Shown here: positions 1-64,000 of the stretch, one piece after another
How the letters are laid out: the number at the start of each line of letters is the position of its first letter
Position numbering within the stretch: the stretch's first letter is position 1
Source: Candidatus Bathyarchaeota archaeon
GTDB taxonomy: Archaea; Thermoproteota; Bathyarchaeia; TCS64
Assembly: GCA_963820555.1 (NCBI GenBank)
Contig: CAWGAT010000023.1
Location: 27,904-91,903 of the forward strand
Length of the DNA stretch: 64,000 nucleotides
Direction: 5' to 3'
Position numbers and translations under genes: made by a program
The notes under the pieces: model-generated
The model's database searches: none
Seen by the model: the letters and a program-made list of their open reading frames with translations, nothing else
What the model was told of the DNA's origin: nothing

Positions 1-1
1 G

Positions 2-94
2 AGCTTTTCAGGTAACGCTGACCACACGCTTCGCCTTGAATACTATGAGTACACAGGGAACGCCCGCGTTTCATTCAATGTAAAACAAGGGTAA
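2..94 (+). CDS. 3' end of a CDS entering from upstream of the window; PA14-like C-terminal motif (partial)
   Basis: Frame 2 is open from the window edge to TAA at 92-94. It reads SFSGNADHTLRLEYYEYTGNARVSFNVKQG*, which resembles the end of PA14/GLEYA-type carbohydrate-binding domains. Confidence 0.4.
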   Translation, partial: SFSGNADHTLRLEYYEYTGNARVSFNVKQG

Positions 95-148
95 CATTTT
101 TGATAAATATCAGTAGCCAGTTTCTCACAATGTGCGCACGGAAGTGAG

Positions 149-172
149 GATAAGGCTATGGCCCCAAACCCA
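149..172. repeat. Left copy of a 24-nt perfect inverted repeat (GATAAGGCTATGGCCCCAAACCCA)
   Basis: The exact reverse complement occurs at 12657-12680. The left copy runs into a short (CCCAAA)3 tract. Confidence 0.85.
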
Positions 173-282
173 AACCCAAAGGCCCCACGATACGCATGAA
201 ATCTCATCTGTATATGATCACTTTAGGTCAGAAACATTGTTTCATTAATCTCTTAAGTTACCTTCAACTTTGATAAGATGGG

Positions 283-975
283 ATGTCAATTAAGAATAAG
301 CTCTTCTTCACGGTAACCCTTGTGATCCTCATTCTCCCACTGCTCATGTCGGGTCAAGCTCAGGCGGCTCACAATCAAGAATACAGAGCCAGTTTTTCAT
401 GCCTCGCATCTGGAGGATGTATAGTGTTTCCCGACATTGGTTTATACGGATCGCCACCAGCAATAGTAGCCTATACAGGAATGGGCACCTTATCTCTATG
501 TGGATCTGCAAAAGCAACCCTATATCCCGCTAGTCTAACGGGTCTCACATTTCCAATCTATGTAGCTGAAAGGGGAGTCAAAGCTCTAGGTATGTTCACC
601 GCCACATGGAGCGGGCATAAAATAAGTTTACTCCTCTTCTCACGACCTGAAACCTCAGGTGCATTCGTAGACCCGAGTACCTATACTGACCTCTTTACTG
701 TAGGCTTCTATCCGATTTCAGGGCAGGGGTCATCTCCTACTTTGTCGTATAGTGGAATCTATATAACAGGCACGGGTGTTGAAGCCATATCTGGGAAGGC
801 TGTTGTTGCCTATGAGCCGAAATTCACTACAAACGTGATCGTAATTTCAGTTTATAGATCAGATGGAACCCCACTCGCAACGATAGGGTGGGCACCACAA
901 GCAATTCCAGAAATATTCAACATGCCCGCAGCTGATATCTTCAAACACAGTATAAAAATCACATTAATACAGTAG
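283..975 (+). CDS. Hypothetical secreted protein
   Basis: 230-aa ORF with an N-terminal signal peptide (hydrophobic core LVILILPLLM, AQA cleavage-like site). I recognise no family. Confidence 0.6.
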   Translation: MSIKNKLFFTVTLVILILPLLMSGQAQAAHNQEYRASFSCLASGGCIVFPDIGLYGSPPAIVAYTGMGTLSLCGSAKATLYPASLTGLTFPIYVAERGVKALGMFTATWSGHKISLLLFSRPETSGAFVDPSTYTDLFTVGFYPISGQGSSPTLSYSGIYITGTGVEAISGKAVVAYEPKFTTNVIVISVYRSDGTPLATIGWAPQAIPEIFNMPAADIFKHSIKITLIQ

Positions 976-1154
976 CCCTATTTTCACTTTTTTTTCGAGA
1001 TCTAAAAGGCACAGTGTCACTTCTGAATTATGCACGTGCTGCAGTCACCAATAATTCAATCGTCTGAACATCAACCATTACAATCACTGGTTGAGTATCC
1101 GGTGAAAGGAAGAATAAGACTATCGAGTCAATAATTTGGTCTACCACTAGGATT

Positions 1155-2621
1155 TTAATCCCATAACAGACCGTAGTCTTTGAACTCGGCTTTAACCTTG
1201 GTTATGAGTGATTCGTACTCGGGGCTTGGTCTGTGTTTTTGGAGGTCATAGCACTCTGTAATGAGCTTTCCCTTCTCAGGGGTCGGGGATGTCGTCAACT
1301 TTTCGATTATGCACTTAAACATTGGGTAGATGTCGCTCCGCTTTAAGCCGGCTTTCATCGCCACATCGGAGGCATCTATCATCAACTCCACGTCTGCTGG
1401 AGTCTGCCCTCCGTTCATCCGGCTCCTGCTGACCCTCGGCGTGTATAGATTAGCGCCATTCACCGCTGCTTCAATACTGCGCAAAATCAACTCCTCAAGG
1501 TGACTCTCTGTGCAGAGCTCGGACACGGGTATGGGCCAATGCATTGGAATGCCCTTACAGTTTCGGATAGTCGCTTGATAGACGACTGACCTCGCGAAGT
1601 TCACGGGGAACATGGCTCGCTTCATACCACTGATGTGGTTGAAGTGCTCTACCCCGTTGTAGTAGAGATTGTCGCGATAGACCATCCAAGCAATAATCGT
1701 CTTAACCAGGCTCTCGATTATGGCGCCACCTGGCCCCCCTGCAAATCCGCCCACTATTCCGAAGCTGCCGCTTATCCCGAAGTATCCGTGGCTCTGAAGC
1801 ACAAGCGCCGCAGTGATCAGGTCGTATTGGACCTTCACATCGGGTAGAACCGATAGGAGGACGCCGTCAGTTGGCCTCAGCCCAGCCACGGGATCGATGG
1901 TGGCGAGGAACGAGGAGGCCTCCGTGCTAATCGGGTAGTAGACTATGGCTGCGCCTGGTCTCCCGGCTTTCCTGATTCCCTCTCTGAGCCATGCCACTTG
2001 GCGTTTGGAGGCGTAGGCCTCCAGTGGCTCCCCGTATAACTCGTATCCATCGATGGCGGGGAGGTTGAAGCCCTCGAGGAAGTCGAGTCGGGGGATCATC
2101 GCGAAGTTCTGGACGACGATATTCGCCAGGTCCTCGGTGAATGGCGCGTGGTGGCCCGGCGCGATGTTGAGAGGCTCCTGTCCTTCGATCTTGTGCTGAT
2201 GCCAGACCCTCGCGTCTTTTCCCTCGCCCATTATGACCTCGCTCTGCATCGCTTTGATGGCTTCCTTCACCTCTTCCTCGGAGAACCTGACAACCCGCTC
2301 GCTGTCTATGCATAGGCAGCCTACGTCGACCACGAACCTTACCGCGGCCTGCCACGCTGAATCGGCTAAGCTGTTGTCCATGTTCAGCCAGTTAGACGGC
2401 TCGTCTGGAATCTTTATGTCGAACTCCTTCTCCAGTTCCTGCATTTTCTTGAAGAGGGCGATGTCCCACTCCTTGATTGTTTTCTTTGGCCCTCTCCGCA
2501 TTCGGTCAACAACTTCGACCAGGCTGATCATTATCCTCAAATCAATATTCATGTTCGACTTTAAATCAATAGATGTAGAGTATCTGTCTGATATTATAGT
2601 AGATACTTCGGAGAGCTTCAT
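1155..2621 (-). CDS. MtmB-family (monomethylamine methyltransferase-like) corrinoid methyltransferase, pyrrolysine-free paralogue 1
   Basis: The 488-aa ORF shares AGRPG, GGFAGGPGGAI and a C-terminal ECYDLQKHRPSPEY...DYGLL block with Methanosarcina MtmB as I recall it (AGRPG, FGGYAGGIEE, ECYDVKTVTPTEEY...DLGLVF). There is no in-frame TAG. The real start may be Met24 or Met31 (2552 or 2531), which would leave a normal divergent intergenic region. Confidence 0.8.
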   Translation of the reverse strand: MKLSEVSTIISDRYSTSIDLKSNMNIDLRIMISLVEVVDRMRRGPKKTIKEWDIALFKKMQELEKEFDIKIPDEPSNWLNMDNSLADSAWQAAVRFVVDVGCLCIDSERVVRFSEEEVKEAIKAMQSEVIMGEGKDARVWHQHKIEGQEPLNIAPGHHAPFTEDLANIVVQNFAMIPRLDFLEGFNLPAIDGYELYGEPLEAYASKRQVAWLREGIRKAGRPGAAIVYYPISTEASSFLATIDPVAGLRPTDGVLLSVLPDVKVQYDLITAALVLQSHGYFGISGSFGIVGGFAGGPGGAIIESLVKTIIAWMVYRDNLYYNGVEHFNHISGMKRAMFPVNFARSVVYQATIRNCKGIPMHWPIPVSELCTESHLEELILRSIEAAVNGANLYTPRVSRSRMNGGQTPADVELMIDASDVAMKAGLKRSDIYPMFKCIIEKLTTSPTPEKGKLITECYDLQKHRPSPEYESLITKVKAEFKDYGLLWD

Positions 2622-2674
2622 TTACCCGTTAATATGAAATACAGATTCGATTAGTAGACTGTCAGTGAGAATTC

Positions 2675-3346
2675 TTGACGAGTGAGGAACAGGTTCTGCA
2701 GAAACTGTATGAGGCAGTGCTTAACTTCGACTCCACGTCCGCGGAGAACGCTGCGAAAGAGGCGATATCCCTGAATATGGATCCGATCAAGGCCATTGAG
2801 GAGGGGCTCGCCAGGGGGCTTAGGGAGATCGGTGACAAGTTTGAGCGTGGCGAACTCTACCTCCCCCACCTCATCATGGGCGCGGACGCTATGGAAGCGG
2901 CCATCAAGGTCCTTGAGGGGCACATGACTCAAGGCGAATTAGACGCAACAAGCCGCGGAACCGTCGTTATCGGAACTGTTGAGGGTGACATCCATGACCT
3001 CGGCCTCCGCATAGTCTCCTCGATGCTTCGGGCCAACGGCTTCAAGGTCTACGATCTGGGCTTCAACACGAAGAGCCTAGACTTCATCGAGAAGGCGAAG
3101 GAGGTCAACGCGGACATAATCGCCGTCTCATCGCTGATGACCACCACTATGCCTTTCATGAAGGACCTCATCGAGGCATTGGAAGCTTCCGGGCTCCGGG
3201 GAAAGTTCTTAGTGATCGTGGGTGGCGGCCCCGTTTCGGAGCAGTGGGCCAAGGAAATCGGCGCAGATGGATATGGACGGGACGCGGCTGAGGCCGTCAG
3301 GGCCGCGAGGGAGCTAATGAAGCGCAAGAGGGGATTAGCACCTTGA
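2675..3346 (+). CDS. Corrinoid (B12-binding) methyl-carrier protein, MtmC/MtbC-like
   Basis: 223 aa with an N-terminal helical cap followed by a B12-binding domain. The DxHxxG motif appears as GDIHDLGLRIV, followed by SSLMTTT and GGGP. It has a TTG start, and its stop overlaps the next start (TTGA at 3343-3346). Confidence 0.85.
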   Translation: MTSEEQVLQKLYEAVLNFDSTSAENAAKEAISLNMDPIKAIEEGLARGLREIGDKFERGELYLPHLIMGADAMEAAIKVLEGHMTQGELDATSRGTVVIGTVEGDIHDLGLRIVSSMLRANGFKVYDLGFNTKSLDFIEKAKEVNADIIAVSSLMTTTMPFMKDLIEALEASGLRGKFLVIVGGGPVSEQWAKEIGADGYGRDAAEAVRAARELMKRKRGLAP

Positions 3347-4758
3347 CCTCGCCTAACCTCTGGGAGGTCCTCGACAGGGCCTGCAACACCGGTCAGGTGA
3401 TGCCGGGCAAGGACTTCGACATGAAGCTTTTCCACACGACCACGAGGCTCGTCAAGGAACATGGCATCAAGTACGACCCGAATACGCCAGTGACGAGTGA
3501 CGACGGACTGGCCGACGAGGTCTGGAAGGCCGGGTTAGAGTTGTTCGAGGAGGTTGGGTCATACTGCATCAACTCGGGCAGGATCATCAAGTTTGAGCCC
3601 TCCGAGATCAGGGATGGACTCAGGGACCTCCGCGGGGATGCGGTAGTCGGCGATGGAGCGGAGAAAAGGGTTCTGACCCTCAGGGGTGTTGAGGACAAGC
3701 GGCCTCCTTCCATCGTGTGCGGTGGAGTGATCGAGAGCGACTTCCCCGAGGGTGAGAACTTCGTCAAGCTCTATCAGAGCATCGCTCAAGAACCCTTCAT
3801 CGACGGCTTCTATGTGGGGCCTCCTCTGCACACATCAGAGGGACGACTCGTTAGATCTGGGACTCCACTTGAGGCGCACCTAGGAAAGTCGATGGCTACC
3901 TGGGTTCGGGAGGCTGTGAGGCGTGCCGGTAGGCCGGGGCTCCACTTCCTCTCCGCGTGCACCCCAGCCATCGCAAACGTCGCGGCATCGGATCCAATCG
4001 AAGGCCTGAGGCGCTCTGATGGTATCGTGGCGACGATCATGCCTGAGCTGAAGACTGACTACGAGAACCTGAACAAGGTTACATTCGCACACGACTATGG
4101 GTGCATCAAGCACATCTACAACGGCGGGATGATCGGGGGGTGGGCTGGGGGACCCGAGGGAGCCCTCGTCGTGTCCATTGCTAACGCCATAATGGCGGTC
4201 ATGGTTTACAAGATCGGCGTGGGCTCCTCCTACAACGCGCTGGGCTACCTGAGGGCTTCTGCGCCGAATTACAGCGCCTTCGTCACCCGCCCCTGCATAT
4301 GGGGATCAGCGATAGGCAGCCAAGCCCTCTCTAGGAATACGAAGATCATCAACACTGGGCTCGCCATGACCAACGCGGGGCCGGGCACAGAGATGCAGTT
4401 CCAGGAGATGGCTGCGGCCCAGTGCGCCGCAATCCCATGCGGCAGGGAGGGTCTCTCGCAGGGTGCTAGGAGGTTCAAGGTCAGGCCTCTTCTAGGCAGC
4501 GGTCTCGAGAACAGGTTCTGGGCTGAGGTAGGTTACGCCATGGCTGGGGTCAAGAGAGATCTAGCCAACTCCATCGCAAATTCACTACTTGCTAAGTACG
4601 AAAACAAGATCACACGAGAGTCTGATGGTGGCCCACCCGGGTATACTTTTGACGAGATATACGACTTGGTGACGCTGAAGCCGAGGAAACAATTTCTGGA
4701 TGTTTACGAGAAGGTGAAGAAGGAGCTGGAGGATCTCGGGTTAGATTTCAGGTACTAA
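3343..4758 (+). CDS. MtmB-family corrinoid methyltransferase, pyrrolysine-free paralogue 2
   Basis: The 471-aa ORF contains AGRPG, IGGWAGGPEGALVV, AGPGTEMQFQEMAAAQ, SGLENRFWAEVGYA and a C-terminal ELEDLGLDF. Each matches an MtmB block as I recall it. There is no in-frame TAG. Confidence 0.8.
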   Translation: MTSPNLWEVLDRACNTGQVMPGKDFDMKLFHTTTRLVKEHGIKYDPNTPVTSDDGLADEVWKAGLELFEEVGSYCINSGRIIKFEPSEIRDGLRDLRGDAVVGDGAEKRVLTLRGVEDKRPPSIVCGGVIESDFPEGENFVKLYQSIAQEPFIDGFYVGPPLHTSEGRLVRSGTPLEAHLGKSMATWVREAVRRAGRPGLHFLSACTPAIANVAASDPIEGLRRSDGIVATIMPELKTDYENLNKVTFAHDYGCIKHIYNGGMIGGWAGGPEGALVVSIANAIMAVMVYKIGVGSSYNALGYLRASAPNYSAFVTRPCIWGSAIGSQALSRNTKIINTGLAMTNAGPGTEMQFQEMAAAQCAAIPCGREGLSQGARRFKVRPLLGSGLENRFWAEVGYAMAGVKRDLANSIANSLLAKYENKITRESDGGPPGYTFDEIYDLVTLKPRKQFLDVYEKVKKELEDLGLDFRY

Positions 4759-4813
4759 CATACCAAATAAAGGCAGTCAAGAAACCAACCATACTGTTAA
4801 ATGGAAAAATGCC

Positions 4814-6691
4814 TTGAACTCATTTAAATTGAGTCCTTCTACAAAGGTGCTCTTCGAACCAATCGGAAAGAAGATCGACGCCTCAGCCAACGAAACCATT
4901 CTCGAAATCGCGACTCGAGCTGGCGTAGGTATCAGATCGGAGTGCGGTGGAGCCCAGACTTGTGGGAAATGCCGAGTCATCGTGAAGGATAGGAAAGGGC
5001 TAACGAGTCTAACCGAGAAGGAGAAACAACTCCTCTCCCAGACGAGAATATCCGAGGGATATCGTCTGGCGTGTGCTGCTAAAATATCCGCTGACTTGGA
5101 CCACTTGACCATCGCACTTCCGCCAAGCAGCCTCGTTAGGGAACGGAAATTCATGGAGGCGGGCATCGAAAGTAAGGTGAAGCTTGACCCCGCATTTAAG
5201 AAACTGGTTGTTGCTGTGTCCGTACCTGCCATAGGTGACCGGAGATCCGATGAGGTAAGGCTCTTGGACAGCCTCCGAGAGAGGCATGGATTGGAACACG
5301 TCTCGATCGACTACTCCGTTCTGAAGGATCTTCCCAACCACCTCTACTCTACTGATGCTGTAACAGCTGTCGTATGGGACGAATCCCAGCTGATCTCCCT
5401 TGAGGAAGGAGACACAAGCAGCATCCAGTACGCTTTGGCCATTGATGTTGGTACATCGAGGATAACTTGCTCACTTGTGAATACATTGACTGGTAGGAGG
5501 CTTGCACAAAAATCGATAGAGAACCCGCAGATCACCTATGGAGAGGATGTCATGACGCGTGTCTCCTTCTCACAGACGAGTGAAGAGAATCGGGTTCTCT
5601 TGCAGTGGTCAGTTGTCGAGGGTATTAACCGGCTAATCGAAACTCTCTGCGCCGAGAACCACATCTCACAAGCTAACATCTATGAGGCCGTCGTAGTGGG
5701 CAACACAGTGATGCACCATATGCTTCTCGGCATAGAGACGAGACAACTTGCGAGATCCCCATTCGAGCCGGCGACTAAAGCCTCGATTCACATAAAATCA
5801 GAAGAATTGGGGATGAAAATGAACCACGGGGGAGTAGTGACTCTTCTACCGATAATTGATGTATTCGTTGGAGCCGATGCCGTCGGAGACATCATCTCAA
5901 CCGGATTACATCGACGCCGAAAGCCTACCCTGCTTCTAGACATAGGGACAAACACCGAGGTTATGCTGAACGACGGCGGGCTCATCACGGCCTGCTCCTG
6001 TGCGTCCGGCCCAGCTTTTGAAGGCGTTCACATCGAGCACGGGATGAAAGCGGTGACTGGAGCGATCGAGAACCTCAGAATAGTTGATGGGGGCCTCAAC
6101 TTGAGCTATGATGTGATAGGGGGAGACAAACCCATCGGCCTCTGCGGCTCAGGAATAGTCGATGCAGTAGCTCAGCTCCTTTCATGTGGGATCATCGACA
6201 GAGTTGGAAGGTTCAAAGCCTCAGAGACGCCGAGGCTGAAGAAGCTGGGTGGCGTTACCAAGTTCGTGGTGGTCTGGAGTGATGAGAGCGGAACAGGCAG
6301 CGAGATCACGATTTCTCAGAAAGACATAACTGAGGTCATTCTCGCGAAGGCGGCGATTTACTCAGCCTGTGCTTCGCTGATGGCTATGAAAAAGTTAGAA
6401 GCCAAGGACATAAACTCAATTCTGGTAGCGGGTGCCTTCGGAAACCATCTGGACAAGAACAGCGCTAAGGCCATAGGGCTGTTGCCAGCCGTAGATAATC
6501 GGAGGATCCACTTCGTGGGCAACTCGGCTCTGGCTGGCGCTGAGATGGTGCTCAGATCTCGGGGTAAGCGCCTTTTAGCTGAGAAAGTATCGAGATGTAC
6601 CAGATACGTGGAGCTGGCTACAAGCAGTGATTTTGACCAGGAATTTACCGGAGCCCTATGGCTGCCCCATCGTGACCCAAACAGATTCTGA
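4814..6691 (+). CDS. Corrinoid reductive activase (RACo/AcsV/RamA-type; 2Fe-2S ferredoxin plus ASKHA ATPase)
   Basis: The N-terminus carries a plant-type 2Fe-2S motif, CGGAQTCGKCRV. The rest has ASKHA phosphate motifs AIDVGTSRI and LLDIGTNTE. It lies immediately downstream of the methyltransferase/corrinoid genes. The start is uncertain (TTG 4814 or GTG 4844). Confidence 0.8.
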   Translation: MNSFKLSPSTKVLFEPIGKKIDASANETILEIATRAGVGIRSECGGAQTCGKCRVIVKDRKGLTSLTEKEKQLLSQTRISEGYRLACAAKISADLDHLTIALPPSSLVRERKFMEAGIESKVKLDPAFKKLVVAVSVPAIGDRRSDEVRLLDSLRERHGLEHVSIDYSVLKDLPNHLYSTDAVTAVVWDESQLISLEEGDTSSIQYALAIDVGTSRITCSLVNTLTGRRLAQKSIENPQITYGEDVMTRVSFSQTSEENRVLLQWSVVEGINRLIETLCAENHISQANIYEAVVVGNTVMHHMLLGIETRQLARSPFEPATKASIHIKSEELGMKMNHGGVVTLLPIIDVFVGADAVGDIISTGLHRRRKPTLLLDIGTNTEVMLNDGGLITACSCASGPAFEGVHIEHGMKAVTGAIENLRIVDGGLNLSYDVIGGDKPIGLCGSGIVDAVAQLLSCGIIDRVGRFKASETPRLKKLGGVTKFVVVWSDESGTGSEITISQKDITEVILAKAAIYSACASLMAMKKLEAKDINSILVAGAFGNHLDKNSAKAIGLLPAVDNRRIHFVGNSALAGAEMVLRSRGKRLLAEKVSRCTRYVELATSSDFDQEFTGALWLPHRDPNRF

Positions 6692-6861
6692 TCTGACGCA
6701 GAAACATATGATAAATTTTGTTCTCGCACGCGCTGAGAGCGTCAGACCCTTGAGACGTTAATCAATGAGGAGGCTTTTCTCTTCGTGAAATATCTGAGAG
6801 GTGAAATTAAGAGCTGGATCCCGAGGGTACCCGGAAAATAGAGCGCACGCATACACGACAA

Positions 6862-7476
6862 TCAGAGACCTGTAAGGTGAGCTGCATCGTTAAGCCGTTC
6901 GATCGTCCTCTCACACAGATCGGTCTCCGATAAGACCGTGATAGCTGCATTATCGAACCTGTAGTTTATACCCCCAATCAGCTCTTCGGGAATCCGAAGC
7001 CACCAGTGGGTGACGTGAGTCAAAGAACCACTGTGCCCAACAACGACGAGGTTCTCCCCACTGGACCCATAGATACAGTTCATGACCTCCACCACCCGCG
7101 CGTTCAACATCCTCCAAGACTCCCCATTCGGGTAAGGGCACCAGTCAATCAATGGCTCAGTGGGATCGATGAACATCTGCTTGGCCTCTGCCTTGGTCTT
7201 CCACGCGGCATCCCCGTTGTTACCCTCTCGAAGCCCATGGTACACCTCTGGTTTGACCTCTACCACCTTCCCGATCGCCTCCGCGGTGTGGAGAGCCCGC
7301 TTAAGATCGCTTGATACGATTCGGCACGATGCCCCGTTGAGCAGCTCCTTTAGACGGGTGCCTACTCTTTCGGCTTGCAGGTTACCTCGCTTTGTCAACT
7401 TCGTGTCGGTCCATCCGCCGGTGATGTCTGTTATCTGGTTCTCTGCTTCACCGTGGCGGATCAGGAATAGTGGCAT
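6862..7476 (-). CDS. Histidine phosphatase family protein (phosphoglycerate mutase-like; a CobC-like alpha-ribazole phosphatase role is possible)
   Basis: Contains the RHG motif LIRHGEAENQ and a second catalytic His in VVVGHSGSL. 204 aa. The CobC idea rests only on its position next to the corrinoid cluster. Confidence 0.75.
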   Translation of the reverse strand: MPLFLIRHGEAENQITDITGGWTDTKLTKRGNLQAERVGTRLKELLNGASCRIVSSDLKRALHTAEAIGKVVEVKPEVYHGLREGNNGDAAWKTKAEAKQMFIDPTEPLIDWCPYPNGESWRMLNARVVEVMNCIYGSSGENLVVVGHSGSLTHVTHWWLRIPEELIGGINYRFDNAAITVLSETDLCERTIERLNDAAHLTGL

Positions 7477-7915
7477 GAGAATATGGTTGATGTGCCCGGA
7501 ATAATAGCGTTAAGAGGCTACTAAGCCGAATAGGCTGAGAAACGCGCGTTCAGAAGTTAAAGTGGAGATCTGATAACTCGATTTCAGAGGGAGTTACTGG
7601 AACAAGCAATCGAGTAGAAGTACACAGCTCTTTCACACCATTACGAAGTATGTACGTGTGTTTTTTGTGTTTAGAGAGAGTATAAAAGAGAATGGGTTTG
7701 TCGGGGAAAGTGTGTGTGTGTTTGGGGGATAAAATTTTACCCAACCAACCACGGGAAAGTTCTGGGTTGTTGTGGGATTTTATGGGATGCTGCTATAGGT
7801 CAGGGCAGGTAGAGATTGTCAGAGGCAGGAATAGGGAGTATACCTGTTTTCAGAGAAGAATATACTGATTTTAAGGGTAGATACAGTCAGTATCATAGGG
7901 AAAACGTAGGGACGT

Positions 7916-7943
7916 GTATATCCTTAGGAGAAAAAGGATATAC
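7916..7943 (-). terminator. Perfect 10-bp hairpin (GTATATCCTT-8 nt-AAGGATATAC) downstream of the DUF4062 gene
   Basis: The stem-loop is visible in the sequence. On the minus strand a short U-run (CGTTTTCCC) follows a few nt downstream. It lies about 100 nt past the stop of the 8041-9018 gene. A terminator function is inferred. Confidence 0.2.
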
Positions 7944-8040
7944 GAATAAGATGTGATATTTAAGTCAGTGATTTACACGCGCTTAACTTATTAACAAAGG
8001 GCTAATCGTGGACAAATACATAGAGGCATATACTCGCCTA

Positions 8041-9018
8041 CTATCGGTTTTCTCTTATCCAAGGCAATTTTTCAATCTCAATTTCAGGATACCAACCTGC
8101 ATTTGGTAAACTATACCCTAACGCATACCCTAAATATTCGGCTAACTTCTGCATTTTTTTTGTATAATATGATATTTCCTCGCTTTCAGAATTAATTACT
8201 CCATATACAATCCCTTCCTGTATTATTGGAACAACCAATTCAGATTTTGTTTCTATTACTGCTGCGCGGTAATCAGGTCTTATCTCCACATTATTAGCAT
8301 TAATTGTAATACCAGTTTGCAAAGTCTTTCCAATCAAACCTGTGAAAAGAGCAACCCTATAACGCTGTTTTATTTGCGGAATATTATCTGCGACACAAAT
8401 TAATTGACGTGTATAAGTCTCGGTTGTAAGTAGAAATATCTGATTGTAATCTGTTTTTGTGATTTTACAAAGAATCTGAATTGAGTTTTCAAGCAGTTCA
8501 AAAAGACTCTTATTTATTTTTAACTGACTGAGATAGGGATTATTTGTTAATAAATTACTTTGTAAAGAAATTAAATATTTACCAATCGAAGCGGCAACCT
8601 TTAATCCTAAATCATCAGGTGTGGTAAATCGCTCTACAATATATTTTCTTTTAATCTGTGATTTAAAACGTTCAAGTTTTGTTTTTCCAGTTTCATCTTC
8701 TTCTTTAGAAAGCGAAGAAAGATTTTCATCGATTATAAAACAAAAAACTGGTTTTTTAGATTTAATAGCCTGTTTATATTCAAGTTGAGTGATAGAAAAA
8801 CGTGCCCCTTGGGGTATAAATCCGTACCTGTAAGCATATATTCCAATAAACAAATCACAAGAATCAACTTCATTTAAACAAGCTTCTAAAGGTTCAATAG
8901 GTTTAGCCCCGAAAATTTCCATTCTTTCTGCATGTTGACCTAAACGCTCAATAGCATCTATTGCCGCTTTTCTGTAATCTTTTAAGTCCCTATAAGTAGA
9001 ACTTATAAAAATCTTCAT
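8041..9018 (-). CDS. DUF4062 (TIR/nucleoside-deoxyribosyltransferase-like) N-terminal domain protein with a GAF-like C-terminal domain
   Basis: The N-terminus MKIFISSTYRDLKDYRKAAIDAIERLG...CDLFIGIYAYRYGFIP...SITQLEYKQA matches the DUF4062 consensus (vFiSSt.rDl.eeR, cDlfigi.g.rYG, S.te.Ey). The C-terminal part (ELVVPIIQEGIVYGVINSESEE) looks GAF-like. The gene is markedly AT-rich compared with its neighbours. Confidence 0.7.
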   Translation of the reverse strand: MKIFISSTYRDLKDYRKAAIDAIERLGQHAERMEIFGAKPIEPLEACLNEVDSCDLFIGIYAYRYGFIPQGARFSITQLEYKQAIKSKKPVFCFIIDENLSSLSKEEDETGKTKLERFKSQIKRKYIVERFTTPDDLGLKVAASIGKYLISLQSNLLTNNPYLSQLKINKSLFELLENSIQILCKITKTDYNQIFLLTTETYTRQLICVADNIPQIKQRYRVALFTGLIGKTLQTGITINANNVEIRPDYRAAVIETKSELVVPIIQEGIVYGVINSESEEISYYTKKMQKLAEYLGYALGYSLPNAGWYPEIEIEKLPWIRENR

Positions 9019-9107
9019 CTTAATACATCTATTTAACTATAAATAAAAAAATATTGATGCGCGCGCGCATTTTTGAAGATACGTGAAATTTTTAGACGAT
9101 TAAAAGG

Positions 9108-9794
9108 TTAGCTCATTGCGCTAGCCAGTAAACGCGATCTGCGTGTATACACCCAATACCAAGCTGTGCAGAGTAACACACCAAGTACTACGGACGCTAA
9201 TGGAAATCCAGGGATGCCCCCACTCGCCGGAGGAACGTACGACTTCTCAGCAGCAGCAGCCTGATCTAGAAGGTCCGAGGCTGAGGTCAATTTACTACTG
9301 GCTTCCTGTAACTGACCACTATCAGCCGCATTTGTCGCCTGTGAGATGTAGGTTTGTGCCTGAGTTAGAAGCAATTGCGCATTTGGGCTTTTATAATTCG
9401 CACCCGTTTCTTGACTGAGCCTAGCCTGAGTGGATTGGAGGAGAGATTGATAGGAACTGTACGCCGTTTGATAGGTGTTCTCCGTTGTCTGGGCTCTACT
9501 TAGGAGATCGGCGGCGGTGTTAAGTTCGTTTAATGCGTCCTGGTATTTTCCCTGATTGGCTAAGACTGTGGCATTTTCGTATGCGTTCTGGGCCTGATCT
9601 TGAAGTGCCTTAGCATCTGTGCTCGTGTAGTTGGCGGTGTTAATCTCGCTGCTTACGCTTGGTTGAAGTTTTAAATAGTCTGTCTGAACTCTCGCTTGCT
9701 TGACCGTGAAGGTTCCATTGGCGATGTCCTTGTCATCGGTACCGACCCACTTGTAGGTCCAGATGCCGAGAGGGGCATCATCTGGGATCATCAT
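9108..9794 (-). CDS. Surface protein, C-terminal fragment: end of an Ig-like domain, Q/A-rich helical stalk, PGF-CTERM anchor
   Basis: It begins mid-domain (IPDDAPLGIWTYKWVGTDDKDIANGTFTV) and continues the domain that the upstream ORF starts. It ends in GGIPGFPLASVVLGVLL...RRSR, a PGF-CTERM archaeosortase signal. Confidence 0.75.
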   Translation of the reverse strand: MMIPDDAPLGIWTYKWVGTDDKDIANGTFTVKQARVQTDYLKLQPSVSSEINTANYTSTDAKALQDQAQNAYENATVLANQGKYQDALNELNTAADLLSRAQTTENTYQTAYSSYQSLLQSTQARLSQETGANYKSPNAQLLLTQAQTYISQATNAADSGQLQEASSKLTSASDLLDQAAAAEKSYVPPASGGIPGFPLASVVLGVLLCTAWYWVYTRRSRLLASAMS

Positions 9795-9798
9795 GGGG

Positions 9799-11172
9799 TT
9801 ATCTTTCGCTGTCTGGCTCGAGTATGGTGCGGTGTACCATAGAGCCAGTCTTCACCCATTTTGCGGCACTCAATGGATCACCGTTGAAGACTAGGGTACC
9901 ATTTGGATCGTAGATCTTTAGTACGCTGCCATCTATGGGTGGGGCGATTGAACTGTCCTCTAGCTGGAATGTGATCGTGTCACCCCTAGCGAAAGTCGCA
10001 TTCCTGGGCGTCGCGACAACGTGCTTGGGAAGCACATTAAATGTGGCTTGACCCAAATAGCCGTCGGCGTCGGTAGCGTTGATGTAGTATGTTCCGGCCC
10101 CAATCTGAGGTGAGTCGGGCACTATCCAGTATGCTCTGATCAGACCCGTGCCGTCTACCTTTGCGGTGTAAGGGCCACCGACTGGCCAGTTCTGACGGAC
10201 ATCCATATTCCAGACGTGGTCTACTACGCCTGTGGCAGTCTTGTTGTAGAGTGTGAAGCTTAGATCAGATGGGCCGGTTGCCAGATAACTGAAGCCCCTT
10301 CCAGAAATAGTGACGTTATAGTTGTTTGGCGCAGCGTCTGGAGTAACAGTAATCGAAGTTCCGTAAGTGACCGTAAACTGTGCAGACGTTTCGGCATCTG
10401 AGTCAACATCTAGAACCTTAATCGTGTATGTTCCTGGGGAGAGGCCGTATGGGATAAGTAATCCACTCCCACCCTGAAGAAGGCCATCAGCGCTGATCCC
10501 TCCATTCCATAGGGTCTTATCTCCGATTGAAGCGTTCCAGGCCTCGTCTGGGCTAAAACCACTACCCGTTAATGTGACGGTCTCACCGGTTGGGCCTGAG
10601 CTGGGGTTCAATTGGATCCCCATTATCCTGAAGTCCACGCTGTTCATTAAGCCTCCAGATTCAACGGTGAAGACCTTGTTATTGGTTGAGATGGCGACAT
10701 TGGTTGGGACCTTCCAGGTAATGATGGCTGTTCCAACGCTGTTGGTTACACTTGTTCCAAGATGGAACAGTGTGGAACCAGGGGCGGAGCTGGTGTCAAA
10801 GTATCTGTAGTCTGTAGTGAGTCCGATTGGCAGAGATGGTGGTGGAGTAGTAAAGATGATGTCGTATGCACCGGTCACGTAATCTATGGTTCCGGAGGCC
10901 GTTAATGGTCCACCGGAGTCAACTATGTTGCCTCCACCATCATCATATGCTTGTTGCACACCATTAGTTTTGAATAATATGCCATAATGGTCTAAATACC
11001 TGTGTGAGAGGGTTCCTTTGAACTCGGTCGCCACACCGTTAGGTGTTGCGAGTTCCTCGCCCGTCACCGCCGTCGACTCTGGTGGGTTGGTGGTTGTTAG
11101 TATGGCTGCGAGGTTCTTCGTGGCGTGGAACCCGTAGAAGGTTCCATTGATTGTGTCACCAGGTAGCTCCAC
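9799..11172 (-). CDS. Surface protein, central fragment (tandem Ig-like/IPT-like domains)
   Basis: 457 aa of repeated beta-sandwich-like modules, each ending in motifs such as TYTIKVLDVDSDAETSAQFTV and YYINATDADGYLGQATFNV. It has no signal peptide or anchor of its own. It overlaps the upstream ORF by 17 nt in another frame. Confidence 0.75.
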   Translation of the reverse strand: MELPGDTINGTFYGFHATKNLAAILTTTNPPESTAVTGEELATPNGVATEFKGTLSHRYLDHYGILFKTNGVQQAYDDGGGNIVDSGGPLTASGTIDYVTGAYDIIFTTPPPSLPIGLTTDYRYFDTSSAPGSTLFHLGTSVTNSVGTAIITWKVPTNVAISTNNKVFTVESGGLMNSVDFRIMGIQLNPSSGPTGETVTLTGSGFSPDEAWNASIGDKTLWNGGISADGLLQGGSGLLIPYGLSPGTYTIKVLDVDSDAETSAQFTVTYGTSITVTPDAAPNNYNVTISGRGFSYLATGPSDLSFTLYNKTATGVVDHVWNMDVRQNWPVGGPYTAKVDGTGLIRAYWIVPDSPQIGAGTYYINATDADGYLGQATFNVLPKHVVATPRNATFARGDTITFQLEDSSIAPPIDGSVLKIYDPNGTLVFNGDPLSAAKWVKTGSMVHRTILEPDSER

Positions 11173-12196
11173 TTTCTGGGCTGTTCTCGTTATCAGTACT
11201 CATGGTGAAGGCCGCGGAGGCGGTGTCGCCGTCAGCGTCCTTCACCCAGACTTGGTGGGTGCCGAAGGTGGCCTCAGGGACGGTGAACCAGACCTCGTAG
11301 GCACCACTCGCATCAGCGGTGGTCGAGTTCAATAGGCCCTTAGCGCCATCCCAGGCTCCTGTGGTTGCATCCCAGTAGAGCTGGACCGTCGTATTCGCTG
11401 GTACCGCACCAGCGGGTCCGGTCACCTCAATGGGTTCCCCCGTAACCTCATTGGAGCTACTTAGTAATGGAGGAGATAGCGCGTGTGAGTGTGTGTATTC
11501 AGCCACAATCTCCTCAGCAGACAAAGCTCTATTGTAAATTTTAACTTCGTCTATTATGCCATTGAAAAATCTTCCGGGGAAGATACAACTTTGTCCTATA
11601 GAAAATTTATTTGGATTTGTGTTTCTGGTTATACTTATTAAAGTTGTTTTTTCTAATACACCATTAACATAGATTTTTATGTTGTTATTAGCTTGGTATG
11701 TTCCTACAATATGATACCACTTATTAGTCTCAACTACAGTATTCGATACCGCAACATTTGGAGCTCCTGGGCCAATATAGAATTTGAATCTGTTGTCAGT
11801 CTCTGTTTGTAGGTCTAAGTCGGTACCCCCACCAGATCTACCTGCGATTGCCATGATATGTTTTGCAGCAGATGGTAATTGATTAAAATTAACCCACGCT
11901 TCGATAGTAGCTCCTTGTGTCGGGTCGAGTATCTCATTATTTCCACAATCAACATAATTATTAATTCCATCAAAGTTCAAGGCGCCATTTACTTTCCCGC
12001 TCGTCCATGAAGCTCCGTATATAGTTCCTTGATTGTTGTAGCCAGAGCTGTCGTAGGCTATTGTACCTGAGCCTTGATCAAAATTCCAGTAGCCAACCAA
12101 GCCTGGAGGCTGAGTGTAGCCAGCGCGCACACGAGCGACCCCGCTTAGAGATCCGACTAAAAACAGGGTCACTAGTAGTACTGCCACAACCTTCAT
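11156..12196 (-). CDS. Surface protein, N-terminal fragment: signal peptide plus LamG (Laminin_G_3/concanavalin-like) domain
   Basis: Signal peptide MKVVAVLLVTLFLVGSLSGVARVRA. LamG_3 signature GLVGYWNFDQGSGTIAYDSSGYNNQGTIYGASWTSGKVNGALNFDG...IDEVKIYNRALSAEEI. A strong GGAGGAGG ribosome-binding site precedes the ATG. Confidence 0.8.
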   Translation of the reverse strand: MKVVAVLLVTLFLVGSLSGVARVRAGYTQPPGLVGYWNFDQGSGTIAYDSSGYNNQGTIYGASWTSGKVNGALNFDGINNYVDCGNNEILDPTQGATIEAWVNFNQLPSAAKHIMAIAGRSGGGTDLDLQTETDNRFKFYIGPGAPNVAVSNTVVETNKWYHIVGTYQANNNIKIYVNGVLEKTTLISITRNTNPNKFSIGQSCIFPGRFFNGIIDEVKIYNRALSAEEIVAEYTHSHALSPPLLSSSNEVTGEPIEVTGPAGAVPANTTVQLYWDATTGAWDGAKGLLNSTTADASGAYEVWFTVPEATFGTHQVWVKDADGDTASAAFTMSTDNENSPESGATW

Positions 12197-12443
12197 CTAT
12201 AATCCTCCTCCAAACCAGGGTTACCAGTGTTCAGCGTAGTCACTTGAAGCCACCACGCACACGCCCTCGTGGATGGTACACCCGAATTATTTTCCCAACG
12301 GTAGACACGCCGCAAAGATACACGAATGATTCCCATCAACACAGCCCCGTATCTTCAATAACTAGTCACAGCACTTGAAGTATTTAATAATAAATTGCAA
12401 GTTACTCTCAACCAACGCTGGCGCATATTTTGGAAGTGAAAAA

Positions 12444-12695
12444 ATGAATATGCGAACTCGTAACTTCGCGATTCTTCTCGTAGCTACCCTAACGTTATCC
12501 ATTGGCGCATATGATGTGATTTTTGGGCATACACCTAACGTTTCGGCAGCTTCAGTATCTGCTAAGATCACTCTTTTCCCACCCGCAGGACCAGTTCAGA
12601 CCCTAATCACAGTAAGCAGAACCGGTTTCACTCCGGGGGCTAGCGTGAACCTCATCTGGGTTTGGGGCCATAGCCTTATCTTCATACTCGTCTAG
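12444..12695 (+). pseudogene. Truncated secreted Ig-like protein fragment
   Basis: Signal peptide MNMRTRNFAILLVATLTLSIGAY, then ITLFPPAGPVQTLITVSRTGFTPGASVNLIW. The reading frame degenerates exactly where the 24-nt inverted repeat begins (12657) and stops 38 nt later. Confidence 0.4.
12657..12680. repeat. Right copy of the 24-nt perfect inverted repeat
   Basis: TGGGTTTGGGGCCATAGCCTTATC is the exact reverse complement of 149-172. Confidence 0.85.
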
Positions 12696-12845
12696 AAAGG
12701 CGATAGCCTTGTCATCCATCGAAGCAGACAACTTAACAAAGCAATACGGCAATTTCTTTGCCCTTTCAGGCTTAAACCTGAAAAATGAAATCACAAAATG
12801 CGTAGACTTCCTAGGCACTAAAGGCGCTTGCGAAGGGATAACTTC

Positions 12846-13751
12846 ATGATACCAGAAAGCCAGTACCGTCATCTCGGCGCCTCTGGAATAAAGGTCTCTC
12901 CCCTAGGCACAGGGACCAATAAATGGTGGCAAGGAAAAAACGATGAGGCTGTTTTCCAGACCTTTCATTCTCTGGTTGATGTGGGTGTGAACTTCTTTGA
13001 CACTGCTGAGGTCTATAGTTTCGGGAAATCGGAGAGCCTAATAGGCGACTGTCTCAAGAGGGATCCTCGACCGGTGGTGATTGGCAGCAAGTTTGCCCCT
13101 TACCCCACGCGCCTTTTGCGCCGTCAATTCATGAGCGCCCTGGACGCCAGCTTGAAACGCCTAGGCCGGCAGGTGATTGACCTGTACTACCTCCACTTCC
13201 CTTCCCCTCTGCCAAGCATTGAAACGGTGATGGACATGATGGCTAAAGCCGTTGAAGCAGGAAAAATCCGTGCAGTGGGCGTAAGTAACTTCAGTGCCGA
13301 TCAGATGTACGCTGCCGCGGATCGGCTTGAGAAGTACGGCATTCCTCTGGCCGCCAACGAGGTCCGCTACAGCCTTTTCCATCGCCAGCCTGAAGTGAAC
13401 GGCGTTTTGGATGCCTGCCGTAAACTCAACGTAGCCCTAGTGGCCTACCGCCCGCTGGATGGAGGTCGACTCGCAGTCTCCCCGACAAGTCGGAAGGGGA
13501 AAGCAGCTTCGAAGAAGGAGGCCATCCAAGCGAGCCTGCAGACGATTGCGCAACAGCGTGGAAAGAGCGTCAGCCAGGTTACCCTGAACTGGATGCTACG
13601 CAGGGATGAACACGTGATACCTATCCCTGGGAGCACCCATGCACATCATGCGTTGGATAATGTCGATGCGCTCATCTGGCGTCTCAGTGATGATGAGTTC
13701 GCTGCTATTGACCAAGTCTCTTCACCAACCCAAAGCGCCTTGACCTCTTAA
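12846..13751 (+). CDS. Aldo/keto reductase family oxidoreductase
   Basis: Typical AKR blocks: LGASGIKVSPLGTGT, NFFDTAEVYSFGKSE, IDLYYLHFP, GKIRAVGVSNF, IPIPGSTHAHH. ATG at 12846; the TTG at 12828 is an alternative start. Confidence 0.85.
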   Translation: MIPESQYRHLGASGIKVSPLGTGTNKWWQGKNDEAVFQTFHSLVDVGVNFFDTAEVYSFGKSESLIGDCLKRDPRPVVIGSKFAPYPTRLLRRQFMSALDASLKRLGRQVIDLYYLHFPSPLPSIETVMDMMAKAVEAGKIRAVGVSNFSADQMYAAADRLEKYGIPLAANEVRYSLFHRQPEVNGVLDACRKLNVALVAYRPLDGGRLAVSPTSRKGKAASKKEAIQASLQTIAQQRGKSVSQVTLNWMLRRDEHVIPIPGSTHAHHALDNVDALIWRLSDDEFAAIDQVSSPTQSALTS

Positions 13752-13893
13752 AGAAATTAGCTATCTTGAAGTACGCTGGGCAAATTAAATTTGCGCGCGC
13801 ACCACACCTCCTAAAAAATTCATTAATATAGGCGCGTGACCCACCCACATACGCGCATAATGCTTAAATTTTGAAAAAACGGCAGCAACGAAC

Positions 13894-14544
13894 ATGGCTC
13901 CACACTCTGGCGAGGCCCACGAAGCCCCCGATGAACTCGACCACGGAATTACCCTCTCCGTCAACACAATGATCGAAGCCGACCACACGGTCTACGACCT
14001 CTCCGAGGCCAAGGCCATCCTAGGCAAGGCAAGAAAAATAGTCGTAGGGGACTGCCCCTGCAGGACCGAGCACCACAACTGCGACGCCCCGCTCGACGTC
14101 TGCCTCAGCCTCGACGACCAGGCTGACATATCCCTGAGAAATGGGGGAAACAACCGAGAGGTGACCCTCGACGAAGCCCTCTCTATCCTAAAGAGAAGCC
14201 ACGAGGCCGGGCTCGTCCATATGGCGTACGTCGCCAAGGGCGCCGACAAGCCTAAAGTCCTCTGCAGCTGCTGCGCCTGCTGCTGCAACACTCTCGGCCC
14301 CATGATCATGAAGGGCACATACGAACTCATATTATCCTCCAAATATCTAGCCGAGGACAACCATGAGGGGTGTACGGCCTGCGGTGTCTGCGTCCACCGC
14401 TGCATATTCGGGGCTAGGAAGCTTGTCGACGGTGAACTCGTCTATGATCCATCACGATGCATGGGTTGCGGCGTCTGCGTATCCACATGCCCCACAGGTA
14501 CAATCTCGATGGTCCCGCGCCGTGCGCTTGATGCAGTTTCATAA
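13894..14544 (+). CDS. 4Fe-4S dicluster domain-containing protein
   Basis: Two CxxCxxCxxxCP-type motifs (CTACGVCVHRC and CMGCGVCVSTCP) plus an upstream Cys-rich stretch CSCCACCCN. Confidence 0.7.
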   Translation: MAPHSGEAHEAPDELDHGITLSVNTMIEADHTVYDLSEAKAILGKARKIVVGDCPCRTEHHNCDAPLDVCLSLDDQADISLRNGGNNREVTLDEALSILKRSHEAGLVHMAYVAKGADKPKVLCSCCACCCNTLGPMIMKGTYELILSSKYLAEDNHEGCTACGVCVHRCIFGARKLVDGELVYDPSRCMGCGVCVSTCPTGTISMVPRRALDAVS

Positions 14545-14591
14545 TTAATCAGACTCGAATAGCTCGGAGCGCGCGCTTCAGAAGCTCAATC

Positions 14592-15782
14592 TTAACATAC
14601 GCCCCTGGGCTGCCGGTGGATGTCCACGTTATCGTGTGAGGTGGTTATGGCGAAGTTGGCGTTGCTCGAGTCGGTGATGGCGGCGTTGGTTGTGCTCGTT
14701 ATCCTTATCTTGTAGTCTGTTCCGAGGGTCTGAGTCGAAGGTATCGCCCAGCTAAATGAACCATCATTGGCCGTGCTCGATGTTATGACCCTGTTCACGA
14801 CTCCTGCCTTCAGTAGCTCAATCTTGACATTCGCCCCTGGGCTGCCGGTGGATGTCCAAGTCAGCGTGTGGGTGGTACCCCGAACCCAGCTCTCCCCGCC
14901 GTTCGGGGAGGCGACCGTCAACACCTCAATGACCTTGTACACCGCCCTCAGAGTACCGGTTCCACCAACGTTGACGGCTGTGGGGTTAGCGGTGGTGCTT
15001 GTTGCAGTTACGCTTCCAGTCGTCTCCCAGTGGTCAAATACATAGCCGGGTGCGGGGGTATACGAAGCCGAGTAGCCGCCAGCGACCGTGGATACGGTAC
15101 TTGGTAGAGACCAAGCTTGGCCTTGAAGGGTTATCGTCCCCAGGTTACTTGATGCGCCCGTGTCCTGCCGGGATTCGAGGGAGACGCGCACGCGCGCGTT
15201 GATGGGCACCTCTTCCCGTGTGAGTTCGATGTCGAAGGTCATGGTGTCGCTCTGGGCCCAGTTCTCCGTCTCCTCGTCCATGTGGTAGCTGGTGACGACG
15301 GTGATGGTCTTCCCCGGGTCGATGGTGCCCAGTGGGATGGGTTTGCCTGTGATGTCGTCTATGTGGCTACCGGTTTTCTCTTCTATTATCCACTTGTCGC
15401 CTGTGGCGGTATTGCAGCTGGCCGTGTTGCCGTCCCTGTCGATCCATAGGCCGAAGGTGATGACGGAGTCGATGTCGTTCCTCACGCCGTGTAGGTTGTA
15501 CCACTCCTGCTCGGGCTCAACGACGCCGTTCTCGCTGCATACGACGTTCTTCAGCTGAATCCAAGTGTTGGCAGCTTGTCCATAATGGTTCGGAATCTTG
15601 ATCACGATGTAGACGGTTTCGCCTGGGTTGAGGCCTGAGATCACCGGCTTAATTGTATCGGGTGAGGAGAAGTCGATTATGAAGGACCCGCCCGTGGTGT
15701 AGGCGTACGTCCCCGCCCCCAGGAAGGTGCTCATTATTGTGAGGGCTATTGCGAATATGGCTACGCTACTTTTCTTCCACAT
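14592..15782 (-). CDS. Secreted TasA-like N-terminal domain protein with an InlB-B-repeat-like module and a Ser/Thr-rich beta-sandwich module
   Basis: The N-terminus FLGAGTYAYTTG resembles the SipW-dependent signal class. GYVFDHWETTGSVTATSTTANPTAV is B-repeat-like. PNGGESWVRGTTHTLTWTSTGSPGANVKIELLKAG...YKIRITS is Kre9/KNH-like. The 3' end contains a second, out-of-frame and truncated copy of this last module. Confidence 0.65.
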   Translation of the reverse strand: MWKKSSVAIFAIALTIMSTFLGAGTYAYTTGGSFIIDFSSPDTIKPVISGLNPGETVYIVIKIPNHYGQAANTWIQLKNVVCSENGVVEPEQEWYNLHGVRNDIDSVITFGLWIDRDGNTASCNTATGDKWIIEEKTGSHIDDITGKPIPLGTIDPGKTITVVTSYHMDEETENWAQSDTMTFDIELTREEVPINARVRVSLESRQDTGASSNLGTITLQGQAWSLPSTVSTVAGGYSASYTPAPGYVFDHWETTGSVTATSTTANPTAVNVGGTGTLRAVYKVIEVLTVASPNGGESWVRGTTHTLTWTSTGSPGANVKIELLKAGVVNRVITSSTANDGSFSWAIPSTQTLGTDYKIRITSTTNAAITDSSNANFAITTSHDNVDIHRQPRGVC

Positions 15783-16793
15783 CCCCTTCAGCCGCCATAT
15801 GGAACTCGTATCTCACGTCGCCGTCGAGCACATAGAAGACCCCTTTATGGTGCATTATGGGCTTGAAGGCCTCCTCGGCCACCCTGGCGAGGTCCTCCAT
15901 GGAGCCTACCTTTATCGATCGCCCTCCTATTCATGGTCTTCGGGGGCTCAGAGGCCTCTATGATCTTATCCCTGATGTCCCCGCTCAGCCTTTCCAGGAG
16001 GGGTCTGGATGCCCTCTCCTGAAGGGTGAACCTCATCGATACGGCGAGGAGGGCTACCAGCGATATTGAGGCGATGATCGAGGCCACTTTCATCGCTCCA
16101 ACTTGCGCGGAAAGCCCGAGGAATCCCCAGGTCGCCGCCTCCGTCTCAAGGTGGGTGACGGAGCCCGCCTTCGTGCTCCTCAGCCCCTCGATTTGTATTT
16201 TCCCTCCATCGAACTTTATCGTGAGGGTCGGGGTGAACTCCTGGGCGATGGGTTCCCCTCCGGCCGAGGCCTCTAGACTGATTCGAGGCTTTATCTCGTA
16301 GGTGTAGGTGTAGATTCCGGTTCCGGTCTCCTTCCCTATGGCCTCGACGATGCCCTGGATCTTCTTTATGTCGAGGGTGTAGGTGTCGGAGAAGCGTGCG
16401 TCGGTAGTGACCTTGGGTTTAAGGGCGTAATTCTTGGCCCAGTCTCCCCCGCTCAGTGTACCTGAGGTCTCGTAACTCGTATTTATGTCGGCCATTTCGA
16501 ACGTCTTCGGGGTCTGGGTGAGGTTGTAGGTGAGGGTGATGTCCAGCCGATCTACGAGGTTCATGTAGAGTGGCTCGCCCTCGGACACCTCGGTCCGGTT
16601 GTCGTAGAGTAGGGAGGGCTTGACGTGGGCCGTGTAGACGTATTCGGCGCTCTGCACGTAACTGAGGTCCAGGTTGTTCTTGGAACATCGCGAAGGCATA
16701 CTGAATGAAGGAGTAGCACCCGTAAAGTGAAACCGCTAGGAGGGCTGCGAAGACAACTGAGGCGCAGGTCCAACGGCTTACCATCGTCATCAA
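15766..16793 (-). CDS. Membrane protein of the type that accompanies SipW peptidases (DUF5305-like as I recall); two frame breaks
   Basis: N-terminal TM segment in ORF 16419-16793 (MMTMVSRWTCASVVFAALLAVSLYG). Body in ORF 15845-16699, with a second TM segment (IIASISLVALLAV). The C-terminus continues in a third frame (IKVGSMEDLARVAEEAFKPIMHHKGVFYVLDGDVRYEF...*) to a TAG at 15766-15768, overlapping the next gene's start. Confidence 0.55.
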
Positions 16794-17347
16794 CCACCCC
16801 TAATAAAGACTAGGGTGTCCGCGCCGGTGAATCTGACTCCGTCACTGAACTCCCCGGAGACGGTCAGTGTCACGCTAGCGCCGTCCACGTAGCCCGCCAG
16901 ATGGGCGATGACGGAGGCCCTGTCGAACTTAACCATAAAGGCGTCGATGTTGCCATCGCCGTTTAAATCCACGAGGGGACTCGTCACGAAACTGTACTGG
17001 GTATCCGTAACGGCTGGAATCACCCCATCCAGCCTTACCGTGCTCACATCGATTTTATGGGCGTCGTACTCCGACTGTATGTAGACCGTGATCCACTGAA
17101 CGTTGCTTCCTAGGTTCAGGGTGTCCGGTTTTATATCCGGCTCTATCTCAATATTTGCGCTCACCTCCCAGACACCCGCGCTGAATGAACCTGTCGTCAA
17201 CGCGTTGGCGGAGAAGTAGCTGCTGCTCCCGCTGATGAAGTGGGGCGCTATGACCCTTGTGGTGCTTACGGTGAGGATCAGGGCTAGTAGGAGGGTAGTC
17301 GTGTCCAGCGCTGAGTGGCTCTTCCTCCTCCACCTCATCGTCTCCAT
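16790..17347 (-). CDS. TasA/camelysin-class secreted protein (small subunit candidate)
   Basis: TM/signal region followed by SSYFSANALTTGSFSAGVWEV, which matches the YFSD...N.F.AG motif of SipW-processed proteins. Then IEPDTLNLGSNVQWITVYI and DLNGDGNID. Confidence 0.6.
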   Translation of the reverse strand: METMRWRRKSHSALDTTTLLLALILTVSTTRVIAPHFISGSSSYFSANALTTGSFSAGVWEVSANIEIEPDIKPDTLNLGSNVQWITVYIQSEYDAHKIDVSTVRLDGVIPAVTDTQYSFVTSPLVDLNGDGNIDAFMVKFDRASVIAHLAGYVDGASVTLTVSGEFSDGVRFTGADTLVFIRGG

Positions 17348-17361
17348 CCTGTTCTCTCCTC

Positions 17362-17829
17362 TTAGTGGACTGGTGGATGGTGTAGACCTGCTTCCCGATG
17401 ATCAGTGCGGCTGGAGCAAGAGATCACCAAGGCGAATCCGTATGAGGTGTAGAGGTAGCCGAAGGGGAAGACTAGAACCACCTTTCCAATGATCTGGGAG
17501 GCTTCCACGAGGTTCGGGTCGGGGTCCTCGTTGGCGTCCCCCTTCAGACTGAACCTGTCGCCCCCTAGCTTCTCGACCACACGGTGCGTGTAGATAAATG
17601 ATCCCGACTCAACTGTAATTATATCGCCATTTTTGATATCGGTGGGGTTCTCGCCTTTGACGATGATAACGTCACCTGGATGTAGAGTCGGGCTCATACT
17701 CCCACTCAAGACGGTGTATGATTTATCGGCTCCCACTAAGAAGGGGAACCCGTTGATGAGGATAGGGATAACTAAAAGTAAGCATATTGCTGTTAGAGCC
17801 GTGGTTTTAATCAGGCTAGTTATTTTCAT
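17362..17829 (-). CDS. Signal peptidase I, archaeal/SipW type (S26B)
   Basis: N-terminal TM segment, catalytic Ser box VLSGSMSPTLHPGDVIIV, and GDANEDPD. The C-terminal tail may be frame-disturbed. Confidence 0.8.
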   Translation of the reverse strand: MKITSLIKTTALTAICLLLVIPILINGFPFLVGADKSYTVLSGSMSPTLHPGDVIIVKGENPTDIKNGDIITVESGSFIYTHRVVEKLGGDRFSLKGDANEDPDPNLVEASQIIGKVVLVFPFGYLYTSYGFALVISCSSRTDHREAGLHHPPVH

Positions 17830-17897
17830 CCTCTTTTCTCCACGAGATTTAATTTAAAAAAAGGGGGGAAGTCCGGATTCATTTGATTTTCAGGGAG

Positions 17898-18623
17898 TTA
17901 AGGTAGTAAGCTTATGTCTTGTGCGCCTGTGAATACGATTTTGAATGAACAGCTCTGACCCTGCATAGCGTTAGGCGTGAGGTCACTGAGCTTGAACATC
18001 AAAACCATCTGATAGGTGCCACCGAGAGCAAGAGCGGGTGTACCAGCCGGGACCGTGTCGTAGCCATAGCCTGTAACCCAGTCCCCAACGTGTGAAACCC
18101 AACCGCCAAACTGATCCTGCACGACACCCGTACCAGGCTCATTTCCAAAGTAGCTCTTCGCCAGTTCCATCAAGGTGAGGGGTGCCGAGTAATCTTTAAC
18201 CGAGGTTTCATAGTTTTGAGTATGATCAATGTTTTCTATCCAGCCATAGGTGGGAATATACTCTTTCAATGATGTGACTTCGATGTAGTTAGCCAATAAG
18301 ACGCCACTTGCCGTGTCACTTGAAAAGGGGTTCCCGTTTGCATCGGTAATTATGAGGTCACCACCCAAGTAGTTGATGTTCATGGTTCCAGGTCCAGTAT
18401 TCGCTATACTGATAGTGACTGGCCCAAATGCCTGTCCTGGCACCAAGTTACTGAAGGTGGTCGGGGAGGTTGTGACTGTCATGCTCATTGTTGCAGCGTT
18501 CATAGTGTAAGTATTCGTTGTCTGCGCTCCGGTGCTGAACCATGCCATCGTTCCAGCTCCGACGCCTGTAGCTACCAATACAATCGCGATTATGCTCGCG
18601 AGTATCGTCGCGTTTCCTTTCAT
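17898..18623 (-). CDS. TasA-like fibre subunit (SipW-dependent signal class)
   Basis: MKGNATILASIIAIVLVATGVGAGTMAWFSTGAQTTNTYTMNAATMSM matches the TasA/camelysin N-terminal pattern (..GT.A.FSD....N.F.A.....). 241 aa. It is the first structural gene after the regulator. Confidence 0.75.
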   Translation of the reverse strand: MKGNATILASIIAIVLVATGVGAGTMAWFSTGAQTTNTYTMNAATMSMTVTTSPTTFSNLVPGQAFGPVTISIANTGPGTMNINYLGGDLIITDANGNPFSSDTASGVLLANYIEVTSLKEYIPTYGWIENIDHTQNYETSVKDYSAPLTLMELAKSYFGNEPGTGVVQDQFGGWVSHVGDWVTGYGYDTVPAGTPALALGGTYQMVLMFKLSDLTPNAMQGQSCSFKIVFTGAQDISLLP

Positions 18624-18703
18624 TTTTCATCACTTTTTCATTTTTAGGGGAGCTTCGCCCTCCTGGGTTCACGGGATGTCCCCTTCTTTTTCCCGGCGGA
18701 TGG

Positions 18704-18928
18704 TTAGTCCACAGTTTTGCCGTCGGGTTTGGCCTTACGCAGCTCCGCCAGCCTCTGCCTCTCGTCTCTGAGCTTCTCGAGGACTGCCTCCCTCACGAAG
18801 GCTCCCCTGCTCGGCCAGTAGCCGAGCTCCTCGTTCAGCTCATCGATGGCGTCAGCTAGAGCTACGGGGATCGAGATCGTGACATATTTATCCAATCTCT
18901 CCCCCCACCGCGCCCATGACGACTCCAA
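18704..18928 (-). CDS. Ribbon-helix-helix (CopG-like) DNA-binding protein
   Basis: KYVTISIPVALADAIDELNEELGYWPSRGAFVREAVLEKL is a canonical RHH strand-helix-helix. The start is uncertain: TTG at 18928 or an internal TTG about 33 nt downstream (before DKYVTISIP). Confidence 0.7.
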   Translation of the reverse strand: MESSWARWGERLDKYVTISIPVALADAIDELNEELGYWPSRGAFVREAVLEKLRDERQRLAELRKAKPDGKTVD

Positions 18929-19062
18929 CCGGAAAAAATGTTAATTACTAACTATATACAACTATCCGTAATATAGATTAGTGATCCATAATAAATACGA
19001 CTAACACTTGGGAGAAAAAAAGGAGCCATAACTATGAGTCATTTGGCCCGTCGGAGCAAGAA

Positions 19063-19121
19063 TAGTGGCGGATTTTGAGAACCAGATGATTGGAGTCGTC
19101 ATGGGGCTCAACCCCCGCCAC
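19063..19121 (-). ncRNA. Candidate small RNA 5' hairpin, copy 1 (possibly extending to a U7 run at 19015-19021)
   Basis: 59-nt hairpin with a GTGGCGG/CCGCCAC outer stem and a TTGAG/CTCAA inner stem. The apical CCCATGACGACTCCAA is complementary to 18913-18928 on the RHH mRNA. A TATA box lies at the right distance upstream on the minus strand. Confidence 0.35.
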
Positions 19122-19145
19122 AGGAAAAATACGGATCGGGGGACC

Positions 19146-19153
19146 TATTTAAA
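19146..19153 (-). promoter_or_regulatory. TATA box (TTTAAATA on the minus strand) upstream of hairpin copy 1
   Basis: TAGTTTAAATA is conserved at both copies. Its centre lies about 26 nt from the first hairpin base (19121), matching archaeal TATA-to-TSS spacing. Confidence 0.4.
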
Positions 19154-19287
19154 CTATTATGTTAACCAAGAATTAATTATAAAATCCACTTAACAGATAA
19201 ACGAGTAATTGACACTAACTGCAATTACAGGTAGCGTCAGAGACATTTTAACTCAATTGTTACGGTTTGAAGATGATTTGAGCAGAG

Positions 19288-19345
19288 TAGTGGCGGGTTT
19301 GAGAACCAGATGATTGGAGTCGTCATGGGGCTCAACCCCCGCCAC
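19288..19345 (-). ncRNA. Candidate small RNA 5' hairpin, copy 2
   Basis: 58 nt. It differs from copy 1 by one substitution plus a 1-nt indel and carries the same apical 16-nt complementarity to the RHH gene 5' end. Confidence 0.35.
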
Positions 19346-19369
19346 CAACGAAAAAAACCCCAAACGCAA

Positions 19370-19377
19370 TATTTAAA
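19370..19377 (-). promoter_or_regulatory. TATA box (TTTAAATA on the minus strand) upstream of hairpin copy 2
   Basis: Same TAGTTTAAATA element at the same spacing from the hairpin edge (19345). Confidence 0.4.
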
Positions 19378-19494
19378 CTAATTCGTCAAATTGTCGGTTA
19401 ACAAGATGTTTACTTTTAGCGCCCCGAAGGAACCTATCTGCCATTATTAGGATAAAAATAGCCCCTAAATCTATCAACTACCGAAGGCGCCAAT

Positions 19495-19659
19495 CTATTG
19501 ACTCCTCTTAATGGCCTCCGAGAAAAGTTGCAGCTGCTTATCCAGATAACGCTTAAGGGCAGAAAGCATAAGCTCCTCCCGCCCCATACCATACAGCCTC
19601 TCAATAAAATTCATATCCTCTACAAGATTCTCGGGCAGGTCTAGCGTCACCAATACCAT
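19495..19659 (-). CDS. Small ribbon-helix-helix protein (54 aa; below the ORF-track length cut-off)
   Basis: My translation from ATG 19659 to TAG 19495-19497 gives MVLVTLDLPENLVEDMNFIERLYGMGREELMLSALKRYLDKQLQLFSEAIKRSQ*. This has the beta-strand/helix/helix layout of CopG/antitoxin-type RHH proteins. Confidence 0.5.
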   Translation of the reverse strand: MVLVTLDLPENLVEDMNFIERLYGMGREELMLSALKRYLDKQLQLFSEAIKRSQ

Positions 19660-19992
19660 GAATTAGGCCACCTATTATTGACATATAACGTTAATAGAAA
19701 GGATGACCAATATTTAGCATCCATGAGCACTCATCGTTTTACATTAATAAACTCTAACCGTAGCGCGCACCTAATTAGAAAGTGAAGAACTCATGGGAAG
19801 AATCACACCAATCCCAAGACCGTTTGGACCGTGCCAATATCCGGAGGGCGGTGACTATCGTGGTCGCGGTGGCGTAGATGGCCGCGTCCGTGATCTTGGA
19901 CATGGCTGATCGTTGGGTAGTGACCGATAAAAACGTTGTTTGGGCTGTTCTAATCTCTGGTTTGATAAGGGTGGATTGTCAGGTTATTCTGC

Positions 19993-20757
19993 ATGTCGAA
20001 ATCGTCCTCAGTGTACGCCGCTATCCTCGCCTTCTCAGTGGCGTTTGCGGGCTTCTCGGTTATCAGCGTCCAGACGCCTGCGGGGTATCCGCTTGACGCC
20101 GTCTGGGATCACGGGCTGATTCGAGACATCGTGTTCAACGGGAGCGACTTCAAGGCGCTGGAGAACATTCAGGCGAGACTCGTCTATCGTAACCCTTCGG
20201 ATCTGCCCGTGTCATTCAATCTGACCTATCCCTTGCTCTGCACGTTTTACGCTGACGGGAGGCCGGATAGTTCGAGTGGTTCCGGGGCCGAGGGGGCTTG
20301 GGAGATCGTCACTGTCCCGGCCGGGGGCGAGTACACCGCATTCCTGACGGGGTTCAGGCCGGACGGCGCCGGGTGGTACGAGGTCGAGTGGGACGGGGTC
20401 AGGAGGGGTGTAGCGGTCACGAGGAGCGAAGTGATGCCGAGGATCGTGACCGACAAGGCGTATTACTTGGCCGGGGACGGTGGTGGGACGGCTGTCTTCG
20501 AGTACTACAACCCGACCGGGCACAACGTCACCTTCCAACTGCCGGGCTGCATGAGATTCGACCGCGTCTACCCGGATGGGAGGATTGAGGGCGTATCAGG
20601 CGTCTGTATCGATTATATATGGGTGAACTATACGCTACCGCCCGGTGAGTCATTCAAGGTCTGGGAGTTTTACTTCTCAACGATGAAGGCGGGTAGCTCC
20701 GTTATAGAGGGGGCGGGGGCGAAGACGACCGTGCTCGTGCTGCCCGTCGGGCCGTAG
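19993..20757 (+). CDS. Hypothetical secreted protein
   Basis: 254-aa ORF with signal peptide MSKSSSVYAAILAFSVAFAGFSVISV. G+C-rich with codon-like periodicity. I recognise no family. Confidence 0.55.
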   Translation: MSKSSSVYAAILAFSVAFAGFSVISVQTPAGYPLDAVWDHGLIRDIVFNGSDFKALENIQARLVYRNPSDLPVSFNLTYPLLCTFYADGRPDSSSGSGAEGAWEIVTVPAGGEYTAFLTGFRPDGAGWYEVEWDGVRRGVAVTRSEVMPRIVTDKAYYLAGDGGGTAVFEYYNPTGHNVTFQLPGCMRFDRVYPDGRIEGVSGVCIDYIWVNYTLPPGESFKVWEFYFSTMKAGSSVIEGAGAKTTVLVLPVGP

Positions 20758-20768
20758 GTTGATCTAGC

Positions 20769-21395
20769 TTATCGCCGGTGTGGGGGCGGGTATTTGGGGT
20801 AGGCGACGCGGCTGTGGGTGAGGCGGAGGTGGGCCATGGCCTCCGCGATCTCCAGGCTGGCCTCGGCGGGGTCGATGACGGGGAGGCGGGTGGTGTCGCG
20901 GAGGGGGCGGCCCATGGCGAACATGCCGAGGCAGTCTAGGTAGAAGGCGTCGTGGCCACGCGCCTCCAGCCCGCGTATCGTCTCCTCGGTGAGGCGGAGG
21001 GTCCTCGCCGTGTCCCTGCGTAGGTCGAGGACGGGGAGGGGGGCGGGGACGGCGGCGGGGTTGCGGCCTAGGAGCTGGGATAGTAGGCGCATCGACTCGC
21101 CGGGGCCGACGACGGGGACGTCGACGAGTGTGCGCGCCGCCTCGAGGCCGGGGTCGCCGGCGCACCAGACTATTATGGCGTCGGCGCCCGCCTCCTCGGC
21201 TGGGCCCACGAGCTTGAGGACCTCGGCGGCGGCCTGAGCGTGGTCGACGGGGCTCTCTATGGCGGGGGGCCCCTCACGGACGCGTGAGTAGGTGATCTCG
21301 GTGCCGGGCCTGGCGATGGACTCTAAAAAGTCAGTACGGAGTCTAATCGCAGCATCATCGAGACCAATTATGGGGACAGCCAGATGGATTTTCAA
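20769..21395 (-). CDS. Asp/Glu/hydantoin racemase family protein
   Basis: 208 aa. GADAIIVWCAGDPGLEAAR...VPVVGPGES matches the conserved Cys-containing blocks of the hydantoin/aspartate racemase family. Confidence 0.65.
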   Translation of the reverse strand: MKIHLAVPIIGLDDAAIRLRTDFLESIARPGTEITYSRVREGPPAIESPVDHAQAAAEVLKLVGPAEEAGADAIIVWCAGDPGLEAARTLVDVPVVGPGESMRLLSQLLGRNPAAVPAPLPVLDLRRDTARTLRLTEETIRGLEARGHDAFYLDCLGMFAMGRPLRDTTRLPVIDPAEASLEIAEAMAHLRLTHSRVAYPKYPPPHRR

Positions 21396-21472
21396 CGTGT
21401 GTCGTTAATTACATTGATCGTAGTTGTATTTTCTATTTTTGAGTCGACTTAAAAACAGGAAAGACGAAAAAA

Positions 21473-23736
21473 TTAGATCGTGACGCGGTAGCGGTCCATG
21501 AGCTCCTGGCGCTTCCCCTCGTTCCACCCCGTCACGTCCGTGTAGTACCCCGTGATCCTGCTCCACCAGCGCACGTTCTCCGACCCACACGAGGGGCACG
21601 TCTTCAGCATCCCCGGCGAGGTGCTCGCACATTTACTGCACACCGTTAGGTCCTTCGTGTAGGCTGAAGTACCCGATCTGGCTGTTCCTGCAGATGCGCT
21701 GCGTCAGCTTGTAGAGCGCCTCCGGGTCCGAGCAGGCCTCGCCTAGCCAGGCGTGGAAGATGTTCCCGCCGCTCAGTATGGGGAAGAACTTGTGCTCTAT
21801 GTCGATCTTCGTCCCCAGTGGGATCTTCGCCCCAACGTAGGTGTGGGTACCGTTGCTGTAGTAGACGGGGAGGTCCCTCTTTCCCTTCGTCAGCGCCGCT
21901 GCCCCCTCCAAGTCGCCCTTTCACAGTTTTGACGGCGTACTTCTTGTACGTCGGGGAGACGAGGTCGCTGATGGCGAAGGTCTGCGCCGTAGACTCAGCG
22001 GGCGTCCTCGCCAGCATTATCTTGAACCCGTTCCTCATCTCAAGCCCCTTCCTGTACTTCTCCATGTCGAGCAGGAGCCTGATGGCGAGGCGCACGGAGT
22101 CGGGGTCCTCGTGTAGCTGCTTACCAGTGAAGTGCTGAACCATCTCGTTGACGCCTACGACGCCTATGACGTTCACCAGCTCCGAGAAGTCGACCGCCGG
22201 TGGCCCCAGCTGCCCCGTGTGCGGGTCCCTGGGCGTCTGCGTCGCGAAAGGTACCATATTGTTGGCGAGCGCCTTCTTCATCCAGTGCTGCTTCGTCTTG
22301 AAGACGTCGACGGCCATGCGCATGTTCTCCTGCGCCGCCTCAAGCAGCTTGTCGTAGTCGCCGTTGGCGCGGTAGGCCATCCTAGGCATGTTCAGGCTGA
22401 CGACCTGCCAGCCGCCCATGCTGAAGTGCTGACCGCCCTCGAAGTAGAGCTTCTCGTTGAAGTGCGGGTCAGTCTCCGGCGTGTTCGCGAACTGGTACGC
22501 GCAGCACTGGTAGCAGCTTATGCCGTTGCCGTAGCCGCGGTAGGTGGGGAGCATGTTGTCGAAGTAAGGCGCCCCGAACTTGCCCACCGACTCGTGGACG
22601 AGCATCCAGAGGTCGTCGTACTCAGGCTTGAAGAACTCGGGCGAGACGTAGTTCTCGTTCTTCGGGAAGTTGAAGGGCTTCCCCAGTAGTCCCCCTCCAG
22701 CGCCACCTCGGTGATGGCGCGGAAGAACATCTGAACCTCGTCCTCGTAGCTGCCGTAGGTGTCCGGCCCGACACGCCCCTTCATCACGACGGGCACGTTC
22801 TGCCAGATCTTCGGCACACCCATCGGCAGCTGGATGTTACTGAACACCAGCTGCCCGCCACGCGTCACGTAGGTCTGCGTCAGCTCGTAGAACATCATCT
22901 GGGCGAGCTGCTTCACCTTCTCGTAGGGGAGCCCCCTGAGGAAGGGCGCGAGGAACATCGTGTAGTACATGAAGCCCTGGCCGCCGCTGAAGTTCGTCTG
23001 CCCCGCGGCCAGCACCTTCACGCTGTGGAGGATGGCCACCTCCGGCTGCTTCGCTGGGCCAGCGACGCTGCTCCTGAAGCCCGAGCCATCGGGGATGAGC
23101 CCGTAGTAGAGGAAGTAGCGGAGGTCCCAGTCCTGGCAGAAGGGGCGGCGAGCCGAAGTACTCCAGCGTGTGGATGTGGATGTCACCCTGGTGGTGCGCC
23201 GTCGCCAGCGTCGGGTCCATCAGGAGCAGGTACTGCTCCTTGCTGAGCCTGTCCGCCTTCTTCTTGTGCACCGTCTCCGGGTTCGGCTGAAGGTTCGCGT
23301 TCTCCTTCGCCTCGAAGCCGCTGCCCGTGTCAATCTCGTACGCATCCACCACAGGGACACCGACACGCGTCAGGATGTTCCTGTAGACCTGGAGCTCCGG
23401 CATGTTCTCCGACTCGCTCCACTCGAGGAGGACGTTGTTCGTGATCTCCCTCACCATCGGGCCGGAGACGACCTTTGGCTTGATGAGCTTGATGCGCTTC
23501 TCGACCTCCTGGCTGAGCTTCTCCGCCCTCATGGTGCTCATGGGCTTTATCCCGAACATCGTCTCGGCGAGCTCCGTCTCCCTTACGAGCTGATCCACTA
23601 TCCTCGCCTTGTTCCACTCCACAAGGTAGCCGTCGGTGGTGCGCACCATCGGCATACCCCGGTAGAGGCGCTCTGCCTTGTAGAACTGGTCTATGAACGT
23701 CTGCCCCTCGGGAAGATCCCTACCCCTCTTTAACAT
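21473..23736 (-). CDS. nrdD: Anaerobic ribonucleoside-triphosphate reductase NrdD, interrupted by at least four frame breaks
   Basis: The N-terminal ATP-cone-like region is in ORF 22837-23736 and the catalytic core lies across ORFs 22518-23186, 21646-22605 and 21633-21911. My translation of the last segment gives TKDLTVCSKCAS...CPSCGSENVRWWSRITGYYTDVTGWNEGKRQELMDRYRVTI*, containing the Zn-ribbon and the glycyl-radical RITGYY motif. Stop at 21473-21475. Confidence 0.8.
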
Positions 23737-24004
23737 TCAGCACATCCCTCACTACGCCCTCGCTCAGCACTCCCCCGGGGAACATCTCCTCCGCCGACGC
23801 GCAACGGTCCCCCACCTCGAGTATCGGTGGGTTCCCGAACATGTTCCTCATGACGAACTCCGTCTGCGCCTCCGTGTCGAACCACTTCGCCTCGAAGGAT
23901 ACGTGACGCTCCTTCATCCATTCCTTCAGTTGCTCACACTTCTTACAATCGGGGAGGGAGTAGACCCTCGCGACGGAGTTCGATGCACTCATACCAAACA
24001 TCAC
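23720..24004 (-). CDS. Glutaredoxin/NrdH-like thioredoxin-fold protein
   Basis: 94 aa with RVYSLPDCKKCEQLKEWM (CxxC after beta1). It overlaps the nrdD start and is probably co-transcribed. Confidence 0.65.
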   Translation of the reverse strand: MMFGMSASNSVARVYSLPDCKKCEQLKEWMKERHVSFEAKWFDTEAQTEFVMRNMFGNPPILEVGDRCASAEEMFPGGVLSEGVVRDVLNVKEG

Positions 24005-24245
24005 CGATGGAGATCGCTAAGCTAGATAGTGCATCCTCAACCCGTGGGCTATAAGAACGTAATCGTCCAATTCATAATACTTCGAATAACGAATTTCGTG
24101 ACAATCCACTTTTAACTCATCATACATATGATTGTCTCATAAAAATAGAATTATATTAATATTATCCCAAATATCTACAATAGTTTATATATTCAAACAT
24201 ACCCAGTTACATTCCGTAAAAGATTCGAAGAAAGCGGGGTTCAAC

Positions 24246-25043
24246 ATGACAATCATAGTCTGCCTCGTCGGCACACACTTCCGCCGCCCCTTCGACGGCA
24301 TCCGCTACTGGAGCAAACATCACGGCATAACCAAGCTCTACCTCCTATACAGCAACGCCAAAGCCACCGACGAGACAGCCGTCTTCAGCTACATGAGCCA
24401 GAAGAACGCCGAGGAGCTCCGCAACAAGCTCGAGATACTCGACCCCGAGCTCGTCGGCTTCGACCCCATGGACCACCGCAGCGCATTCAAGGCCATCTAT
24501 GGTGTCGTCAGCAAGGCGCGGGCCTCCGGGGAGGAGGTTCTCATCGATGTCACTAGCACAACCGACATCTCCCAGGGCGTCGCCCTCACGGTCGCCTTGA
24601 TGTTCAGAAACGCCCGAGTTTACAGCGTCCCACCCGAAAAATCAGCCTGGTACGTATCCGGAAAGGTCGGGGACCCCCAGTTTGAGAAGTGGTTTGAGAA
24701 CGCCCGCAACCAGAGCAGCAAGGAGCCAAAGGAGATACAGCTCCCAGGCTACCGCCTCGAGCCCAACACAAAGCACGAGGAGAAGGAGTGGGACCGCGAG
24801 AAGAAGCTCCTCGTCCTACTCCGCGAGAACGGAGGCGAGGCGGAGTCCATAAGCGACATAATCCGCTGGTTTGGCAACAAGGCGGCGAGCAGCACCCTCC
24901 GGAACAAGTTCAGTCGCATAGTAACGAAGCTCGAGATGAAGGGACTCATCGACGCCGAGAAGGGGAGCAAGATGAAGGTCATCAGCCTCACGGAGTTTGG
25001 CGAGATCTTCGCCGAGGCCCTCGCGGAGCAGAGCGCAGTATAA
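24246..25043 (+). CDS. CARF-like (Csa3/DUF6293-like) Rossmann domain plus C-terminal winged-helix regulator
   Basis: The N-terminus MTIIVCLVG...LIDVTSTTDISQGVALTVALMFRNARVYSV resembles Csa3 (DLTMGMRMINTLILLGIIV..). The C-terminal wHTH is REKKLLVLLRENGGEAESISDIIRWF...IVTKLEMKGLIDAEKG. I prefer the ATG at 24246 to the AT-rich 38-codon upstream extension. Confidence 0.55.
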   Translation: MTIIVCLVGTHFRRPFDGIRYWSKHHGITKLYLLYSNAKATDETAVFSYMSQKNAEELRNKLEILDPELVGFDPMDHRSAFKAIYGVVSKARASGEEVLIDVTSTTDISQGVALTVALMFRNARVYSVPPEKSAWYVSGKVGDPQFEKWFENARNQSSKEPKEIQLPGYRLEPNTKHEEKEWDREKKLLVLLRENGGEAESISDIIRWFGNKAASSTLRNKFSRIVTKLEMKGLIDAEKGSKMKVISLTEFGEIFAEALAEQSAV

Positions 25044-25241
25044 CGCCGAGGCGTCTGTGCCCTGCATCACTTTACAAGCATTAGTTAAAACCCTTGTCTA
25101 GCTATGGGCATCATTTCCAGTTTACCTCAATATGTCCCCGATCCCGCCCTGCCCAGTGGCGTAATATGTGATATTATTATTCGGATTACATATTAGGGGC
25201 TCACCCTTTAGTCGGGACGGAGTATAACCACTCATAAGGTT

Positions 25242-25281
25242 CTGTCAAGTCTTCGGTTGATCCGTGGGCTGTAAAAATCGG
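25242..25281. repeat. Left arm of an imperfect inverted repeat flanking an AT-rich cassette
   Basis: CTGTCAAGTCTTCG (25242-25255) and GGGCTGTAAA (25266-25275) have perfect reverse complements at 25932-25945 and 25911-25920. Confidence 0.6.
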
Positions 25282-25478
25282 TTAACGAATAAAGCCTTGA
25301 AATCTAAAATAGGTTGAGAGAATCAATCCCTCAATGAGAAAGCAAATTTTCCAATATCTTGAGACTTCTTTTTTCGTAAATCAGAGTATCTAATTTAGGA
25401 TTATTTATAGATTTATAATCAACATATTTTATTAGTCTAAATAGAGGGATATGGAGGATAGGGGGCGAGCGAAAGAAA

Positions 25479-25730
25479 ATGGCAATTCTAGTAGTCAAAT
25501 CGCTTGATGATAAGAAACTTGAAGCTACGTTCAAACGTTACGCCCAAGACCACAACTGGATTCATGACCACTATCAGGAACTAGTTAAAAAATATCCTGA
25601 AAAATACATCGCCGTATTAAATGAAAAAGTAGTTTATGCCTTCGATAACATCACCGATATTGTTAATAAAATCAGTTCAGATGGCGGATATCCAACAGAT
25701 TACGCCATTGAATTTGTCACCTTTTTTTAG
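25479..25730 (+). CDS. DUF5678-like small protein
   Basis: 83 aa. W..DHYQELVKKYPEKYIAVLNEKVVYAFDNITDIV matches the (W...h.eeL...Y.gkwVAi.dgkVva) pattern I associate with archaeal DUF5678. AT-rich. Confidence 0.55.
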   Translation: MAILVVKSLDDKKLEATFKRYAQDHNWIHDHYQELVKKYPEKYIAVLNEKVVYAFDNITDIVNKISSDGGYPTDYAIEFVTFF

Positions 25731-25900
25731 ATGAAGCTTAGATAATCGCATCTTAGCTTTTCCCCAGGTTATTAGCACATATGCAATAATGATATTTACA
25801 TAACAAAGATTTTCACAAAGCCTCTATAAACGTTTTCCATTTATTATCACCCTTGATCTCTATCCCATACGCATCACACTAAAAATAGGTATACTCTTAT

Positions 25901-25945
25901 CCGACGAAAATTTACAGCCCCAACCATCCAACGAAGACTTGACAG
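25901..25945. repeat. Right arm of the imperfect inverted repeat flanking the AT-rich cassette
   Basis: Partner of the arm at 25242-25281. Confidence 0.6.
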
Positions 25946-26027
25946 CACCACCCCTAAACCCGCGCCCCTTTAGCTAAGTTTTTAAACCGAACCCCCCGAG
26001 GCTACCATAAGAATCGAGGGATTATGC

Positions 26028-26805
26028 TTGCTAGCTGAGGTAGTTCTCACCCCATCTGAGGGGAAGAGGCTCATCGCCAAGGCGATAGCCCATATGGAGA
26101 TAGTTAAGCTCGCCAAGGAGAACGGCACCATCATCGTCGCCACGAGCACGACCAACGCCTATGTCCTCGAGGAACTCCTCGGGAAGGAGATCAAGGAGAA
26201 GGGCATGTTCACGGCGGGCGTCGTTACCAAGGACGGGCTCCAGATCACGGAGGCGAAGGGACGCGGTGACCACACAGTCATCCAGAAGGGTAAGGTCAAG
26301 ACCGTCAAGGTCCCCGAGCTAGGCGACATCCTCAAGGAGATGGGCCCTGGTGACATCTTCATCAAGGGCGCCAACGCCATCGACCCCTTCGGCCAGGCCG
26401 GCATCCTCCTCGGAGGCATCGGTGGTGGCACAATCGGTGCCGCCTGGGGCTACCTCACAAGCAACGGAATAACAACCATCATCGCCGCGGGCCTCGAGAA
26501 GCTCGTCCCCATCAACCTCACGGACGCTGTCAACCGTATGGGCATCATGAAGGTCGACACCGCCCTCGACGTAAAGTGCGGCATGATGGTCATCGGAGGC
26601 TATATAATCACTGAGATGGAGGCCTTCAAGGAGCTCTTCGGCGTCGACGTCGTCCCGATCGGCGGAGGCGGCATCGACGGCGCGGAGGGCTGCCAAGATA
26701 TTCCTCCTCGACGGCGAGGACGAGGCGGTGAAGGAGGCCGTCGAGATGGTCAAGTCCATCCGCGGCGAGCCCAAGCTCACCACCCGCACCATCAAGCAGA
26801 AGTAG
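26028..26805 (+). CDS. Conserved hypothetical protein (Gly-rich; one frame break near 26690)
   Basis: Clean coding signal. After ...GGGGIDGAEG the sensible continuation (AKIFLLDGEDEAVKEAVEMVKSIRGEPKLTTRTIKQK*) lies in another frame and ends at TAG 26803-26805. Family not recognised. Confidence 0.55.
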
Positions 26806-28045
26806 GCGCTTTTTCTAAGCGCCACTCTATCTTCTCCGCCCCGTTGAACCGGGCGAAGTCATCCAGTGTCTTCTCGAACTCGTTCTGGTAAACCTCGTCG
26901 GGCTTGAACCCGTCCTCGTACCAGAGGCCCCGCACTATGAGCTTCTTCTCCTTCCGCTCCAGCTTCGGGTCGAGACGACCCACGAGCCTGTCACCGTAGA
27001 GGATGGGCACTGTGAAGTAGCCAAACTTCCGTCTGCTCAGGCTTCAGGTAGACCTCGAGGGCGCGCTCGAATCCGAAGAGAGCTTCGAGCCTGTCGGCTT
27101 GCCAGAGAAGGCTGTCGAAGTAGTTGGCGAGGCGGACGCCACCGTAACCCCAATCCTTCTCCAGCTCCCCGAGGCGCAGTGCGTCCTCAGCGAGGCAGTA
27201 GTAGGGGGTCCTCAGCCCCTCGACGCTTAGCCTGACAGCAACGCCCTCCTCTACGAGCCCGTCGAGGAGAGCCTGAATCTGCTTCGTCGTCAATCCGAGC
27301 TTGACGCACCAAGTGTGATAATAGGATTTGATGTCGGCAGGCTTCGTGGCGCCGAGGAGCCGAGGGTCCGTGTGGCGAAGAACCTGTTCCTCTCCTCCTC
27401 TGTGGGCTCGGAGGCGTCCACCCAGCTGGGGAGCACCCTCTCGGTGAGGTCGTATATCCTCTGGAAGCCATCTCGACGCGTCACCATGAGGTCCCCAGCG
27501 CTGAAGAGTGCCTCGAGGGCACGCTTAGCGGGCTTCCACCCCCACCAGCCACTGCTCGGTTTCTTCCCCTCGAAGTCGGCGCTCCCAAGGGGCCCTTCCC
27601 TCCTGACCCGGTCCAGGACGGAGTCAACGATGTCAGGGTCGACGCGGCTGAACCATCCCGTGTGTATGACTCTACTCTTGGCCCTCTCTCTGTTGGCGGC
27701 TATGAGGTACCTCCAGTGGTCCATCGGCATGTAGCACATGGCGTGGCCCCACCCCTCGAAGACGCGTCTGTCCTCATAGGCGAGGGTGTGCAGGTCATCC
27801 TTCCTATATTGTCCTAAGCGCGTCCAGAGGGTAAAGTAGTGGGCGCGCTCCACGACGTTTATCGTGTCAATCTGGACGCAACCGAGGCGCCCGATGGTCT
27901 CCTCTATCCTCCTCTTCGTCACCCCCTTCGGAGGCTCGCCTATGCCCTGCTTCTCTATCTGAAGCCTGCGGACGGCGTCCACCGACACCTTCAGCGCAGA
28001 GACCATCCCAACACACATCCACAGGCGATTGCTTAAGCCTTCCAT
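26792..28045 (-). CDS. YcaQ/AlkZ-family winged-helix DNA glycosylase (DUF1006), split by two frame breaks
   Basis: ORFs 27290-28045, 26991-27293 and 26792-27010 are collinear pieces. They contain GCVQIDTINVVERAHYFTLWTRLG (QxD catalytic motif of the YcaQ clade) and a C-terminal PILYGDRLVGRLDPK. Confidence 0.7.
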
Positions 28046-28093
28046 TTTTCACGTAGACTTAAACCACTAAGGGTGAATGATAGCTATGGGTGA

Positions 28094-28408
28094 GTGAAAG
28101 TGGTCGCAACCGACCTCGTCGGGGAGATAGAGTTCTGGGCGATAATGCTCTCACTTATAGTCGTCCCACTCCTCTGGATAGTACTAAGAAAGCAGAACTC
28201 GACAGACAGGGAGGGGAGGGAGCCGCCCATACCAGACAAGAGGCTTACTGGGGAGATGGATCCCCGCTCGAATCTCCCCATGTACGGCGGCCCCGGATTA
28301 GACTACACATGGCGGGCCATCGGGAAGGAGTGGGAGCACCCCGATGTCACCTGGTACAAGGAGAAGGTGAAGAAGGAAGCCGAGGAGCAGTCTCAAAAAG
28401 AAGCATGA
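28094..28408 (+). CDS. Hypothetical small membrane protein
   Basis: 104-aa ORF with one TM segment (FWAIMLSLIVVPLLWIVL) and a charged tail. No homology recognised. Confidence 0.35.
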   Translation: MKVVATDLVGEIEFWAIMLSLIVVPLLWIVLRKQNSTDREGREPPIPDKRLTGEMDPRSNLPMYGGPGLDYTWRAIGKEWEHPDVTWYKEKVKKEAEEQSQKEA

Positions 28409-28552
28409 GACACCCGACTGGAAGGACTCGCCCCTCTACAGGATGGGGAGGAATACCTCGCCGTGATGCGCCGGCGAAAGGACCTCGAAGACAGGAGCTG
28501 ACCACCCTGCAACACGCTTAAAGACCCGGGCATAGAATCACGTGGGGGATAA

Positions 28553-29536
28553 GTGATGCCGGAGCAACCCGCCTGGGAGATAAAACGAACAATCTACACA
28601 CGCGCCGAGGAGGAGCACAACCCCAGCCTCGGCCTCCCACCCGAGGAGCGGAACCTCCAGCAGATGCTCAAACGCGGCGTAGTCATCGTCGACAAGGTCC
28701 CCGGTCCCACAAGCCACGAGGTCGTCGCCTGGGTCAAGAAGCTCATGGAGCTCGACCACGTCGGCCACGGCGGCACCCTCGACCCAAAGGTCACCGGCGT
28801 CCTCCCCGTCACCCTCGAGGATTCGACTAAATGCGTGCAGGCCCTCCTCGACTCCGGTAAGGAATACGTCACCATAATGCGCACCCACGAGGACATCGAA
28901 GAGAAGCGCCTCGTGGAGACGCTCAAACAGTTCGAGGGAGAAATCTATCAGAGGCCACCCCTCCGCTCCGCAGTGAGCAGACGCCTACGCACCCGCCACA
29001 TCTACAGGATAGACTACCTGGAAGGCGACGGAAGGAACTGGCTCTTTAAAGTCGCCTGCCAGAGCGGAACATACATCAGGAAGCTGTGCAGCGACGTAGG
29101 CGAGGTCCTCGGCGGCGGCGCCCACATGCACGAGCTCCGAAGGACGAGGAGCGGGCCATTCACGGAGGTCCAGGCTGTCACTCTCTACGACATCGCAGAC
29201 GCGATGGACCAGCACAGGGAAGGGGATGATGCGCCGCTGATGAAGATCCTCCACCCCGTCGAGGAGGCCCTAGCACTCCTTCCACACGTATGGATCAGCG
29301 ACTCAGCAGTCGAGGCACTCTGCACGGGAGCGCAACTCGCAGTCCCTGGCATCCTCCGCCTAGAGTCCGGGATAGAACCCAAGAGCCTTATAGCCGTGAT
29401 GACGCAGCGCAATGAGGCGGTCGCCCTAATGAAGGCGGAGATGAACACCGATACCATCCTCAAGGAGGAGCACGGCATCGCCGCCATACCCGAGCGCGTC
29501 ATAATGATTAGGGGTACCTACCCTAAAACGTGGTAG
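28553..29536 (+). CDS. cbf5: H/ACA RNP pseudouridine synthase Cbf5 (TruB family with PUA domain)
   Basis: Contains VVIVDKVPGPTSHEV, GHGGTLDPKVTGVLPV (catalytic Asp), YIRKLCSDVG and a C-terminal PUA-like segment. 327 aa. Confidence 0.9.
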   Translation: MMPEQPAWEIKRTIYTRAEEEHNPSLGLPPEERNLQQMLKRGVVIVDKVPGPTSHEVVAWVKKLMELDHVGHGGTLDPKVTGVLPVTLEDSTKCVQALLDSGKEYVTIMRTHEDIEEKRLVETLKQFEGEIYQRPPLRSAVSRRLRTRHIYRIDYLEGDGRNWLFKVACQSGTYIRKLCSDVGEVLGGGAHMHELRRTRSGPFTEVQAVTLYDIADAMDQHREGDDAPLMKILHPVEEALALLPHVWISDSAVEALCTGAQLAVPGILRLESGIEPKSLIAVMTQRNEAVALMKAEMNTDTILKEEHGIAAIPERVIMIRGTYPKTW

Positions 29537-30142
29537 GCGTGTCCCAGCACTACTTCTCCGAGAATCCAACCTCCCCCGAGAAGAGAGGCCTCATAAAGAC
29601 GAGGCTCAGGGGTCTCGACTTCGAGTTCGAGACGAGCTCGGGTGTCTTCAGCCACAGGCGCGTGGACTCGGGGACCCGCCTCCTCGTCGAGTCCATGAGG
29701 CTACCCGTGGAGGGCAGGGTTCTCGACCTCGGCTGCGGTTACGGAGTCGTCGGTATAGTCGCAGCGAAACTCAACCCGATCCTCGAGGTCTGGATGACGG
29801 ATGTGAACAGCCGCGCCGTCTCCCTCGCGGAGGCCAACGTGAGACGCAACGGCGTGAAGGCCACCGTGAGGCAGGGCAACCTCTATGAGCCATTTGAGCG
29901 ATCTCAAGTTTGACCTCATAGTCACAAACCCACCTATCTCCGCGGGAATAGACGCCGCCGTTAGGCCCATGATAGTCGGCGCACCCATGCATCTGGTGGA
30001 GGGTGGAGCTCTTCAGCTTGTCGTCCAATCAAATAAGGGCGGGAGAACCCTCTCGGGGATAATCGAGGAGACCTTCGGTAACATCGAGGTCACCGCTAGA
30101 GGCGGGGGATTCAGGGTTTTCACAGCCCTTAAGCGACCCTGA
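29530..30142 (+). CDS. Class I SAM-dependent methyltransferase, RsmC/MJ0882-like (one frame break near 29890)
   Basis: FETSSGVFSHRRVDSGTRLL, VLDLGCGYGVVG (motif I), then in the second ORF FDLIVTNPPI (motif IV). Confidence 0.75.
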
Positions 30143-30191
30143 AAAATAGGAATCGGTGCTAGTATTCTAGAAAAATAGGTTATGGCTCGTC

Positions 30192-31425
30192 TTAGTCCTG
30201 CTGGGAATAGGCTTCCTCGCCGTGCTCCGCGAGGTCGAGCCCTTTCTCCTCGTCCTCCGGTGAGACCCTGAGAGGGGAGAAGATGTTGATGAACTTGAGC
30301 AGCAGGTAGGAGCCGAAGAAGGAGTAGGCGGCGATCACCACGACTGCAAGGATCTGTGAGAAGAGTAGGCCGGGGTTACCGAATAGGTAACCGTTCACTG
30401 CGGTCGGGTTGATGGCGAGTGGTGGCGAAGATGCCAGTGGCGATCGAGCCCCAGATGCCGCTCACGCCGTGGCAGGAGAACACGTCGAGGGTGTCGTCGA
30501 TGCGGGTCCTCGTCGCCCTCCAGCTCGACATCAGGTTGGATATTATGCCTGCAACGAGCCCGATGAACATGGCGGACATGACGTTCACGTATCCCGAGGC
30601 GGGTGTGATGGCCACTAGACCGCAGACTGCGCCGACCGCCATGCCCACCGCCGAGGGCTTACCCTTCGTGATCCAATCCACCGCCATCCAGCTGACGGCC
30701 GCCGTCGCGGCTGCGAGGTTCGTGTTTACCAAGGCGAAGACCATTGTCGAGTCCGCGCCGAGGGCGCTCCCAGCGTTGAAGCCGAACCAGCCGAACCACA
30801 GCAGCGCGGCTCCGAGGATGACGTAGGGGATGTTGCTGGGTTTCAACGTCTCCTTCTTTTCTATGTCTTTCCTCCGTCCGATGACGATTGCCGCGGCGAG
30901 GGCGGAGAGACCCGCGGTGATGTGGACGACTAGGCCCCCTGCGAAGTCTATGGCGCCGAGGGCCTTGAGCCACCCGGCGGAGTTCCAAACCCAGTGCGCC
31001 ACGGGGCTGTAGATGAGAGTCGACCAGAGTATAATGAAGATGAGCAGGGAGCGGAAGTGGATCCTCTCAGCGAACGCCCCGATGATCAGTGCTGGCGTGA
31101 TCGCGGCGAACTTTAGCTGGAATGCGAAGAAGAGTAGTTCGGGAATAAGCGGGGCGTAGGCGAGGTTGGGCGCGGCGCCTATGCCGTTGAGCCCAGCCCA
31201 GGAGAGGTCACCGATTATCCCGTGGATGCTCGGCCCGAAGACGAGGCTGTAACCCCAGAGGGTCCAGACTATGCTGACGACCGCGAAAATGATGAGGCAC
31301 TGAACCAGCGTCGACAGCAGGTTCTTCCTCCTGACTAGCCCCGCGTAGAAGAAGCCTAACGCGGGGGTCATGAGCATTACAAGCGCGGTGGCTACCGCAA
31401 CCCAGGCGATGTCACCCGGATTCAA
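30192..31425 (-). CDS. amt: Ammonium transporter Amt (one frame break near 30385-30400)
   Basis: Collinear and highly similar by eye to the intact paralogue at 60001-61236 (FFYAGLVRRKN, DFAGGLVVHITAG, WFGWFGFNAGS, DDTLDVFSCHGVSGIWG). The last 68 aa are in ORF 30192-30398. Confidence 0.85.
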
Positions 31426-31682
31426 TCAGTCAAACACCTTCACCGAAAGACGAAAAACAACGTATTTGAGGTTTATCCACTTAAATAGCTACAAATGCCT
31501 TTTAAATGTCCAGAATTATGGCATGGGAATTCTACGTTATAAGCGGAAATAACCATATTTTACGTAATTACTCTGAGCTAAAAACGAGGTTTAAAGCTAG
31601 GTTATCTTATTTTATGCGGTAATTCTTAATGAAAATCTTCGAAATAAGGAAATCGGTAGAGATTTGCGGACTATGTTCGGTT

Positions 31683-31952
31683 TTAGATTATGAAATATTT
31701 TGGACAGACCTCGTCTCCGCCGGCCCAGAGGGCGGTCTGGATGTTCTTGACGCCAGGAATGGCGGCTATCTCCCCGCCGAGCCTCATGAGGTGGGAGAAG
31801 TCGTGTATAACCCCGATGGCAAGGAGGTCGTGGTCGCCGACCGTCTTCGTCGCCACGATTATGTTCGGCATCTTGATGAGGGCTCTTAGGATGCTCGTGG
31901 AGTCGGTCTTGGCGCCGCCGCTCGTTGATGCATCTATGTGGAAGGCGGCCAT
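31683..31952 (-). CDS. Lrp/AsnC-family regulator 2 of module 1, C-terminal ligand-binding (RAM) part
   Basis: MAAFHIDASTSGGAKTDSTSILRALIKMPNIIVATKTVGDHDLLAIGVIHDF... aligns residue for residue with 61540-62004. Confidence 0.75.
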   Translation of the reverse strand: MAAFHIDASTSGGAKTDSTSILRALIKMPNIIVATKTVGDHDLLAIGVIHDFSHLMRLGGEIAAIPGVKNIQTALWAGGDEVCPKYFII

Positions 31953-32626
31953 CCCCTCGTAGCCAATCTTACTCGGCTCGACGACGACCGTCGACCCCTG
32001 ATCTCCCCCTCCTCCCTGAGCCTCTCATACCTCTTGATTATAGTGTCAGGACTCTTCCCTAGGTCCTTCGCCATCTGCCTGAAGCTCGTCCTCGCATCAG
32101 CAGTGAGGATCTCGATGATCCTCTCATCCAACTCGTCCATCACGGTGAGACCCCCTTTAAGCCCCTCGAGCTCGAAGTTCTCCGGGCAGAGGAGTATGTC
32201 CTCGGCCCAGATGCTCGTGGTGACCGTCTTCACATCGGGGTGTGCCTTCGTCCTCTCTATGAGGGCGTTAAGCTCGTTCACGTTCCCGAGGGCGACGATG
32301 GCGAAGATGTTCTGCATCCCGACGCTCGGCGTACAGAATATGACCCCCGATTGCCCCCGGAGGTTATCGACGACCTCGTCGACGTGCTTAGGATCGACAC
32401 CAATCTCGAGGCTCGCAGCGCACTCGAGGCCCAGGTGACGGGGGTCAAGGAGAATCGTCGTCCCCTTGACTATACCGGCCCTCCTGAGTCGCTGGAACCG
32501 CTTGATTATCGTGTCGACGCTAACATCGCACTCCACGGCGATGTCCGCGAAGTTCGTTCGGGCGTCACGCTGGAGTCTCCGGATGACCCTGACATCGGTC
32601 TCGTCGAACTTCATATCGCAGCCCAA
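31934..32626 (-). CDS. Lrp/AsnC-family regulator 1 of module 1, read through into the HTH of regulator 2
   Basis: An HTH (RVIRRLQRDARTNFADIAVECDVSVDTIIKRFQRL) plus a RAM domain, followed in the same frame by a second HTH (IIEILTADARTSFRQMAKDLGKSPDTIIKRYERL). Removing one C from the C5 run at 32151-32155 would restore the TGATG stop/start overlap seen at 62004. Confidence 0.75.
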   Translation of the reverse strand: MGCDMKFDETDVRVIRRLQRDARTNFADIAVECDVSVDTIIKRFQRLRRAGIVKGTTILLDPRHLGLECAASLEIGVDPKHVDEVVDNLRGQSGVIFCTPSVGMQNIFAIVALGNVNELNALIERTKAHPDVKTVTTSIWAEDILLCPENFELEGLKGGLTVMDELDERIIEILTADARTSFRQMAKDLGKSPDTIIKRYERLREEGEIRGRRSSSSRVRLATRGWPPST

Positions 32627-32663
32627 TTGAGAAATGGGCGACCGAGCCTAAAAATTGTGCCCT

Positions 32664-32942
32664 TTAACCGGACACTTCTGGGTTCTCCCGGTAGAAAATG
32701 GCGACGTTGCCGATGACGTCGATTAGAGTGGCGCTAGTAGCACCTGCTATCTCCGAGGAGAGCTCACGACGCGTCTCCTTGAATCCGATGAACTTGACCT
32801 TGATGAGCTCGTGGTCAGTTAGGGCTTTGTCTATATGGGCAAGTGCCTCGGGGGTGACGCCGAACTTCCCTATATGAGCGACGGGGTCGAGATCATGGGC
32901 CTGGGCCTTGAGCTCGGCGCGCCTCTTCGAGGTGAAATCCAT
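32664..32942 (-). CDS. YhbY/CRM-domain RNA-binding protein
   Basis: 92 aa. LKAQAHDLDPVAHIGKFGVTPEALAHIDKALTDHELIKVKF is the CRS1/YhbY signature. Confidence 0.8.
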   Translation of the reverse strand: MDFTSKRRAELKAQAHDLDPVAHIGKFGVTPEALAHIDKALTDHELIKVKFIGFKETRRELSSEIAGATSATLIDVIGNVAIFYRENPEVSG

Positions 32943-33036
32943 GTTTCACCAGTCACTAGGGACACGGGTGGGGTATTTGGGTTTAGCCCTCTTCGGTTAA
33001 GCCTTTATAGAGTCGGGGCGTGGTATTGGGTGCTGG

Positions 33037-33112
33037 AGCCCGGTCGTCTAGTGGACAAGGATGGAGGGCTTTGGACCCTTAGACCGGAGTTCGAATCTCC
33101 GCCGGGCTACCA
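33037..33112 (+). tRNA. tRNA-Gln (anticodon UUG) with encoded CCA
   Basis: Hand-folded cloverleaf: acceptor AGCCCGG/CCGGGCU, anticodon stem GAGGG/CCCUU with loop CUUUGGA, and T-arm CGGAG-UUCGAAU-CUCCG. Discriminator A plus CCA at 33109-33112. Confidence 0.85.
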
Positions 33113-33258
33113 CTACTATACCTGAGTCTACCCCAGATGCACTGATTACGAAGTACCTGTTCCACCTGAGAGACAAGGGATCAAGACATTCAACCATCGA
33201 GGGCATCACGTGCGTTTGTATCTTTTTCAAAAATAAGGGATCATTTTTTAAGACCTAA
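33113..33258 (+). pseudogene. Tyrosine-recombinase (integrase) core-binding-domain-like remnant abutting the tRNA
   Basis: ORF 33061-33258 reads out of the 3' half of the tRNA into PDALITKYLFHLRDKGSRHSTIEGITCV. This resembles the N-terminal SAM-like domain of integrases (fl.yL...g.s..Ti..y). It stops after about 48 codons. Confidence 0.3.
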
Positions 33259-33326
33259 TAAAATACGAAGAAACAACGCGTGAAAAGCCGAGTTTATACG
33301 AATGCTTTAATTTAATCTGAGTGCGC

Positions 33327-34517
33327 TCACGGGTTAACACTCATCTCTATGCTCTCACCCCAGACAAGGGGAACGAAGCGCATCCCCGTATCCTGAGGCA
33401 CCGTATGGCTAAGCCACAGATCACCATCCCTCTCCTGCTCGAGGACGTTACGGAACATCGCGTAGTCAAGTATCCCCCTGCCGTGGCCGAGTTCATGGAT
33501 ATGAAGCGGGAACATGACGCGGCTCTGCGGAACCAGCTTATAGTAGTCCTCGGCGAGCATCCCATCAACGTAGTGAACGATGTAGAGGTCCACCCGCTTA
33601 CCCGAGAGATCCGATTTGGCACTGGATAAGAAGCCGTCCCCCGTGTGGAGGATGCCAAAGCCCGAGGCCTCGACGTAGAACCAGTCCGTCGGCGTCGCCG
33701 AGAAGGCATCCTCCGTGCCATTCGGGTAGTTGTGCTCCGCGGGGTACGCCGTGATCCTGACACCCTTCACCTCAATTGTCCCCCCCGGCTCCACACCGAC
33801 CAGCGCCTGGGCGGCCAAGGCTGAACCGGCGATGACCTTGACCATACTCTCACCATTAGGATCCCTCACTAGGTTATTCTGATTCGAGTAGTCGACCCTC
33901 ACCCTCTCGTCAGCTACCACAATCTTAGCCCCGGCCCTCTCCGCCGCGGCTGCGACCTTCGCGTCGAGGTGGTCCCCGTGGGGGTGGGTCGCGATGAGTA
34001 CGTCGAGGAGGCCGCCGACGTCGGCGATAGAGGGGGCCACATATGTGCCCGCTACGTCTATGCCTATGGTGGCGTTCACCGTCTTGATGACGACCCCCAT
34101 GTTGTATATGTACCAGACCCTCATGCTCCCCTCCGGGACGCTGGCTGAGCGGATCTCCTCTATGGCGCGCCTCGTCCTAACTTCGAGCAGATTCGCCACC
34201 GCGCCCTGATTGAGGATGACTGGAAAATTCTTGGAGATGAAGTCGTCGAAGCTTAGGAGCAGGCTTCTGCGGCTCTCCGGATTGCTCCCCGGTGGGGTCT
34301 TCACTATCTGTTCATCAATTGCGTCTGCTGTGCTATTGAGCGGCTGCCCGAGTGGGAACGGTGTCTTCAGCCAGATGAAGACGCTGATTACAGAGATTAT
34401 AGCAACTGAAATTAGGATCAGCTGATTTCGGTTCAAACCTACGAAAGTGGTATTTTGAATTGTTCCATTTTTCTGGTGCGCCTCACGAAACTGCCTATAC
34501 GTTTCAAGGCCAATCAA
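33327..34517 (-). CDS. Membrane-anchored MBL-fold metallo-hydrolase
   Basis: N-terminal TM segment and an HxHxDH motif as ATHPHGDHLD. 396 aa. Confidence 0.75.
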   Translation of the reverse strand: MIGLETYRQFREAHQKNGTIQNTTFVGLNRNQLILISVAIISVISVFIWLKTPFPLGQPLNSTADAIDEQIVKTPPGSNPESRRSLLLSFDDFISKNFPVILNQGAVANLLEVRTRRAIEEIRSASVPEGSMRVWYIYNMGVVIKTVNATIGIDVAGTYVAPSIADVGGLLDVLIATHPHGDHLDAKVAAAAERAGAKIVVADERVRVDYSNQNNLVRDPNGESMVKVIAGSALAAQALVGVEPGGTIEVKGVRITAYPAEHNYPNGTEDAFSATPTDWFYVEASGFGILHTGDGFLSSAKSDLSGKRVDLYIVHYVDGMLAEDYYKLVPQSRVMFPLHIHELGHGRGILDYAMFRNVLEQERDGDLWLSHTVPQDTGMRFVPLVWGESIEMSVNP

Positions 34518-34934
34518 TTTCTGAGGGCCACCCTCGTGCCTTCACTGTCGTGGTGACTGGACTTTAAACCAACTATTGCAGAGTTCTTCTGGCGAATAAA
34601 CATCAAAATTTCAGGCCCCGGATAAAGTAACTTACATGCACGTTAGTTAATTTTTAACATAAGAATTGAATAAAAGGAATATGGATCCAATATTCATTTA
34701 TGTTTGTTTTAAGAGCTGGAAGAGGGTTCATAACTTAGTTTACCTATCCAGCAATGACACACGCGAGAATTAACTCTATGATGATATATGTTCAAAGATT
34801 GACGTCTCTGATATTCAGAATGGGGAGACTCAGTTAGCCTATCGGCTTCAAGCGCGGCGCAATTATCATAGCTGATAGCCGAAAACTTATCCCTTCGTGC
34901 CGACCAATTCATCCTCTAACTAGGCTGGTTTCTC

Positions 34935-36887
34935 ATGTCCTTCAAAGGAGTCGTCGAGTGGCCGTACGAAGTGAAGTACGGTACAGTGAACCACATCAAT
35001 ACAGACGTTCTAGTGATTGGCGGAGGCGTCGCTGGTCCTTGGGCCGCCATAGAGGCGGCGAGGAGGGGCGCCCGCGTCACCCTCATCGAGGAAGCCGACA
35101 ACATCTCCTCCGGCCCCTCCGGGTGCGACCACTGGGGCCCCGCCTTGGACAATCCCTGTGCCAAGATCAATCCAGACGAGTACCTAGAGATCGTGGAACC
35201 CGGGTACAGGGGATACATAAACGGCATCGTGGAGTACCTCAACTGCAACGATGGCTACAGAGCCCTCCTCGAGCTCGAGAAGATGGGGGGCAAGATAAGG
35301 GATGACGCCGACGAGTTCAAGGGCGCCCCCTTCAGGGACGAGGCGACGAAGCTGCTCTTCGCCTACGACTACGAGAACAGGCACACCCTCAGGGTCTGGG
35401 GGCAGACCTTCAAGCTCTCCTTATACGGGGAAATGCTCCGAAGCGACGTCGAACTATACAACAGGGTCTACTCGACCGGTCTACTCACAGAGGGAGGCAA
35501 GCAGGGTGCCAGGGTCATCGGTGCCACCGGCTGCAATACCCGCACTGGTGAGTACTACGTCTTCAAAGCCAAAGCCACAGTGCTCTGCACTGGCAGGGCC
35601 AGCGACAGGCCGTGGCTCTACTACGGCTACAGGAACACCGGGCTCAGGGCGCCGAACCTCGTGGGGAGCGGCCTCGCCATGGCCTGGAGGGCGGGGGCGG
35701 AGCTCACCCAGCTAGAGGGCAAGAGGATGACGGGCATATCCCGCCACCCCGCCTACGGAACGGGCAACCCCCGAAACACTTGGTACCCATGCACCATCGT
35801 CGACGCCAACGGCAAAGAGATACCCTACGTCAGCCTCGACGGCAAGACCCTCACCTCATTTGATCAGCGCGTCAAGCCCTCGACACAGGGCAAGAGGATC
35901 ATCATGCCGGGACTCCCCATGGCCATGACGGGCAAGGCCCTCGATAGCGACATGCCCGTCTGCCTATCCGACAGACCCGAATTCGAGGAGTTGGTAAAGA
36001 AGGGGGAGTACAAGCTGCCCCTCTACGCCGACCTGACCGCTATGTCCGAGCACGAGAGGAGGGCTATATTCGGCCTTATGGTCGCCGAGGAGGGGAAGAC
36101 GTGGATTGTCTACCGCAACCTCACCCAGGCGGGTTTCGACCCCGACAAGGACCTCCTCCAGTACTACGGAGACTGGTTCAGCGGCGGCCCCTCACTCGAC
36201 GCCACATCTAAGCGCGGCTGGACGATGTCAACCGGCAGCGGCTTGATAGTTGACTGGGACCTCAAGACAACACTCGACGGTCTCTATGCCGCGGGGGACG
36301 TGGTATTCGGGAGCAACTTCCACTCGGCCGCCGCGACTGGCGGCAGGTGGGCCGGCATAAAAGCCGCAGACTACGCTAAGAACGCCCCGAGCACCGAGGT
36401 CTACGAACCCCAAATAGAGGAAGGAATGAACAGAACATACGCCCCTACGAAGAGGACGGAGGGCATCGACTGGAAGGACCTCAACTCGGGCATCAGCAGC
36501 GTGTTGAGGACGTACTTCGGCGACTATGTGAACGAGGAGCTTCTGAAGATCGGGCAGACATGGCTTATAGAACTGGAGGGGAGGGAAGCCAAGGAGTTAG
36601 TCGCCTCGAACCCACACGAGCTAATGAGGGGGTTAGAGACGCTGGACCTTCTTACGGTATCCCAGATAATCGTCGAATCGGCCTTGGTTAGGAAGGCAAG
36701 CTCTAGGACGCTTAACCTCCGCAGGCTCGACTACCCGCAGGATGACCCAGTCGAGTGGAACAAGTTCGTGACACTTAAGCAGGCGGACGGGAAAGTTGTG
36801 GCTGGGGAGAAGCCCTTCCGCTACTGGCTCTTGCCCCCGTACGCCCCCACGTATAGGGAAAACTACGAGGAGCACAAGCCCTGGTGA
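34935..36887 (+). CDS. FAD-dependent oxidoreductase, AprA/fumarate-reductase-like flavoprotein
   Basis: 650 aa with an N-terminal dinucleotide fold DVLVIGGGVAGPWAAIEAARRGARVTLIEE and a distal GLYAAGDV FAD motif. Its size, and translational coupling (ATGA overlap) to an AprB-like ferredoxin, are as in APS reductases. Confidence 0.65.
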   Translation: MSFKGVVEWPYEVKYGTVNHINTDVLVIGGGVAGPWAAIEAARRGARVTLIEEADNISSGPSGCDHWGPALDNPCAKINPDEYLEIVEPGYRGYINGIVEYLNCNDGYRALLELEKMGGKIRDDADEFKGAPFRDEATKLLFAYDYENRHTLRVWGQTFKLSLYGEMLRSDVELYNRVYSTGLLTEGGKQGARVIGATGCNTRTGEYYVFKAKATVLCTGRASDRPWLYYGYRNTGLRAPNLVGSGLAMAWRAGAELTQLEGKRMTGISRHPAYGTGNPRNTWYPCTIVDANGKEIPYVSLDGKTLTSFDQRVKPSTQGKRIIMPGLPMAMTGKALDSDMPVCLSDRPEFEELVKKGEYKLPLYADLTAMSEHERRAIFGLMVAEEGKTWIVYRNLTQAGFDPDKDLLQYYGDWFSGGPSLDATSKRGWTMSTGSGLIVDWDLKTTLDGLYAAGDVVFGSNFHSAAATGGRWAGIKAADYAKNAPSTEVYEPQIEEGMNRTYAPTKRTEGIDWKDLNSGISSVLRTYFGDYVNEELLKIGQTWLIELEGREAKELVASNPHELMRGLETLDLLTVSQIIVESALVRKASSRTLNLRRLDYPQDDPVEWNKFVTLKQADGKVVAGEKPFRYWLLPPYAPTYRENYEEHKPW

Positions 36888-37271
36888 TGACTATGAGTGG
36901 AAAGATCTACGTACCGGTCGAGGCGACGAAGTGGGTGGAGTTTGACTCGAAGGTCTGCACTGGCTGCGCGACACTAGAGGAGCCTCGATGCGTTAAGGCA
37001 TGCAGGATGGATATGCTGGTGAAGAACCCGGAGCCGGGGAAGCCGCCGCTCGTTATCTACGCAGATGAATGCTGCGACTGCGGATGCTGCGTCCACGCCT
37101 GCCCCAGGGCGTCTACAGGGCGCAATCAAGCTGAACTACCCTGTGGCGGAGCAGGTGCGTTGGAAGGACAAGGGGACCGGCAAACATTACCGGATCGGGA
37201 TGCCGAGTCCCCCACCGCCAAACCCTAGACCCCCGAGCGGTGGCTGGTACCCGGAGAACAAGGAGTCCTAG
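36884..37271 (+). CDS. AprB-like 2x[4Fe-4S] ferredoxin subunit (one frame break near 37100)
   Basis: CTGCATLEEPRCVKACRMDML has the C-x2-C-x7-C-x3-C spacing I recall for AprB (CDGCKALERTACEYICPNDLM). A second cluster follows, ECCDCGCCVHACP. The tail GAIKLNYPVAEQVRWKDKGTGKHYRIGM continues in ORF 37065-37271. Confidence 0.6.
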
Positions 37272-37300
37272 CCGATTTTATTGCCGATGGTGTTTATATT

Positions 37301-38044
37301 ATGGGCTTTGTCCGTGAACCTGTCCTGATGCCGATTTGGGAGTGGAGGACTCCCGCTTATGACATCCCCGAGCAGACGATCGGTGACTTCCGGATCATCA
37401 AGCGAGTGGCGAGGGCTGGGACGGCGTGGCCCATGTGCGGGACCCTCGGCTACGACTATTGCGTTTTCATGGAGGACGCGCCCATCACAATCCTACAGGA
37501 GAGGAGGGGAGATAACTGGAGGGATTGGATGGTCGATAGCCCCTACGACTGGTACGCAATGGGGGAGTACGCCATGAGGGCGAGGCCTCCAAATATCCTC
37601 GTCGCGGGTCTCGGATTAAGCCTGGTCACTAACCACCTCTCTCTCCGGAGGGACCTCGCCAAGATCAAGATAGTCGAACTAAACGAGGAGGTCATCGAGA
37701 TGGTCGCCCCCCACCTCCCAAAGGATAACAGGTTCGAGGTGGTTCATGGCGACTTCTTCGACGTACTCTTCGAGCTGGCCTCGAAGGGGGAACGGTACGA
37801 CACGATTATCATGGACATCTGGACGGGAGAAGACTACGAATCCATCCCAGACTTTAAGAGGGCACTAGCCCTCGTCCGGGAACACTACCCCCAGTCACTA
37901 CAATTCTTCCACTCATTCCAGAAGATAGTGGACACAGACATCGTGAACTCACACCTGCCAAGGCAAGGTGATGGGCCACTATCATTCATACCACAACGCT
38001 ATTCCCCACATGAACTTCATAAGAGACAAACGGGGTCTCATTAA
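37301..38044 (+). CDS. Spermidine-synthase-like / class I methyltransferase-fold protein
   Basis: ILVAGLGLSLV...KIKIVELNEEVIEMV...YDTIIMDIW resembles the polyamine aminopropyltransferase fold. The assignment is tentative. Confidence 0.5.
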   Translation: MGFVREPVLMPIWEWRTPAYDIPEQTIGDFRIIKRVARAGTAWPMCGTLGYDYCVFMEDAPITILQERRGDNWRDWMVDSPYDWYAMGEYAMRARPPNILVAGLGLSLVTNHLSLRRDLAKIKIVELNEEVIEMVAPHLPKDNRFEVVHGDFFDVLFELASKGERYDTIIMDIWTGEDYESIPDFKRALALVREHYPQSLQFFHSFQKIVDTDIVNSHLPRQGDGPLSFIPQRYSPHELHKRQTGSH

Positions 38045-38169
38045 AGGAGTATAATCAGTTCAATAGTAAGCGATGACCAAGAATTTCATTCTCAACGAGT
38101 ACGCACCCGAAGATCCTTACGAATTTTTCGCGCGTGCTGCAAAATGTGTCTCTCGGCGCATTTTTTAGG

Positions 38170-39012
38170 CTAACTCAAAGACTTTCTGCCAACGCACAAG
38201 ACGTAGCCCAAGTATCTGCTCGCCATTTCATCCCGCAACAACACACCCTTAACCTCATCGATCTTACCGAAGCGCTCCCTCATCCTCCCGCTCCTCAATG
38301 CGAGAACAAACACACCCCAGAGAGTGCCAACGAGCTTACTCCACCCCCCAAACTCGTCCACAACACTTAACGCATAGGGCCGCTGCGAATCATTAGAGTA
38401 CTTCTCCAACAAGACGCCACTGAAACCAGCGGACTCAAAAGCTGAGCGCCAGGACGCTGAGCTGCGAATGGTGAAGGGAAGATCAGTCAGCTCCCTGAAG
38501 ACCCTTTCACCATAGTTAACACGATCCAAAGCCTCAGGTGGCACGTCATCAGCCCTGTACATCTCGTTGATCCCCAGGTAGCCGCCACTCTTTAGGACCC
38601 TGAAGAACCCGGGGAATGCCCTGATCGGGTCCAGAAACTGGGACACGAAGACGGTCAGCACGACGTCGAATTCCCCATCTGGAAACTCCAGCTTGTAGGC
38701 GTCCCCGACCATTAAGGTGACACGATCGGTGAGACCTAGCTCCTCGGCCCGCTTCACCGCGTACTTCACCATGTGTTCGGCTATGTCTACACCCACGACT
38801 CGGCATCCATACTTCTTGGCCAGGTAGCAGGCGTTGGCCCCTGTCCCGCAGCCCACCTCAAGTATCCTGGTGTGCTCCGTGATTTGGCAGAGTTCTGCTA
38901 GTCTGTCTATGCTGGCGAAGCCTCCGATGTTGAAGAATGGGACTCCCATGTAGCCCATGAAATCGTAGTAACCGAGGCCTTCGATCTCCGTGAGTGTCAA
39001 TGTGTGGGACAT
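38170..39012 (-). CDS. Class I SAM-dependent methyltransferase
   Basis: Motif I ILEVGCGTGANACYLA, post-I VVGVDIAEHMV and motif II FDVVLTVFV. 280 aa. Confidence 0.8.
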   Translation of the reverse strand: MSHTLTLTEIEGLGYYDFMGYMGVPFFNIGGFASIDRLAELCQITEHTRILEVGCGTGANACYLAKKYGCRVVGVDIAEHMVKYAVKRAEELGLTDRVTLMVGDAYKLEFPDGEFDVVLTVFVSQFLDPIRAFPGFFRVLKSGGYLGINEMYRADDVPPEALDRVNYGERVFRELTDLPFTIRSSASWRSAFESAGFSGVLLEKYSNDSQRPYALSVVDEFGGWSKLVGTLWGVFVLALRSGRMRERFGKIDEVKGVLLRDEMASRYLGYVLCVGRKSLS

Positions 39013-39223
39013 GCAGTCATCATTAACTCTTATGCGGGGTTTATATTATGTGTCAAACAGAGACGTTGATTACCAATTTGATGGAGACTTACTATAACCG
39101 TAATGTTCCCTTGGGGGACGGTAATAAACGTCTGAGTGTAAGATATACTATCTTATATTTTTGTGGAAAAAGGGGATCTTTTCTACCTGTAAGATGGTTG
39201 TCTCTTCATATCCTGCATCCCTT

Positions 39224-39856
39224 TTAATTACTGATGGCGGGCGCCTGTCTTAGGTAACTCTTATCTTCAACTTGTCTGAGCATGAAATCTGCTAAGTCGG
39301 CACGAGAGATGCCTAAACCCACCTGACCCGAACCCACGTATCCGACCTTGACGACCCCTGTCTTGACGTTATCATTTAGTAAAGCTACCCTAGCGATTGT
39401 CCAATCGAGGTCTGAGCCGCGCACAATCTCAGCGACTCCTATGATATCCTCGTATGCAGCATGCATAGTAGTTTTAACGATACCTACCAAGAGACCTACA
39501 ATAAAATTGGGTTTATCCCCGGGGTCTTTTACGCTCAGAGTTGATGAGGCTATGAGCCTTCGTACACCCCTAGTCTTCATCGCCTCGACGATATTTCGCA
39601 TACCATTTGTTAGCGGTTTATCTTCCGAGCTCCCTCTGGGTCCAAGCAGACTGACCACGGCGTCTGCACCGTTTATTGCGTTCTCAATCGACTCCCCGTT
39701 AGATAGGTCACCTTTTTCGACGATTAAGCGCTCGCTCTCAATATCTAACTTTGAGGGATTACGAGCAAAAACCACAACCTGGTAGCCAACTGCGATTGCC
39801 TGATGTACTAGCTGCTTACCGGTGCCACCGGTTGCCCCGAAAACAACGACCCTCAT
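39224..39856 (-). CDS. NAD(P)H-binding (NmrA/BVR-B-like atypical SDR) protein
   Basis: MRVVVFGATGGTGKQLV Rossmann motif. 210 aa. Confidence 0.8.
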   Translation of the reverse strand: MRVVVFGATGGTGKQLVHQAIAVGYQVVVFARNPSKLDIESERLIVEKGDLSNGESIENAINGADAVVSLLGPRGSSEDKPLTNGMRNIVEAMKTRGVRRLIASSTLSVKDPGDKPNFIVGLLVGIVKTTMHAAYEDIIGVAEIVRGSDLDWTIARVALLNDNVKTGVVKVGYVGSGQVGLGISRADLADFMLRQVEDKSYLRQAPAISN

Positions 39857-39904
39857 TCAGCGCATCACTATCTGGATTTTATCAGATTATGACCTATTAA
39901 ACCA

Positions 39905-41119
39905 TCATTCATACCTCAGAGCCTCGACTGGATTCATCTTAGCCGCATGCCACGCGGGATAGATGCCTGAGGCCACGCAAGTCAACACAGAGAAACCTAC
40001 TACAATGAGACCAAGGTACAGGTTTAGGTCAGGCGCTAAACCAATGATGTTACCCGCCACACTACTCACCACAAAACCCAAGCCAGCCCCGATGATCCCC
40101 CCGACTATCCCCGTGAGAATCGCTTCGGAGAGGAAGAGAAATAGAATATCCCTACCCTTCGCACCCAGGGCCTTCATCACGCCGATCTCCTTAGTCCTCT
40201 CCAGAACACTGATCGTCATAGTGTTGATGATGCCGACTCCAGCAACCACAAGGCTGATTGCTGCAATGCCACCGAGCACCGCCTGAATGGTCCCGAGAAT
40301 ACTCGTGACCAGACCCTGAGCCGCAGCCGCGGTGATGACATTGATGTTGCTAACACGGTCCTTGATCTTCTGTGAAACGGCATCGATCAATTCGGGGGAG
40401 GAGGCTAACACCTGAATAGTGCTATATTTACCGCTCTTCTCGAAGAACTGATCGAAAGTACCCAGTGGAATGATGATGGCACTATCGCTTGAACCGAAGC
40501 TGCCTCCAGTCCTCTTCAGCACACCTACTACCCTAAGCGTCAACTGTTTGGTTACGTCGTTCACCGTCGTTGTGACCTTTATTCGATCCCCTACACCAAT
40601 TATCGGAGTGGAGGAATCCGACGGCTGAGCAATGTCGGCACCTATCACGGCCACCCCAGTATCGGATCTGAGGAGTGCTCTACCCTGAGCAACCTCCAGC
40701 GACTTGTTGACCTCGAAGTAGACATCCGTTGATCCCGTCAATGAGTGGGAGTACGTTTTTCCATTCACCGAGTAAGTCACTGCGCCTCCCGAGTCAACTG
40801 GAACCACATATGCGACGTCGGGTATCTTCGATAACACGCTAACGACCTTATAATCGAGAGTGCGTGTGCCAGTTGAGCCGCCGCCTCCGAAGGGATTACC
40901 GCCACCAACCCCAAAACCACCTCCGGGCGATACGGTTATTGTCGATGCCCCGAGGGTGCCCAACTGACCACTTATATTGTTGCTGAGTCCCTGGGTGAGG
41001 GAGATCAAGCCGGTGACAGCAGCGCAGCCGATGAGGATGCCGATGAGGTTAAGCACGAAGCGGAACTTACGAGACTTAACCCCATTCCAAGCCGATCCAA
41101 TTATATCCCAGAGCATCAA
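39905..41119 (-). CDS. ABC transporter permease, FtsX/MacB-type
   Basis: 404 aa with an N-terminal TM segment, a large extracytoplasmic loop, and a C-terminal FtsX 3-TM bundle (KEIGVMKALGAKGRDILFLFLSEA). Confidence 0.85.
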   Translation of the reverse strand: MMLWDIIGSAWNGVKSRKFRFVLNLIGILIGCAAVTGLISLTQGLSNNISGQLGTLGASTITVSPGGGFGVGGGNPFGGGGSTGTRTLDYKVVSVLSKIPDVAYVVPVDSGGAVTYSVNGKTYSHSLTGSTDVYFEVNKSLEVAQGRALLRSDTGVAVIGADIAQPSDSSTPIIGVGDRIKVTTTVNDVTKQLTLRVVGVLKRTGGSFGSSDSAIIIPLGTFDQFFEKSGKYSTIQVLASSPELIDAVSQKIKDRVSNINVITAAAAQGLVTSILGTIQAVLGGIAAISLVVAGVGIINTMTISVLERTKEIGVMKALGAKGRDILFLFLSEAILTGIVGGIIGAGLGFVVSSVAGNIIGLAPDLNLYLGLIVVGFSVLTCVASGIYPAWHAAKMNPVEALRYE

Positions 41120-41129
41120 TGTCCAACAC

Positions 41130-42659
41130 CTACTGGAGCCCGAATAGCCTCCTCAGCCAGCCCCATATTCCGCCGTCGCTTGACGGCGTCGTAATGACCG
41201 AGGATGGGTTCGTGACGGTGAGTGGGACGTTTAACGTGGCGTTCTGCTGCGTGTTCCTGCTATCGAGATAAGTGATCCTCAGCATCAAACTGTAATCCCC
41301 CGTCGCTGAACTGTTACTCACCCCATACCTCAGCGTGAACGGGACGGGGCTGTCCGGGTCAATAGCGCCGATGTACTCTGTGCTGCCCGCGATCTGGTTC
41401 ACGTGCGAGTCGGGCAGAACCTGTATCCTCGTGAACTCCACCTTCCCGGTACCCACCAACAGCAGATCAGCCTCAAGCGTCTGGGTGCTCCCCCTCTCCG
41501 CCGTGATCGCAAGGTCCTCCATCAGCAAGAACTGGACGAGGTTCTCGACTGGGATAGTTATGGTCTCCGTCGCCACGCCCTGGACTCCCTTGGCGTCTAG
41601 GTACTTCACGCTGACCGTGAGAGGGATGTCGCCCGCCGTCGCGGCTCCGCTGAGCAGGAGGACGTAGGTGAACTTGGCGCTCCCTCCGATGGATAGGTCG
41701 CCGAGGGAGACGGTCGTAGGGTTCATGGGTGAGATCAAGCCTGTAACATCCGTGGTCAGAACGGCCTTCACGTTGTAGACGGCGGCATCGGCGCAGACTG
41801 CCTGGAGGTCTATGCTGAACTGCTCACCCGGGATGACCCTGCTCGGGTTAAGGTTCGTGATAGTGATGACCGGGCTCTTCACCTGAACGACCGTCGTGAC
41901 CTCCAGTGGCACGCTGAGGGTCTGCCTGGCCTCGACGCCCGAGTCGTTTGTGAACCACACCTGGGCCGTCAGAGAGTACGCGCCTATTGGGGTGTTCTCC
42001 AGCGCCCTGATCTTCACATCGAATGAGATGGATGCCCCTGCCTTCAACTCGGTGAATTGGTTATTGATACCGTCAGTAAGTGTGAGGAGCGAGCTAGCTG
42101 GGGCGAGGGTGATGTCGACTCCCTTGATGCTCGTGTTGCCCATGTTCTCGACGGTGAGCGTGATCGTGTTCTCCACCCCAGGCGTGATCTTGCTCCCCGA
42201 CGCCGTGATCCGAACTGCTGGAAGCGAGGGCTGATTCACAACGATGGTCAGGGGGACCGCCACGGTCACTATCCCGCGGCCAGCCCGCAGGTAGCTGAGG
42301 GTCATCGTGAGGGGATAGGCCCCGACTGCGACGCTCTGATCGACCATCACGGTCGCCGAGTAGCTTGTCGAGGCGCCTATCCCAATTTTATTGTTGACGT
42401 ACTGTGATCCAGTGAGGATCGATATGCCCGGTGTTGTCGAGCTTATCAGCGCCTCTATCTCGGTCACGTCGAAGTTGCCGCCGTTGTTGAGGGTTACTCC
42501 GATGCTTCCCTTGGATCCTGCCGCCAACGTGGTGTTGGTTGTCGTTACCTGCAGGTGGGGGATATAGTCCTCCGCGTATGTGATTCCGATCTGGCCTGCG
42601 AGTATGCAGACGAATAGGATTGGTATGAGATACCTCTTCTTTTCATTCATTTCTATCAC
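41130..42659 (-). CDS. Secreted COG1361/CARDB-like repeat protein associated with the ABC transporter
   Basis: Signal peptide followed by four or five repeats of a beta-sandwich module (..G.Y.L...V.Y.D..G........V.L.V). It sits between the ATPase and the permease, as in archaeal MacB-type operons. Confidence 0.7.
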   Translation of the reverse strand: MIEMNEKKRYLIPILFVCILAGQIGITYAEDYIPHLQVTTTNTTLAAGSKGSIGVTLNNGGNFDVTEIEALISSTTPGISILTGSQYVNNKIGIGASTSYSATVMVDQSVAVGAYPLTMTLSYLRAGRGIVTVAVPLTIVVNQPSLPAVRITASGSKITPGVENTITLTVENMGNTSIKGVDITLAPASSLLTLTDGINNQFTELKAGASISFDVKIRALENTPIGAYSLTAQVWFTNDSGVEARQTLSVPLEVTTVVQVKSPVITITNLNPSRVIPGEQFSIDLQAVCADAAVYNVKAVLTTDVTGLISPMNPTTVSLGDLSIGGSAKFTYVLLLSGAATAGDIPLTVSVKYLDAKGVQGVATETITIPVENLVQFLLMEDLAITAERGSTQTLEADLLLVGTGKVEFTRIQVLPDSHVNQIAGSTEYIGAIDPDSPVPFTLRYGVSNSSATGDYSLMLRITYLDSRNTQQNATLNVPLTVTNPSSVITTPSSDGGIWGWLRRLFGLQ

Positions 42660-43372
42660 TTGAACCTCTTCTCTCCAGCGATCTCCCCGTCACGGATCTG
42701 TAGCAGCCGATCCGTGGCCTGCGCCACGTTGGGGTCGTGGGTGATGAGTACGAAGGTCTTGCCCTGCTCCTGGTTGAGTTGACGAAGGAGGACCATGATC
42801 TCCTGTCCGGTCTTCGAGTCTAAATTTCCTGTCAGCTCGTCGCATAGGAAGAGCGGTGGGTCGTTCGCGAGGGCTCGGGCAATTGCGACCCTCTGCTGCT
42901 CACCCCCACTCAACTGATTGGGGCGATGATCGATCCTATCCCCAAGCCCGACCGATTCCAAGAGTTTCCGCGCTCTATCCTCCCTTTTCTTAATCGGTAC
43001 TCCGCTGATCGATAGGGGGAGCTCAACGTTTGAGAGCGCATCAAGCCTCTGGATGAGGTTGAACTGCTGGAAGATGAAGCCGATCTCCTTGTTCCTGAGG
43101 TCGGCGAGCCCATTGTCGTTGAGCGTCGATATGTCTATCCCGTTTATGAGTACTTGACCAGATGTTGGGCGATCTAGGGCTCCGAGCATGTTGAGGAGCG
43201 TCGATTTTCCGCTCCCCGAGGGTCCCATTATCGCCATGAACTCGCCCTTATGAATCTGGACATTGATGTTGTTGAGGACTCTTAGCGGTTGGTTGCCCTG
43301 ATTGTACTCTTTTACCAGATCGATTGTCTCGATTATGTACGTCATCTCATCCACTTCGTTACGATTGTTCAT
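42656..43372 (-). CDS. ABC transporter ATP-binding protein (MacB/LolD-like)
   Basis: Walker [11 protein letters not shown]-loop, signature [15 protein letters not shown], Walker B LFLCDE. Confidence 0.9.
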
Positions 43373-43556
43373 CAGAGCTCTGCCAGAATTGAGTTTGATA
43401 GTATGCTTGTGATTCTCGTTGACTTTTCAAACCACTTCGACGGGGATACTGGAGATTTGTTTAAAAGGGGTTTTCCCACCTTACACCCAAATCTATCCCT
43501 AATCGGCTACCTTTTAACCAAATAAGATAATAGTTTACAAAAAGGTCCCGATTTTC

Positions 43557-43892
43557 ATGCCCAAACCCCGTCCCTTCAAACAGGTACTGCTCTGGCTAGT
43601 CGCCGGTTCGAGGGGCGGTGTGAACCGGGGAAAAATAATTGAGGCAATCAAGAGAAAGCCTTTGAACGCTAATCAGCTTAGTAACGACCTCGGCGTCGAG
43701 TATAAGACAATCAGGCATCACCTCGACGTGTTAGAGGAGAATAATGTGATCACCTCACTGGGTGACCACTATGGAAAGGTGTACTTTCTCAGCCAGGAGA
43801 TGGAGCAAAGCATGGACGATTTTGCAGAGATTTGGGGTGAAATCATGAAAACATTGAATAGCGGTCAGGGGGAGGGTCTTCGAGATGAATAA
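43557..43892 (+). CDS. Winged-helix (ArsR-like) transcriptional regulator
   Basis: RGKIIEAIKRKPLNANQLSNDLGVEYKTIRHHLDVLEENNVI is a typical wHTH. Confidence 0.7.
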   Translation: MPKPRPFKQVLLWLVAGSRGGVNRGKIIEAIKRKPLNANQLSNDLGVEYKTIRHHLDVLEENNVITSLGDHYGKVYFLSQEMEQSMDDFAEIWGEIMKTLNSGQGEGLRDE

Positions 43893-44334
43893 ACGGGGCA
43901 GGGCTATAATAATCGTGGCGGGATTGTTCGCCCTGATTATTCTAAGCTTTCTTGCACATAATCTGTACGGAGTTTTACCCTCCCACGAAGATAGGCCAAG
44001 GTTGGAGGACCTTACCCCTGAACAGCTCAAGGAGATTAGCAGTTACCTCGCAATCTATATAAAAGGTAAGTCGATACTTGGGTTTTGGAACTCAATTCTC
44101 CTGATTTATCTACTATATTTACAGGTTAAAATATATCGATCTACAAAAACCACCTTCAGCTTCACTCTTATTCTATGCTTCACCGCTCTTCTACTTTATA
44201 CCATCCTTGATAACCCCGTTTCTATATGGTTTGCAGGATTTTCGGGCGTAAGCATCTTGGGAGCTTTCAACTTCTTACCGGATCTGTTTACAACGGTAGC
44301 CTCAATCATCTTTATAATGCTGAGTAGACAATGA
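43885..44334 (+). CDS. Hypothetical membrane protein
   Basis: 149 aa with four predicted TM segments. Its start overlaps the regulator's stop. Confidence 0.55.
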   Translation: MNKRGRAIIIVAGLFALIILSFLAHNLYGVLPSHEDRPRLEDLTPEQLKEISSYLAIYIKGKSILGFWNSILLIYLLYLQVKIYRSTKTTFSFTLILCFTALLLYTILDNPVSIWFAGFSGVSILGAFNFLPDLFTTVASIIFIMLSRQ

Positions 44335-44814
44335 TCATCCCCCGAGTGCCTCATATTGTACATAATCTGGCATTATGTCAAAGTAATGAAATGCTTGAAG
44401 TCGTACTGTTTTAAAAACGATATATAGCTAACGGATAAAGGTTGGGTCCGTAATAGTCTTAAAGGAAAACGAGGTTTAAATCTTTCATTTTGAGGACCCG
44501 AACCCATTTAGGTTTAAGTCCGGACAATCTTATTTGCGCACGCATGCACGATGATATCAAGTCGACCTTGAGAGGAATCGGATATAACTTCGTATATTTT
44601 TTCAATAATTTTATCTAATCCTTCATCTGCTTTAATAACCATTCTATCAACAATAATGGAGAATATTTCCTAACTTCTTCTCTTGTTATTTTGTACCATA
44701 TAGGTTTTTTATTTTCTTTCTCTGTTGCTACAAGGACGTCTAATTTTTTTTGAGTCCGCGGGCGCGGAATGTGACGTAGCCAACGTACTCGTTAGCGCTC
44801 TATGTGCTCCATTA

Positions 44815-45717
44815 TTACTTAGTCTTAGTCTGATTCTGAGGGATTACCACATTTGGAACCTGGCCGTTACTCCAGATAACGATACCACCCTTCTCGGCGA
44901 TGTTATTCAACTGGCTCATCGTGTAGTAGAGTGGCCACTGGTCGCCGAACTCGGCCTTGATAGTTTCGATGGCCTTAGCCTGTCCTTGTGCTTGGATGAT
45001 CTGAGAGAGGGCTGTTGCATTAGCGTTAATGAGAGTCGCCTGTCGCTGGTTCGTTGCGGTGACTATACTCTGCTGGGCGGCAGTCGTCTTCTCCAGTTCC
45101 GCAATCAAAACGTCTGGATACTTTACATTGTTCATGTTGAACTCTACATTTACTATCGCTCCAGCAAAAGTCGACTCAGCAGTAAACGCTGTCTGCAGAT
45201 CATTTTGAATCTTAGTTGCAATTTCGTCACGTTTAGTACTATACTCCGTCCAAGTATAGTCCTTGGTGTCAGTTTTTATTATCTGCTGAGAAATGGAGTG
45301 CATGGTACTATACTCCCAATTCTGGCCAGGATAGTTCCTGTAGAGGTTGAGAACCTTAGTCGGATCAATCTCGTACCGTATAGTGAGGCTCATCAGAACC
45401 TCTATCCTATCCGACGTGAAGCAGGAGAAGGCCGGGTAGTCTGCACCCCTGTCGTCACTCATCGTCAGGAAGTTCACAGTGTATGGTACTGTCACGACGC
45501 TCTGCCATGGCCACTTGAGTCCATACGCTGGGCCAATTACCGGACCCGAAAGCCCCTTTGACACCGGATCAACTATTATCCCAGCTTGGCTTGTCGGAAT
45601 ATTGTACAAGCCGAGGAATAGCGATAAAACTGAAGCAGCAACAACCAGCACTATTAGCACCAGAACAAACCCGTACGCGCGCGGGAACTCGACTCTGCCT
45701 TGGCTCATTTCATTCAC
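44815..45717 (-). CDS. SPFH/Band-7 (prohibitin-like) membrane protein
   Basis: N-terminal TM segment, then an SPFH-like core (AGIIVDPVS...LKWPWQSVVTVPYTV...IEVLMSLTIRYEIDP) and a C-terminal coiled coil. Confidence 0.7.
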   Translation of the reverse strand: MNEMSQGRVEFPRAYGFVLVLIVLVVAASVLSLFLGLYNIPTSQAGIIVDPVSKGLSGPVIGPAYGLKWPWQSVVTVPYTVNFLTMSDDRGADYPAFSCFTSDRIEVLMSLTIRYEIDPTKVLNLYRNYPGQNWEYSTMHSISQQIIKTDTKDYTWTEYSTKRDEIATKIQNDLQTAFTAESTFAGAIVNVEFNMNNVKYPDVLIAELEKTTAAQQSIVTATNQRQATLINANATALSQIIQAQGQAKAIETIKAEFGDQWPLYYTMSQLNNIAEKGGIVIWSNGQVPNVVIPQNQTKTK

Positions 45718-45804
45718 CTAGTTACTGAAGTAGCTACTTGGTCGTCCCTTATGAAGCCCTTTGCCTAAGGGATCTCGTCATCTACCTCGCGCGCACTGTT
45801 TTAT

Positions 45805-46935
45805 CTATTGTTCCGACTTCAATAAGGCCTCAGATACGGAGGAGCCGAACTCCTTGGTGCTATTCGTACCTTTAAGGTCGGGGGTCCTTACCTTTCCCTT
45901 AAGTAAGATCGTGTCGACGGCGGAGTCTATTCCCTTCCAAGCAAGCTTAAGCTTCTTGTCTCCCCTCTTATCCCCAAGCCAGTTCAACATCATGCCCATG
46001 CTCAGGATCATGCTTGTCGGGTTTGAGATACCTCTCCCAGCGATGTCTGGTGCAGAGCCGTGTGTGGCCTCGGCGAAGCAATGTGTGTCGCCCGCGTTGA
46101 TTGATCCCGCTAGGCCCAGGCTTCCCTGGAGTGCCCCGCTCATATCGCTCATAATATCACCATATTGATTCGGCATGACGACGACGTCGTAGAAGCCTGG
46201 CTTCATTATCGCGTAGTAGCTCCAGGAGTCTATCCAAGTCGCGTCGCGCTCGATGTCGCTGTTCTCCGTTGCTAGTTGGTCGTAGGTTTCTTTGAAGAGG
46301 TCGTCGCCTTTTGTGAGACCCCATTTGCATGAGCATGTTAGGCGTCGTTTATGGTCGATGGGTGCGCCGGGTTGTCCCTTGTATTCCCCGCTTCGGGCCA
46401 GCTTGAATCCGTATTTGATGATGCGTTCGCATCCTTTCTTGGTTTGAACGTAGTTGTCGATGGCGAATTCTGTCTCCCCGCCCCTCTTCATGAAGCCTCC
46501 GATGTTCACGTACATGTGCTCGGTGTTCTCTCGGAGGATGATGTAGTCGATGTCACCTGTCTTCCTCCCGGTGAGGACGCTTGCAACTCCGGGGCGTAGC
46601 CTGCATGGCCTGATGTTGGCGTAGAGGTCGAGTTCGGTTCTCATGTTGATGGGGGTGTAGCCGCCTGGGAGCTTTCCTACGAGGTCGGGGAGGCCTGCCG
46701 GACCCTTGAAGATGGCGTCAGCGTCGAGGAACATCTCTTTGGTGAGTTCCTCCGGCCACCCGCGTTTGAGGTCGTGGTCGACCCAGTACTTGGCTCCGAT
46801 TGGATAGGGGCCGAGTATCTCTAGGTCAAATCCGTACCTCTCCTCGGCTGCTTTGAGGACTTTTAATCCCTCTGGGATGATCTCGCCGGCTATCCCGTCG
46901 CCGAGGAGACCCAGGATTTTGTATCTTCGAGGCAT
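45805..46935 (-). CDS. Isocitrate/isopropylmalate dehydrogenase family protein
   Basis: ILGLLGDGIAGEI, LYANIRPCR, DYIILRENTEHMY, NQYGDIMSD and GSAPDIAGRGISNP are the family's hallmark blocks. Confidence 0.85.
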   Translation of the reverse strand: MPRRYKILGLLGDGIAGEIIPEGLKVLKAAEERYGFDLEILGPYPIGAKYWVDHDLKRGWPEELTKEMFLDADAIFKGPAGLPDLVGKLPGGYTPINMRTELDLYANIRPCRLRPGVASVLTGRKTGDIDYIILRENTEHMYVNIGGFMKRGGETEFAIDNYVQTKKGCERIIKYGFKLARSGEYKGQPGAPIDHKRRLTCSCKWGLTKGDDLFKETYDQLATENSDIERDATWIDSWSYYAIMKPGFYDVVVMPNQYGDIMSDMSGALQGSLGLAGSINAGDTHCFAEATHGSAPDIAGRGISNPTSMILSMGMMLNWLGDKRGDKKLKLAWKGIDSAVDTILLKGKVRTPDLKGTNSTKEFGSSVSEALLKSEQ

Positions 46936-47282
46936 TGAACCGATTCTATTATGTTGGCGGCTGTCTTTAACGATGTCGCGCGTTTGCGAGGTTGCATGAT
47001 ACAGGTACCTGTTGATGGCTCACACTTGGATCCAACCTCGATATCGCTCGGGGTGTTGTAATGATTGTGTTGCTGTACCATCTACTCGTTTCTTCTTGGA
47101 GCTTGGCTCGCAGCTCACGTTCAGGACTTACGCACGATTCTATGCGTATGCCTATGCTGCGGTGAGATGTTGAGAGCGCGTGCGAACGTGAAACGAGAAA
47201 GATTACAGATTGAAAACATTCTGGATAGAGGGTTCTTGTAACTCCTCGGGCGCGCGCAAAAAGAAGTTAAAAAAAAGTAAGG

Positions 47283-49154
47283 TCAAGCTATCTTCACGAG
47301 CTGCATCTCGCAAAGGCGCCTATAAAGCTCGTTTTTCTTGAGCAGCTGTGAGTGAGTCCCCTCAGCCTGGACCTCACCCTGATAGAGGACGATGATGCGG
47401 TCAGCGTCACGCACTGTGCTGACACGGTGCGTGACGATGAGGATGGTTCTATTCTCCATCTCCGCCTTCAGCGCATTCTGGATCAGCTGCTCAGTGTATG
47501 GGTCAACGCTACTCGTAGCCTCGTCAAGTATGAGTATCTTCGGGTCAACGATGAGGGCCCGGGCTAGACAGACTAGCTGGCGCTGCCCATAGCTTAGGTT
47601 GCTCCCCCTCTCACGCACCTCCTCATCGTATCCCTTAGGCAGCTTCATGATGGGCTCGTGGATGCCGACGAGTTTCGTGATCCTAAGCATATCCTCCTCG
47701 GAGGCTTCAGGGCGACCAAACTTGAGGTTATACCTAAGCGTCCCTTGGAAGAGGTAGGGCTCCTGTAGCACTATGCCCACCTTGTGTCGGAGCGACTTTA
47801 GCTTCACCTTCCTGAGATCGAGCCCATCGATCAGCACCTCACCAGCGTCCGGGTCATAGAAGCGGCCGACGAGGTTGATGATGCTGGACTTCCCTGATCC
47901 GGTGGGGCCGAAGATCGCGAGGCGCTCCCCCGGCCTGGTCTTAATGTTGATCCCCTTGAGGACCGGCTGATCCTTGACATAACTGAATTTGACATCCTTC
48001 AGCTCGATGATCCCATCGCCCTCGGGGAACTCAACGGCGTCGGGTGCTTCACTCACCTCTGGGTTGATGTCCAGCACCACGAAGATCCTCTCAGCACCCG
48101 CTAACGCACTCTGTATCCCACCGTAGAATGTGCTGATGTTGTTGATCGGGGTCAGGAAGCTGTCACTGTACTGAACGAAGGCCACAAGGTCGCCGAGGCT
48201 CCTTATCGCGGCGACGACCTGCTGACCGCCAACGAACCAGATCAGGCTGCTAATGAGCGCGGTGAAGAAGCCGACAGTGGCCTCATAGATGTTAGCGGTC
48301 ACCTCAGCCCTGTATCTGCGCAGTAGCATTAGCCTGATTCACCTTGTTGAAGTCGGTGAGGCTCCTCTCCTCCTGAGCCATAGCCTTCGTCACCTTGGCG
48401 CCGTACATGAGGTCCTGAACCTTCGCCGTCATGGAGGCGATGTTGAGCCTAGCTACCCTCCACCTGTCGCGTACGAACTTGTTCAGGGTCCTCGTAACAA
48501 TCGCTATGATCGGTGCCATGGCTATTGCCACTAGGGCGAGTTGGACATCTAAGAGGAACATCGTCGCCAGTATCGCCACGGCAGTCAACAGGTCGGCTAC
48601 GACGCCAATCATGCCCGAGGAGACAAGAGTCCTCATCGCCTCCGCGTCATTCGTGACCCTCGAGACCAGCTTGCCGGTGTTACCGTACTCGAAGAAGTTC
48701 TGGCTCAGCTTCTCCAAATGGTTGAAGAAATCCGACCTAATGTCGGCTATCATGTGGAACCCGAGCTTGTTGATGTAGTACTCCTGAAGACTCATGACGA
48801 TCCACAGCAGAACACCCACACCCACATAGACGAGTCCAGCCGATGCAATGTTCGTCCAGGCTGTCGGTGAACCGCCGCTGATGAATGCTGAGATTCCCAG
48901 GATTATTTTGGCGAGCCATTGCTCGTTCGCCTCGGGCTGGTTGCTGATGAAATTGTCTAGGGTAACCTTGTAGATAATGGCCCAGCCAAGACTAGAATCG
49001 TCTTTAAGACTATGATGAGGCCGACGCCACCGACGAGAGGCTTGTGTCGGAACATGTACTCCCTGACGATCCTCTTAACTAGCTGCCAGTCAGTGAACTT
49101 CCTCTGCGTTGACTCAAGGGAACCTACATCGTATCTTCCCGCGTACTCCGCCAT
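47283..49154 (-). CDS. ABC exporter, fused permease/ATPase (MdlB/MsbA-like), two frame breaks
   Basis: Pieces 48957-49154, 48304-48825 and 47283-48329 are collinear. The NBD has GPTGSGKSS, LSYGQRQLVCLARAL and ILILDEATS. Confidence 0.8.
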
Positions 49155-50987
49155 CAGTCATCAGCCTCCTGCTCCATGGTGAGGGTCTGTGACTCAATCA
49201 GCCTACGATACTTCTCGCTCGTCTTCAGAAGCATGTCATGCTTGCCGATAGCAGCAATATGTCCCTCATCAACCACAACAACCTTGTCAGCGTTCTCGCA
49301 TGTGGAGGCGCGCTGAGTGATTATCAACGCGGTTCGACCCTCCAGAAGCGCGTCAATGGCCTTCCGAATGAGGACCTCCGTCTCCGCATCGACGTTGCTG
49401 GTTGAGTCGTCGAGTATCAGGATCGAAGGGTTCATCAGTAACACTCTTGCGATGGCAACTCTCTGCCTCTGACCCCCGCTTAGGGTGAGTCCCCTCTCCC
49501 CAACCTCGGTTTCGTATCCCTTCGGCAGAGAGGCGATGTAGTCATGGATCTGCGCGGCCTTAGCGGCTGCGATAACCTCCTCATCCGTCGCATCTGGTTT
49601 ACCGAATGTGATGTTCTCCTTGATTGTCGTTGAGAATATGTAGATGTCCTGAAGAACGATGCCTATCTGGCTCCTGAGAGACTTTAGCGACGCCTCCCGG
49701 ACGTCGTGACCATCCACGAGAACTGCCCCAGCGGTCGCATCGTAGAACCGGGGAACAAGCTCCGTCAACGCGCTTTTACCCGAGCCGACGAAGCCAATTA
49801 TCGCCACCTTCTCCCCTGACTCGACCTTGAGATTCACATCCTTCAGAGTCTCGGCCGCGCCATAGCTGAAGGAGACGTTCCTAAACTCGATGTCACCCTT
49901 CAAGCGGGGCAGCGCAATTGGGTGCTCAGCCTCCGGCACGTCCCTGCCAACATCTACGACCTCGTAAACGCGTCGAGCACTTACCAACCCATCCTGGTAG
50001 AAATCGATGAGCCGAGCGTACATCCTCACGGGCCCAACCAGCTGGGTGAAGTATGTTCCGAAGAGCACCAATTCACCCAACGTTAGGCTGCCCCCAACTA
50101 CCAGGATACCGCCGAACACTAGGACCAAGGCAACGCCAATTGCGCTGATCACCGTGCCCGAGGGCGTGTAGGCCGCCTGTATCTTCAGGGTTCTCAAGCT
50201 CTTCTCGACGTATCCCTGATTCTCCTTCTCAAACCTGCCAGCAAAGCTATCCTCCTGGCCAAAACCCTTGATGAGTTTCTGCGCGGTGATTCCCTCGACC
50301 AGGACGCCGTTAAGGGTGTCAAACTGAGACTTTGCGGCAAGCATACGGCTCCTGACCCTCGGCAGGTAAAGCCGCGTCGCCAGGAAGATGAACGGGAGAG
50401 TGAAGTAGGGTGATGCCGGTTAAGCCCGGGTTAATGAACAGCAGGATTACGACCGCGATGACCAGCTGAAGGGTCATCCTGAAGACCTCCCTCACAGTCT
50501 CCGAGTAGAAGAGATCAATGGCGTTCATGTCGCTCGTAACTCGACTGATGATCTGACCTGTTCTGACTTGACTGAGGTAGCTGAACGACTTGTTGATCAG
50601 GGCGTTGTACAGATCCCTGCGTAGATCACGGAGAATGTTCTGGCTCAGAACTCCGCGGAAGTATCTATGGATGACGAAGAAAGCTGCCCTAATAATGGCT
50701 AGCAGAATGATAAGGCTGACAAGTATGATCAATAGACCATACCTATCCGTGACGCCGGTCCACTGTTTGACGAGTTCGAGGAACCAGTTCTTATCCCCTG
50801 GAACCGGGACCAAAACGTAGTCAATTATGAGTAGGACGAGGAGCGGAGCAAGTAAGCTGTATACGCCCTCCCTTCCGAACGCCGTGAGGTTGATCAATAT
50901 GTAGGTGCCCATGTAGGGCTTGATCTGTCCCAGTAGGCGCTTCGTCAGGTTCCAGCTACTAGGGTTATAGTCAGTCAAATTGCCCAA
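49154..50987 (-). CDS. ABC exporter, fused permease/ATPase partner subunit, one frame break
   Basis: Pieces 50319-50987 (TMD) and 49154-50344. The NBD has GFVGSGKSA, LSGGQRQRVAIARVL and ILILDDSTS. The stop abuts the next gene's start. Confidence 0.8.
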
Positions 50988-51050
50988 ACCTGACTCTAGA
51001 TAGATATATTAGTAATATATGTAGATTTTCATACTAGTGCGTGGGTTAGT

Positions 51051-51521
51051 TTGACTACGATCCTACCCAGAGAATCAGGGATAAGCCCCGTCCAGATGTG
51101 GCTCCTATTCATCCTGTCTGATGGACCGGACTACGGCTATAATCTGATTCAGCGTCTGGATCGAATGTTCTCGGGTTACTGGAAGCCTAAAGCTGGAACA
51201 ATATACCCTGCCCTGGATAAGCTCACGAATGAGGGGTTGGTATCAAGAAGCCATGAACATAGGGAGGAGGGATTGGATAGGAGAAACTACACCATCACGC
51301 CCCTGGGAGAGGAGGCCCTAAGAAAGGGGATGGATCGCTGGAGCCAAGTTATGGAGCACGTCGAACTCTACGGCGAGAGACACCGGGCTCTGAGGAGGCT
51401 TAAGAAGGAGATGCCGCGGAAGGAGCTGGCTGACGCAATTATCAGATTGGGAGAATCGATAAGAAAGTCCTCATTCGACGTTTCAGAAGTGATACCTGTT
51501 TTAGAGTCGATGGAAGATTGA
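51051..51521 (+). CDS. PadR-family transcriptional regulator
   Basis: LFILSDGPDYGYNLIQRLD...KPKAGTIYPALDKLTNEGLVS is the PadR wHTH signature. It is divergent from the ABC exporter pair. Confidence 0.85.
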   Translation: MTTILPRESGISPVQMWLLFILSDGPDYGYNLIQRLDRMFSGYWKPKAGTIYPALDKLTNEGLVSRSHEHREEGLDRRNYTITPLGEEALRKGMDRWSQVMEHVELYGERHRALRRLKKEMPRKELADAIIRLGESIRKSSFDVSEVIPVLESMED

Positions 51522-53039
51522 GTTACCTGAGCAGGTAATGTTCAAGTTCCTTTACGCTCCCGAGGGTGATGGAATGGAGATAGAGATCGAGTTAGAGTGG
51601 CCAAATAAGCAAAAACCATGAAACATTCTATAAAATACTTAGCCTGTTCCCTTAGTCCTCTCCTCTGGAGGCTTAATGTCTTTGAAGAATAAATACATCG
51701 AAGCTGCAGATGCTAACTGGAAGAATTCTGCCCCGTAAAAGGGAAATGACAGACTCACGAACTCGTAGAGGTACCCGGTTATCGCGAAATTTGTGGGGAA
51801 CCAAGCGACCGGTGAACTTTTATTCGCCGCACACATGATAGCATTTAAGCGAATATGTCGGTAATTTTGACTTAATTCACGAACAAAATCTTATTAATGA
51901 GATTAAATATTAAGACAATGTGAGGTGGGTAGTTGAGTGAAATAGAACCGGTTAATGTCGAATTGATCGAAAATAAACTAATTGAGTTGGAAAAAGCGGC
52001 TGATGAACTTAGAAGGATCATAGTGTTATCGCGGCTGAAGTGCCTTTCACTTCAATCTGAGAAAAGAGAAGTGTGCGAAAACAAATAACGCGTGCACTAT
52101 TTCCAGGGCATCCTCGGAACCTAGGAGATTTTCTCAAACTCGGCAAGGGATGTGGAGTTGGCGATAAAGAAGTAATAGGAGGAGGTGAAACGATATTGAT
52201 AATGAAGGCAACTCTTGAGTCGGTTGACCACGGAAAGACATGGAAGGTAGTTTTGATATCTGCGTTGTTCAAAGACTCCGAGAACGACGATGCAGTTGAC
52301 GAAAATCAGATACTATTCAAGAATCTAGTTAGAGAGTAAACTAATCGATTTGGAGACCAAGGTTGAGGAACTAAGAAGGATATGGTGCTGTCAGCTTTAA
52401 CCTACGATAAACACCTGGTATTAAAGAAGTTTAACCGATGATAGGTTATTCGTTCTTTTTTACGCTTCTCTCCTCGCAGTTCGTGCCTAGGCTTTATCAG
52501 CGAACCAGCGAACAACCGTCTAAGAAGTTGAGGCCCTTCACACCCCACGTCCTGTGGAGATTCTACGCGCTGAGGATAATGTCATTGTTTTTATCATTTC
52601 TGCGTTGTATGGTTATGATATTCGTTTTTTTTTGCCTCTTTTGGCTGATTGGTGTTGTTTTATGTATTCTTTTGACTTCTACCGCCAGAGAAATACTCAT
52701 CAGTGTACGCTTAATCTCATATTTTAAGAAAAGGCATTTTCATTAGACTCTTAATCGAAACGAGGTTCAAATCTAGCTTAATTAGCTAACAAAACATATT
52801 ACCTATTAAGTAATATGTTGAAAATATTTTTATGACCAAATCGGGCTCTAATTCATAAAACAATCAGGAATAAGGCGTATTTGCAAACATATTACCTAAA
52901 AATTGAGGAGTTAGTTTAAGAATTATTCATCGATAACCGTAAATACGTATTTATTCGATGGTAAACCAGCATTTATCGTTCATTGAAAGGTGTCAGCTAT
53001 GAAACGATTCGCGCGCGTATACATGGAGGTGGTAATGAG

Positions 53040-55603
53040 ATGAAAAAAGCTGCTGTTATTTTATGTTTAATTCTTATTTCTCAACATCCTACCAGCTATA
53101 GGCAGGGAGGTACACGTAAGTAGCGCGGTAACTTTTACGGCTACTGAACTACTGTGTCGTCCAACGGACCATTCAGTCACTGTCAACGTAGTTGCCGCCC
53201 AGAACATAGAAGCCTACTTTCAGGTCAGCACCACGCCTGGTGTCTATACTACCCAAACTAGTATCACCACGGCTCCTGGCGGTACACCAATACAAGTAGT
53301 GATCGATGGACTCTCCGCCAACACACAGTATTACTACCGGATGGTCTACCGAGAAGTCGGCACAAATGACTGGATATTCCGAGACGAGTACTCTTTCTCA
53401 TACCCAAAGGCCACAAGGCAGCACCTTTACCTTTACCATCATAAGTGATTCACATATGAACGGTGGTGGCGGCACCGTATCTCTGTACCAACAAACCTTA
53501 AATAACGTGCTTGCTGAACATCCTGACTTTCACCTCGACCTCGGCGATACATTTTGGATGGACGGCGTTACCACTAGCACAACAGCAAATCAACGATATC
53601 TGCAACAGCGTGTCTACATGGGCACCATCAGCGCTTCGGTTCCGATATTCGTGTCTCCAGGAAACCATGAGCAAGAAGAAGCCTGGCACCTAGATGACAC
53701 AGGCAACCCAGCGACCAGCCCGCCGGTTCTTAGTGCAAACGCCAGAAAAACATACTTCCCAAACCCCGTTCCAAATAACTTCTACTCCGGTAACACAGAC
53801 CCGTATTCCTATCTCACCGGCGACCATCTCCGTGAGGACTACTACGCCTGGACATGGGGCGACGCATTATTCGTAGTGATCGATCCCTACTGGTACACAA
53901 CCACCAAACCCTACATTGGAAACGCGGGAGGGGGAGAAACCAGTGATGTGGGATCAGGTAACAGATGGGACTGGACCCTAGGACTGCAACAATACACCTG
54001 GCTCAAGGAGACCCTACAAAACAGCAATGCCAAATTCAAGTTTGTCTTTGACCATCATCCGGTTGGAGGTGCGGAAGACTACGTTCGCGGTGGCGCTGGG
54101 CCAGCAAACCTAGTCGAGTGGGGTGGATATAACGAAGACGGAACAACATGGGGATTTAATACAGAACGTCCCGGATGGGGAGATACCCCGATTCACCAGT
54201 TAATGGTCGCGAACCACGTTACTGCCTACTTCCACGGTCACGACCACCTATATGCCTACGAGATAAGAGACGGTCTCGTCTACCAGGAAGTCCCCTCGCC
54301 TTCTATGCCCGGGTCAATGCTCTCAAGCTATTATAATGATCCATACACGATCAAGGTCTTACCCAGCCCAGGTCACATTCGCGTCACTGTCACGCCCACG
54401 CAAGCGACTGTGGATTACATCGCGACCGCTAGCGGGACCGTAAGTTACTCTTACACAATTAAAGCCAACTCCGTTAACAACCCACCGACCGCAGCATATA
54501 CTTGGACAGCGAATGGTCTTGGAGTTTCTTTTGATGGCTCCACCTCATCCGACTCCGATGGTAAAGTAGTTTCTTATGCCTGGACCTTCGGCGACACTCA
54601 GACCGGTAGTGGCGTGAACCCGTCTCACACGTATGCCTCCGCCGGAACCTATACGGTGGGACTAACCGTCACCGATGATGATGGTGCGACCGGCTACATC
54701 GAGCACGATGTGACGGTGTCCACTGCTGATGTTCCTCCAACTGCTGCGTTTACCTTCTCTCCACCCAACCCAGTGGCTGGAACAACCGTCGCTTTCACCG
54801 ACGGGTCATGGGACTCTGATGGTTCCATAGCCTCTTGGTCATGGAGCTTCGGGGATGGGGGTACGAGCACTGGGCAGAATCCGACTCACACGTACCTGAC
54901 TGCGGGAACCTACACAGTTTCCCTCACTGTGATCGATAACGGTGGGGGCAAGAGTAGCAGTTCTCAGACCGTTACGGTGGCCCCTAGTCCAACTTACGTT
55001 TTAACGATTTCTGTAAACCCCGCGGGAACTGGAACGACTAATCCAAGTGTAGATACTTACACCTATGCGACAGGATCACAGGTGACCATCACAGCAACCG
55101 CAGCGTCTGGCTACACATTTGTCAACTGGAGTGGGGATGCATCCGGCACCAGTCCCACGACCATGGTGACGATGAATTCAAACAAGAACATTATAGCCAA
55201 TTTCAAAGCCTCCACCAACATAGCTCTTAAAAAACCCGCCACTACGGACAGCTCACAGTGGGGGTGCGGACCGGCTTATGGCAATGATGGTAATCCAAGC
55301 ACCCGCTGGTGCGCGGCTAATGGGTATCTCAACCACTGGTGGAAAGTGGATCTGGGAGCCACATACCACTTGACCGGCACAGAAGTGATGTGGCAGTTTG
55401 CTAGAAATTATAAATATAAAGTGGAGGTTTCCACAGATAACATCAGCTGGACTTTGGTCGTCGATAAAACTAAAAACACAGGCTCAGCTCAGACGCAGAA
55501 GGACAGTTTTACCGCTACGGCGAGATATGTTCGAATCACGGTGACGGGTCTGCCATCCTATACTTGGGCGAGCTTCTACGAGTTCAGAGTGTTTGGAAAT
55601 TAA
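53040..55603 (+). CDS. Secreted metallophosphoesterase (purple-acid-phosphatase-like) with two PKD domains, a B-repeat-like module and an F5/8-type-C (discoidin) domain; two 5' frame breaks
   Basis: Signal peptide MKKAAVILCLILI at 53040. An FN3-like PAP N-domain (LSANTQYYYRMVY) lies in a second frame. The main ORF 53306-55603 has DSH...GDTFW...GNHE...GHDH metallophosphoesterase motifs, two copies of (F.F.S.SSD.DG.I.SY.W.FGDG..S....P.H.Y...G.Y.V.LTV.D), and a C-terminal discoidin-like domain. Confidence 0.75.
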
Positions 55604-55943
55604 GGTCGTCTAGACCATAAAGGATTGATGGCTTTCCACTTCACGCGCATACATGTGCCAATGTTAATTTGGACCTGAACCTGAAAGGGTAAGTCCGGCC
55701 CGTTCTATCTAATAAAAGTGTAAGAAACTTTTTGCCGATTTTCCAATGATAATAATAAATAGCTCTTGAAAATGAAGTTTTTTTATATAGTACCGTCGAA
55801 CTACCACATAGAACTGTCTTAAAATTGGAGATATTCATGTATTTCTCGTGATTTAATGGATTGATCCTAGATTTCTTCCTCTCATTATCATCACTATTTA
55901 CGTCATTAATCTGTTGTTTATACTCCATGCTCAATGTATTTAA

Positions 55944-57182
55944 TTAGTTACGTTTCAGGTAGAAAATGATCGCGACAAGGATCAAACCGGAGAGTATGAT
56001 CTCTGATGAATAGGCGGGTATTCCCTCAGCCTGCGCTGTATCAGGTGGCTTCACTGTACTAGTGGGCATCCGTTGTTCCCAGGTCCCACTTGATCCACTA
56101 TAACTAAGGGCCCAGGTGTCGCCGTAGGATTGAAAGTTGGGCGGAGACCCAGTGATTCCTCCAAATAGAATCATCTTGTGATTGACTCGGTCGTATGCCA
56201 TCGATGTATCTAACCGGGATGGAGGCCGAGCACTGCTTGATACTTCAGTCCAGCTGTTGGAGGCATAGTCGTAGCTCCATGTGTCGTTTCTTATGGTTGC
56301 AGTGAAGCCATTGAAACCCCCATATATGATCAGCTTAGCCTGGTCCGAGTCGTATGCCGCCGCGAGCCAGTAGCGCTCATCGGGCTTCATGGGAGTCTCC
56401 CGCATCGACCAGTTGTTCGACGCTAGGTCGTAGACCCAAACGTCGTTTGAGTAGCCATGGGTCGAGTTGCCGAAGCCCTGCTTGGTAACCCAGTGCCCCC
56501 CGAACATGAGGAGCTTCCCATTACGAGTATCATACACCATGCTTGAACCGTACTCACCGATCGCCCCGCTTGGTAGCGGCTTGCTGATGGGCTTCATCTC
56601 GGTCCACATATTAGTGGATGGGTCGAAGATCCATGTATCCCCAAGGATGACGTCGTTCTGCCCGTATCCGCCGAACATCACTATCTTCTTATTGACCTCG
56701 TCATACGCCATGGCGGCGGATTGTCGGGCGGGGGGGCTCACAGCGGGCGAGATTTGGGTCCATGTCTTCGAGCCTATGTCAAAGATCCACGTGTCGTCAA
56801 AGCGTGCCTCCCCCCACCCCCCGAAGATGATGAGCTTCTGAAGATCAGGTACGTATGCGACGGAATAGAGGAACTTAGTTGGGGAATAGGAATTCACGGC
56901 AACCTGAGTCCACGTGTTCGCGCCGTAGTCGTAGGACCACAGATCACTGTATCCCTTCCAGTCGCCCTCTTCCTGTATCCCCCCACCGTAGAGCAGGGTC
57001 CTCCCCGACGCCTGATCGAACACCATTCGCATCGCCTCACGCTTTGAGGGCGAGACCTCCGTAGAACCTGCTGAGTGAAGCGCCAGCGTTGAGGAATAGA
57101 GGAGGAGAAAAACGAAGCCAAAACGCAAAAAAGAGGCTAGTTTGAGCAATGGAAAAGGTATCTGCACCACCATCTCTCGCAC
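55944..57182 (-). CDS. Kelch-repeat beta-propeller protein, secreted with a C-terminal membrane anchor
   Basis: About six repeats of the (..G...FGG.......ND.W.YD...N.W) motif, an N-terminal signal and a C-terminal TM segment (ILSGLILVAIIFYLKRN). Confidence 0.8.
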   Translation of the reverse strand: MREMVVQIPFPLLKLASFLRFGFVFLLLYSSTLALHSAGSTEVSPSKREAMRMVFDQASGRTLLYGGGIQEEGDWKGYSDLWSYDYGANTWTQVAVNSYSPTKFLYSVAYVPDLQKLIIFGGWGEARFDDTWIFDIGSKTWTQISPAVSPPARQSAAMAYDEVNKKIVMFGGYGQNDVILGDTWIFDPSTNMWTEMKPISKPLPSGAIGEYGSSMVYDTRNGKLLMFGGHWVTKQGFGNSTHGYSNDVWVYDLASNNWSMRETPMKPDERYWLAAAYDSDQAKLIIYGGFNGFTATIRNDTWSYDYASNSWTEVSSSARPPSRLDTSMAYDRVNHKMILFGGITGSPPNFQSYGDTWALSYSGSSGTWEQRMPTSTVKPPDTAQAEGIPAYSSEIILSGLILVAIIFYLKRN

Positions 57183-57245
57183 CTCCGGTAGAGCACCCCG
57201 ATCCTCCTCACAGTGGGATCATTCGCCAACTTGACCAGAATAGAT

Positions 57246-58226
57246 TCAAAATAAACAAAACCCATGTCTCTTCACCCCATGTTTAAAACTGAACAGAATC
57301 ACCAGTCCCACACCAAGGACCAAGGCCTCGATCGGGAACCCTGGTATTACTCCCTGACCTGTTTTATCCTCTGGCTTATTTTCTTCACTTTGGGTTTCAC
57401 CCAACTTCATAGGGTATCTATCGATGGAGTTTACAGATCCATCGATCTTGTACCCACCCGTTCCCCCGTAGTCGGACCATCTGTTTCCCAGCTTCAACTC
57501 CTCGCTAAACCAAGTGTTCCCGACCCCCTCGTCTAGCGCCTGACTCTTCACCTCAAAGTGGTAGATGGAGTCCCAGTCGTAGGAGTCAATTTTCGCGTTA
57601 TCGATGAGGGTGTTATTGTAAATCCGGTTACCCTGTGAGGAGCGGATGACGAAGACGCCGTGGGCGCCGTTCCTCACTATCGTGTTGTTGACCACCAAGT
57701 TCCCGTTGGAGAAGCGTAGGCTTACACCGTGGTAACTGTTGTGACTCAGGTCGTTTCCCGCTATGACGCAGTCATTGGAGTAGTTCGTGTGGATACCCTC
57801 CGTGAATCCGGTGCAGTTATTCCCAACGACTCTGACACCGTCGGCGCCAAGCACTATCCCGCCCCCATCCCCTGTGTTTCCAGTTATGATGTTTCGATCC
57901 AGTGTCGCAGTGCCGGGAGCCACATTGTGAATCAAGATGCCGATGTAATCCGCCTTGATCTCGCACCGAGTTATAACGAAGGATGCGTGCGTGTTTACGA
58001 CCTCAATACCATTGGACATGTTGCCCCTCGAATCAACCTTGAGAGCCTCGATGATGTAGGGGTCGCCCTTCAACCCACTTCCCCTGTATCCGTATGCGAC
58101 GAAGTCGCTGTCTGAGTCAATTACGATTGGCGAGGTCTCCACCGCGGAGCAGCCAATCGGCGTATGAGAGAATAGACTCACACATGTGAGCACTGAGATT
58201 AGGAAGAATAACCGATTCAACTTCAC
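57246..58226 (-). CDS. Right-handed parallel beta-helix (NosD/PbH1-like) surface protein with PGF-CTERM anchor
   Basis: Repeated N.I.GN / N.I..N turns, an N-terminal signal, and a C-terminal GVIPGFPIEALVLGVGLVILF...KRH. Confidence 0.8.
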   Translation of the reverse strand: MKLNRLFFLISVLTCVSLFSHTPIGCSAVETSPIVIDSDSDFVAYGYRGSGLKGDPYIIEALKVDSRGNMSNGIEVVNTHASFVITRCEIKADYIGILIHNVAPGTATLDRNIITGNTGDGGGIVLGADGVRVVGNNCTGFTEGIHTNYSNDCVIAGNDLSHNSYHGVSLRFSNGNLVVNNTIVRNGAHGVFVIRSSQGNRIYNNTLIDNAKIDSYDWDSIYHFEVKSQALDEGVGNTWFSEELKLGNRWSDYGGTGGYKIDGSVNSIDRYPMKLGETQSEENKPEDKTGQGVIPGFPIEALVLGVGLVILFSFKHGVKRHGFCLF

Positions 58227-58323
58227 GACTCTCTAAAGAGGTTTAAAGGGAAAAAAATTGTTAAAGACCGTTGCTGGGAAGGTAAGATCAATTATCTTGG
58301 AGGGTAGCTTTCACTAACCCTTT

Positions 58324-59163
58324 TCAAGCCCCATCCTTTTTTCCCTGACTAAATTGCTCACGACTCTCAGCAACCTTCCGCGGGAGCCAGTCCCGCCCCT
58401 TAGACTTGGACTCTGCCCAGTAATGCTCAAAGAGGTCACTACACCACTTGTGGAACTCGGGGTCGATGGACATCAGACCCGTATAGTCGAATCGCCCGTC
58501 GAGTCTAGGGAAGCTAAGAGAGGCTACACCCTTCTCCGACATGGCTAGGAAGAAGTCGCAGCTCCTCACCGAGTGATTGATGAACTGCCCGCTCCTCAGC
58601 GCCTCATCGAGCCTTAGCGTATTACTATAATCGGGTGGAACGATAATGTCTTCGGGATCAAGGAGTCTCTGCCTGACACCTCTCTCGAATGCCCCCTCGA
58701 CGTAGGGAATAGTCGTAAGTATAAACCTGTCAGTGACCCTGAGGACATAATCAGTGGCCTCCACGTACATCTTCTCAATGTTCTTGAAGACGATCATGAG
58801 ATCGTCGATGAGCTGAGAATTACTCAGCTCACCAAGTCGCATCTGGAAGGTGAGGGGAATCCGCTCGACCGTATGTTCGAGGAAGTATTTTCGGTGCCTC
58901 GTGGAGAATTCGAGGGACTTTAATTGGATTAGGATCTGAGCAGCGTAGGGCGTAAGCTTGAGGACCCCGTCAGGGTCCTTCACCACAAGTCCTACAGAGG
59001 CAAGCCTAGAGATATGCCTGCTACACTCCTGATTCGTGATCTGGAGATCCCTAGCCAATGAGGTGATTTTGTTCCGACGTCCCTTGATCATTCGTAGGAT
59101 GCCGATGCGCTCTTCACTCGACAACTCAAAGAGGAGGTCACAGAGCTCCCCCATTTTTTCCAT
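58324..59163 (-). CDS. ArsR-type wHTH regulator with a DUF1724 (FilR1-like) C-terminal domain
   Basis: LSSEERIGILRMIKGRRNKITSLARDLQITNQECSRHISRLASVGLVVKD, then a ~180-aa domain of the type found in FilR1-like archaeal regulators. Confidence 0.7.
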   Translation of the reverse strand: MEKMGELCDLLFELSSEERIGILRMIKGRRNKITSLARDLQITNQECSRHISRLASVGLVVKDPDGVLKLTPYAAQILIQLKSLEFSTRHRKYFLEHTVERIPLTFQMRLGELSNSQLIDDLMIVFKNIEKMYVEATDYVLRVTDRFILTTIPYVEGAFERGVRQRLLDPEDIIVPPDYSNTLRLDEALRSGQFINHSVRSCDFFLAMSEKGVASLSFPRLDGRFDYTGLMSIDPEFHKWCSDLFEHYWAESKSKGRDWLPRKVAESREQFSQGKKDGA

Positions 59164-59442
59164 CCTCGGATTGATGTTTCACCTTCAGCGGTAATAAAAT
59201 GCGTGTATGTTGGTGAGGTTGGCTAACCACGTAAACCCAAAGATGGGCCACTAAGTCTAAGACATGGATTTGTTGATGTCGGAGTGATAGTAATAGGACT
59301 CTCACACATCTATAGCAAATTCATCTAAATAACGGGAGTCTTCTTTTTCACGAAGGACGTTAAGGTTTTTTAAAAAAGAATAAATTCCGGGTTTAAAGAT
59401 TTAATAGCGGTTTAATGTACTTTATTCTCCTGAAGTGATTAC

Positions 59443-59829
59443 TTGAAAAAAGAAATAATCAAGATAAAGGGTATCCCAAAACCGGATAGTCCTTTCAATC
59501 ACGTGATCAAGGTTGGCGACTTTCTCTTCCTGACAAGTCAACTCTCGTCGGATTTGAGAACAGGTAGAATAATCGGTGGAACTATGGAAGAACAGACGAG
59601 AAATGCATTAGATAACATCAAATTTCTCCTACAATCTTCAGAGGCAGCAATGAATGATATAGTAAAAGTTGTGATCTACATGCGTGACTTGAGCAAATTC
59701 GACGAGATGAATGCGGTATATAGAAAATACTTTGAGAATGGAGAAGAGCCTACTAGAGTAACCGTTCAGGCTCCTTCTCCAATAGAAGAGATTGATATTG
59801 AAATCGAGGTAACTGCCGTCACCTCTTAG
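59443..59829 (+). CDS. RidA/YjgF/L-PSP family protein
   Basis: 128 aa. PFNHVIKVGDFLFLTSQL...EEQTRNALDNIKFLLQ...VKVVIYMRD...PTRVTVQAPSP...IEIEVTA is the family pattern. The gene is AT-rich relative to its neighbours. Confidence 0.85.
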   Translation: MKKEIIKIKGIPKPDSPFNHVIKVGDFLFLTSQLSSDLRTGRIIGGTMEEQTRNALDNIKFLLQSSEAAMNDIVKVVIYMRDLSKFDEMNAVYRKYFENGEEPTRVTVQAPSPIEEIDIEIEVTAVTS

Positions 59830-60000
59830 AAATTGACCCGCCCATAATAATATCGGAAATTAGCGATACTATATGTAACGATTATATAAATAATAGGTTG
59901 AGGTCAACAATCTAGACATAATAATCTTAAGGAATCAACCCACGAGAAAGTCACTCACCCAATATAATTGATAAAAAACTTCGAAAAAAGCGAAGAAAGA

Positions 60001-61236
60001 CTAGTCCTGCTGAGCGTAGGCTTCCTCGCCATGCTCAACGAGGTCGAGACCCTTCCTCTCCTCCTCAGGGGTTACCCTGAGGGGTGAGAAGACGTTGATC
60101 ACCTTGAGGATTATAAAGGTCCCGAAGAAGGAGTAGACGCCAACGACAGCGACTCCCGCCAGCTGCGAGACGAACAGGCTCATGCCTCCGTAGATTAGGC
60201 CGTTCGCTCCTGTGGCGTTAACGGCGACCGTTGCGAAAATGCCCGTTGCAACGGAACCGAGGACGCCTCCAACGCCGTGACACGCGAAGACGTCGAGCGA
60301 GTCATCCACTTTGAGCCTGGTGGCACGCCAATTCGAGACGAGGTTCGAAAGAATGCCTGCAGAGAGACCGATCAGGATAGCCGCCCAGGGGGCAACATAA
60401 CCCGAGGCAGGGGTGACCGCCGCGAGGCCGCAGATGGAACCAACGGCAAGCCCGACCACCGATGGCCTACCCTTTAGTGTCCAGTCGACCGCCATCCAGC
60501 TCACTGCCGCCGCAGCGGCTGCGAGGTTAGTGTTCACTAAGGCGTAGACGGCGACGGTGTCGGCAGCGAGGGCGCTCCCCGCGTTGAAGCCGAACCAACC
60601 AAACCAGAGGATCGACGCCCCGAGGATCACGTAAGGGATGTTACTAGGCTTGAGCTCGGCGTGATTTTCGAGCCCCTGCCTTTTACCGATGACGAGCGCC
60701 GCCGCGAGGGCAGAGAGGCCGGCCGCTGCGTGGATGACTATACCACCAGCGAAATCGAGGGTTCCGAGTAGGTGGAGCCATCCACCCACGTTCCACACCC
60801 AATGTGCCACCGGACTGTAGATGAGGGTGGACCATGCGATGATGAAGATAAGGAGGGACTTGAACCTCATCCTCTCGACGAAGGCCCCTATAATGAGGGC
60901 GGGCGTAATCGCCGCGAACTTGAGCTGGAAAGCGAATTGTAGAAGCTCGGGGATTGTAGGGCCGTAGTTTGGGTTCGGCGCAGCGCCTACGCCGTTCAGC
61001 CCGAAATTGGCTAGACTGCCAATAAAACCGCCAATCGTTGGCCCGAAAACGAGAGTGTACCCCCAGAGGGCCCAAACTATGCTCACGATGGCGAAGATGA
61101 CTATGCACTGAATTATCGTGGATAGGATGTTTTTTCTCCTCACCAGGCCACCGTAGAAAAACCCGAGGCCCGGCGTCATGAACATGACGAGTGCCGTAGC
61201 AACCATTATCCAGGAAATGTCGCTGGCATTTAGCAT
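60001..61236 (-). CDS. amt: Ammonium transporter Amt (intact paralogue)
   Basis: 411 aa and about 11 TM segments. Hallmark motifs: FFYGGLVRRKN, DFAGGIVIHAAAG, WFGWFGFNAGS and DDSLDVFACHGVGG. Confidence 0.9.
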   Translation of the reverse strand: MLNASDISWIMVATALVMFMTPGLGFFYGGLVRRKNILSTIIQCIVIFAIVSIVWALWGYTLVFGPTIGGFIGSLANFGLNGVGAAPNPNYGPTIPELLQFAFQLKFAAITPALIIGAFVERMRFKSLLIFIIAWSTLIYSPVAHWVWNVGGWLHLLGTLDFAGGIVIHAAAGLSALAAALVIGKRQGLENHAELKPSNIPYVILGASILWFGWFGFNAGSALAADTVAVYALVNTNLAAAAAAVSWMAVDWTLKGRPSVVGLAVGSICGLAAVTPASGYVAPWAAILIGLSAGILSNLVSNWRATRLKVDDSLDVFACHGVGGVLGSVATGIFATVAVNATGANGLIYGGMSLFVSQLAGVAVVGVYSFFGTFIILKVINVFSPLRVTPEEERKGLDLVEHGEEAYAQQD

Positions 61237-61539
61237 CGAAACACCTTCCTGAAGGGGGCTAAAATACGATATTTAGAGTTTTTCTGCAAAAAAAATACGG
61301 AAAATTTATGATTGTCCTATTATCACTAAGGATAATTCTACATTTTCTTTTTTAAGATCATTATTTTTAATATATACCAAGATTTGCCTAGAAAATGGCG
61401 GGGGGCAACTTAAGGTTTCTAAATAAATCGAACCTAAAACCAACAAACAAGTGGAAAGAGCGGGAAATGACATGAAAATATATTTTCATAGAATCATTGG
61501 CGTGATAATCGGAAGAAATCGACGAAAACGTGGTGCAGA

Positions 61540-62004
61540 TTATATTATGAAGTATTTGGGGCAGACCTCGCTATCGCTGGCCCAGAGAGCCGTCTGAATG
61601 CTTTTGATCCCCGGTATCGCGGATATCTCCTTACCGAGGCTCATGAGGTGATTGAAGTTGTGGATGACGCCTATTACGAGGAGATCATGATCTCCAACAG
61701 TCTTTGTTGCCACGATAATATTCGGCATCTTGATCAGGGTCTTAAGAATCTTCGTCGAGTCTGGTTTAGCGCCACCAGTCTGAGAGACGTCTATATGGAA
61801 CGCCGCCATCCCTTCGTACCCTATCAGCCTGGGGTCCACGATCACGGTTGAACCGCGGACATCACCAGAGTCCATAAGGCGCTGGTAGCGATTGATAATT
61901 GTGTCCGGACTCTTATCAAGGACCTTGGCTATCTTCCGAAAACTCATCCTGGCGTCCTCGGTGAGCATCTCTATGATCTTCTGGTCGATCTCATCCATCT
62001 TCAT
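61540..62004 (-). CDS. Lrp/AsnC-family transcriptional regulator (second of tandem pair)
   Basis: HTH IIEMLTEDARMSFRKIAKVLDKSPDTIINRYQRL plus a RAM domain. 154 aa. Confidence 0.85.
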   Translation of the reverse strand: MKMDEIDQKIIEMLTEDARMSFRKIAKVLDKSPDTIINRYQRLMDSGDVRGSTVIVDPRLIGYEGMAAFHIDVSQTGGAKPDSTKILKTLIKMPNIIVATKTVGDHDLLVIGVIHNFNHLMSLGKEISAIPGIKSIQTALWASDSEVCPKYFII

Positions 62005-62471
62005 CAGCTCTCCTTCAGCTGCTCGAGCTCGAAGTTCTCCGGGCAGAGGAGGATATCGTCCACCCAGATGCTCGTCTTAAGCTCCTTAACATGGGTAAAC
62101 CCCTTGATGGATTCCCTGAGGACGTTCAACTCCTTCATGCCCCTCAATACAGCGACTGCGAAGATGTTCTGCATCCCCATGCTCGGAGTGCAGAAGACGA
62201 CGCCGGGCTGCCTCTTCATGGCCTCGACCACTTCGGCCACGTCGACAGCGTCGACATTCACCTCGAGACTCGCCAGGCAGTCCATTCCCATCAGTCTCGG
62301 TTCCAACAGGATAGTCGTCCCCTTCACGACGCCGTTCCTCTGGAGACGCTGCAGGCGCTTGATTATAGTGTCAACGCTGACGCCGCACTCCTTGGCGATG
62401 TCGGCGAAGTTTGTACGGGCATCTTTCTGTAGGTTGCGGAGTACCCTGACGTCGGTATCGTCGAATTTCAC
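62004..62471 (-). CDS. Lrp/AsnC-family transcriptional regulator (first of tandem pair)
   Basis: HTH RVLRNLQKDARTNFADIAKECGVSVDTIIKRLQRL plus a RAM domain. Its stop overlaps the next start (TGATG). Confidence 0.85.
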   Translation of the reverse strand: MKFDDTDVRVLRNLQKDARTNFADIAKECGVSVDTIIKRLQRLQRNGVVKGTTILLEPRLMGMDCLASLEVNVDAVDVAEVVEAMKRQPGVVFCTPSMGMQNIFAVAVLRGMKELNVLRESIKGFTHVKELKTSIWVDDILLCPENFELEQLKES

Positions 62472-62760
62472 TCTGGCACCACGTACAAACCGGTTATGCC
62501 TCCCTTAAAACTATGGCTATTTTCGGACACTTGGTTGCTAAAAGGTTTTTTTCTGCGATAATGTCTGGGTTGTCCGGATTCAAGTTATAATAACCGGACA
62601 TACTACGATTAGCTATGGATAATTCGCGACGAAAAAAGACCCCCTTCTGAGCCCTTGCACAATTTCACTCACGGTGATCACGTTTCTCTTCGCAGACCCC
62701 AAAACGTGCAGGTTTCATGCGTTTATATACGTTAAAACTTGAGACATAACTGGATGAGAT

Positions 62761-63519
62761 TTGAAGAGAGTCTTCCTGTACGGCGGCGTGTCCAAGAACT
62801 TCAAAGAGGTCTCCGAGCCATTCATCGAGGCGGCGGGGGGTAACAACGCTAAGATCGCCCTGCTCATCCAGGGCGGGAAGGGGCTGGAGAAGTTCATCTC
62901 CGTCTATCGAGACCCTTGGCTTGAGCTCGGGGCCGAAGAGGTCCTAACGATTACGGCCGATGAGGCCCTCGAAACGTACGAAAAGGCCTTGGACATTCTG
63001 GCGGAGAGTACCGGCGTCTTCGTGGGTGGGGGGAACACTGAGACTTACCGAAGGGCATTCGCGGCAGATGAGGTCGGCGACATGATACGGGGACTCTATG
63101 GCAGCGGCGCCGCCTTCGGCGGGGTCTCAGCAGGCGCCCTCCTCGCCTCCGACTTCTGCGCCGTCGAGGGAAACGTCTGCACTATTGGGTTGAAGAGGCA
63201 CATACTCCGCCCCAGGACAAACGCGGTCAACGACTATACTGAGCTCAGGATCGAGGAGGGACTCGGGCTCGTAAACGACTGCATAGTTGAGGCCCACTTC
63301 AGCGAGCAGGGGGGTTTCCAGAGGCTTATCCAGTCGATGGAGCTGACGAGGTCGGCGTCGGGCCTAGGCATAGACGAGCCAGCCTGCGTCGAGGTCACGG
63401 ACGAGTCAGACGCTAGGGTCTACGGTGACGGCAGAGTCTTCCACCTTACTAGACGCGGCCACATGGAGTTTACCCTGAAGACACTCGAGCCAGGCGACTC
63501 GTTTTCGCTGAGGAAATAG
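62761..63519 (+). CDS. Peptidase S51 family (cyanophycinase/dipeptidase-E-like) type-1 glutamine-amidotransferase-fold protein
   Basis: IALLIQGG..., VFVGGGNTETY, and the nucleophile-elbow-like GGVSAGALLAS. TTG start. Confidence 0.6.
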   Translation: MKRVFLYGGVSKNFKEVSEPFIEAAGGNNAKIALLIQGGKGLEKFISVYRDPWLELGAEEVLTITADEALETYEKALDILAESTGVFVGGGNTETYRRAFAADEVGDMIRGLYGSGAAFGGVSAGALLASDFCAVEGNVCTIGLKRHILRPRTNAVNDYTELRIEEGLGLVNDCIVEAHFSEQGGFQRLIQSMELTRSASGLGIDEPACVEVTDESDARVYGDGRVFHLTRRGHMEFTLKTLEPGDSFSLRK

Positions 63520-63588
63520 AATTCACCGACAGCCCCGGCACCTATATCTACTCCCCACAAACGGCATAGACTGTAGTTGAACGAGTTG

Positions 63589-64000
63589 GTGAACCCACGC
63601 CTCGCCGTCGCCCAGTCAAGCTCGATAAGAGGCGACATAACCGGCAATGTAACACACCACGCTGAACTAGCCGAGGCCGCCGCTAGACGCGGCGCCCGCC
63701 TCATCATCTTCCCGGAGCTCTCCCTCACAGGCTACGAGCCCGACTTAGCAATGAGATTGGCATTAACGGCGAATGACCCGAGGTTGCGGCCCCTCAAGGA
63801 GGTCGCCGAGGCGAGTAGGATAACCATCGTCGCTGGGGCACCGATGATGACCGAGGCCGGGCTGCACATAGCCGCCTTCGTCTTTCGACCCGCCGGTGAA
63901 ACACTAATCTACACGAAACACCACCTACACAAAGGTGAAGAGGCGTTCTTTGTACCAGGAACCCTAAACCCTATGATCGAGTTAGACGGAGAACGCGTCT
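63589..64000 (+). CDS. Carbon-nitrogen hydrolase (nitrilase superfamily), 5' part; continues beyond the window
   Basis: My translation gives RLAVAQSSSIRGDITGNVTHHAELAEAAARRGARLIIFPELSLTGYEP...YTKHHLH, with the catalytic Glu in FPEL and Lys in KHHL. The frame is open to the window end. Confidence 0.75.
   Translation, partial: MNPRLAVAQSSSIRGDITGNVTHHAELAEAAARRGARLIIFPELSLTGYEPDLAMRLALTANDPRLRPLKEVAEASRITIVAGAPMMTEAGLHIAAFVFRPAGETLIYTKHHLHKGEEAFFVPGTLNPMIELDGERV

Follow-up and report, generated by a model that had tools for sequence, protein, structure and literature searches.

The gene cluster described here, from a Bathyarchaeia archaeon, probably encodes the half of a corrinoid-dependent methyl-transfer system that activates the substrate; its substrates are most likely not monomethylamine (MMA). 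The cluster lies within a 64-kb window (the whole stretch of DNA analysed) from an uncultured sediment organism, and encodes two diverged members of the MtmB family that lack pyrrolysine (Pyl), here designated P1 and P2, together with a corrinoid protein and a reductive activase (Table 1). Judged from its sequence, the cluster appears to be an intact corrinoid methyl-transfer module under purifying selection. The first-pass annotation of this DNA had described two MtmB-like paralogues flanking a corrinoid protein with a DxHxxG motif, followed by a 2Fe-2S/ASKHA activase, and this arrangement was confirmed, as were the ORF coordinates with the exception of the P1 start.

Table 1. Features of the methyl-transfer cluster and the basis of their assignment (positions are those of the window).
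Feature	Position	Strand	Basis
P1-type Pyl-free MtmB-family methyltransferase (putative MT1)	1155..2531	-	458 aa from ATG at 2531
Divergent intergenic region, AT-rich	2532..2674	.	Sequence; alignment with L001 and L003
Corrinoid (cobalamin-binding) protein, 223 aa	2675..3346	+	Pfam B12-binding_2 and B12-binding; DxHxxG at 2987-3004
P2-type Pyl-free MtmB-family methyltransferase (putative MT1), 471 aa	3343..4758	+	TTG start; Pfam PF05369
RACo-type ATP-dependent reductive activator of corrinoid proteins	4814..6691	+	Pfam Fer2, RACo_linker, Raco_middle, RACo_C_ter

The region between the two divergent transcription units presumably contains the promoters of both. Its final ∼70 nt, upstream of the corrinoid gene, are near-identical in two related loci (L001 and L003), and alignment with more distant loci revealed no conservation of the region. 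The P1 frame had originally been extended to an ATG at position 2621, but relative to L001 the stretch 2553-2621 contains one 3-nt and one 1-nt indel, which break the longer frame upstream of position 2552; this stretch is thus considered non-coding and the distal start was rejected. Together with the lengths of the P1 homologues (458-465 aa), the indels place the start at the ATG at 2531 or, alternatively, at the ATG at 2552. At the other end of the corrinoid gene, its TGA stop overlaps the TTG start of P2 in the sequence TTGA (3343-3346), as noted in the initial reading, and the homologous start codon in the orthologues of loci L004 and L006 is an ATG.

Both paralogues exceeded the gathering score of the Pfam MtmB family (PF05369; 25 bits) by a wide range over essentially the full profile, P1 with 150.4 bits (profile positions 2-450 of 450) and P2 with 231.1 bits (positions 4-450 of 450). 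They share 27% identity with each other, in keeping with the strong divergence recorded earlier, and in HMMER alignments they cover residues 10-457 (P1) and 11-458 (P2) of the MtmB structure 1L2Q. The profile search and the comparison with the Methanosarcina barkeri structure, both proposed in the first-pass annotation as checks that might place the proteins outside the MtmB fold, positioned both of them inside it. The AlphaFold2 model of P1 (pLDDT 86.6) matched 1NTH in Foldseek with TM-scores of 0.89/0.90 and an E-value of 1.7e-33, and that of P2 (pLDDT 80.9) with 0.88/0.90 and 3.4e-36, while the second-best fold for either model, MttB, reached a TM-score of merely ∼0.5. By profile and by modelled fold, P1 and P2 are true members of the MtmB TIM-barrel family that lack Pyl. 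None of the NCBIfam models matched either protein. P1 departs from motifs that are common to Pyl-containing MtmB, an MtqB-like protein and P2, with SELCTES replacing AGPCTEM and PADVE replacing GMEAR, and it may therefore work differently.

P1 and P2 contain no Pyl. Neither ORF contains an internal stop codon, and hence no in-frame TAG; the in-frame UAG that encodes Pyl202 in M. barkeri and marks Pyl-dependent MtmB is absent from both. In the alignment with 1L2Q, Pyl202 (X) faces Val197 of P1 (GTC at 1941-1943, minus strand) and Leu203 of P2 (CTC at 3949-3951), in agreement with the ungapped comparison made previously. Every TAG-containing homologue, whether methanogen or bacterial, carries the signature AGRPG..x*GP[EQ], of which the “O-GP[EQ]” portion is missing from P1 and P2, and P2-type proteins show no fixed residue at the Pyl position (I, V, A, L or K). 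Full-length proteins without Pyl account for the majority of the best MtmB-family matches. Within the window TAG is an ordinary stop codon, terminating 10 of 50 genes, a frequency typical of non-users of Pyl (about 17-18% of stops, versus less than 5% in Pyl users; PMC12180501).

The corrinoid protein contains both expected Pfam modules (the cap domain B12-binding_2, 76 bits; the Rossmann domain B12-binding, 106.8 bits), and its His-on signature motif reads D105-I-H107-D-L-G110 (DIHDLG). It scored 219 bits against TIGR02370, the model for methyltransferase-cognate corrinoid proteins (cut-off, 215.3 bits). Its best NCBIfam matches were MtbC (221.9 bits) and MtgC (206.7 bits), as opposed to 126 bits for MtaC, and by sequence it thus appears to group with the amine-type corrinoid proteins and far less with the methanol type. 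From the N-terminus onward, the activase carries a plant-type 2Fe-2S ferredoxin domain, the RACo linker, a middle domain and, at the C-terminus, an ASKHA ATPase domain, the organization of RACo-type activators. Its score against the NCBIfam AcsV model (466 bits) falls below the cut-off of 800 bits, so that it does not represent an AcsV equivalog, but its profile matches are those of a RACo/AcsV-like protein. A RamA-type identity was rejected, since the TIGR04270 score (121 bits) lies below the 500-bit cut-off.

In all nine related bathyarchaeial loci with a length of 7 kb or more, the core of a P1-type gene (minus strand), a corrinoid gene and a P2-type gene (both plus strand) was retained, and a RACo gene was located within 10 kb of the core in six. 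A third paralogue often joins the core, and most of the related genomes have three paralogues rather than two. Each paralogue type is represented by more than 100 clusters (at 90% identity) with 73-96% identity to the window proteins, and the same gene order recurs around hundreds of conserved homologues. The dN/dS ratios of the four genes range from 0.05 to 0.11 (P1, 0.05-0.08; P2, 0.05-0.10), which argues for working genes under purifying selection and not for decayed copies. In a neighbor-joining (NJ) tree, P1 and P2 fall into deep clades separate from both Pyl-containing MtmB and the MtqB-like protein. Consistently conserved transporter or catabolic neighbors were not detected. In L004, the cluster is followed by an MttB-family gene without Pyl.

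A Pfam search of 50 of the 58 window ORFs of at least 150 aa detected no MT2, pyl, mcr or Wood-Ljungdahl genes, six-frame tblastn of the window found neither URO-D nor MttB homologues, and no tRNA-Pyl was found in its 64 kb; the earlier reading that MT2 and pyl genes are lacking from the window was thus upheld. The third component of a three-component system, an MT2 of the URO-D (MtaA/MtbA), MtrH or pterin-binding type, was therefore not found with the cluster in the window, and none adjoins it in the nine related loci.

In the mechanism proposed, the RACo-type activase would draw on ATP and a low-potential electron, converting the inactive Co(II) form of the corrinoid protein into Co(I). The P1-type and P2-type proteins would each act as an MT1, transferring the methyl group of its own methylated substrate onto Co(I) to yield CH3-Co(III), and an MT2 encoded elsewhere in the genome would hand this group on to a C1 carrier that serves acetogenesis or oxidation. 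The carrier would most likely be H4MPT, and the likeliest candidates for the MT2 would be an MtrH-like enzyme paired with a corrinoid protein and an enzyme of the URO-D type; couples of CoP and MtrH have been proposed as H4MPT-directed MT2 in Bathyarchaeia (PMC7886697).

P1 and P2 probably have different substrates. In characterized MtmB, the Pyl imine activates MMA. Since the window proteins have no pyrrolysine with which to activate a primary amine, their substrates are most likely not MMA; compounds with an already activated methyl group are more likely, and quaternary or other N-methylated amines are our leading guess. MtqB, the only characterized Pyl-free homologue of MtmB, demethylates tetramethylammonium and choline (PMC13044021, 2026), but the transfer of its substrate class to P1 and P2 is weak, owing to the low identity (27-29%) and the different deep clades.

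It is unlikely that the substrates are O- or S-methyl compounds (methoxylated aromatics or methylated sulfur compounds) instead of amines. Such substrates would suit the proposed lignin-methyl lifestyle of Bathyarchaeia, for which growth on lignin-derived methoxy groups has been described (PMC10989822), and a hydrophobic residue occupies the Pyl position, with aromatic-rich segments nearby in P1 (VYYP, HWPIP). The known bathyarchaeial O-demethylase MtgB, however, is an unrelated protein of ∼300 aa, and both characterized MtmB-family enzymes act on N-methyl substrates. The amine-type affinities of the corrinoid protein and the MttB-family gene linked to the cluster in L004 likewise point away from O- and S-methyl compounds.

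The databases themselves suggest that P1 and P2 are simply MMA:corrinoid methyltransferases that act without Pyl, in which case methylamine carbon and ammonium would feed the metabolism of Bathyarchaeia. The NCBI and JGI names of the homologues are monomethylamine or methylamine corrinoid methyltransferase, a survey of Bathyarchaeia takes mtmB as a sign of MMA use (PMC10321748), and MtqB displayed an activity of 11 nmol/min/mg with MMA in spite of lacking Pyl (PMC13044021). We consider this interpretation rather improbable. The database names appear to be automatic, and the NCBIfam models match neither protein; the position of the activating Pyl is occupied by Val or Leu and is free to vary in P2-type proteins; and MMA gave the lowest activity among the three MtqB substrates. 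The proposal of the first-pass annotation that the substrate is something other than MMA thus stands as the best reading, in line with the use of tetramethylammonium and choline by MtqB, although the low activity of that enzyme with MMA leaves a small probability for MMA as a substrate here as well.

A division of labor between the paralogues, in which P2 serves as the MT1 while the divergent P1 takes the part of the missing MT2 and carries the methyl group over from CH3-Co(III) to an acceptor, had also been entertained in the initial reading as one MT1-like and one MT2-like half-reaction. The lack of a canonical MT2 in the window and beside the cluster in the nine related loci is consistent with such a role, as is the loss from P1 of the motifs common to its relatives. 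This division is nevertheless very improbable, because P0238, a protein 58% identical to P1, is encoded in an operon of corrinoid, MtmB-like and URO-D (MT2) genes; there it holds the classical MT1 position, and the operon already has a true URO-D MT2. Moreover, an adjacent MT2 is uncommon in the family (URO-D within 3 kb in about 5 of 80 MtmB-family loci), and three paralogues, not two, are the rule in related genomes. We know of no MT2 with the MtmB fold. Finally, the idea that P1 and P2 are redundant, decaying copies of a Pyl-type mtmB, which has nothing in its favor beyond the absence of Pyl, is refuted by the conservation data, namely the intact ORFs, the low dN/dS ratios, the hundreds of syntenic homologues and the deep clades apart from Pyl-containing MtmB.

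Returning to the preferred reading of P1 and P2 as two MT1 enzymes for substrates other than MMA, we tentatively suggest, with somewhat less than even confidence, that the P1-type, P2-type and third-type proteins are Bathyarchaeia-specific MtmB-fold enzymes with substrates beyond the three known from this family, MMA, tetramethylammonium and choline. Candidates may be further osmolytes that abound in sediments, or a single polymethylated amine that is demethylated in successive steps. If this is true, paralogues that share one corrinoid protein could represent a major, misannotated route from methylated nitrogen compounds into non-methanogenic C1 metabolism in a very abundant archaeal group. 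The notion of Pyl-free MtmB-type enzymes is not itself new, since such proteins dominate the best matches, bathyarchaeial “mtmB” genes have been catalogued in surveys (PMC10321748) and MtqB was characterized in 2026.

Among known systems, MtqB/MtqC of Methanococcoides methylutens Q3c (PMC13044021) likewise combines a Pyl-free MtmB-family MT1 with an adjacent MtbC-like corrinoid protein of ∼216-223 aa, its MT2 gene being located away from the methyltransferase genes. Our comparison employed the putative MtqB-like protein of locus L011, to which P2 is 29% and P1 27% identical. L011 and P0365 were tentatively assigned to the MtqB clade by a 459-aa MT1 and a 216-aa corrinoid protein, gene order, Methanosarcinales origin and Met/Cys-rich motifs; P1 and P2 fall outside this Methanosarcinales clade in the NJ tree. 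The corrinoid proteins of the window and of the putative MtqBC-like locus L011 are 43% identical. The Met/Cys-rich segments of the putative MtqB-like protein (CMCPIMGGY, SSGMCTEM) are absent from the window proteins, and the window, unlike the MtqB system, combines two paralogues (three in other loci) with a single corrinoid protein and includes a linked RACo gene. As the host is a non-methanogen, its acceptor is unlikely to be CoM.

The Methanosarcina MtmB/MtmC/RamA system (1NTH, 1L2Q) has the same Pfam family and fold (TM ∼0.9), the AGRPG and GG(Y/W/F)AGG motifs and the same logic of a corrinoid-protein partner and a reductive activator. In contrast, P1 and P2 (21-28% identity) lack UAG/Pyl and the O-GPE signature, the window activase, with its N-terminal 2Fe-2S domain, is of the RACo type instead of RamA, the window has no gene for MtbA, and TAG serves there as an ordinary stop. 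The Pyl-free quaternary-amine methyltransferases of the MttB superfamily (MtgB, MtcB, MtpB, MtyB) share the three-component corrinoid architecture, and one such gene adjoins the cluster in L004, but they form a different family (PF06253) with only a remote TIM-barrel likeness (TM ∼0.5). They provide a precedent, in which the loss or absence of Pyl accompanies a switch to quaternary-amine substrates. The bathyarchaeial lignin O-demethylase MtgB/MtgC/MtgA of Ca. Baizosediminiarchaeum (PMC10989822) has an unrelated MT1 of ∼300 aa, and its cluster includes an MT2 but no activase, whereas the window cluster includes an activase but no MT2. Nevertheless, it comes from the same class of organisms, and there too one corrinoid protein serves two diverged MT1 paralogues.

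The four open reading frames of the cluster are located at the positions assigned to them by the first-pass annotation, with the exception of the start of P1. Both large products, P1 and P2, were recognized by the Pfam MtmB profile (PF05369, cut-off 25 bits) over its whole length, with scores of 150.4 and 231.1 bits, respectively, which bears out the family membership proposed from the sequence; the two proteins are 27% identical to each other. The gene between them encodes a corrinoid protein with B12-binding_2 and B12-binding domains (Pfam), and its anticipated DxHxxG motif was found as DIHDLG at residues 105-110. The fourth gene product carries Fer2, RACo_linker, Raco_middle and RACo_C_ter domains (Pfam), in agreement with the 2Fe-2S/ASKHA activase described initially; this activase is of a RACo/AcsV-like type, not that of RamA. 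The TTGA overlap of the corrinoid gene stop and the P2 start was also confirmed, and the TTG start of P2 corresponds by homology to the ATG with which orthologues in other lineages begin. The ATG at 2621, previously taken as the P1 start, was rejected. Since the P1 homologues comprise 458-465 aa, and the region 2553-2621 contains one 3-nt and one 1-nt indel relative to a close relative, the start is placed at 2531 or 2552.

Coordinates of the cluster and of other features discussed (in the window, unless a related locus from another genome is named)
Feature	Position	Strand	Detail
P1, 3' end	1155	minus	MtmB family
Pyl202-equivalent codon of P1	1941-1943	minus	GTC
Conserved segment upstream of corrinoid gene	2605-2674		~70 nt
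Corrinoid gene	2675-3346	plus
Start/stop overlap	3343-3346	plus	TTGA
P2	3343-4758	plus	MtmB family
Pyl202-equivalent codon of P2	3949-3951	plus	CTC
RACo (activase)	4814-6691	plus
Region of RACo compared	5100-5140
Histidine-phosphatase-family gene	6862-7476
DUF4062–GAF protein	8041-9018
Genes looking split or truncated	21646-23736; 30376-31425; 47283-48825; 49154-50987
Amt and AsnC/Lrp-type genes	30376-32626; 60001-62471
PadR regulator and ABC exporters	47283-51521		45 kb from cluster
Split in RACo	L001:4290-4350
PadR regulator and two ABC exporters	L008:1-4167		directly upstream of cluster
222-232-aa protein	L010:7198-7896; L093:3224-3892		also L092 (tblastn match only)
Lysine codon at Pyl-equivalent position	L093:6607-6609		AAA, P2-type

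In HMMER alignments to M. barkeri MtmB (PDB 1L2Q, Pyl202 written X), extending from residues 10/11 to 457/458, Val of P1 and Leu of P2 lie opposite the pyrrolysine, as had been read from the sequence. The in-frame-TAG homologues, from Methanosarcinaceae, Methanomassiliicoccales and several bacteria, all share the pattern AGRPG-x-x-x-*-G-P-[EQ], and the same segment reads AGRPGAAIVYYP in P1 and AGRPGLHFLSAC in P2. Among the best family matches the residue aligned with Pyl202 varies widely (V 24, L 21, I 17, G 15, others). It is Val in 108 of 114 P1-type proteins, and drifts in the P2-type (I 64, V 8, A 8, L 4, K 4; n=88). A true lysine codon occurs at this position in a subset of the P2-type (…GRPGLHF-K-SACT), which includes the gene in L093 and the proteins P0069, P0074, P0075 and P0081. 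Since Pyl is synthesized from lysine, finding Lys here is an evolutionary curiosity.

Neither pyl genes, whose absence had been noted before, nor a tRNA-Pyl were found on searching the window, and TAG is the stop codon of 10 of 50 genes; this window-level evidence points to an organism that does not use Pyl. The share of TAG among stops is below 5% in Pyl-decoding methanogens and ~17-18% in non-users (PMC12180501). Some Bathyarchaeota encode PylRS (PMC5424206).

The family was searched with HMMER against 1.84 billion representatives, yielding 877 clusters (50% identity) at E ≤ 1e-3, of which 198 reach E ≤ 1e-30. Of the 150 top matches, almost all are uninterrupted proteins of 450-470 aa, and hence Pyl-free. 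The phylogeny with Pyl-containing MtmB, suggested by the first-pass annotation, was computed as a neighbor-joining tree, in which the P1-type proteins form one deep clade and the P2-type proteins, together with a third paralogue type, another, with Pyl-MtmB placed elsewhere; from this tree, P1 and P2 are predicted to group outside the MtqB clade. The M. barkeri protein is 28% identical to P2 and 21% to P1. At two motifs common to Pyl-MtmB, an MtqB-like protein and P2, P1 departs, with SELCTES for AGPCTEM and PADVE for GMEAR; because of these replacements, P1 may bind a different kind of substrate. A placement outside the MtmB fold was examined with AlphaFold2 models built from small alignments (P1, pLDDT 86.6, pTM 0.90; P2, pLDDT 80.9, pTM 0.87). 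In Foldseek, both models matched MtmB crystal structures with TM scores of 0.88-0.90, versus only ~0.5 for MttB-family structures, and both proteins are thus predicted to lie within the MtmB fold.

Indirect evidence favors N-methyl donors, probably quaternary, as the substrates. N-methyl compounds are the substrates of both characterized members of the family; the corrinoid protein scores above the TIGR02370 cut-off, and higher as MtbC (222 bits) and MtgC (207) than as MtaC (126); and in one related locus (L004) a Pyl-free MttB-family gene is located 3' of the cluster. O- or S-methyl donors are possible substrates, as is monomethylamine (MMA). A survey of Bathyarchaeia reported mtmB in seven orders and read it as methylamine use, with Pyl unmentioned (PMC10321748). 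This reading is probably wrong, since the genes are Pyl-free and far from both characterized family members.

None of the URO-D, MtrH, pterin-binding or MttB genes was found in the window, consistent with the lack of an MT2 gene noted initially, and no MT2 gene (URO-D, MtrH, pterin-binding) was found next to the cluster in nine bathyarchaeial loci. A genome scan with a 4-sequence alignment yielded 80 named family loci (a single family protein, P0365, yielded none as query). Within ±3 kb, ~63 of the 80 carry a corrinoid gene, ~12 a RACo gene and ~5 a URO-D gene, the low number of the last indicating that a distant MT2 is normal for the MtmB family. The first-pass annotation had offered, as one option, that the two paralogues perform one MT1-like and one MT2-like half-reaction. 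A role of P1 as the MT2 partner is argued against by its relative P0238 (58% identical), which occupies the MT1 position in a corrinoid–MtmB-like–URO-D operon. The most likely downstream step would be transfer of the methyl group to H4MPT through a CoP–MtrH couple encoded elsewhere, by analogy with the route proposed for Bathyarchaeia (PMC7886697).

The closest homologues of the window proteins are 93-96% identical and, where a name exists, are assigned to Candidatus Bathyarchaeia or Bathyarchaeota. Each paralogue type is represented by more than 100 clusters (90% identity), 73-96% identical to the window proteins. Fourteen related loci were taken (L001-L010 and L091-L093 with annotation, and L011). 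A constant core is shared by all nine of the bathyarchaeial loci that span 7 kb or more: a P1-type gene divergent from the corrinoid gene, with a P2-type gene after the latter. In six of these loci a RACo gene is found no farther than 10 kb away. Most genomes have a third paralogue (~468 aa, 54-57% identical to P2 and forming its sister clade), the two-paralogue version being that of the window and its closest relatives. The dN/dS values of 0.05-0.11 for all four genes (window versus three relatives) indicate functional rather than decaying genes and, together with the conservation, rule out the redundant, decayed copies considered at first reading. Among the related loci, no gene for a transporter or a catabolic enzyme shows a consistent linkage to the cluster; MFS, SSF, Peptidase_M19, creatininase and Lyase_1 genes occur near it in one to three loci each.

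In the closest relatives, L001, L002 and L003 (P2 93% identical), RACo was called as two genes, a 100-aa Fer2 part and a 517-aa ASKHA part. The break coincides with a stretch of C and resembles a length difference of one base; the window RACo is a single continuous 625-aa ORF. Three independent assemblies share the split, and so it may be a real feature of that lineage. In the sub-lineage of L010, L092 and L093, which has no adjacent RACo, a 222-232-aa protein that weakly matches the methionine-synthase activation domain (Met_synt_B12) adjoins the P1-type gene, and may represent an alternative route of corrinoid reactivation.

The segment directly upstream of the corrinoid gene is almost identical to L001 and L003, beside flanking genes whose synonymous sites have diverged (dS 0.65-0.8), and probably serves as promoter, operator or 5' leader. 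Its conservation is confined to the closest relatives; no intergenic regulatory element conserved across lineages was found, an Rfam search of the divergent intergenic region gave no match, and a repeat scan of 1-8000 gave nothing beyond chance matches and weak traces of the P1/P2 paralogy. The cluster region is followed by a histidine-phosphatase-family gene and then a DUF4062–GAF gene, neither of which is kept next to the cluster in relatives. A PadR regulator and two ABC exporters precede the cluster in L008; the same module occurs in the window, and the shared synteny is probably coincidental. Elsewhere in the window several genes look split or truncated, including NrdD in two pieces, two ABC exporters each consisting of overlapping ORFs, and an ammonium transporter of 349 aa (versus 411 aa for the other copy); these could be sequencing or assembly frameshifts, or real pseudogenes. 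The MtmB cluster is intact. The two Amt-family transporter genes, beside AsnC/Lrp-type regulator genes, lie 25-55 kb from the cluster, and any tie to amine demethylation would be hypothetical.

The cluster is compact and conserved, combining two MT1 genes with one corrinoid protein and a dedicated activase, and occurs commonly in public MAGs. The great abundance of Bathyarchaeia gives the substrate question ecological weight: the true substrates would alter estimates of which organisms consume methylated amines and osmolytes in sediments while producing no methane.

The system belongs to a known class of methyl-transfer systems, as a new and uncharacterized member or as a pair of clades. It is not the published bathyarchaeial lignin O-demethylase "MtgB", an unrelated protein of ~300 aa without homology to known MT1s (PMC10989822). 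A demonstrated precedent for a Pyl-free MtmB homologue with another substrate exists in MtqB of Methanococcoides methylutens Q3c (Kashyap et al. 2026, PMC13044021), such that the gain here would consist of a new specificity, the mechanism being known. MtqB, according to its authors the first non-Pyl MtmB with a function, methylates cob(I)alamin with tetramethylammonium (37 nmol/min/mg), choline (42) and, weakly, MMA (11), and is inactive with TMA or glycine betaine; in their tree of 1,061 Pyl-containing and Pyl-free proteins, all those outside the Pyl-MtmB and MtqB clades are non-Pyl and of unknown function (PMC13044021). Among the 80 loci, one belonging to an uncultured Methanosarcinales MAG (L011) has a gene for a corrinoid protein of 216 aa and, after it, one for a Pyl-free MtmB homologue of 459 aa; in size and order the pair matches MtqC and MtqB as published (PMC13044021). 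The MtmB homologue of L011 has Met/Cys-rich segments that fit the published description, and the locus is putatively MtqB-like by sizes, order and description, rather than by comparison with the MtqB sequence itself. This MtmB homologue is 29% identical to P2 and 27% to P1, and the corrinoid proteins of L011 and the window are 43% identical. P1 and P2 are thereby as distant from the putative MtqB-like clade as from Pyl-MtmB, and the specificity of MtqB is therefore not transferable to them.

Follow-up and report, generated by a model that had tools for sequence, protein, structure and literature searches.

A stretch of 64,000 nucleotides from a Candidatus Bathyarchaeota archaeon (the window) carries two near-identical hairpins upstream of a gene for a ribbon-helix-helix (RHH) regulator, and this gene heads an operon for a TasA-like fibre. 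The locus raises the question of what these hairpins are, given that their apices are complementary to the 5′ end of the regulator gene. The original prediction was that they encode a pair of co-oriented small RNAs (sRNAs), each driven by a TATA box and each presenting a loop able to pair with the RHH mRNA in its 5′ region. This proposal was supported by our analysis and withstood all of the computational tests that had been put forward for its refutation. The elements probably represent a previously undescribed family of trans-acting, base-pairing sRNAs with promoters of their own, which would dock on the mRNA of the RHH/TasA-like operon at its 5′ terminus.

The hairpin elements, their predicted promoters and the adjoining operon

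The two copies lie on the minus strand, at 19065-19121 and 19290-19345 by our revised coordinates. They share 48 nt that are 100% identical and differ by one substitution and a 1-nt indel in the outer stem. In the proximal copy, an outer stem (GUGGCGG/CCGCCAC) and an inner stem (UUGAG/CUCAA) lead to a loosely paired apex that bears the seed, CCCAUGACGACUCCAA(UC). The long hairpin that had been described was recovered on both strands, with folding z-scores of −3.8 to −5.9. On the plus strand both copies read TTGGAGTCGTCATGGG, which is, as claimed, the exact reverse complement of 18913-18928. The exact 16-mer occurs at three sites only within the 64-kb window (the two elements and 18913-18928). 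When up to 3 mismatches were allowed, 5 sites were observed versus ~0.5 expected by chance, and none of 100 shuffles equalled this number. The description of the locus as a tandem repeat was correct for the promoter core and the hairpin, which are alike in both copies, but not for the remainder, as there is no plain 224-nt duplication and the 3′ flanks are unrelated.

Each hairpin is preceded by a TTTAAATA box, located 24 nt before the first hairpin base in the minus-strand reading of both copies (Table 1), and this distance places the predicted start of the proximal transcript at ~19121-19122. The fixed spacing reported for the window is kept in relatives although the sequence of the spacer drifts: every lineage has a TTTAAATA-type box 21-24 nt ahead of the hairpin base, also where the gene sits at the 3′ end of the operon. 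The 5′ side of the box is an A-rich stretch ending in AG, and the spacer between box and hairpin is unalignable. A promoter of its own, independent of neighbouring genes, is one of the criteria for a trans-encoded base-pairing sRNA, and each element has such a predicted promoter.

Table 1. Positions of the predicted sRNA genes, the RHH leader and the neighbouring genes in the window
Feature	Position	Strand	Remarks
Ig-like Kre9_KNH protein	14592-15782	-	
DUF5305 protein	15845-16699	-	
Unknown gene	16790-17347	-	
Signal peptidase	17362-17829	-	
TasA/camelysin-like protein	17898-18623	-	
Operon remainder	14592-18623	-	the five genes above, downstream of RHH1
RHH1, ribbon-helix-helix regulator	18704-18895	-	63 aa; first operon gene; RHH_1, E=9e-7
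5′ leader of RHH mRNA	18896-18930	-	~35 nt; Shine-Dalgarno-like GGGGGGAGAG just before TTG start
Target site GGUUGGAGUCGUCAUGGG	18913-18930	-	first 18 nt of predicted RHH-operon mRNA; complementary to sRNA loop
TATATA box, RHH operon promoter	18953-18958	-	24-25 nt before GG-UUGG in all lineages
Conserved dyad ACTAATC-N8-GATAGT	18959-18985	-	adjoins TATA box; sequence conservation only; unrelated to 16-mer
Proximal sRNA, 3′ part	19014-19064	-	linker, second hairpin (19023-19049), U7 tract (19015-19021); likely terminator
Proximal sRNA, seed hairpin	19065-19121	-	CM 79.8 bits
Proximal sRNA, TATA box TTTAAATA	19146-19153	-	A-rich BRE-like ATAATAG on 5′ side
Distal sRNA, 3′ part	19181-19289	-	hairpin ~19202-19232, first T4 run ~19181-19184; probable, 3′ end uncertain
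Distal sRNA, seed hairpin	19290-19345	-	CM 87.7 bits
Distal sRNA, TATA box TTTAAATA	19370-19377	-	24 nt ahead of hairpin base
RHH2, RHH-like protein	19495-19659	-	54 aa; CopG-family structure 7by2, E=0.007

The run of seven A residues that had been singled out as a possible terminator is present and follows the second hairpin of the proximal copy. Hairpin and U7 tract together are likely to form the terminator of the proximal sRNA, which would make an RNA of ~105 nt. This 3′ part is kept, with T5-T7, in the proximal copies of four related loci (L007, L010, L012 and L013), and the distal 3′ part is kept in the distal copies of L007, L010 and L013. The distal copies and those at the operon end have T4-T5 runs only, at a variable distance. 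A simple consensus terminator scan flagged no terminator, the proximal U7 tract included.

The promoter of the RHH operon itself has the same geometry (24-25 nt from TATA box to start) as the sRNA promoters, and its spacing to GG-UUGG puts the start of the operon transcript at ~18930. The dyad that adjoins its TATA box is, judged from its conservation, the probable auto-operator of the RHH protein. The gene set of the operon is also present in L015, L031 and L032. On the other side of the elements, every locus has a conserved gene for an RHH-like protein of 47-54 aa, the homologue of RHH2, immediately 5′ of its sRNA gene(s), and we therefore regard the two as a conserved module.

Known classes of RNA did not account for the elements. 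Rfam 15 at gathering thresholds returned tRNA-Gln only from the window, ARAGORN likewise found only the tRNA-Gln at 33037, and a relaxed Rfam search (E≤10) of 18600-19800 gave nothing at the elements, its sole match being elsewhere and attributable to chance. A C/D-box guide was rejected on inspection of the alignment, as AUGACGA and CUGG deviate from the C (RUGAUGA) and D (CUGA) boxes at positions needed for the G·A pairs. So was an H/ACA guide: an ACA follows the stem in one copy only, and there were no Rfam snoRNA or H/ACA matches. We also rejected a type I toxin-antitoxin locus, since the first cistron of the target is a 63-aa RHH DNA-binding protein and not a small hydrophobic toxin.

It is extremely improbable that the elements serve to encode a small peptide. 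The 20-codon frames beginning MESSWGSTPAT, noted earlier on the plus strand, do exist in the window, as does a minus-strand frame (MTTPIIWFS...) that starts at an AUG inside the seed, and in the latter the variable seed position coincides with a third codon position. The conservation that a coding role would lead one to expect is missing for the plus-strand frames, which vary in length among lineages (12 to 50 codons) and change in sequence or reading frame immediately past the hairpin. In four lineages (L015, L017, L002 and L031) a 1-nt indel disrupts the minus-strand frame after codon 6; this frame has no ribosome-binding site, and its AUG is buried in the hairpin.

Distribution of the element and covariation with the RHH leader

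Covariance model (CM) searches gave 22 matches (67-88 bits) at 17 loci from ~12 distinct lineages; this count takes in every related Bathyarchaeia locus that was fetched with enough flanking sequence, and all of them have the element. The element-bearing loci are Bathyarchaeia contigs whose RHH coding sequences show 78-92% nucleotide identity. The element is always co-oriented with the RHH gene, and its position falls into two classes. In the window, L007-L015, L017 and L028 it precedes RHH1 by 200-450 nt; in L001, L002, L003, L004, L031 and L032 it lies ~4-5 kb downstream, at the 3′ end of the operon. The CM detected no extra copies elsewhere in the 64-kb window or in ~200 kb of flanks of the related loci. 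With filters off, it found none near the distant RHH paralogues L033, L035 and L037 (62-67% identity), which confines the family to a clade with at least ~77% RHH protein identity to the RHH of the window.

The restriction to this operon was also evident in broader scans. Among 185,579 species genomes a single contig matched, at the same operon, which disposes of the concern that the element might be a repeat dispersed over many unrelated loci. A metagenome scan yielded 7 true loci, all at the RHH/TasA-like operon, along with 7 chance 19-mer matches that had neither hairpin nor TATA box. With two copies in the 64-kb window and all known loci at this operon, a dispersed repeat or MITE was rejected.

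We also considered that the elements might be non-functional, either what is left of a duplicated 5′ gene end or a small mobile element, homogenised in both cases by gene conversion. Copy number is indeed polymorphic (one or two), and L012 and L025 resemble products of an unequal crossover between both hairpins. However, every lineage shares the same 16-18 nt, and no more, with the 5′ end of the gene; the boundaries are sharp and fixed, and a tract of this length is too short for ordinary gene conversion. The hairpin is far better conserved (mean column identity 89%) than the adjacent intergenic DNA, which is unalignable, and there are neither terminal repeats nor dispersed copies. The reading as a decayed duplicate of the gene's 5′ end, offered earlier as an alternative, is thus unsupported, and we regard a non-functional origin of either kind as very improbable.

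The complementarity between seed and leader is maintained in relatives through compensatory double changes at two positions. At position 5 of the untranslated region (UTR), the base and its seed partner are A:U in the window and L007, G:C in L001, L003, L017, L028 and L031, and U:A in L015; at position 16 they are G:C, A:U (L017) or C:G (L028). In the close relatives L015 and L017, several seed positions differ and the UTR is altered to match. Over the alignment, 93.6% of the cells in the loop-leader helix are paired, versus 31-48% (whole structure) in controls with the partner displaced by 1-3 columns. None of 500 shuffles reached the observed loop-leader covariation score, a signal that rests on approximately four independent double changes. 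Three lineages depart from full complementarity: there are 1-2 mismatches in L013, a bulge and an A·C mismatch (in addition to one G·U pair) in L032, and in L002 the duplex is largely degraded.

The hairpin itself also shows compensation. In its helix 95% of cells are paired, with double changes at 2 of the 13 pairs and several G·U intermediates; in L032, for example, a G-C pair has become A-U and a U-A pair has become G-C. A structure with compensatory changes and a short seed that is maintained in evolution are both features of trans-encoded base-pairing sRNAs, and the element shows the two.

An alternative that must be weighed against this covariation is that a sequence-specific protein, RHH1 or RHH2 for instance, recognises the 16-mer as DNA, both at the transcription start of the operon and within the hairpins, so that the elements would be operators or decoys and the hairpin an incidental dyad symmetry. 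RHH proteins often bind repeated sites, the same 16 bp are found three times, in inverted orientation, in the vicinity of two RHH genes, and 18913-18930 overlaps the predicted transcription start. Nevertheless, an array of RHH operators would be expected in or beside the regulated promoter, and in six loci the element is ~4-5 kb away from it, with its own TATA box at the fixed distance; the earlier suggestion of duplicated RHH operators is not supported. The joint change at two positions, with three identities each, would demand that the protein be re-specified repeatedly, and the residues of the RHH β-strand (DKY[V/A/I]TISIP) do not follow the state of the seed. The compensatory changes in the stem are not needed for a protein site, and the other conserved dyad, beside the TATA box, is the more obvious operator. 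That position shifts while linkage and orientation stay fixed speaks against a promoter-proximal operator and excludes a leftover duplication; the protein-site explanation as a whole appears to us improbable.

The RHH1 leader as predicted target and the probable transcribed strand

The original prediction had placed the 16-mer either at the start codon and first codons of RHH1 or, if the internal TTG is used, in the 5′ UTR, and it is the latter that fits the homologues. Most of these start with M/L/V-DKY, which corresponds to the internal TTG at 18895, and with this start the 16-mer becomes the extreme 5′ end of a non-coding leader of ~35 nt. The N-terminal extension MESSWARWGERL was consequently rejected, most homologues beginning at DKY and the upstream TTG frame being disrupted in L032 (38 nt versus 36).

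The predicted duplex grows from 16 to 18 bp (18913-18930) by the addition of a G·U and a G-C pair. The leader site, at −39.4 kcal/mol, is the best hybridisation in the 64-kb window once the elements' own plus strand, for which complementarity is trivial, is set aside. The next best site reaches −31.5, and the mean of all windows in the scan is −11.9 (sd 4.5) kcal/mol. With the same exception, the duplex scan revealed no second strong target in the window. The 3-mismatch sites at 56446 and 60257 were rejected as targets, as they are inside or antisense to coding regions and at chance level, and an 11-nt seed-identical match at 12037 of L003, which is within a coding region, was likewise taken as chance. 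Relative to the monomers, the cofold of sRNA and leader gains approximately −11 to −12 kcal/mol. Inside the sRNA both flanks of the seed are predicted to pair, and the clearly open part is the 6-nt loop only. Duplex prediction over long stretches produced over-extended duplexes and was uninformative.

The target site is ~20 nt upstream of the Shine-Dalgarno-like GGGGGGAGAG, the start codon is outside the duplex, and the predicted hairpin around the two survives in the cofold. As the duplex misses both and the local hairpin persists, no obvious translational mechanism presents itself.

The hairpin can form on either strand, and it is conceivable that the functional RNA is made from the plus strand. 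Such an RNA would not be antisense; it would carry the 16 nt of the leader and mimic it, or compete with it, for a common partner (a protein or a third RNA). In 14 of 15 variants the plus-strand fold is the more stable, by 0.4-9 kcal/mol, as its apical GAUGAU/GUCGUC stem gains two G·U pairs, and two stem variants of L003 and one of L001 stay paired on that strand only. Against this, no conserved promoter-like box exists on the plus-strand side, whereas the conserved TATA box and its A-rich BRE side face the minus-strand direction. There is also no T-run after the hairpin on the plus strand, whereas the minus strand has a hairpin and a U-tract. Among the wobbles of the stem, eight transitions keep a G·U on the RHH-sense (minus) strand versus three on the other, and in L032 the apical U·G is replaced by A·A via two changes, which suggests that this stem is not under selection. 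Finally, covariation with the leader would require an unseen third partner. We therefore find it quite improbable that the plus strand encodes the functional RNA.

Proposed regulation and comparison with known systems

Under the preferred interpretation, of minus-strand sRNAs that pair with the RHH leader, each element would be transcribed from its own BRE/TATA promoter, starting at the hairpin base, to give a proximal sRNA of roughly 105 nt and a longer distal one. A stable lower stem would present the weakly paired apex and be followed by the 3′ hairpin and U-tract. The 6-nt loop, C(N)CCAA, would form together with its flanks a seed of 16-18 nt that pairs with the first 18 nt of the mRNA of the RHH1/TasA-like operon, probably through an initial kissing contact between loop and 5′ end that then zips up. 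The computed evidence is for the promoter geometry, the hairpin with its compensatory changes, the restriction to this operon and the covariation of seed and target; transcription, pairing in vivo and the direction of the effect, either repression or stabilisation, are inferred. The sRNAs may control RHH1 synthesis post-transcriptionally and, via RHH1, the autoregulated fibre operon, which would amount to the gating that had been proposed. Our best guess is that the duplex hinders ribosome loading on the short leader or alters 5′-end-dependent decay of the mRNA. The product of RHH2, a gene linked to the sRNA gene throughout, may regulate the sRNA. A more speculative possibility, to which we assign a rather low likelihood, is that sRNA and leader form a fast co-evolving "address code" and, together with RHH2 and the autoregulatory RHH1, a three-component switch that decides whether a Bathyarchaeia cell produces TasA-like surface fibres and that works by capping of the mRNA's 5′ terminus with a duplex rather than by masking of the ribosome-binding site.

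Several features of this arrangement have counterparts in bacteria. In the type I toxin-antitoxin loci IstR-1/tisB, OrzO/zorO and AgrA-AgrB/dinQ, the sRNA is usually divergently encoded and the targets are small toxic membrane peptides. As proposed for the Bathyarchaeia, the sRNA gene adjoins its target and is sometimes tandem-duplicated, and ~18-30 nt of complementarity lie far upstream in the 5′ UTR of the target, off the start codon. In contrast, the predicted target in the Bathyarchaeia is the first gene of a fibre operon and encodes a regulator, and the sRNA is co-oriented with it and, in half of the lineages, ~4-5 kb away. The plasmid systems CopA/CopT and RNA I/RNA II use antisense RNAs that are encoded in cis on bacterial replicons and are fully complementary to their targets. 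There too, a stable stem presents a loop of 6-7 nt, a kissing interaction nucleates pairing that spreads into the stem, and specificity is altered through paired substitutions in loop and target. Unlike these, the Bathyarchaeia sRNA is trans-encoded and its complementarity spans just 16-18 nt.

The closest archaeal comparison is sRNA162 of Methanosarcina mazei, a promoter-driven sRNA that pairs with the mRNA of a transcription factor. Besides acting in cis, it uses an unstructured linker to cover a ribosome-binding site inside a bicistronic message (Jager et al., 2012; PMC3510493). Like the proposed Bathyarchaeia sRNA, sRNA162 operates one level above a regulon and pairs through a short, defined domain of a structured RNA. 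The Bathyarchaeia seed differs in that it is in a hairpin apex and is predicted to pair with the first nucleotides of the leader, not with the ribosome-binding site. The two have no sequence or Rfam relationship, and the Bathyarchaeia sRNA is predicted from sequence.

The Bathyarchaeia are an abundant, uncultured lineage of sediments. To our knowledge, very few archaeal sRNA-target pairs are understood, and a literature search found no description of such a pair in the Bathyarchaeia. At the locus described here, target, seed, promoter and evolutionary signature can all be read from sequence, which makes it a concrete candidate for an RNA regulator of a TasA-like operon, an operon that is probably related to the formation of biofilm or matrix. 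It also illustrates that sRNA-mRNA pairs can be validated where cultivation is impossible, by tracing the covariation of seed and target over metagenomic contigs. If pairing does occur at the very 5′ end of an archaeal mRNA, it raises the question of whether it acts on 5′-end-dependent decay or on ribosome entry on short leaders.

In Bacillus, the regulators SinI/SinR-SlrR are HTH proteins with small protein antagonists, and we know of no sRNA in this control that pairs with the operon leader. The resemblance to the Bathyarchaeia locus, a multi-layer switch ahead of a TasA-family operon, is one of logic only. The tapA-sipW-tasA operon of Bacillus subtilis likewise combines a TasA-family fibre protein with a dedicated signal peptidase (PMC9245690). 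The three-component switch, if it proves true, would be the equivalent, based on RNA, of the switch to biofilm that SinI/SinR provide.

The hairpin elements and the RHH1 leader

Upstream of RHH1, the gene for the 63-aa ribbon-helix-helix regulator that heads the TasA-like fibre operon, lie two near-identical hairpins of 56-57 nt, as originally described (coordinates in the table below). The proximal copy (nearer RHH1) and the distal copy are 100% identical over 48 nt; a single substitution and a 1-nt outer-stem indel set them apart. On both strands their folding gave z-scores of -3.8 to -5.9 against shuffled sequence. The TATA box TTTAAATA (minus-strand reading) stands 24 nt ahead of the first base of each, and a smaller second hairpin precedes a run of seven A residues. 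The apical TTGGAGTCGTCATGGG, on the plus strand of both copies, is the exact reverse complement of a 16-mer next to RHH1. This 16-mer occurs exactly at only three sites in the 64-kb window (the two hairpins and the leader), and the chance expectation, with up to three mismatches, is ~0.5 matches per 64-kb window. Candidate ORFs for encoded peptides within the elements showed no conservation and were rejected.

The 16-mer had been placed either over the RHH1 start codon or in the 5′ UTR, and the second placement is the one that stood. The minus-strand ORF matching the RHH_1 family includes it. Most of the 63 RHH1 homologues, all metagenomic and only one of them (a Candidatus Bathyarchaeota MAG protein) bearing a source name, begin with M/L/V-DKY in the alignment, which corresponds to a downstream TTG in the window. 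The upstream TTG is not in frame with the gene in the related locus L032 (38 nt versus 36), and in all lineages 'GG-TTGG' follows a conserved TATATA box at 24-25 nt. For these reasons, the 16-mer is not the start codon but opens a 5′ leader of ~35 nt; a Shine-Dalgarno-like GGGGGGAGAG stands ~20 nt downstream of it.

Immediately next to the operon's TATATA box is an imperfect dyad, ACTAATC-N8-GATAGT, which is conserved at the equivalent position in L001-L032. Judged by its sequence, this dyad is likely to be the auto-operator of the RHH protein, distinct from the 16-mer, and since it adjoins the TATA box, RHH1 is a probable autorepressor. The genes that follow RHH1 encode a TasA/camelysin-like protein, a signal peptidase, an unassigned product, a DUF5305 protein and an Ig-like protein, a set which recurs in related loci; in L002 it is replaced by one 1232-aa protein. 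Elsewhere in the window, three overlapping long minus-strand ORFs have the appearance of one frameshifted large gene and could represent a pseudogene or assembly errors; same-strand overlapping long ORFs also occur in several other regions.

Coordinates of features in the window and in related contig loci (L numbers) around RHH homologues
Feature	Locus	Positions	Strand
Hairpin, proximal copy	Window	19065-19121	-
Hairpin, distal copy	Window	19290-19345	-
TATA boxes	Window	19146-19153; 19370-19377	-
A7 run	Window	19015-19021	
16-mer target	Window	18913-18928	
18-bp seed-leader duplex	Window	18913-18930	
ORF with RHH_1 match	Window	18704-18928	-
RHH1 start (TTG)	Window	18895	-
Dyad	Window	~18959-18985	-
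RHH2-type gene	Window	19495-19659	-
RHH2-type gene	L001	9867-10022	
RHH2-type gene	L003	9840-9995	
RHH2-type gene	L031	15128-15271	
RHH2-type gene	L002	11011-11241	
Single-copy element	L012	569-624	
Single-copy element	L025	2980-3035	
Region compared with L012 and L025	L007	651-930	
Proximal copy, MAG CAZIAF010000143.1	L013/L016	4915-4971	
RHH gene followed by 1232-aa protein	L002	6001-10026	
GC-only motif	L003	~10183-10195	
GC-only motif	L031	~15486-15500	
GC-only motif	L032	~13611-13625	
GC-only motif	L002	~11449-11462	
Overlapping ORFs (21646-23736)	Window	21646-22605; 22518-23186; 22837-23736	-
tRNA-Gln (UUG), only Rfam or ARAGORN match in the window	Window	33037-33112	+

Distribution and linkage to the fibre operon

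To trace the element elsewhere, we took the DNA surrounding RHH homologues and scanned public collections with a conserved part of its sequence. From 15 distinct copies we derived a covariance model, which gave 22 strong matches (67-88 bits) in 17 loci, with no further match in the window or ~200 kb of flanks and none beside more distant RHH paralogues. Of the 185,579 species-representative genomes scanned, only an uncultured Bathyarchaeia MAG carries the pattern, on a single contig where two copies lie at this same operon. With this distribution, the element is neither a generic dispersed repeat, the outcome that was to have told against the original prediction, nor a quirk of one genome, and the lineages that carry it are distinct (their RHH coding sequences share 78-92% nucleotide identity).

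Linkage to the RHH/TasA-like operon is constant, and in every locus the element runs in the same direction as the RHH gene and begins 21-24 nt after a TTTAAATA-type box. On its 5′ side the box is flanked by an A-rich run that closes with AG, and the spacer between box and hairpin is unalignable between lineages. Directly 5′ of the putative sRNA gene there is always a homologous gene for a 47-54 aa protein (RHH2 in the window), whether this small-gene and RNA module lies upstream of the operon (window, L007-L015, L017 and L028) or ~4-5 kb off, at the operon 3′ end (L001, L002, L003, L004, L031 and L032). A single-sequence Pfam search with the RHH2-type protein gave no match; an eight-member profile weakly matches the CopG-family RHH structure 7by2 (E=0.007). 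The protein may regulate the sRNA.

Each locus carries one or two copies. The single-copy loci L012 and L025 have the distal promoter together with the 3′ flank of the proximal copy, the product that an unequal crossover between two hairpins would leave, and contigs from related samples carry one or two copies; this pattern indicates that the hairpins probably recombine unequally within a population. In the L013/L016 proximal copy the TATA box is degenerate (AGTTAAAATGGG), the outer stem contains a C.U mismatch, and the copy's complementarity to its own leader fails at two positions; this copy may be a decaying paralogue, the distal copy being intact. GC-only motifs, GCGCGCACGC(GC), recur in the AT-rich intergenic DNA of related Bathyarchaeia contigs, including that upstream of RHH in L001-L003, and often lie 13-50 nt 3′ of operon-end sRNA copies.

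Seed-leader covariation and the probable transcribed strand

The apical 16-18 nt of the element (the seed) and the leader co-vary at two helix positions, so that the complementarity is kept in related genomes.

Leader and seed sequences by locus
Loci	Leader	Seed
Window, L007	UUGGAGUCGUCAUGGG	CCCAUGACGACUCCAA
L001, L003, L031	UUGGGGUCGUCAUGGG	CCCAUGACGACCCCAA
L017	UUGGGGUCGUCAUGGA	UCCAUGACGACCCCAA
L028	UUGGGGUCGUCAUGGCG	CGCCAUGACGACCCCAA (17 nt)
L015	UUGGUGUCGUCAU(U)GGCGC	GCGCCAUGACGACACCAA

In the joint alignment, three different Watson-Crick pairs occur at each of the two positions, with a G.U pair in one lineage; we count ~4 independent double changes in this helix. Cells of the intermolecular helix are paired in 93.6% of cases, as against 31-48% for the whole structure with the partner slid by 1-3 columns, and none of 500 shuffles reached the covariation score. 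Although closely related and near-identical in their flanks, L015 and L017 show several matched seed and leader differences. Invariant G.U and G-C pairs lengthen the duplex to 18 bp, up to the predicted +1/+2 nucleotides. In L002 the leader complementarity to the linked sRNA is mostly lost and the sRNA itself intact; L031, from the same sample, is a perfect match. That loop and leader change together is the decisive result.

A shared protein-binding DNA site is an unlikely rival reading. Such a site leaves unexplained the relocated copies with their own promoter, the covariation of the hairpin stem (in L032, G-C to A-U and U-A to G-C), and the repeated matched changes at two positions, to which no change in the RHH beta-strand corresponds; the duplicated RHH operators once considered for these elements are likewise improbable. 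Gene conversion, or decayed duplication of the 5′ end of the gene (the latter entertained earlier), does not fit the sharp, fixed 16-18 nt boundaries or a strongly conserved hairpin beside unalignable DNA.

The question of strand is less one-sided. Two extra G.U pairs in its apical stem let the plus strand fold better, by 0.4-9 kcal/mol, in 14 of the 15 variants. In three stem variants, two of them from L003 and one from L001, pairing survives on that strand only; both observations are real evidence against a minus-strand RNA. In favor of the minus strand are the conserved, oriented BRE/TATA box at a suitable distance, the hairpin and U5-U7 tract 3′ of proximal copies (kept in four lineages), eight wobble-preserving stem changes, and two changes in L032 that turn a plus-strand apical U.G pair into A.A. 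A plus-strand RNA mimicking the leader would be without promoter and terminator, and requires an unseen third partner. Only a minus-strand RNA complements the mRNA, as the covariation requires, and on balance we favor that strand.

Predicted pairing and possible control of the operon

Leaving out the trivially complementary plus strand of the elements themselves, no site in the 64-kb window is a better target than the RHH1 leader, which has a hybridization energy of -39.4 kcal/mol (next site, -31.5; all-window mean, -11.9, sd 4.5) and a cofolding gain of ~ -11 to -12 kcal/mol. On the minus strand the predicted apex is weakened by A.C mismatches, so that the seed lies in a loosely paired region whose 6-nt loop, C(N)CCAA, is entirely unpaired. 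The Shine-Dalgarno-like sequence and start codon lie outside the duplex. RNAalifold, applied to the aligned minus strand at 18800-18930, pairs the Shine-Dalgarno-like GGGGGGAGAGAU with the ISIP codons AUCUCGAUCCCC, and the leader 5′ end UCGUCAUGG with the AIDE codons CCAUCGAUGA, which resemble the sRNA seed; covariation support for either helix is essentially nil, coding constraints barring such a test.

We suggest that the sRNA loop would contact the unpaired 5′-terminal UUGGAG of the mRNA and then zip to 18 bp, controlling RHH1 post-transcriptionally through hindered ribosome entry on the short leader or altered 5′-end-dependent decay. The effect on RHH1 could be repression or stabilization.

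In lying close to their target, at times as a tandem pair, and in matching ~18 nt at a site well upstream in a 5′ UTR, our elements recall the bacterial IstR-1/tisB and AgrAB/dinQ loci; in presenting the seed in a loop they recall CopA/CopT. Both resemblances are of function and not of membership. The nearest characterized archaeal case is Methanosarcina mazei sRNA162, which likewise pairs with a transcription-factor mRNA but uses a single-stranded linker that masks the ribosome-binding site (PMC3510493). No Rfam family matches the elements, and we found no account of Bathyarchaeia sRNAs in the literature searched.

The original proposal of co-oriented antisense sRNAs pairing with the 5′ region of the RHH mRNA thus has strong comparative support, and we file the elements as a probable new RNA family of the trans-acting base-pairing sRNA kind, unusual in its 5′-terminal target site and its conserved partnership with a small RHH-like gene. 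Through RHH1, the probable autorepressor, control by the sRNA would extend to the whole fibre operon.
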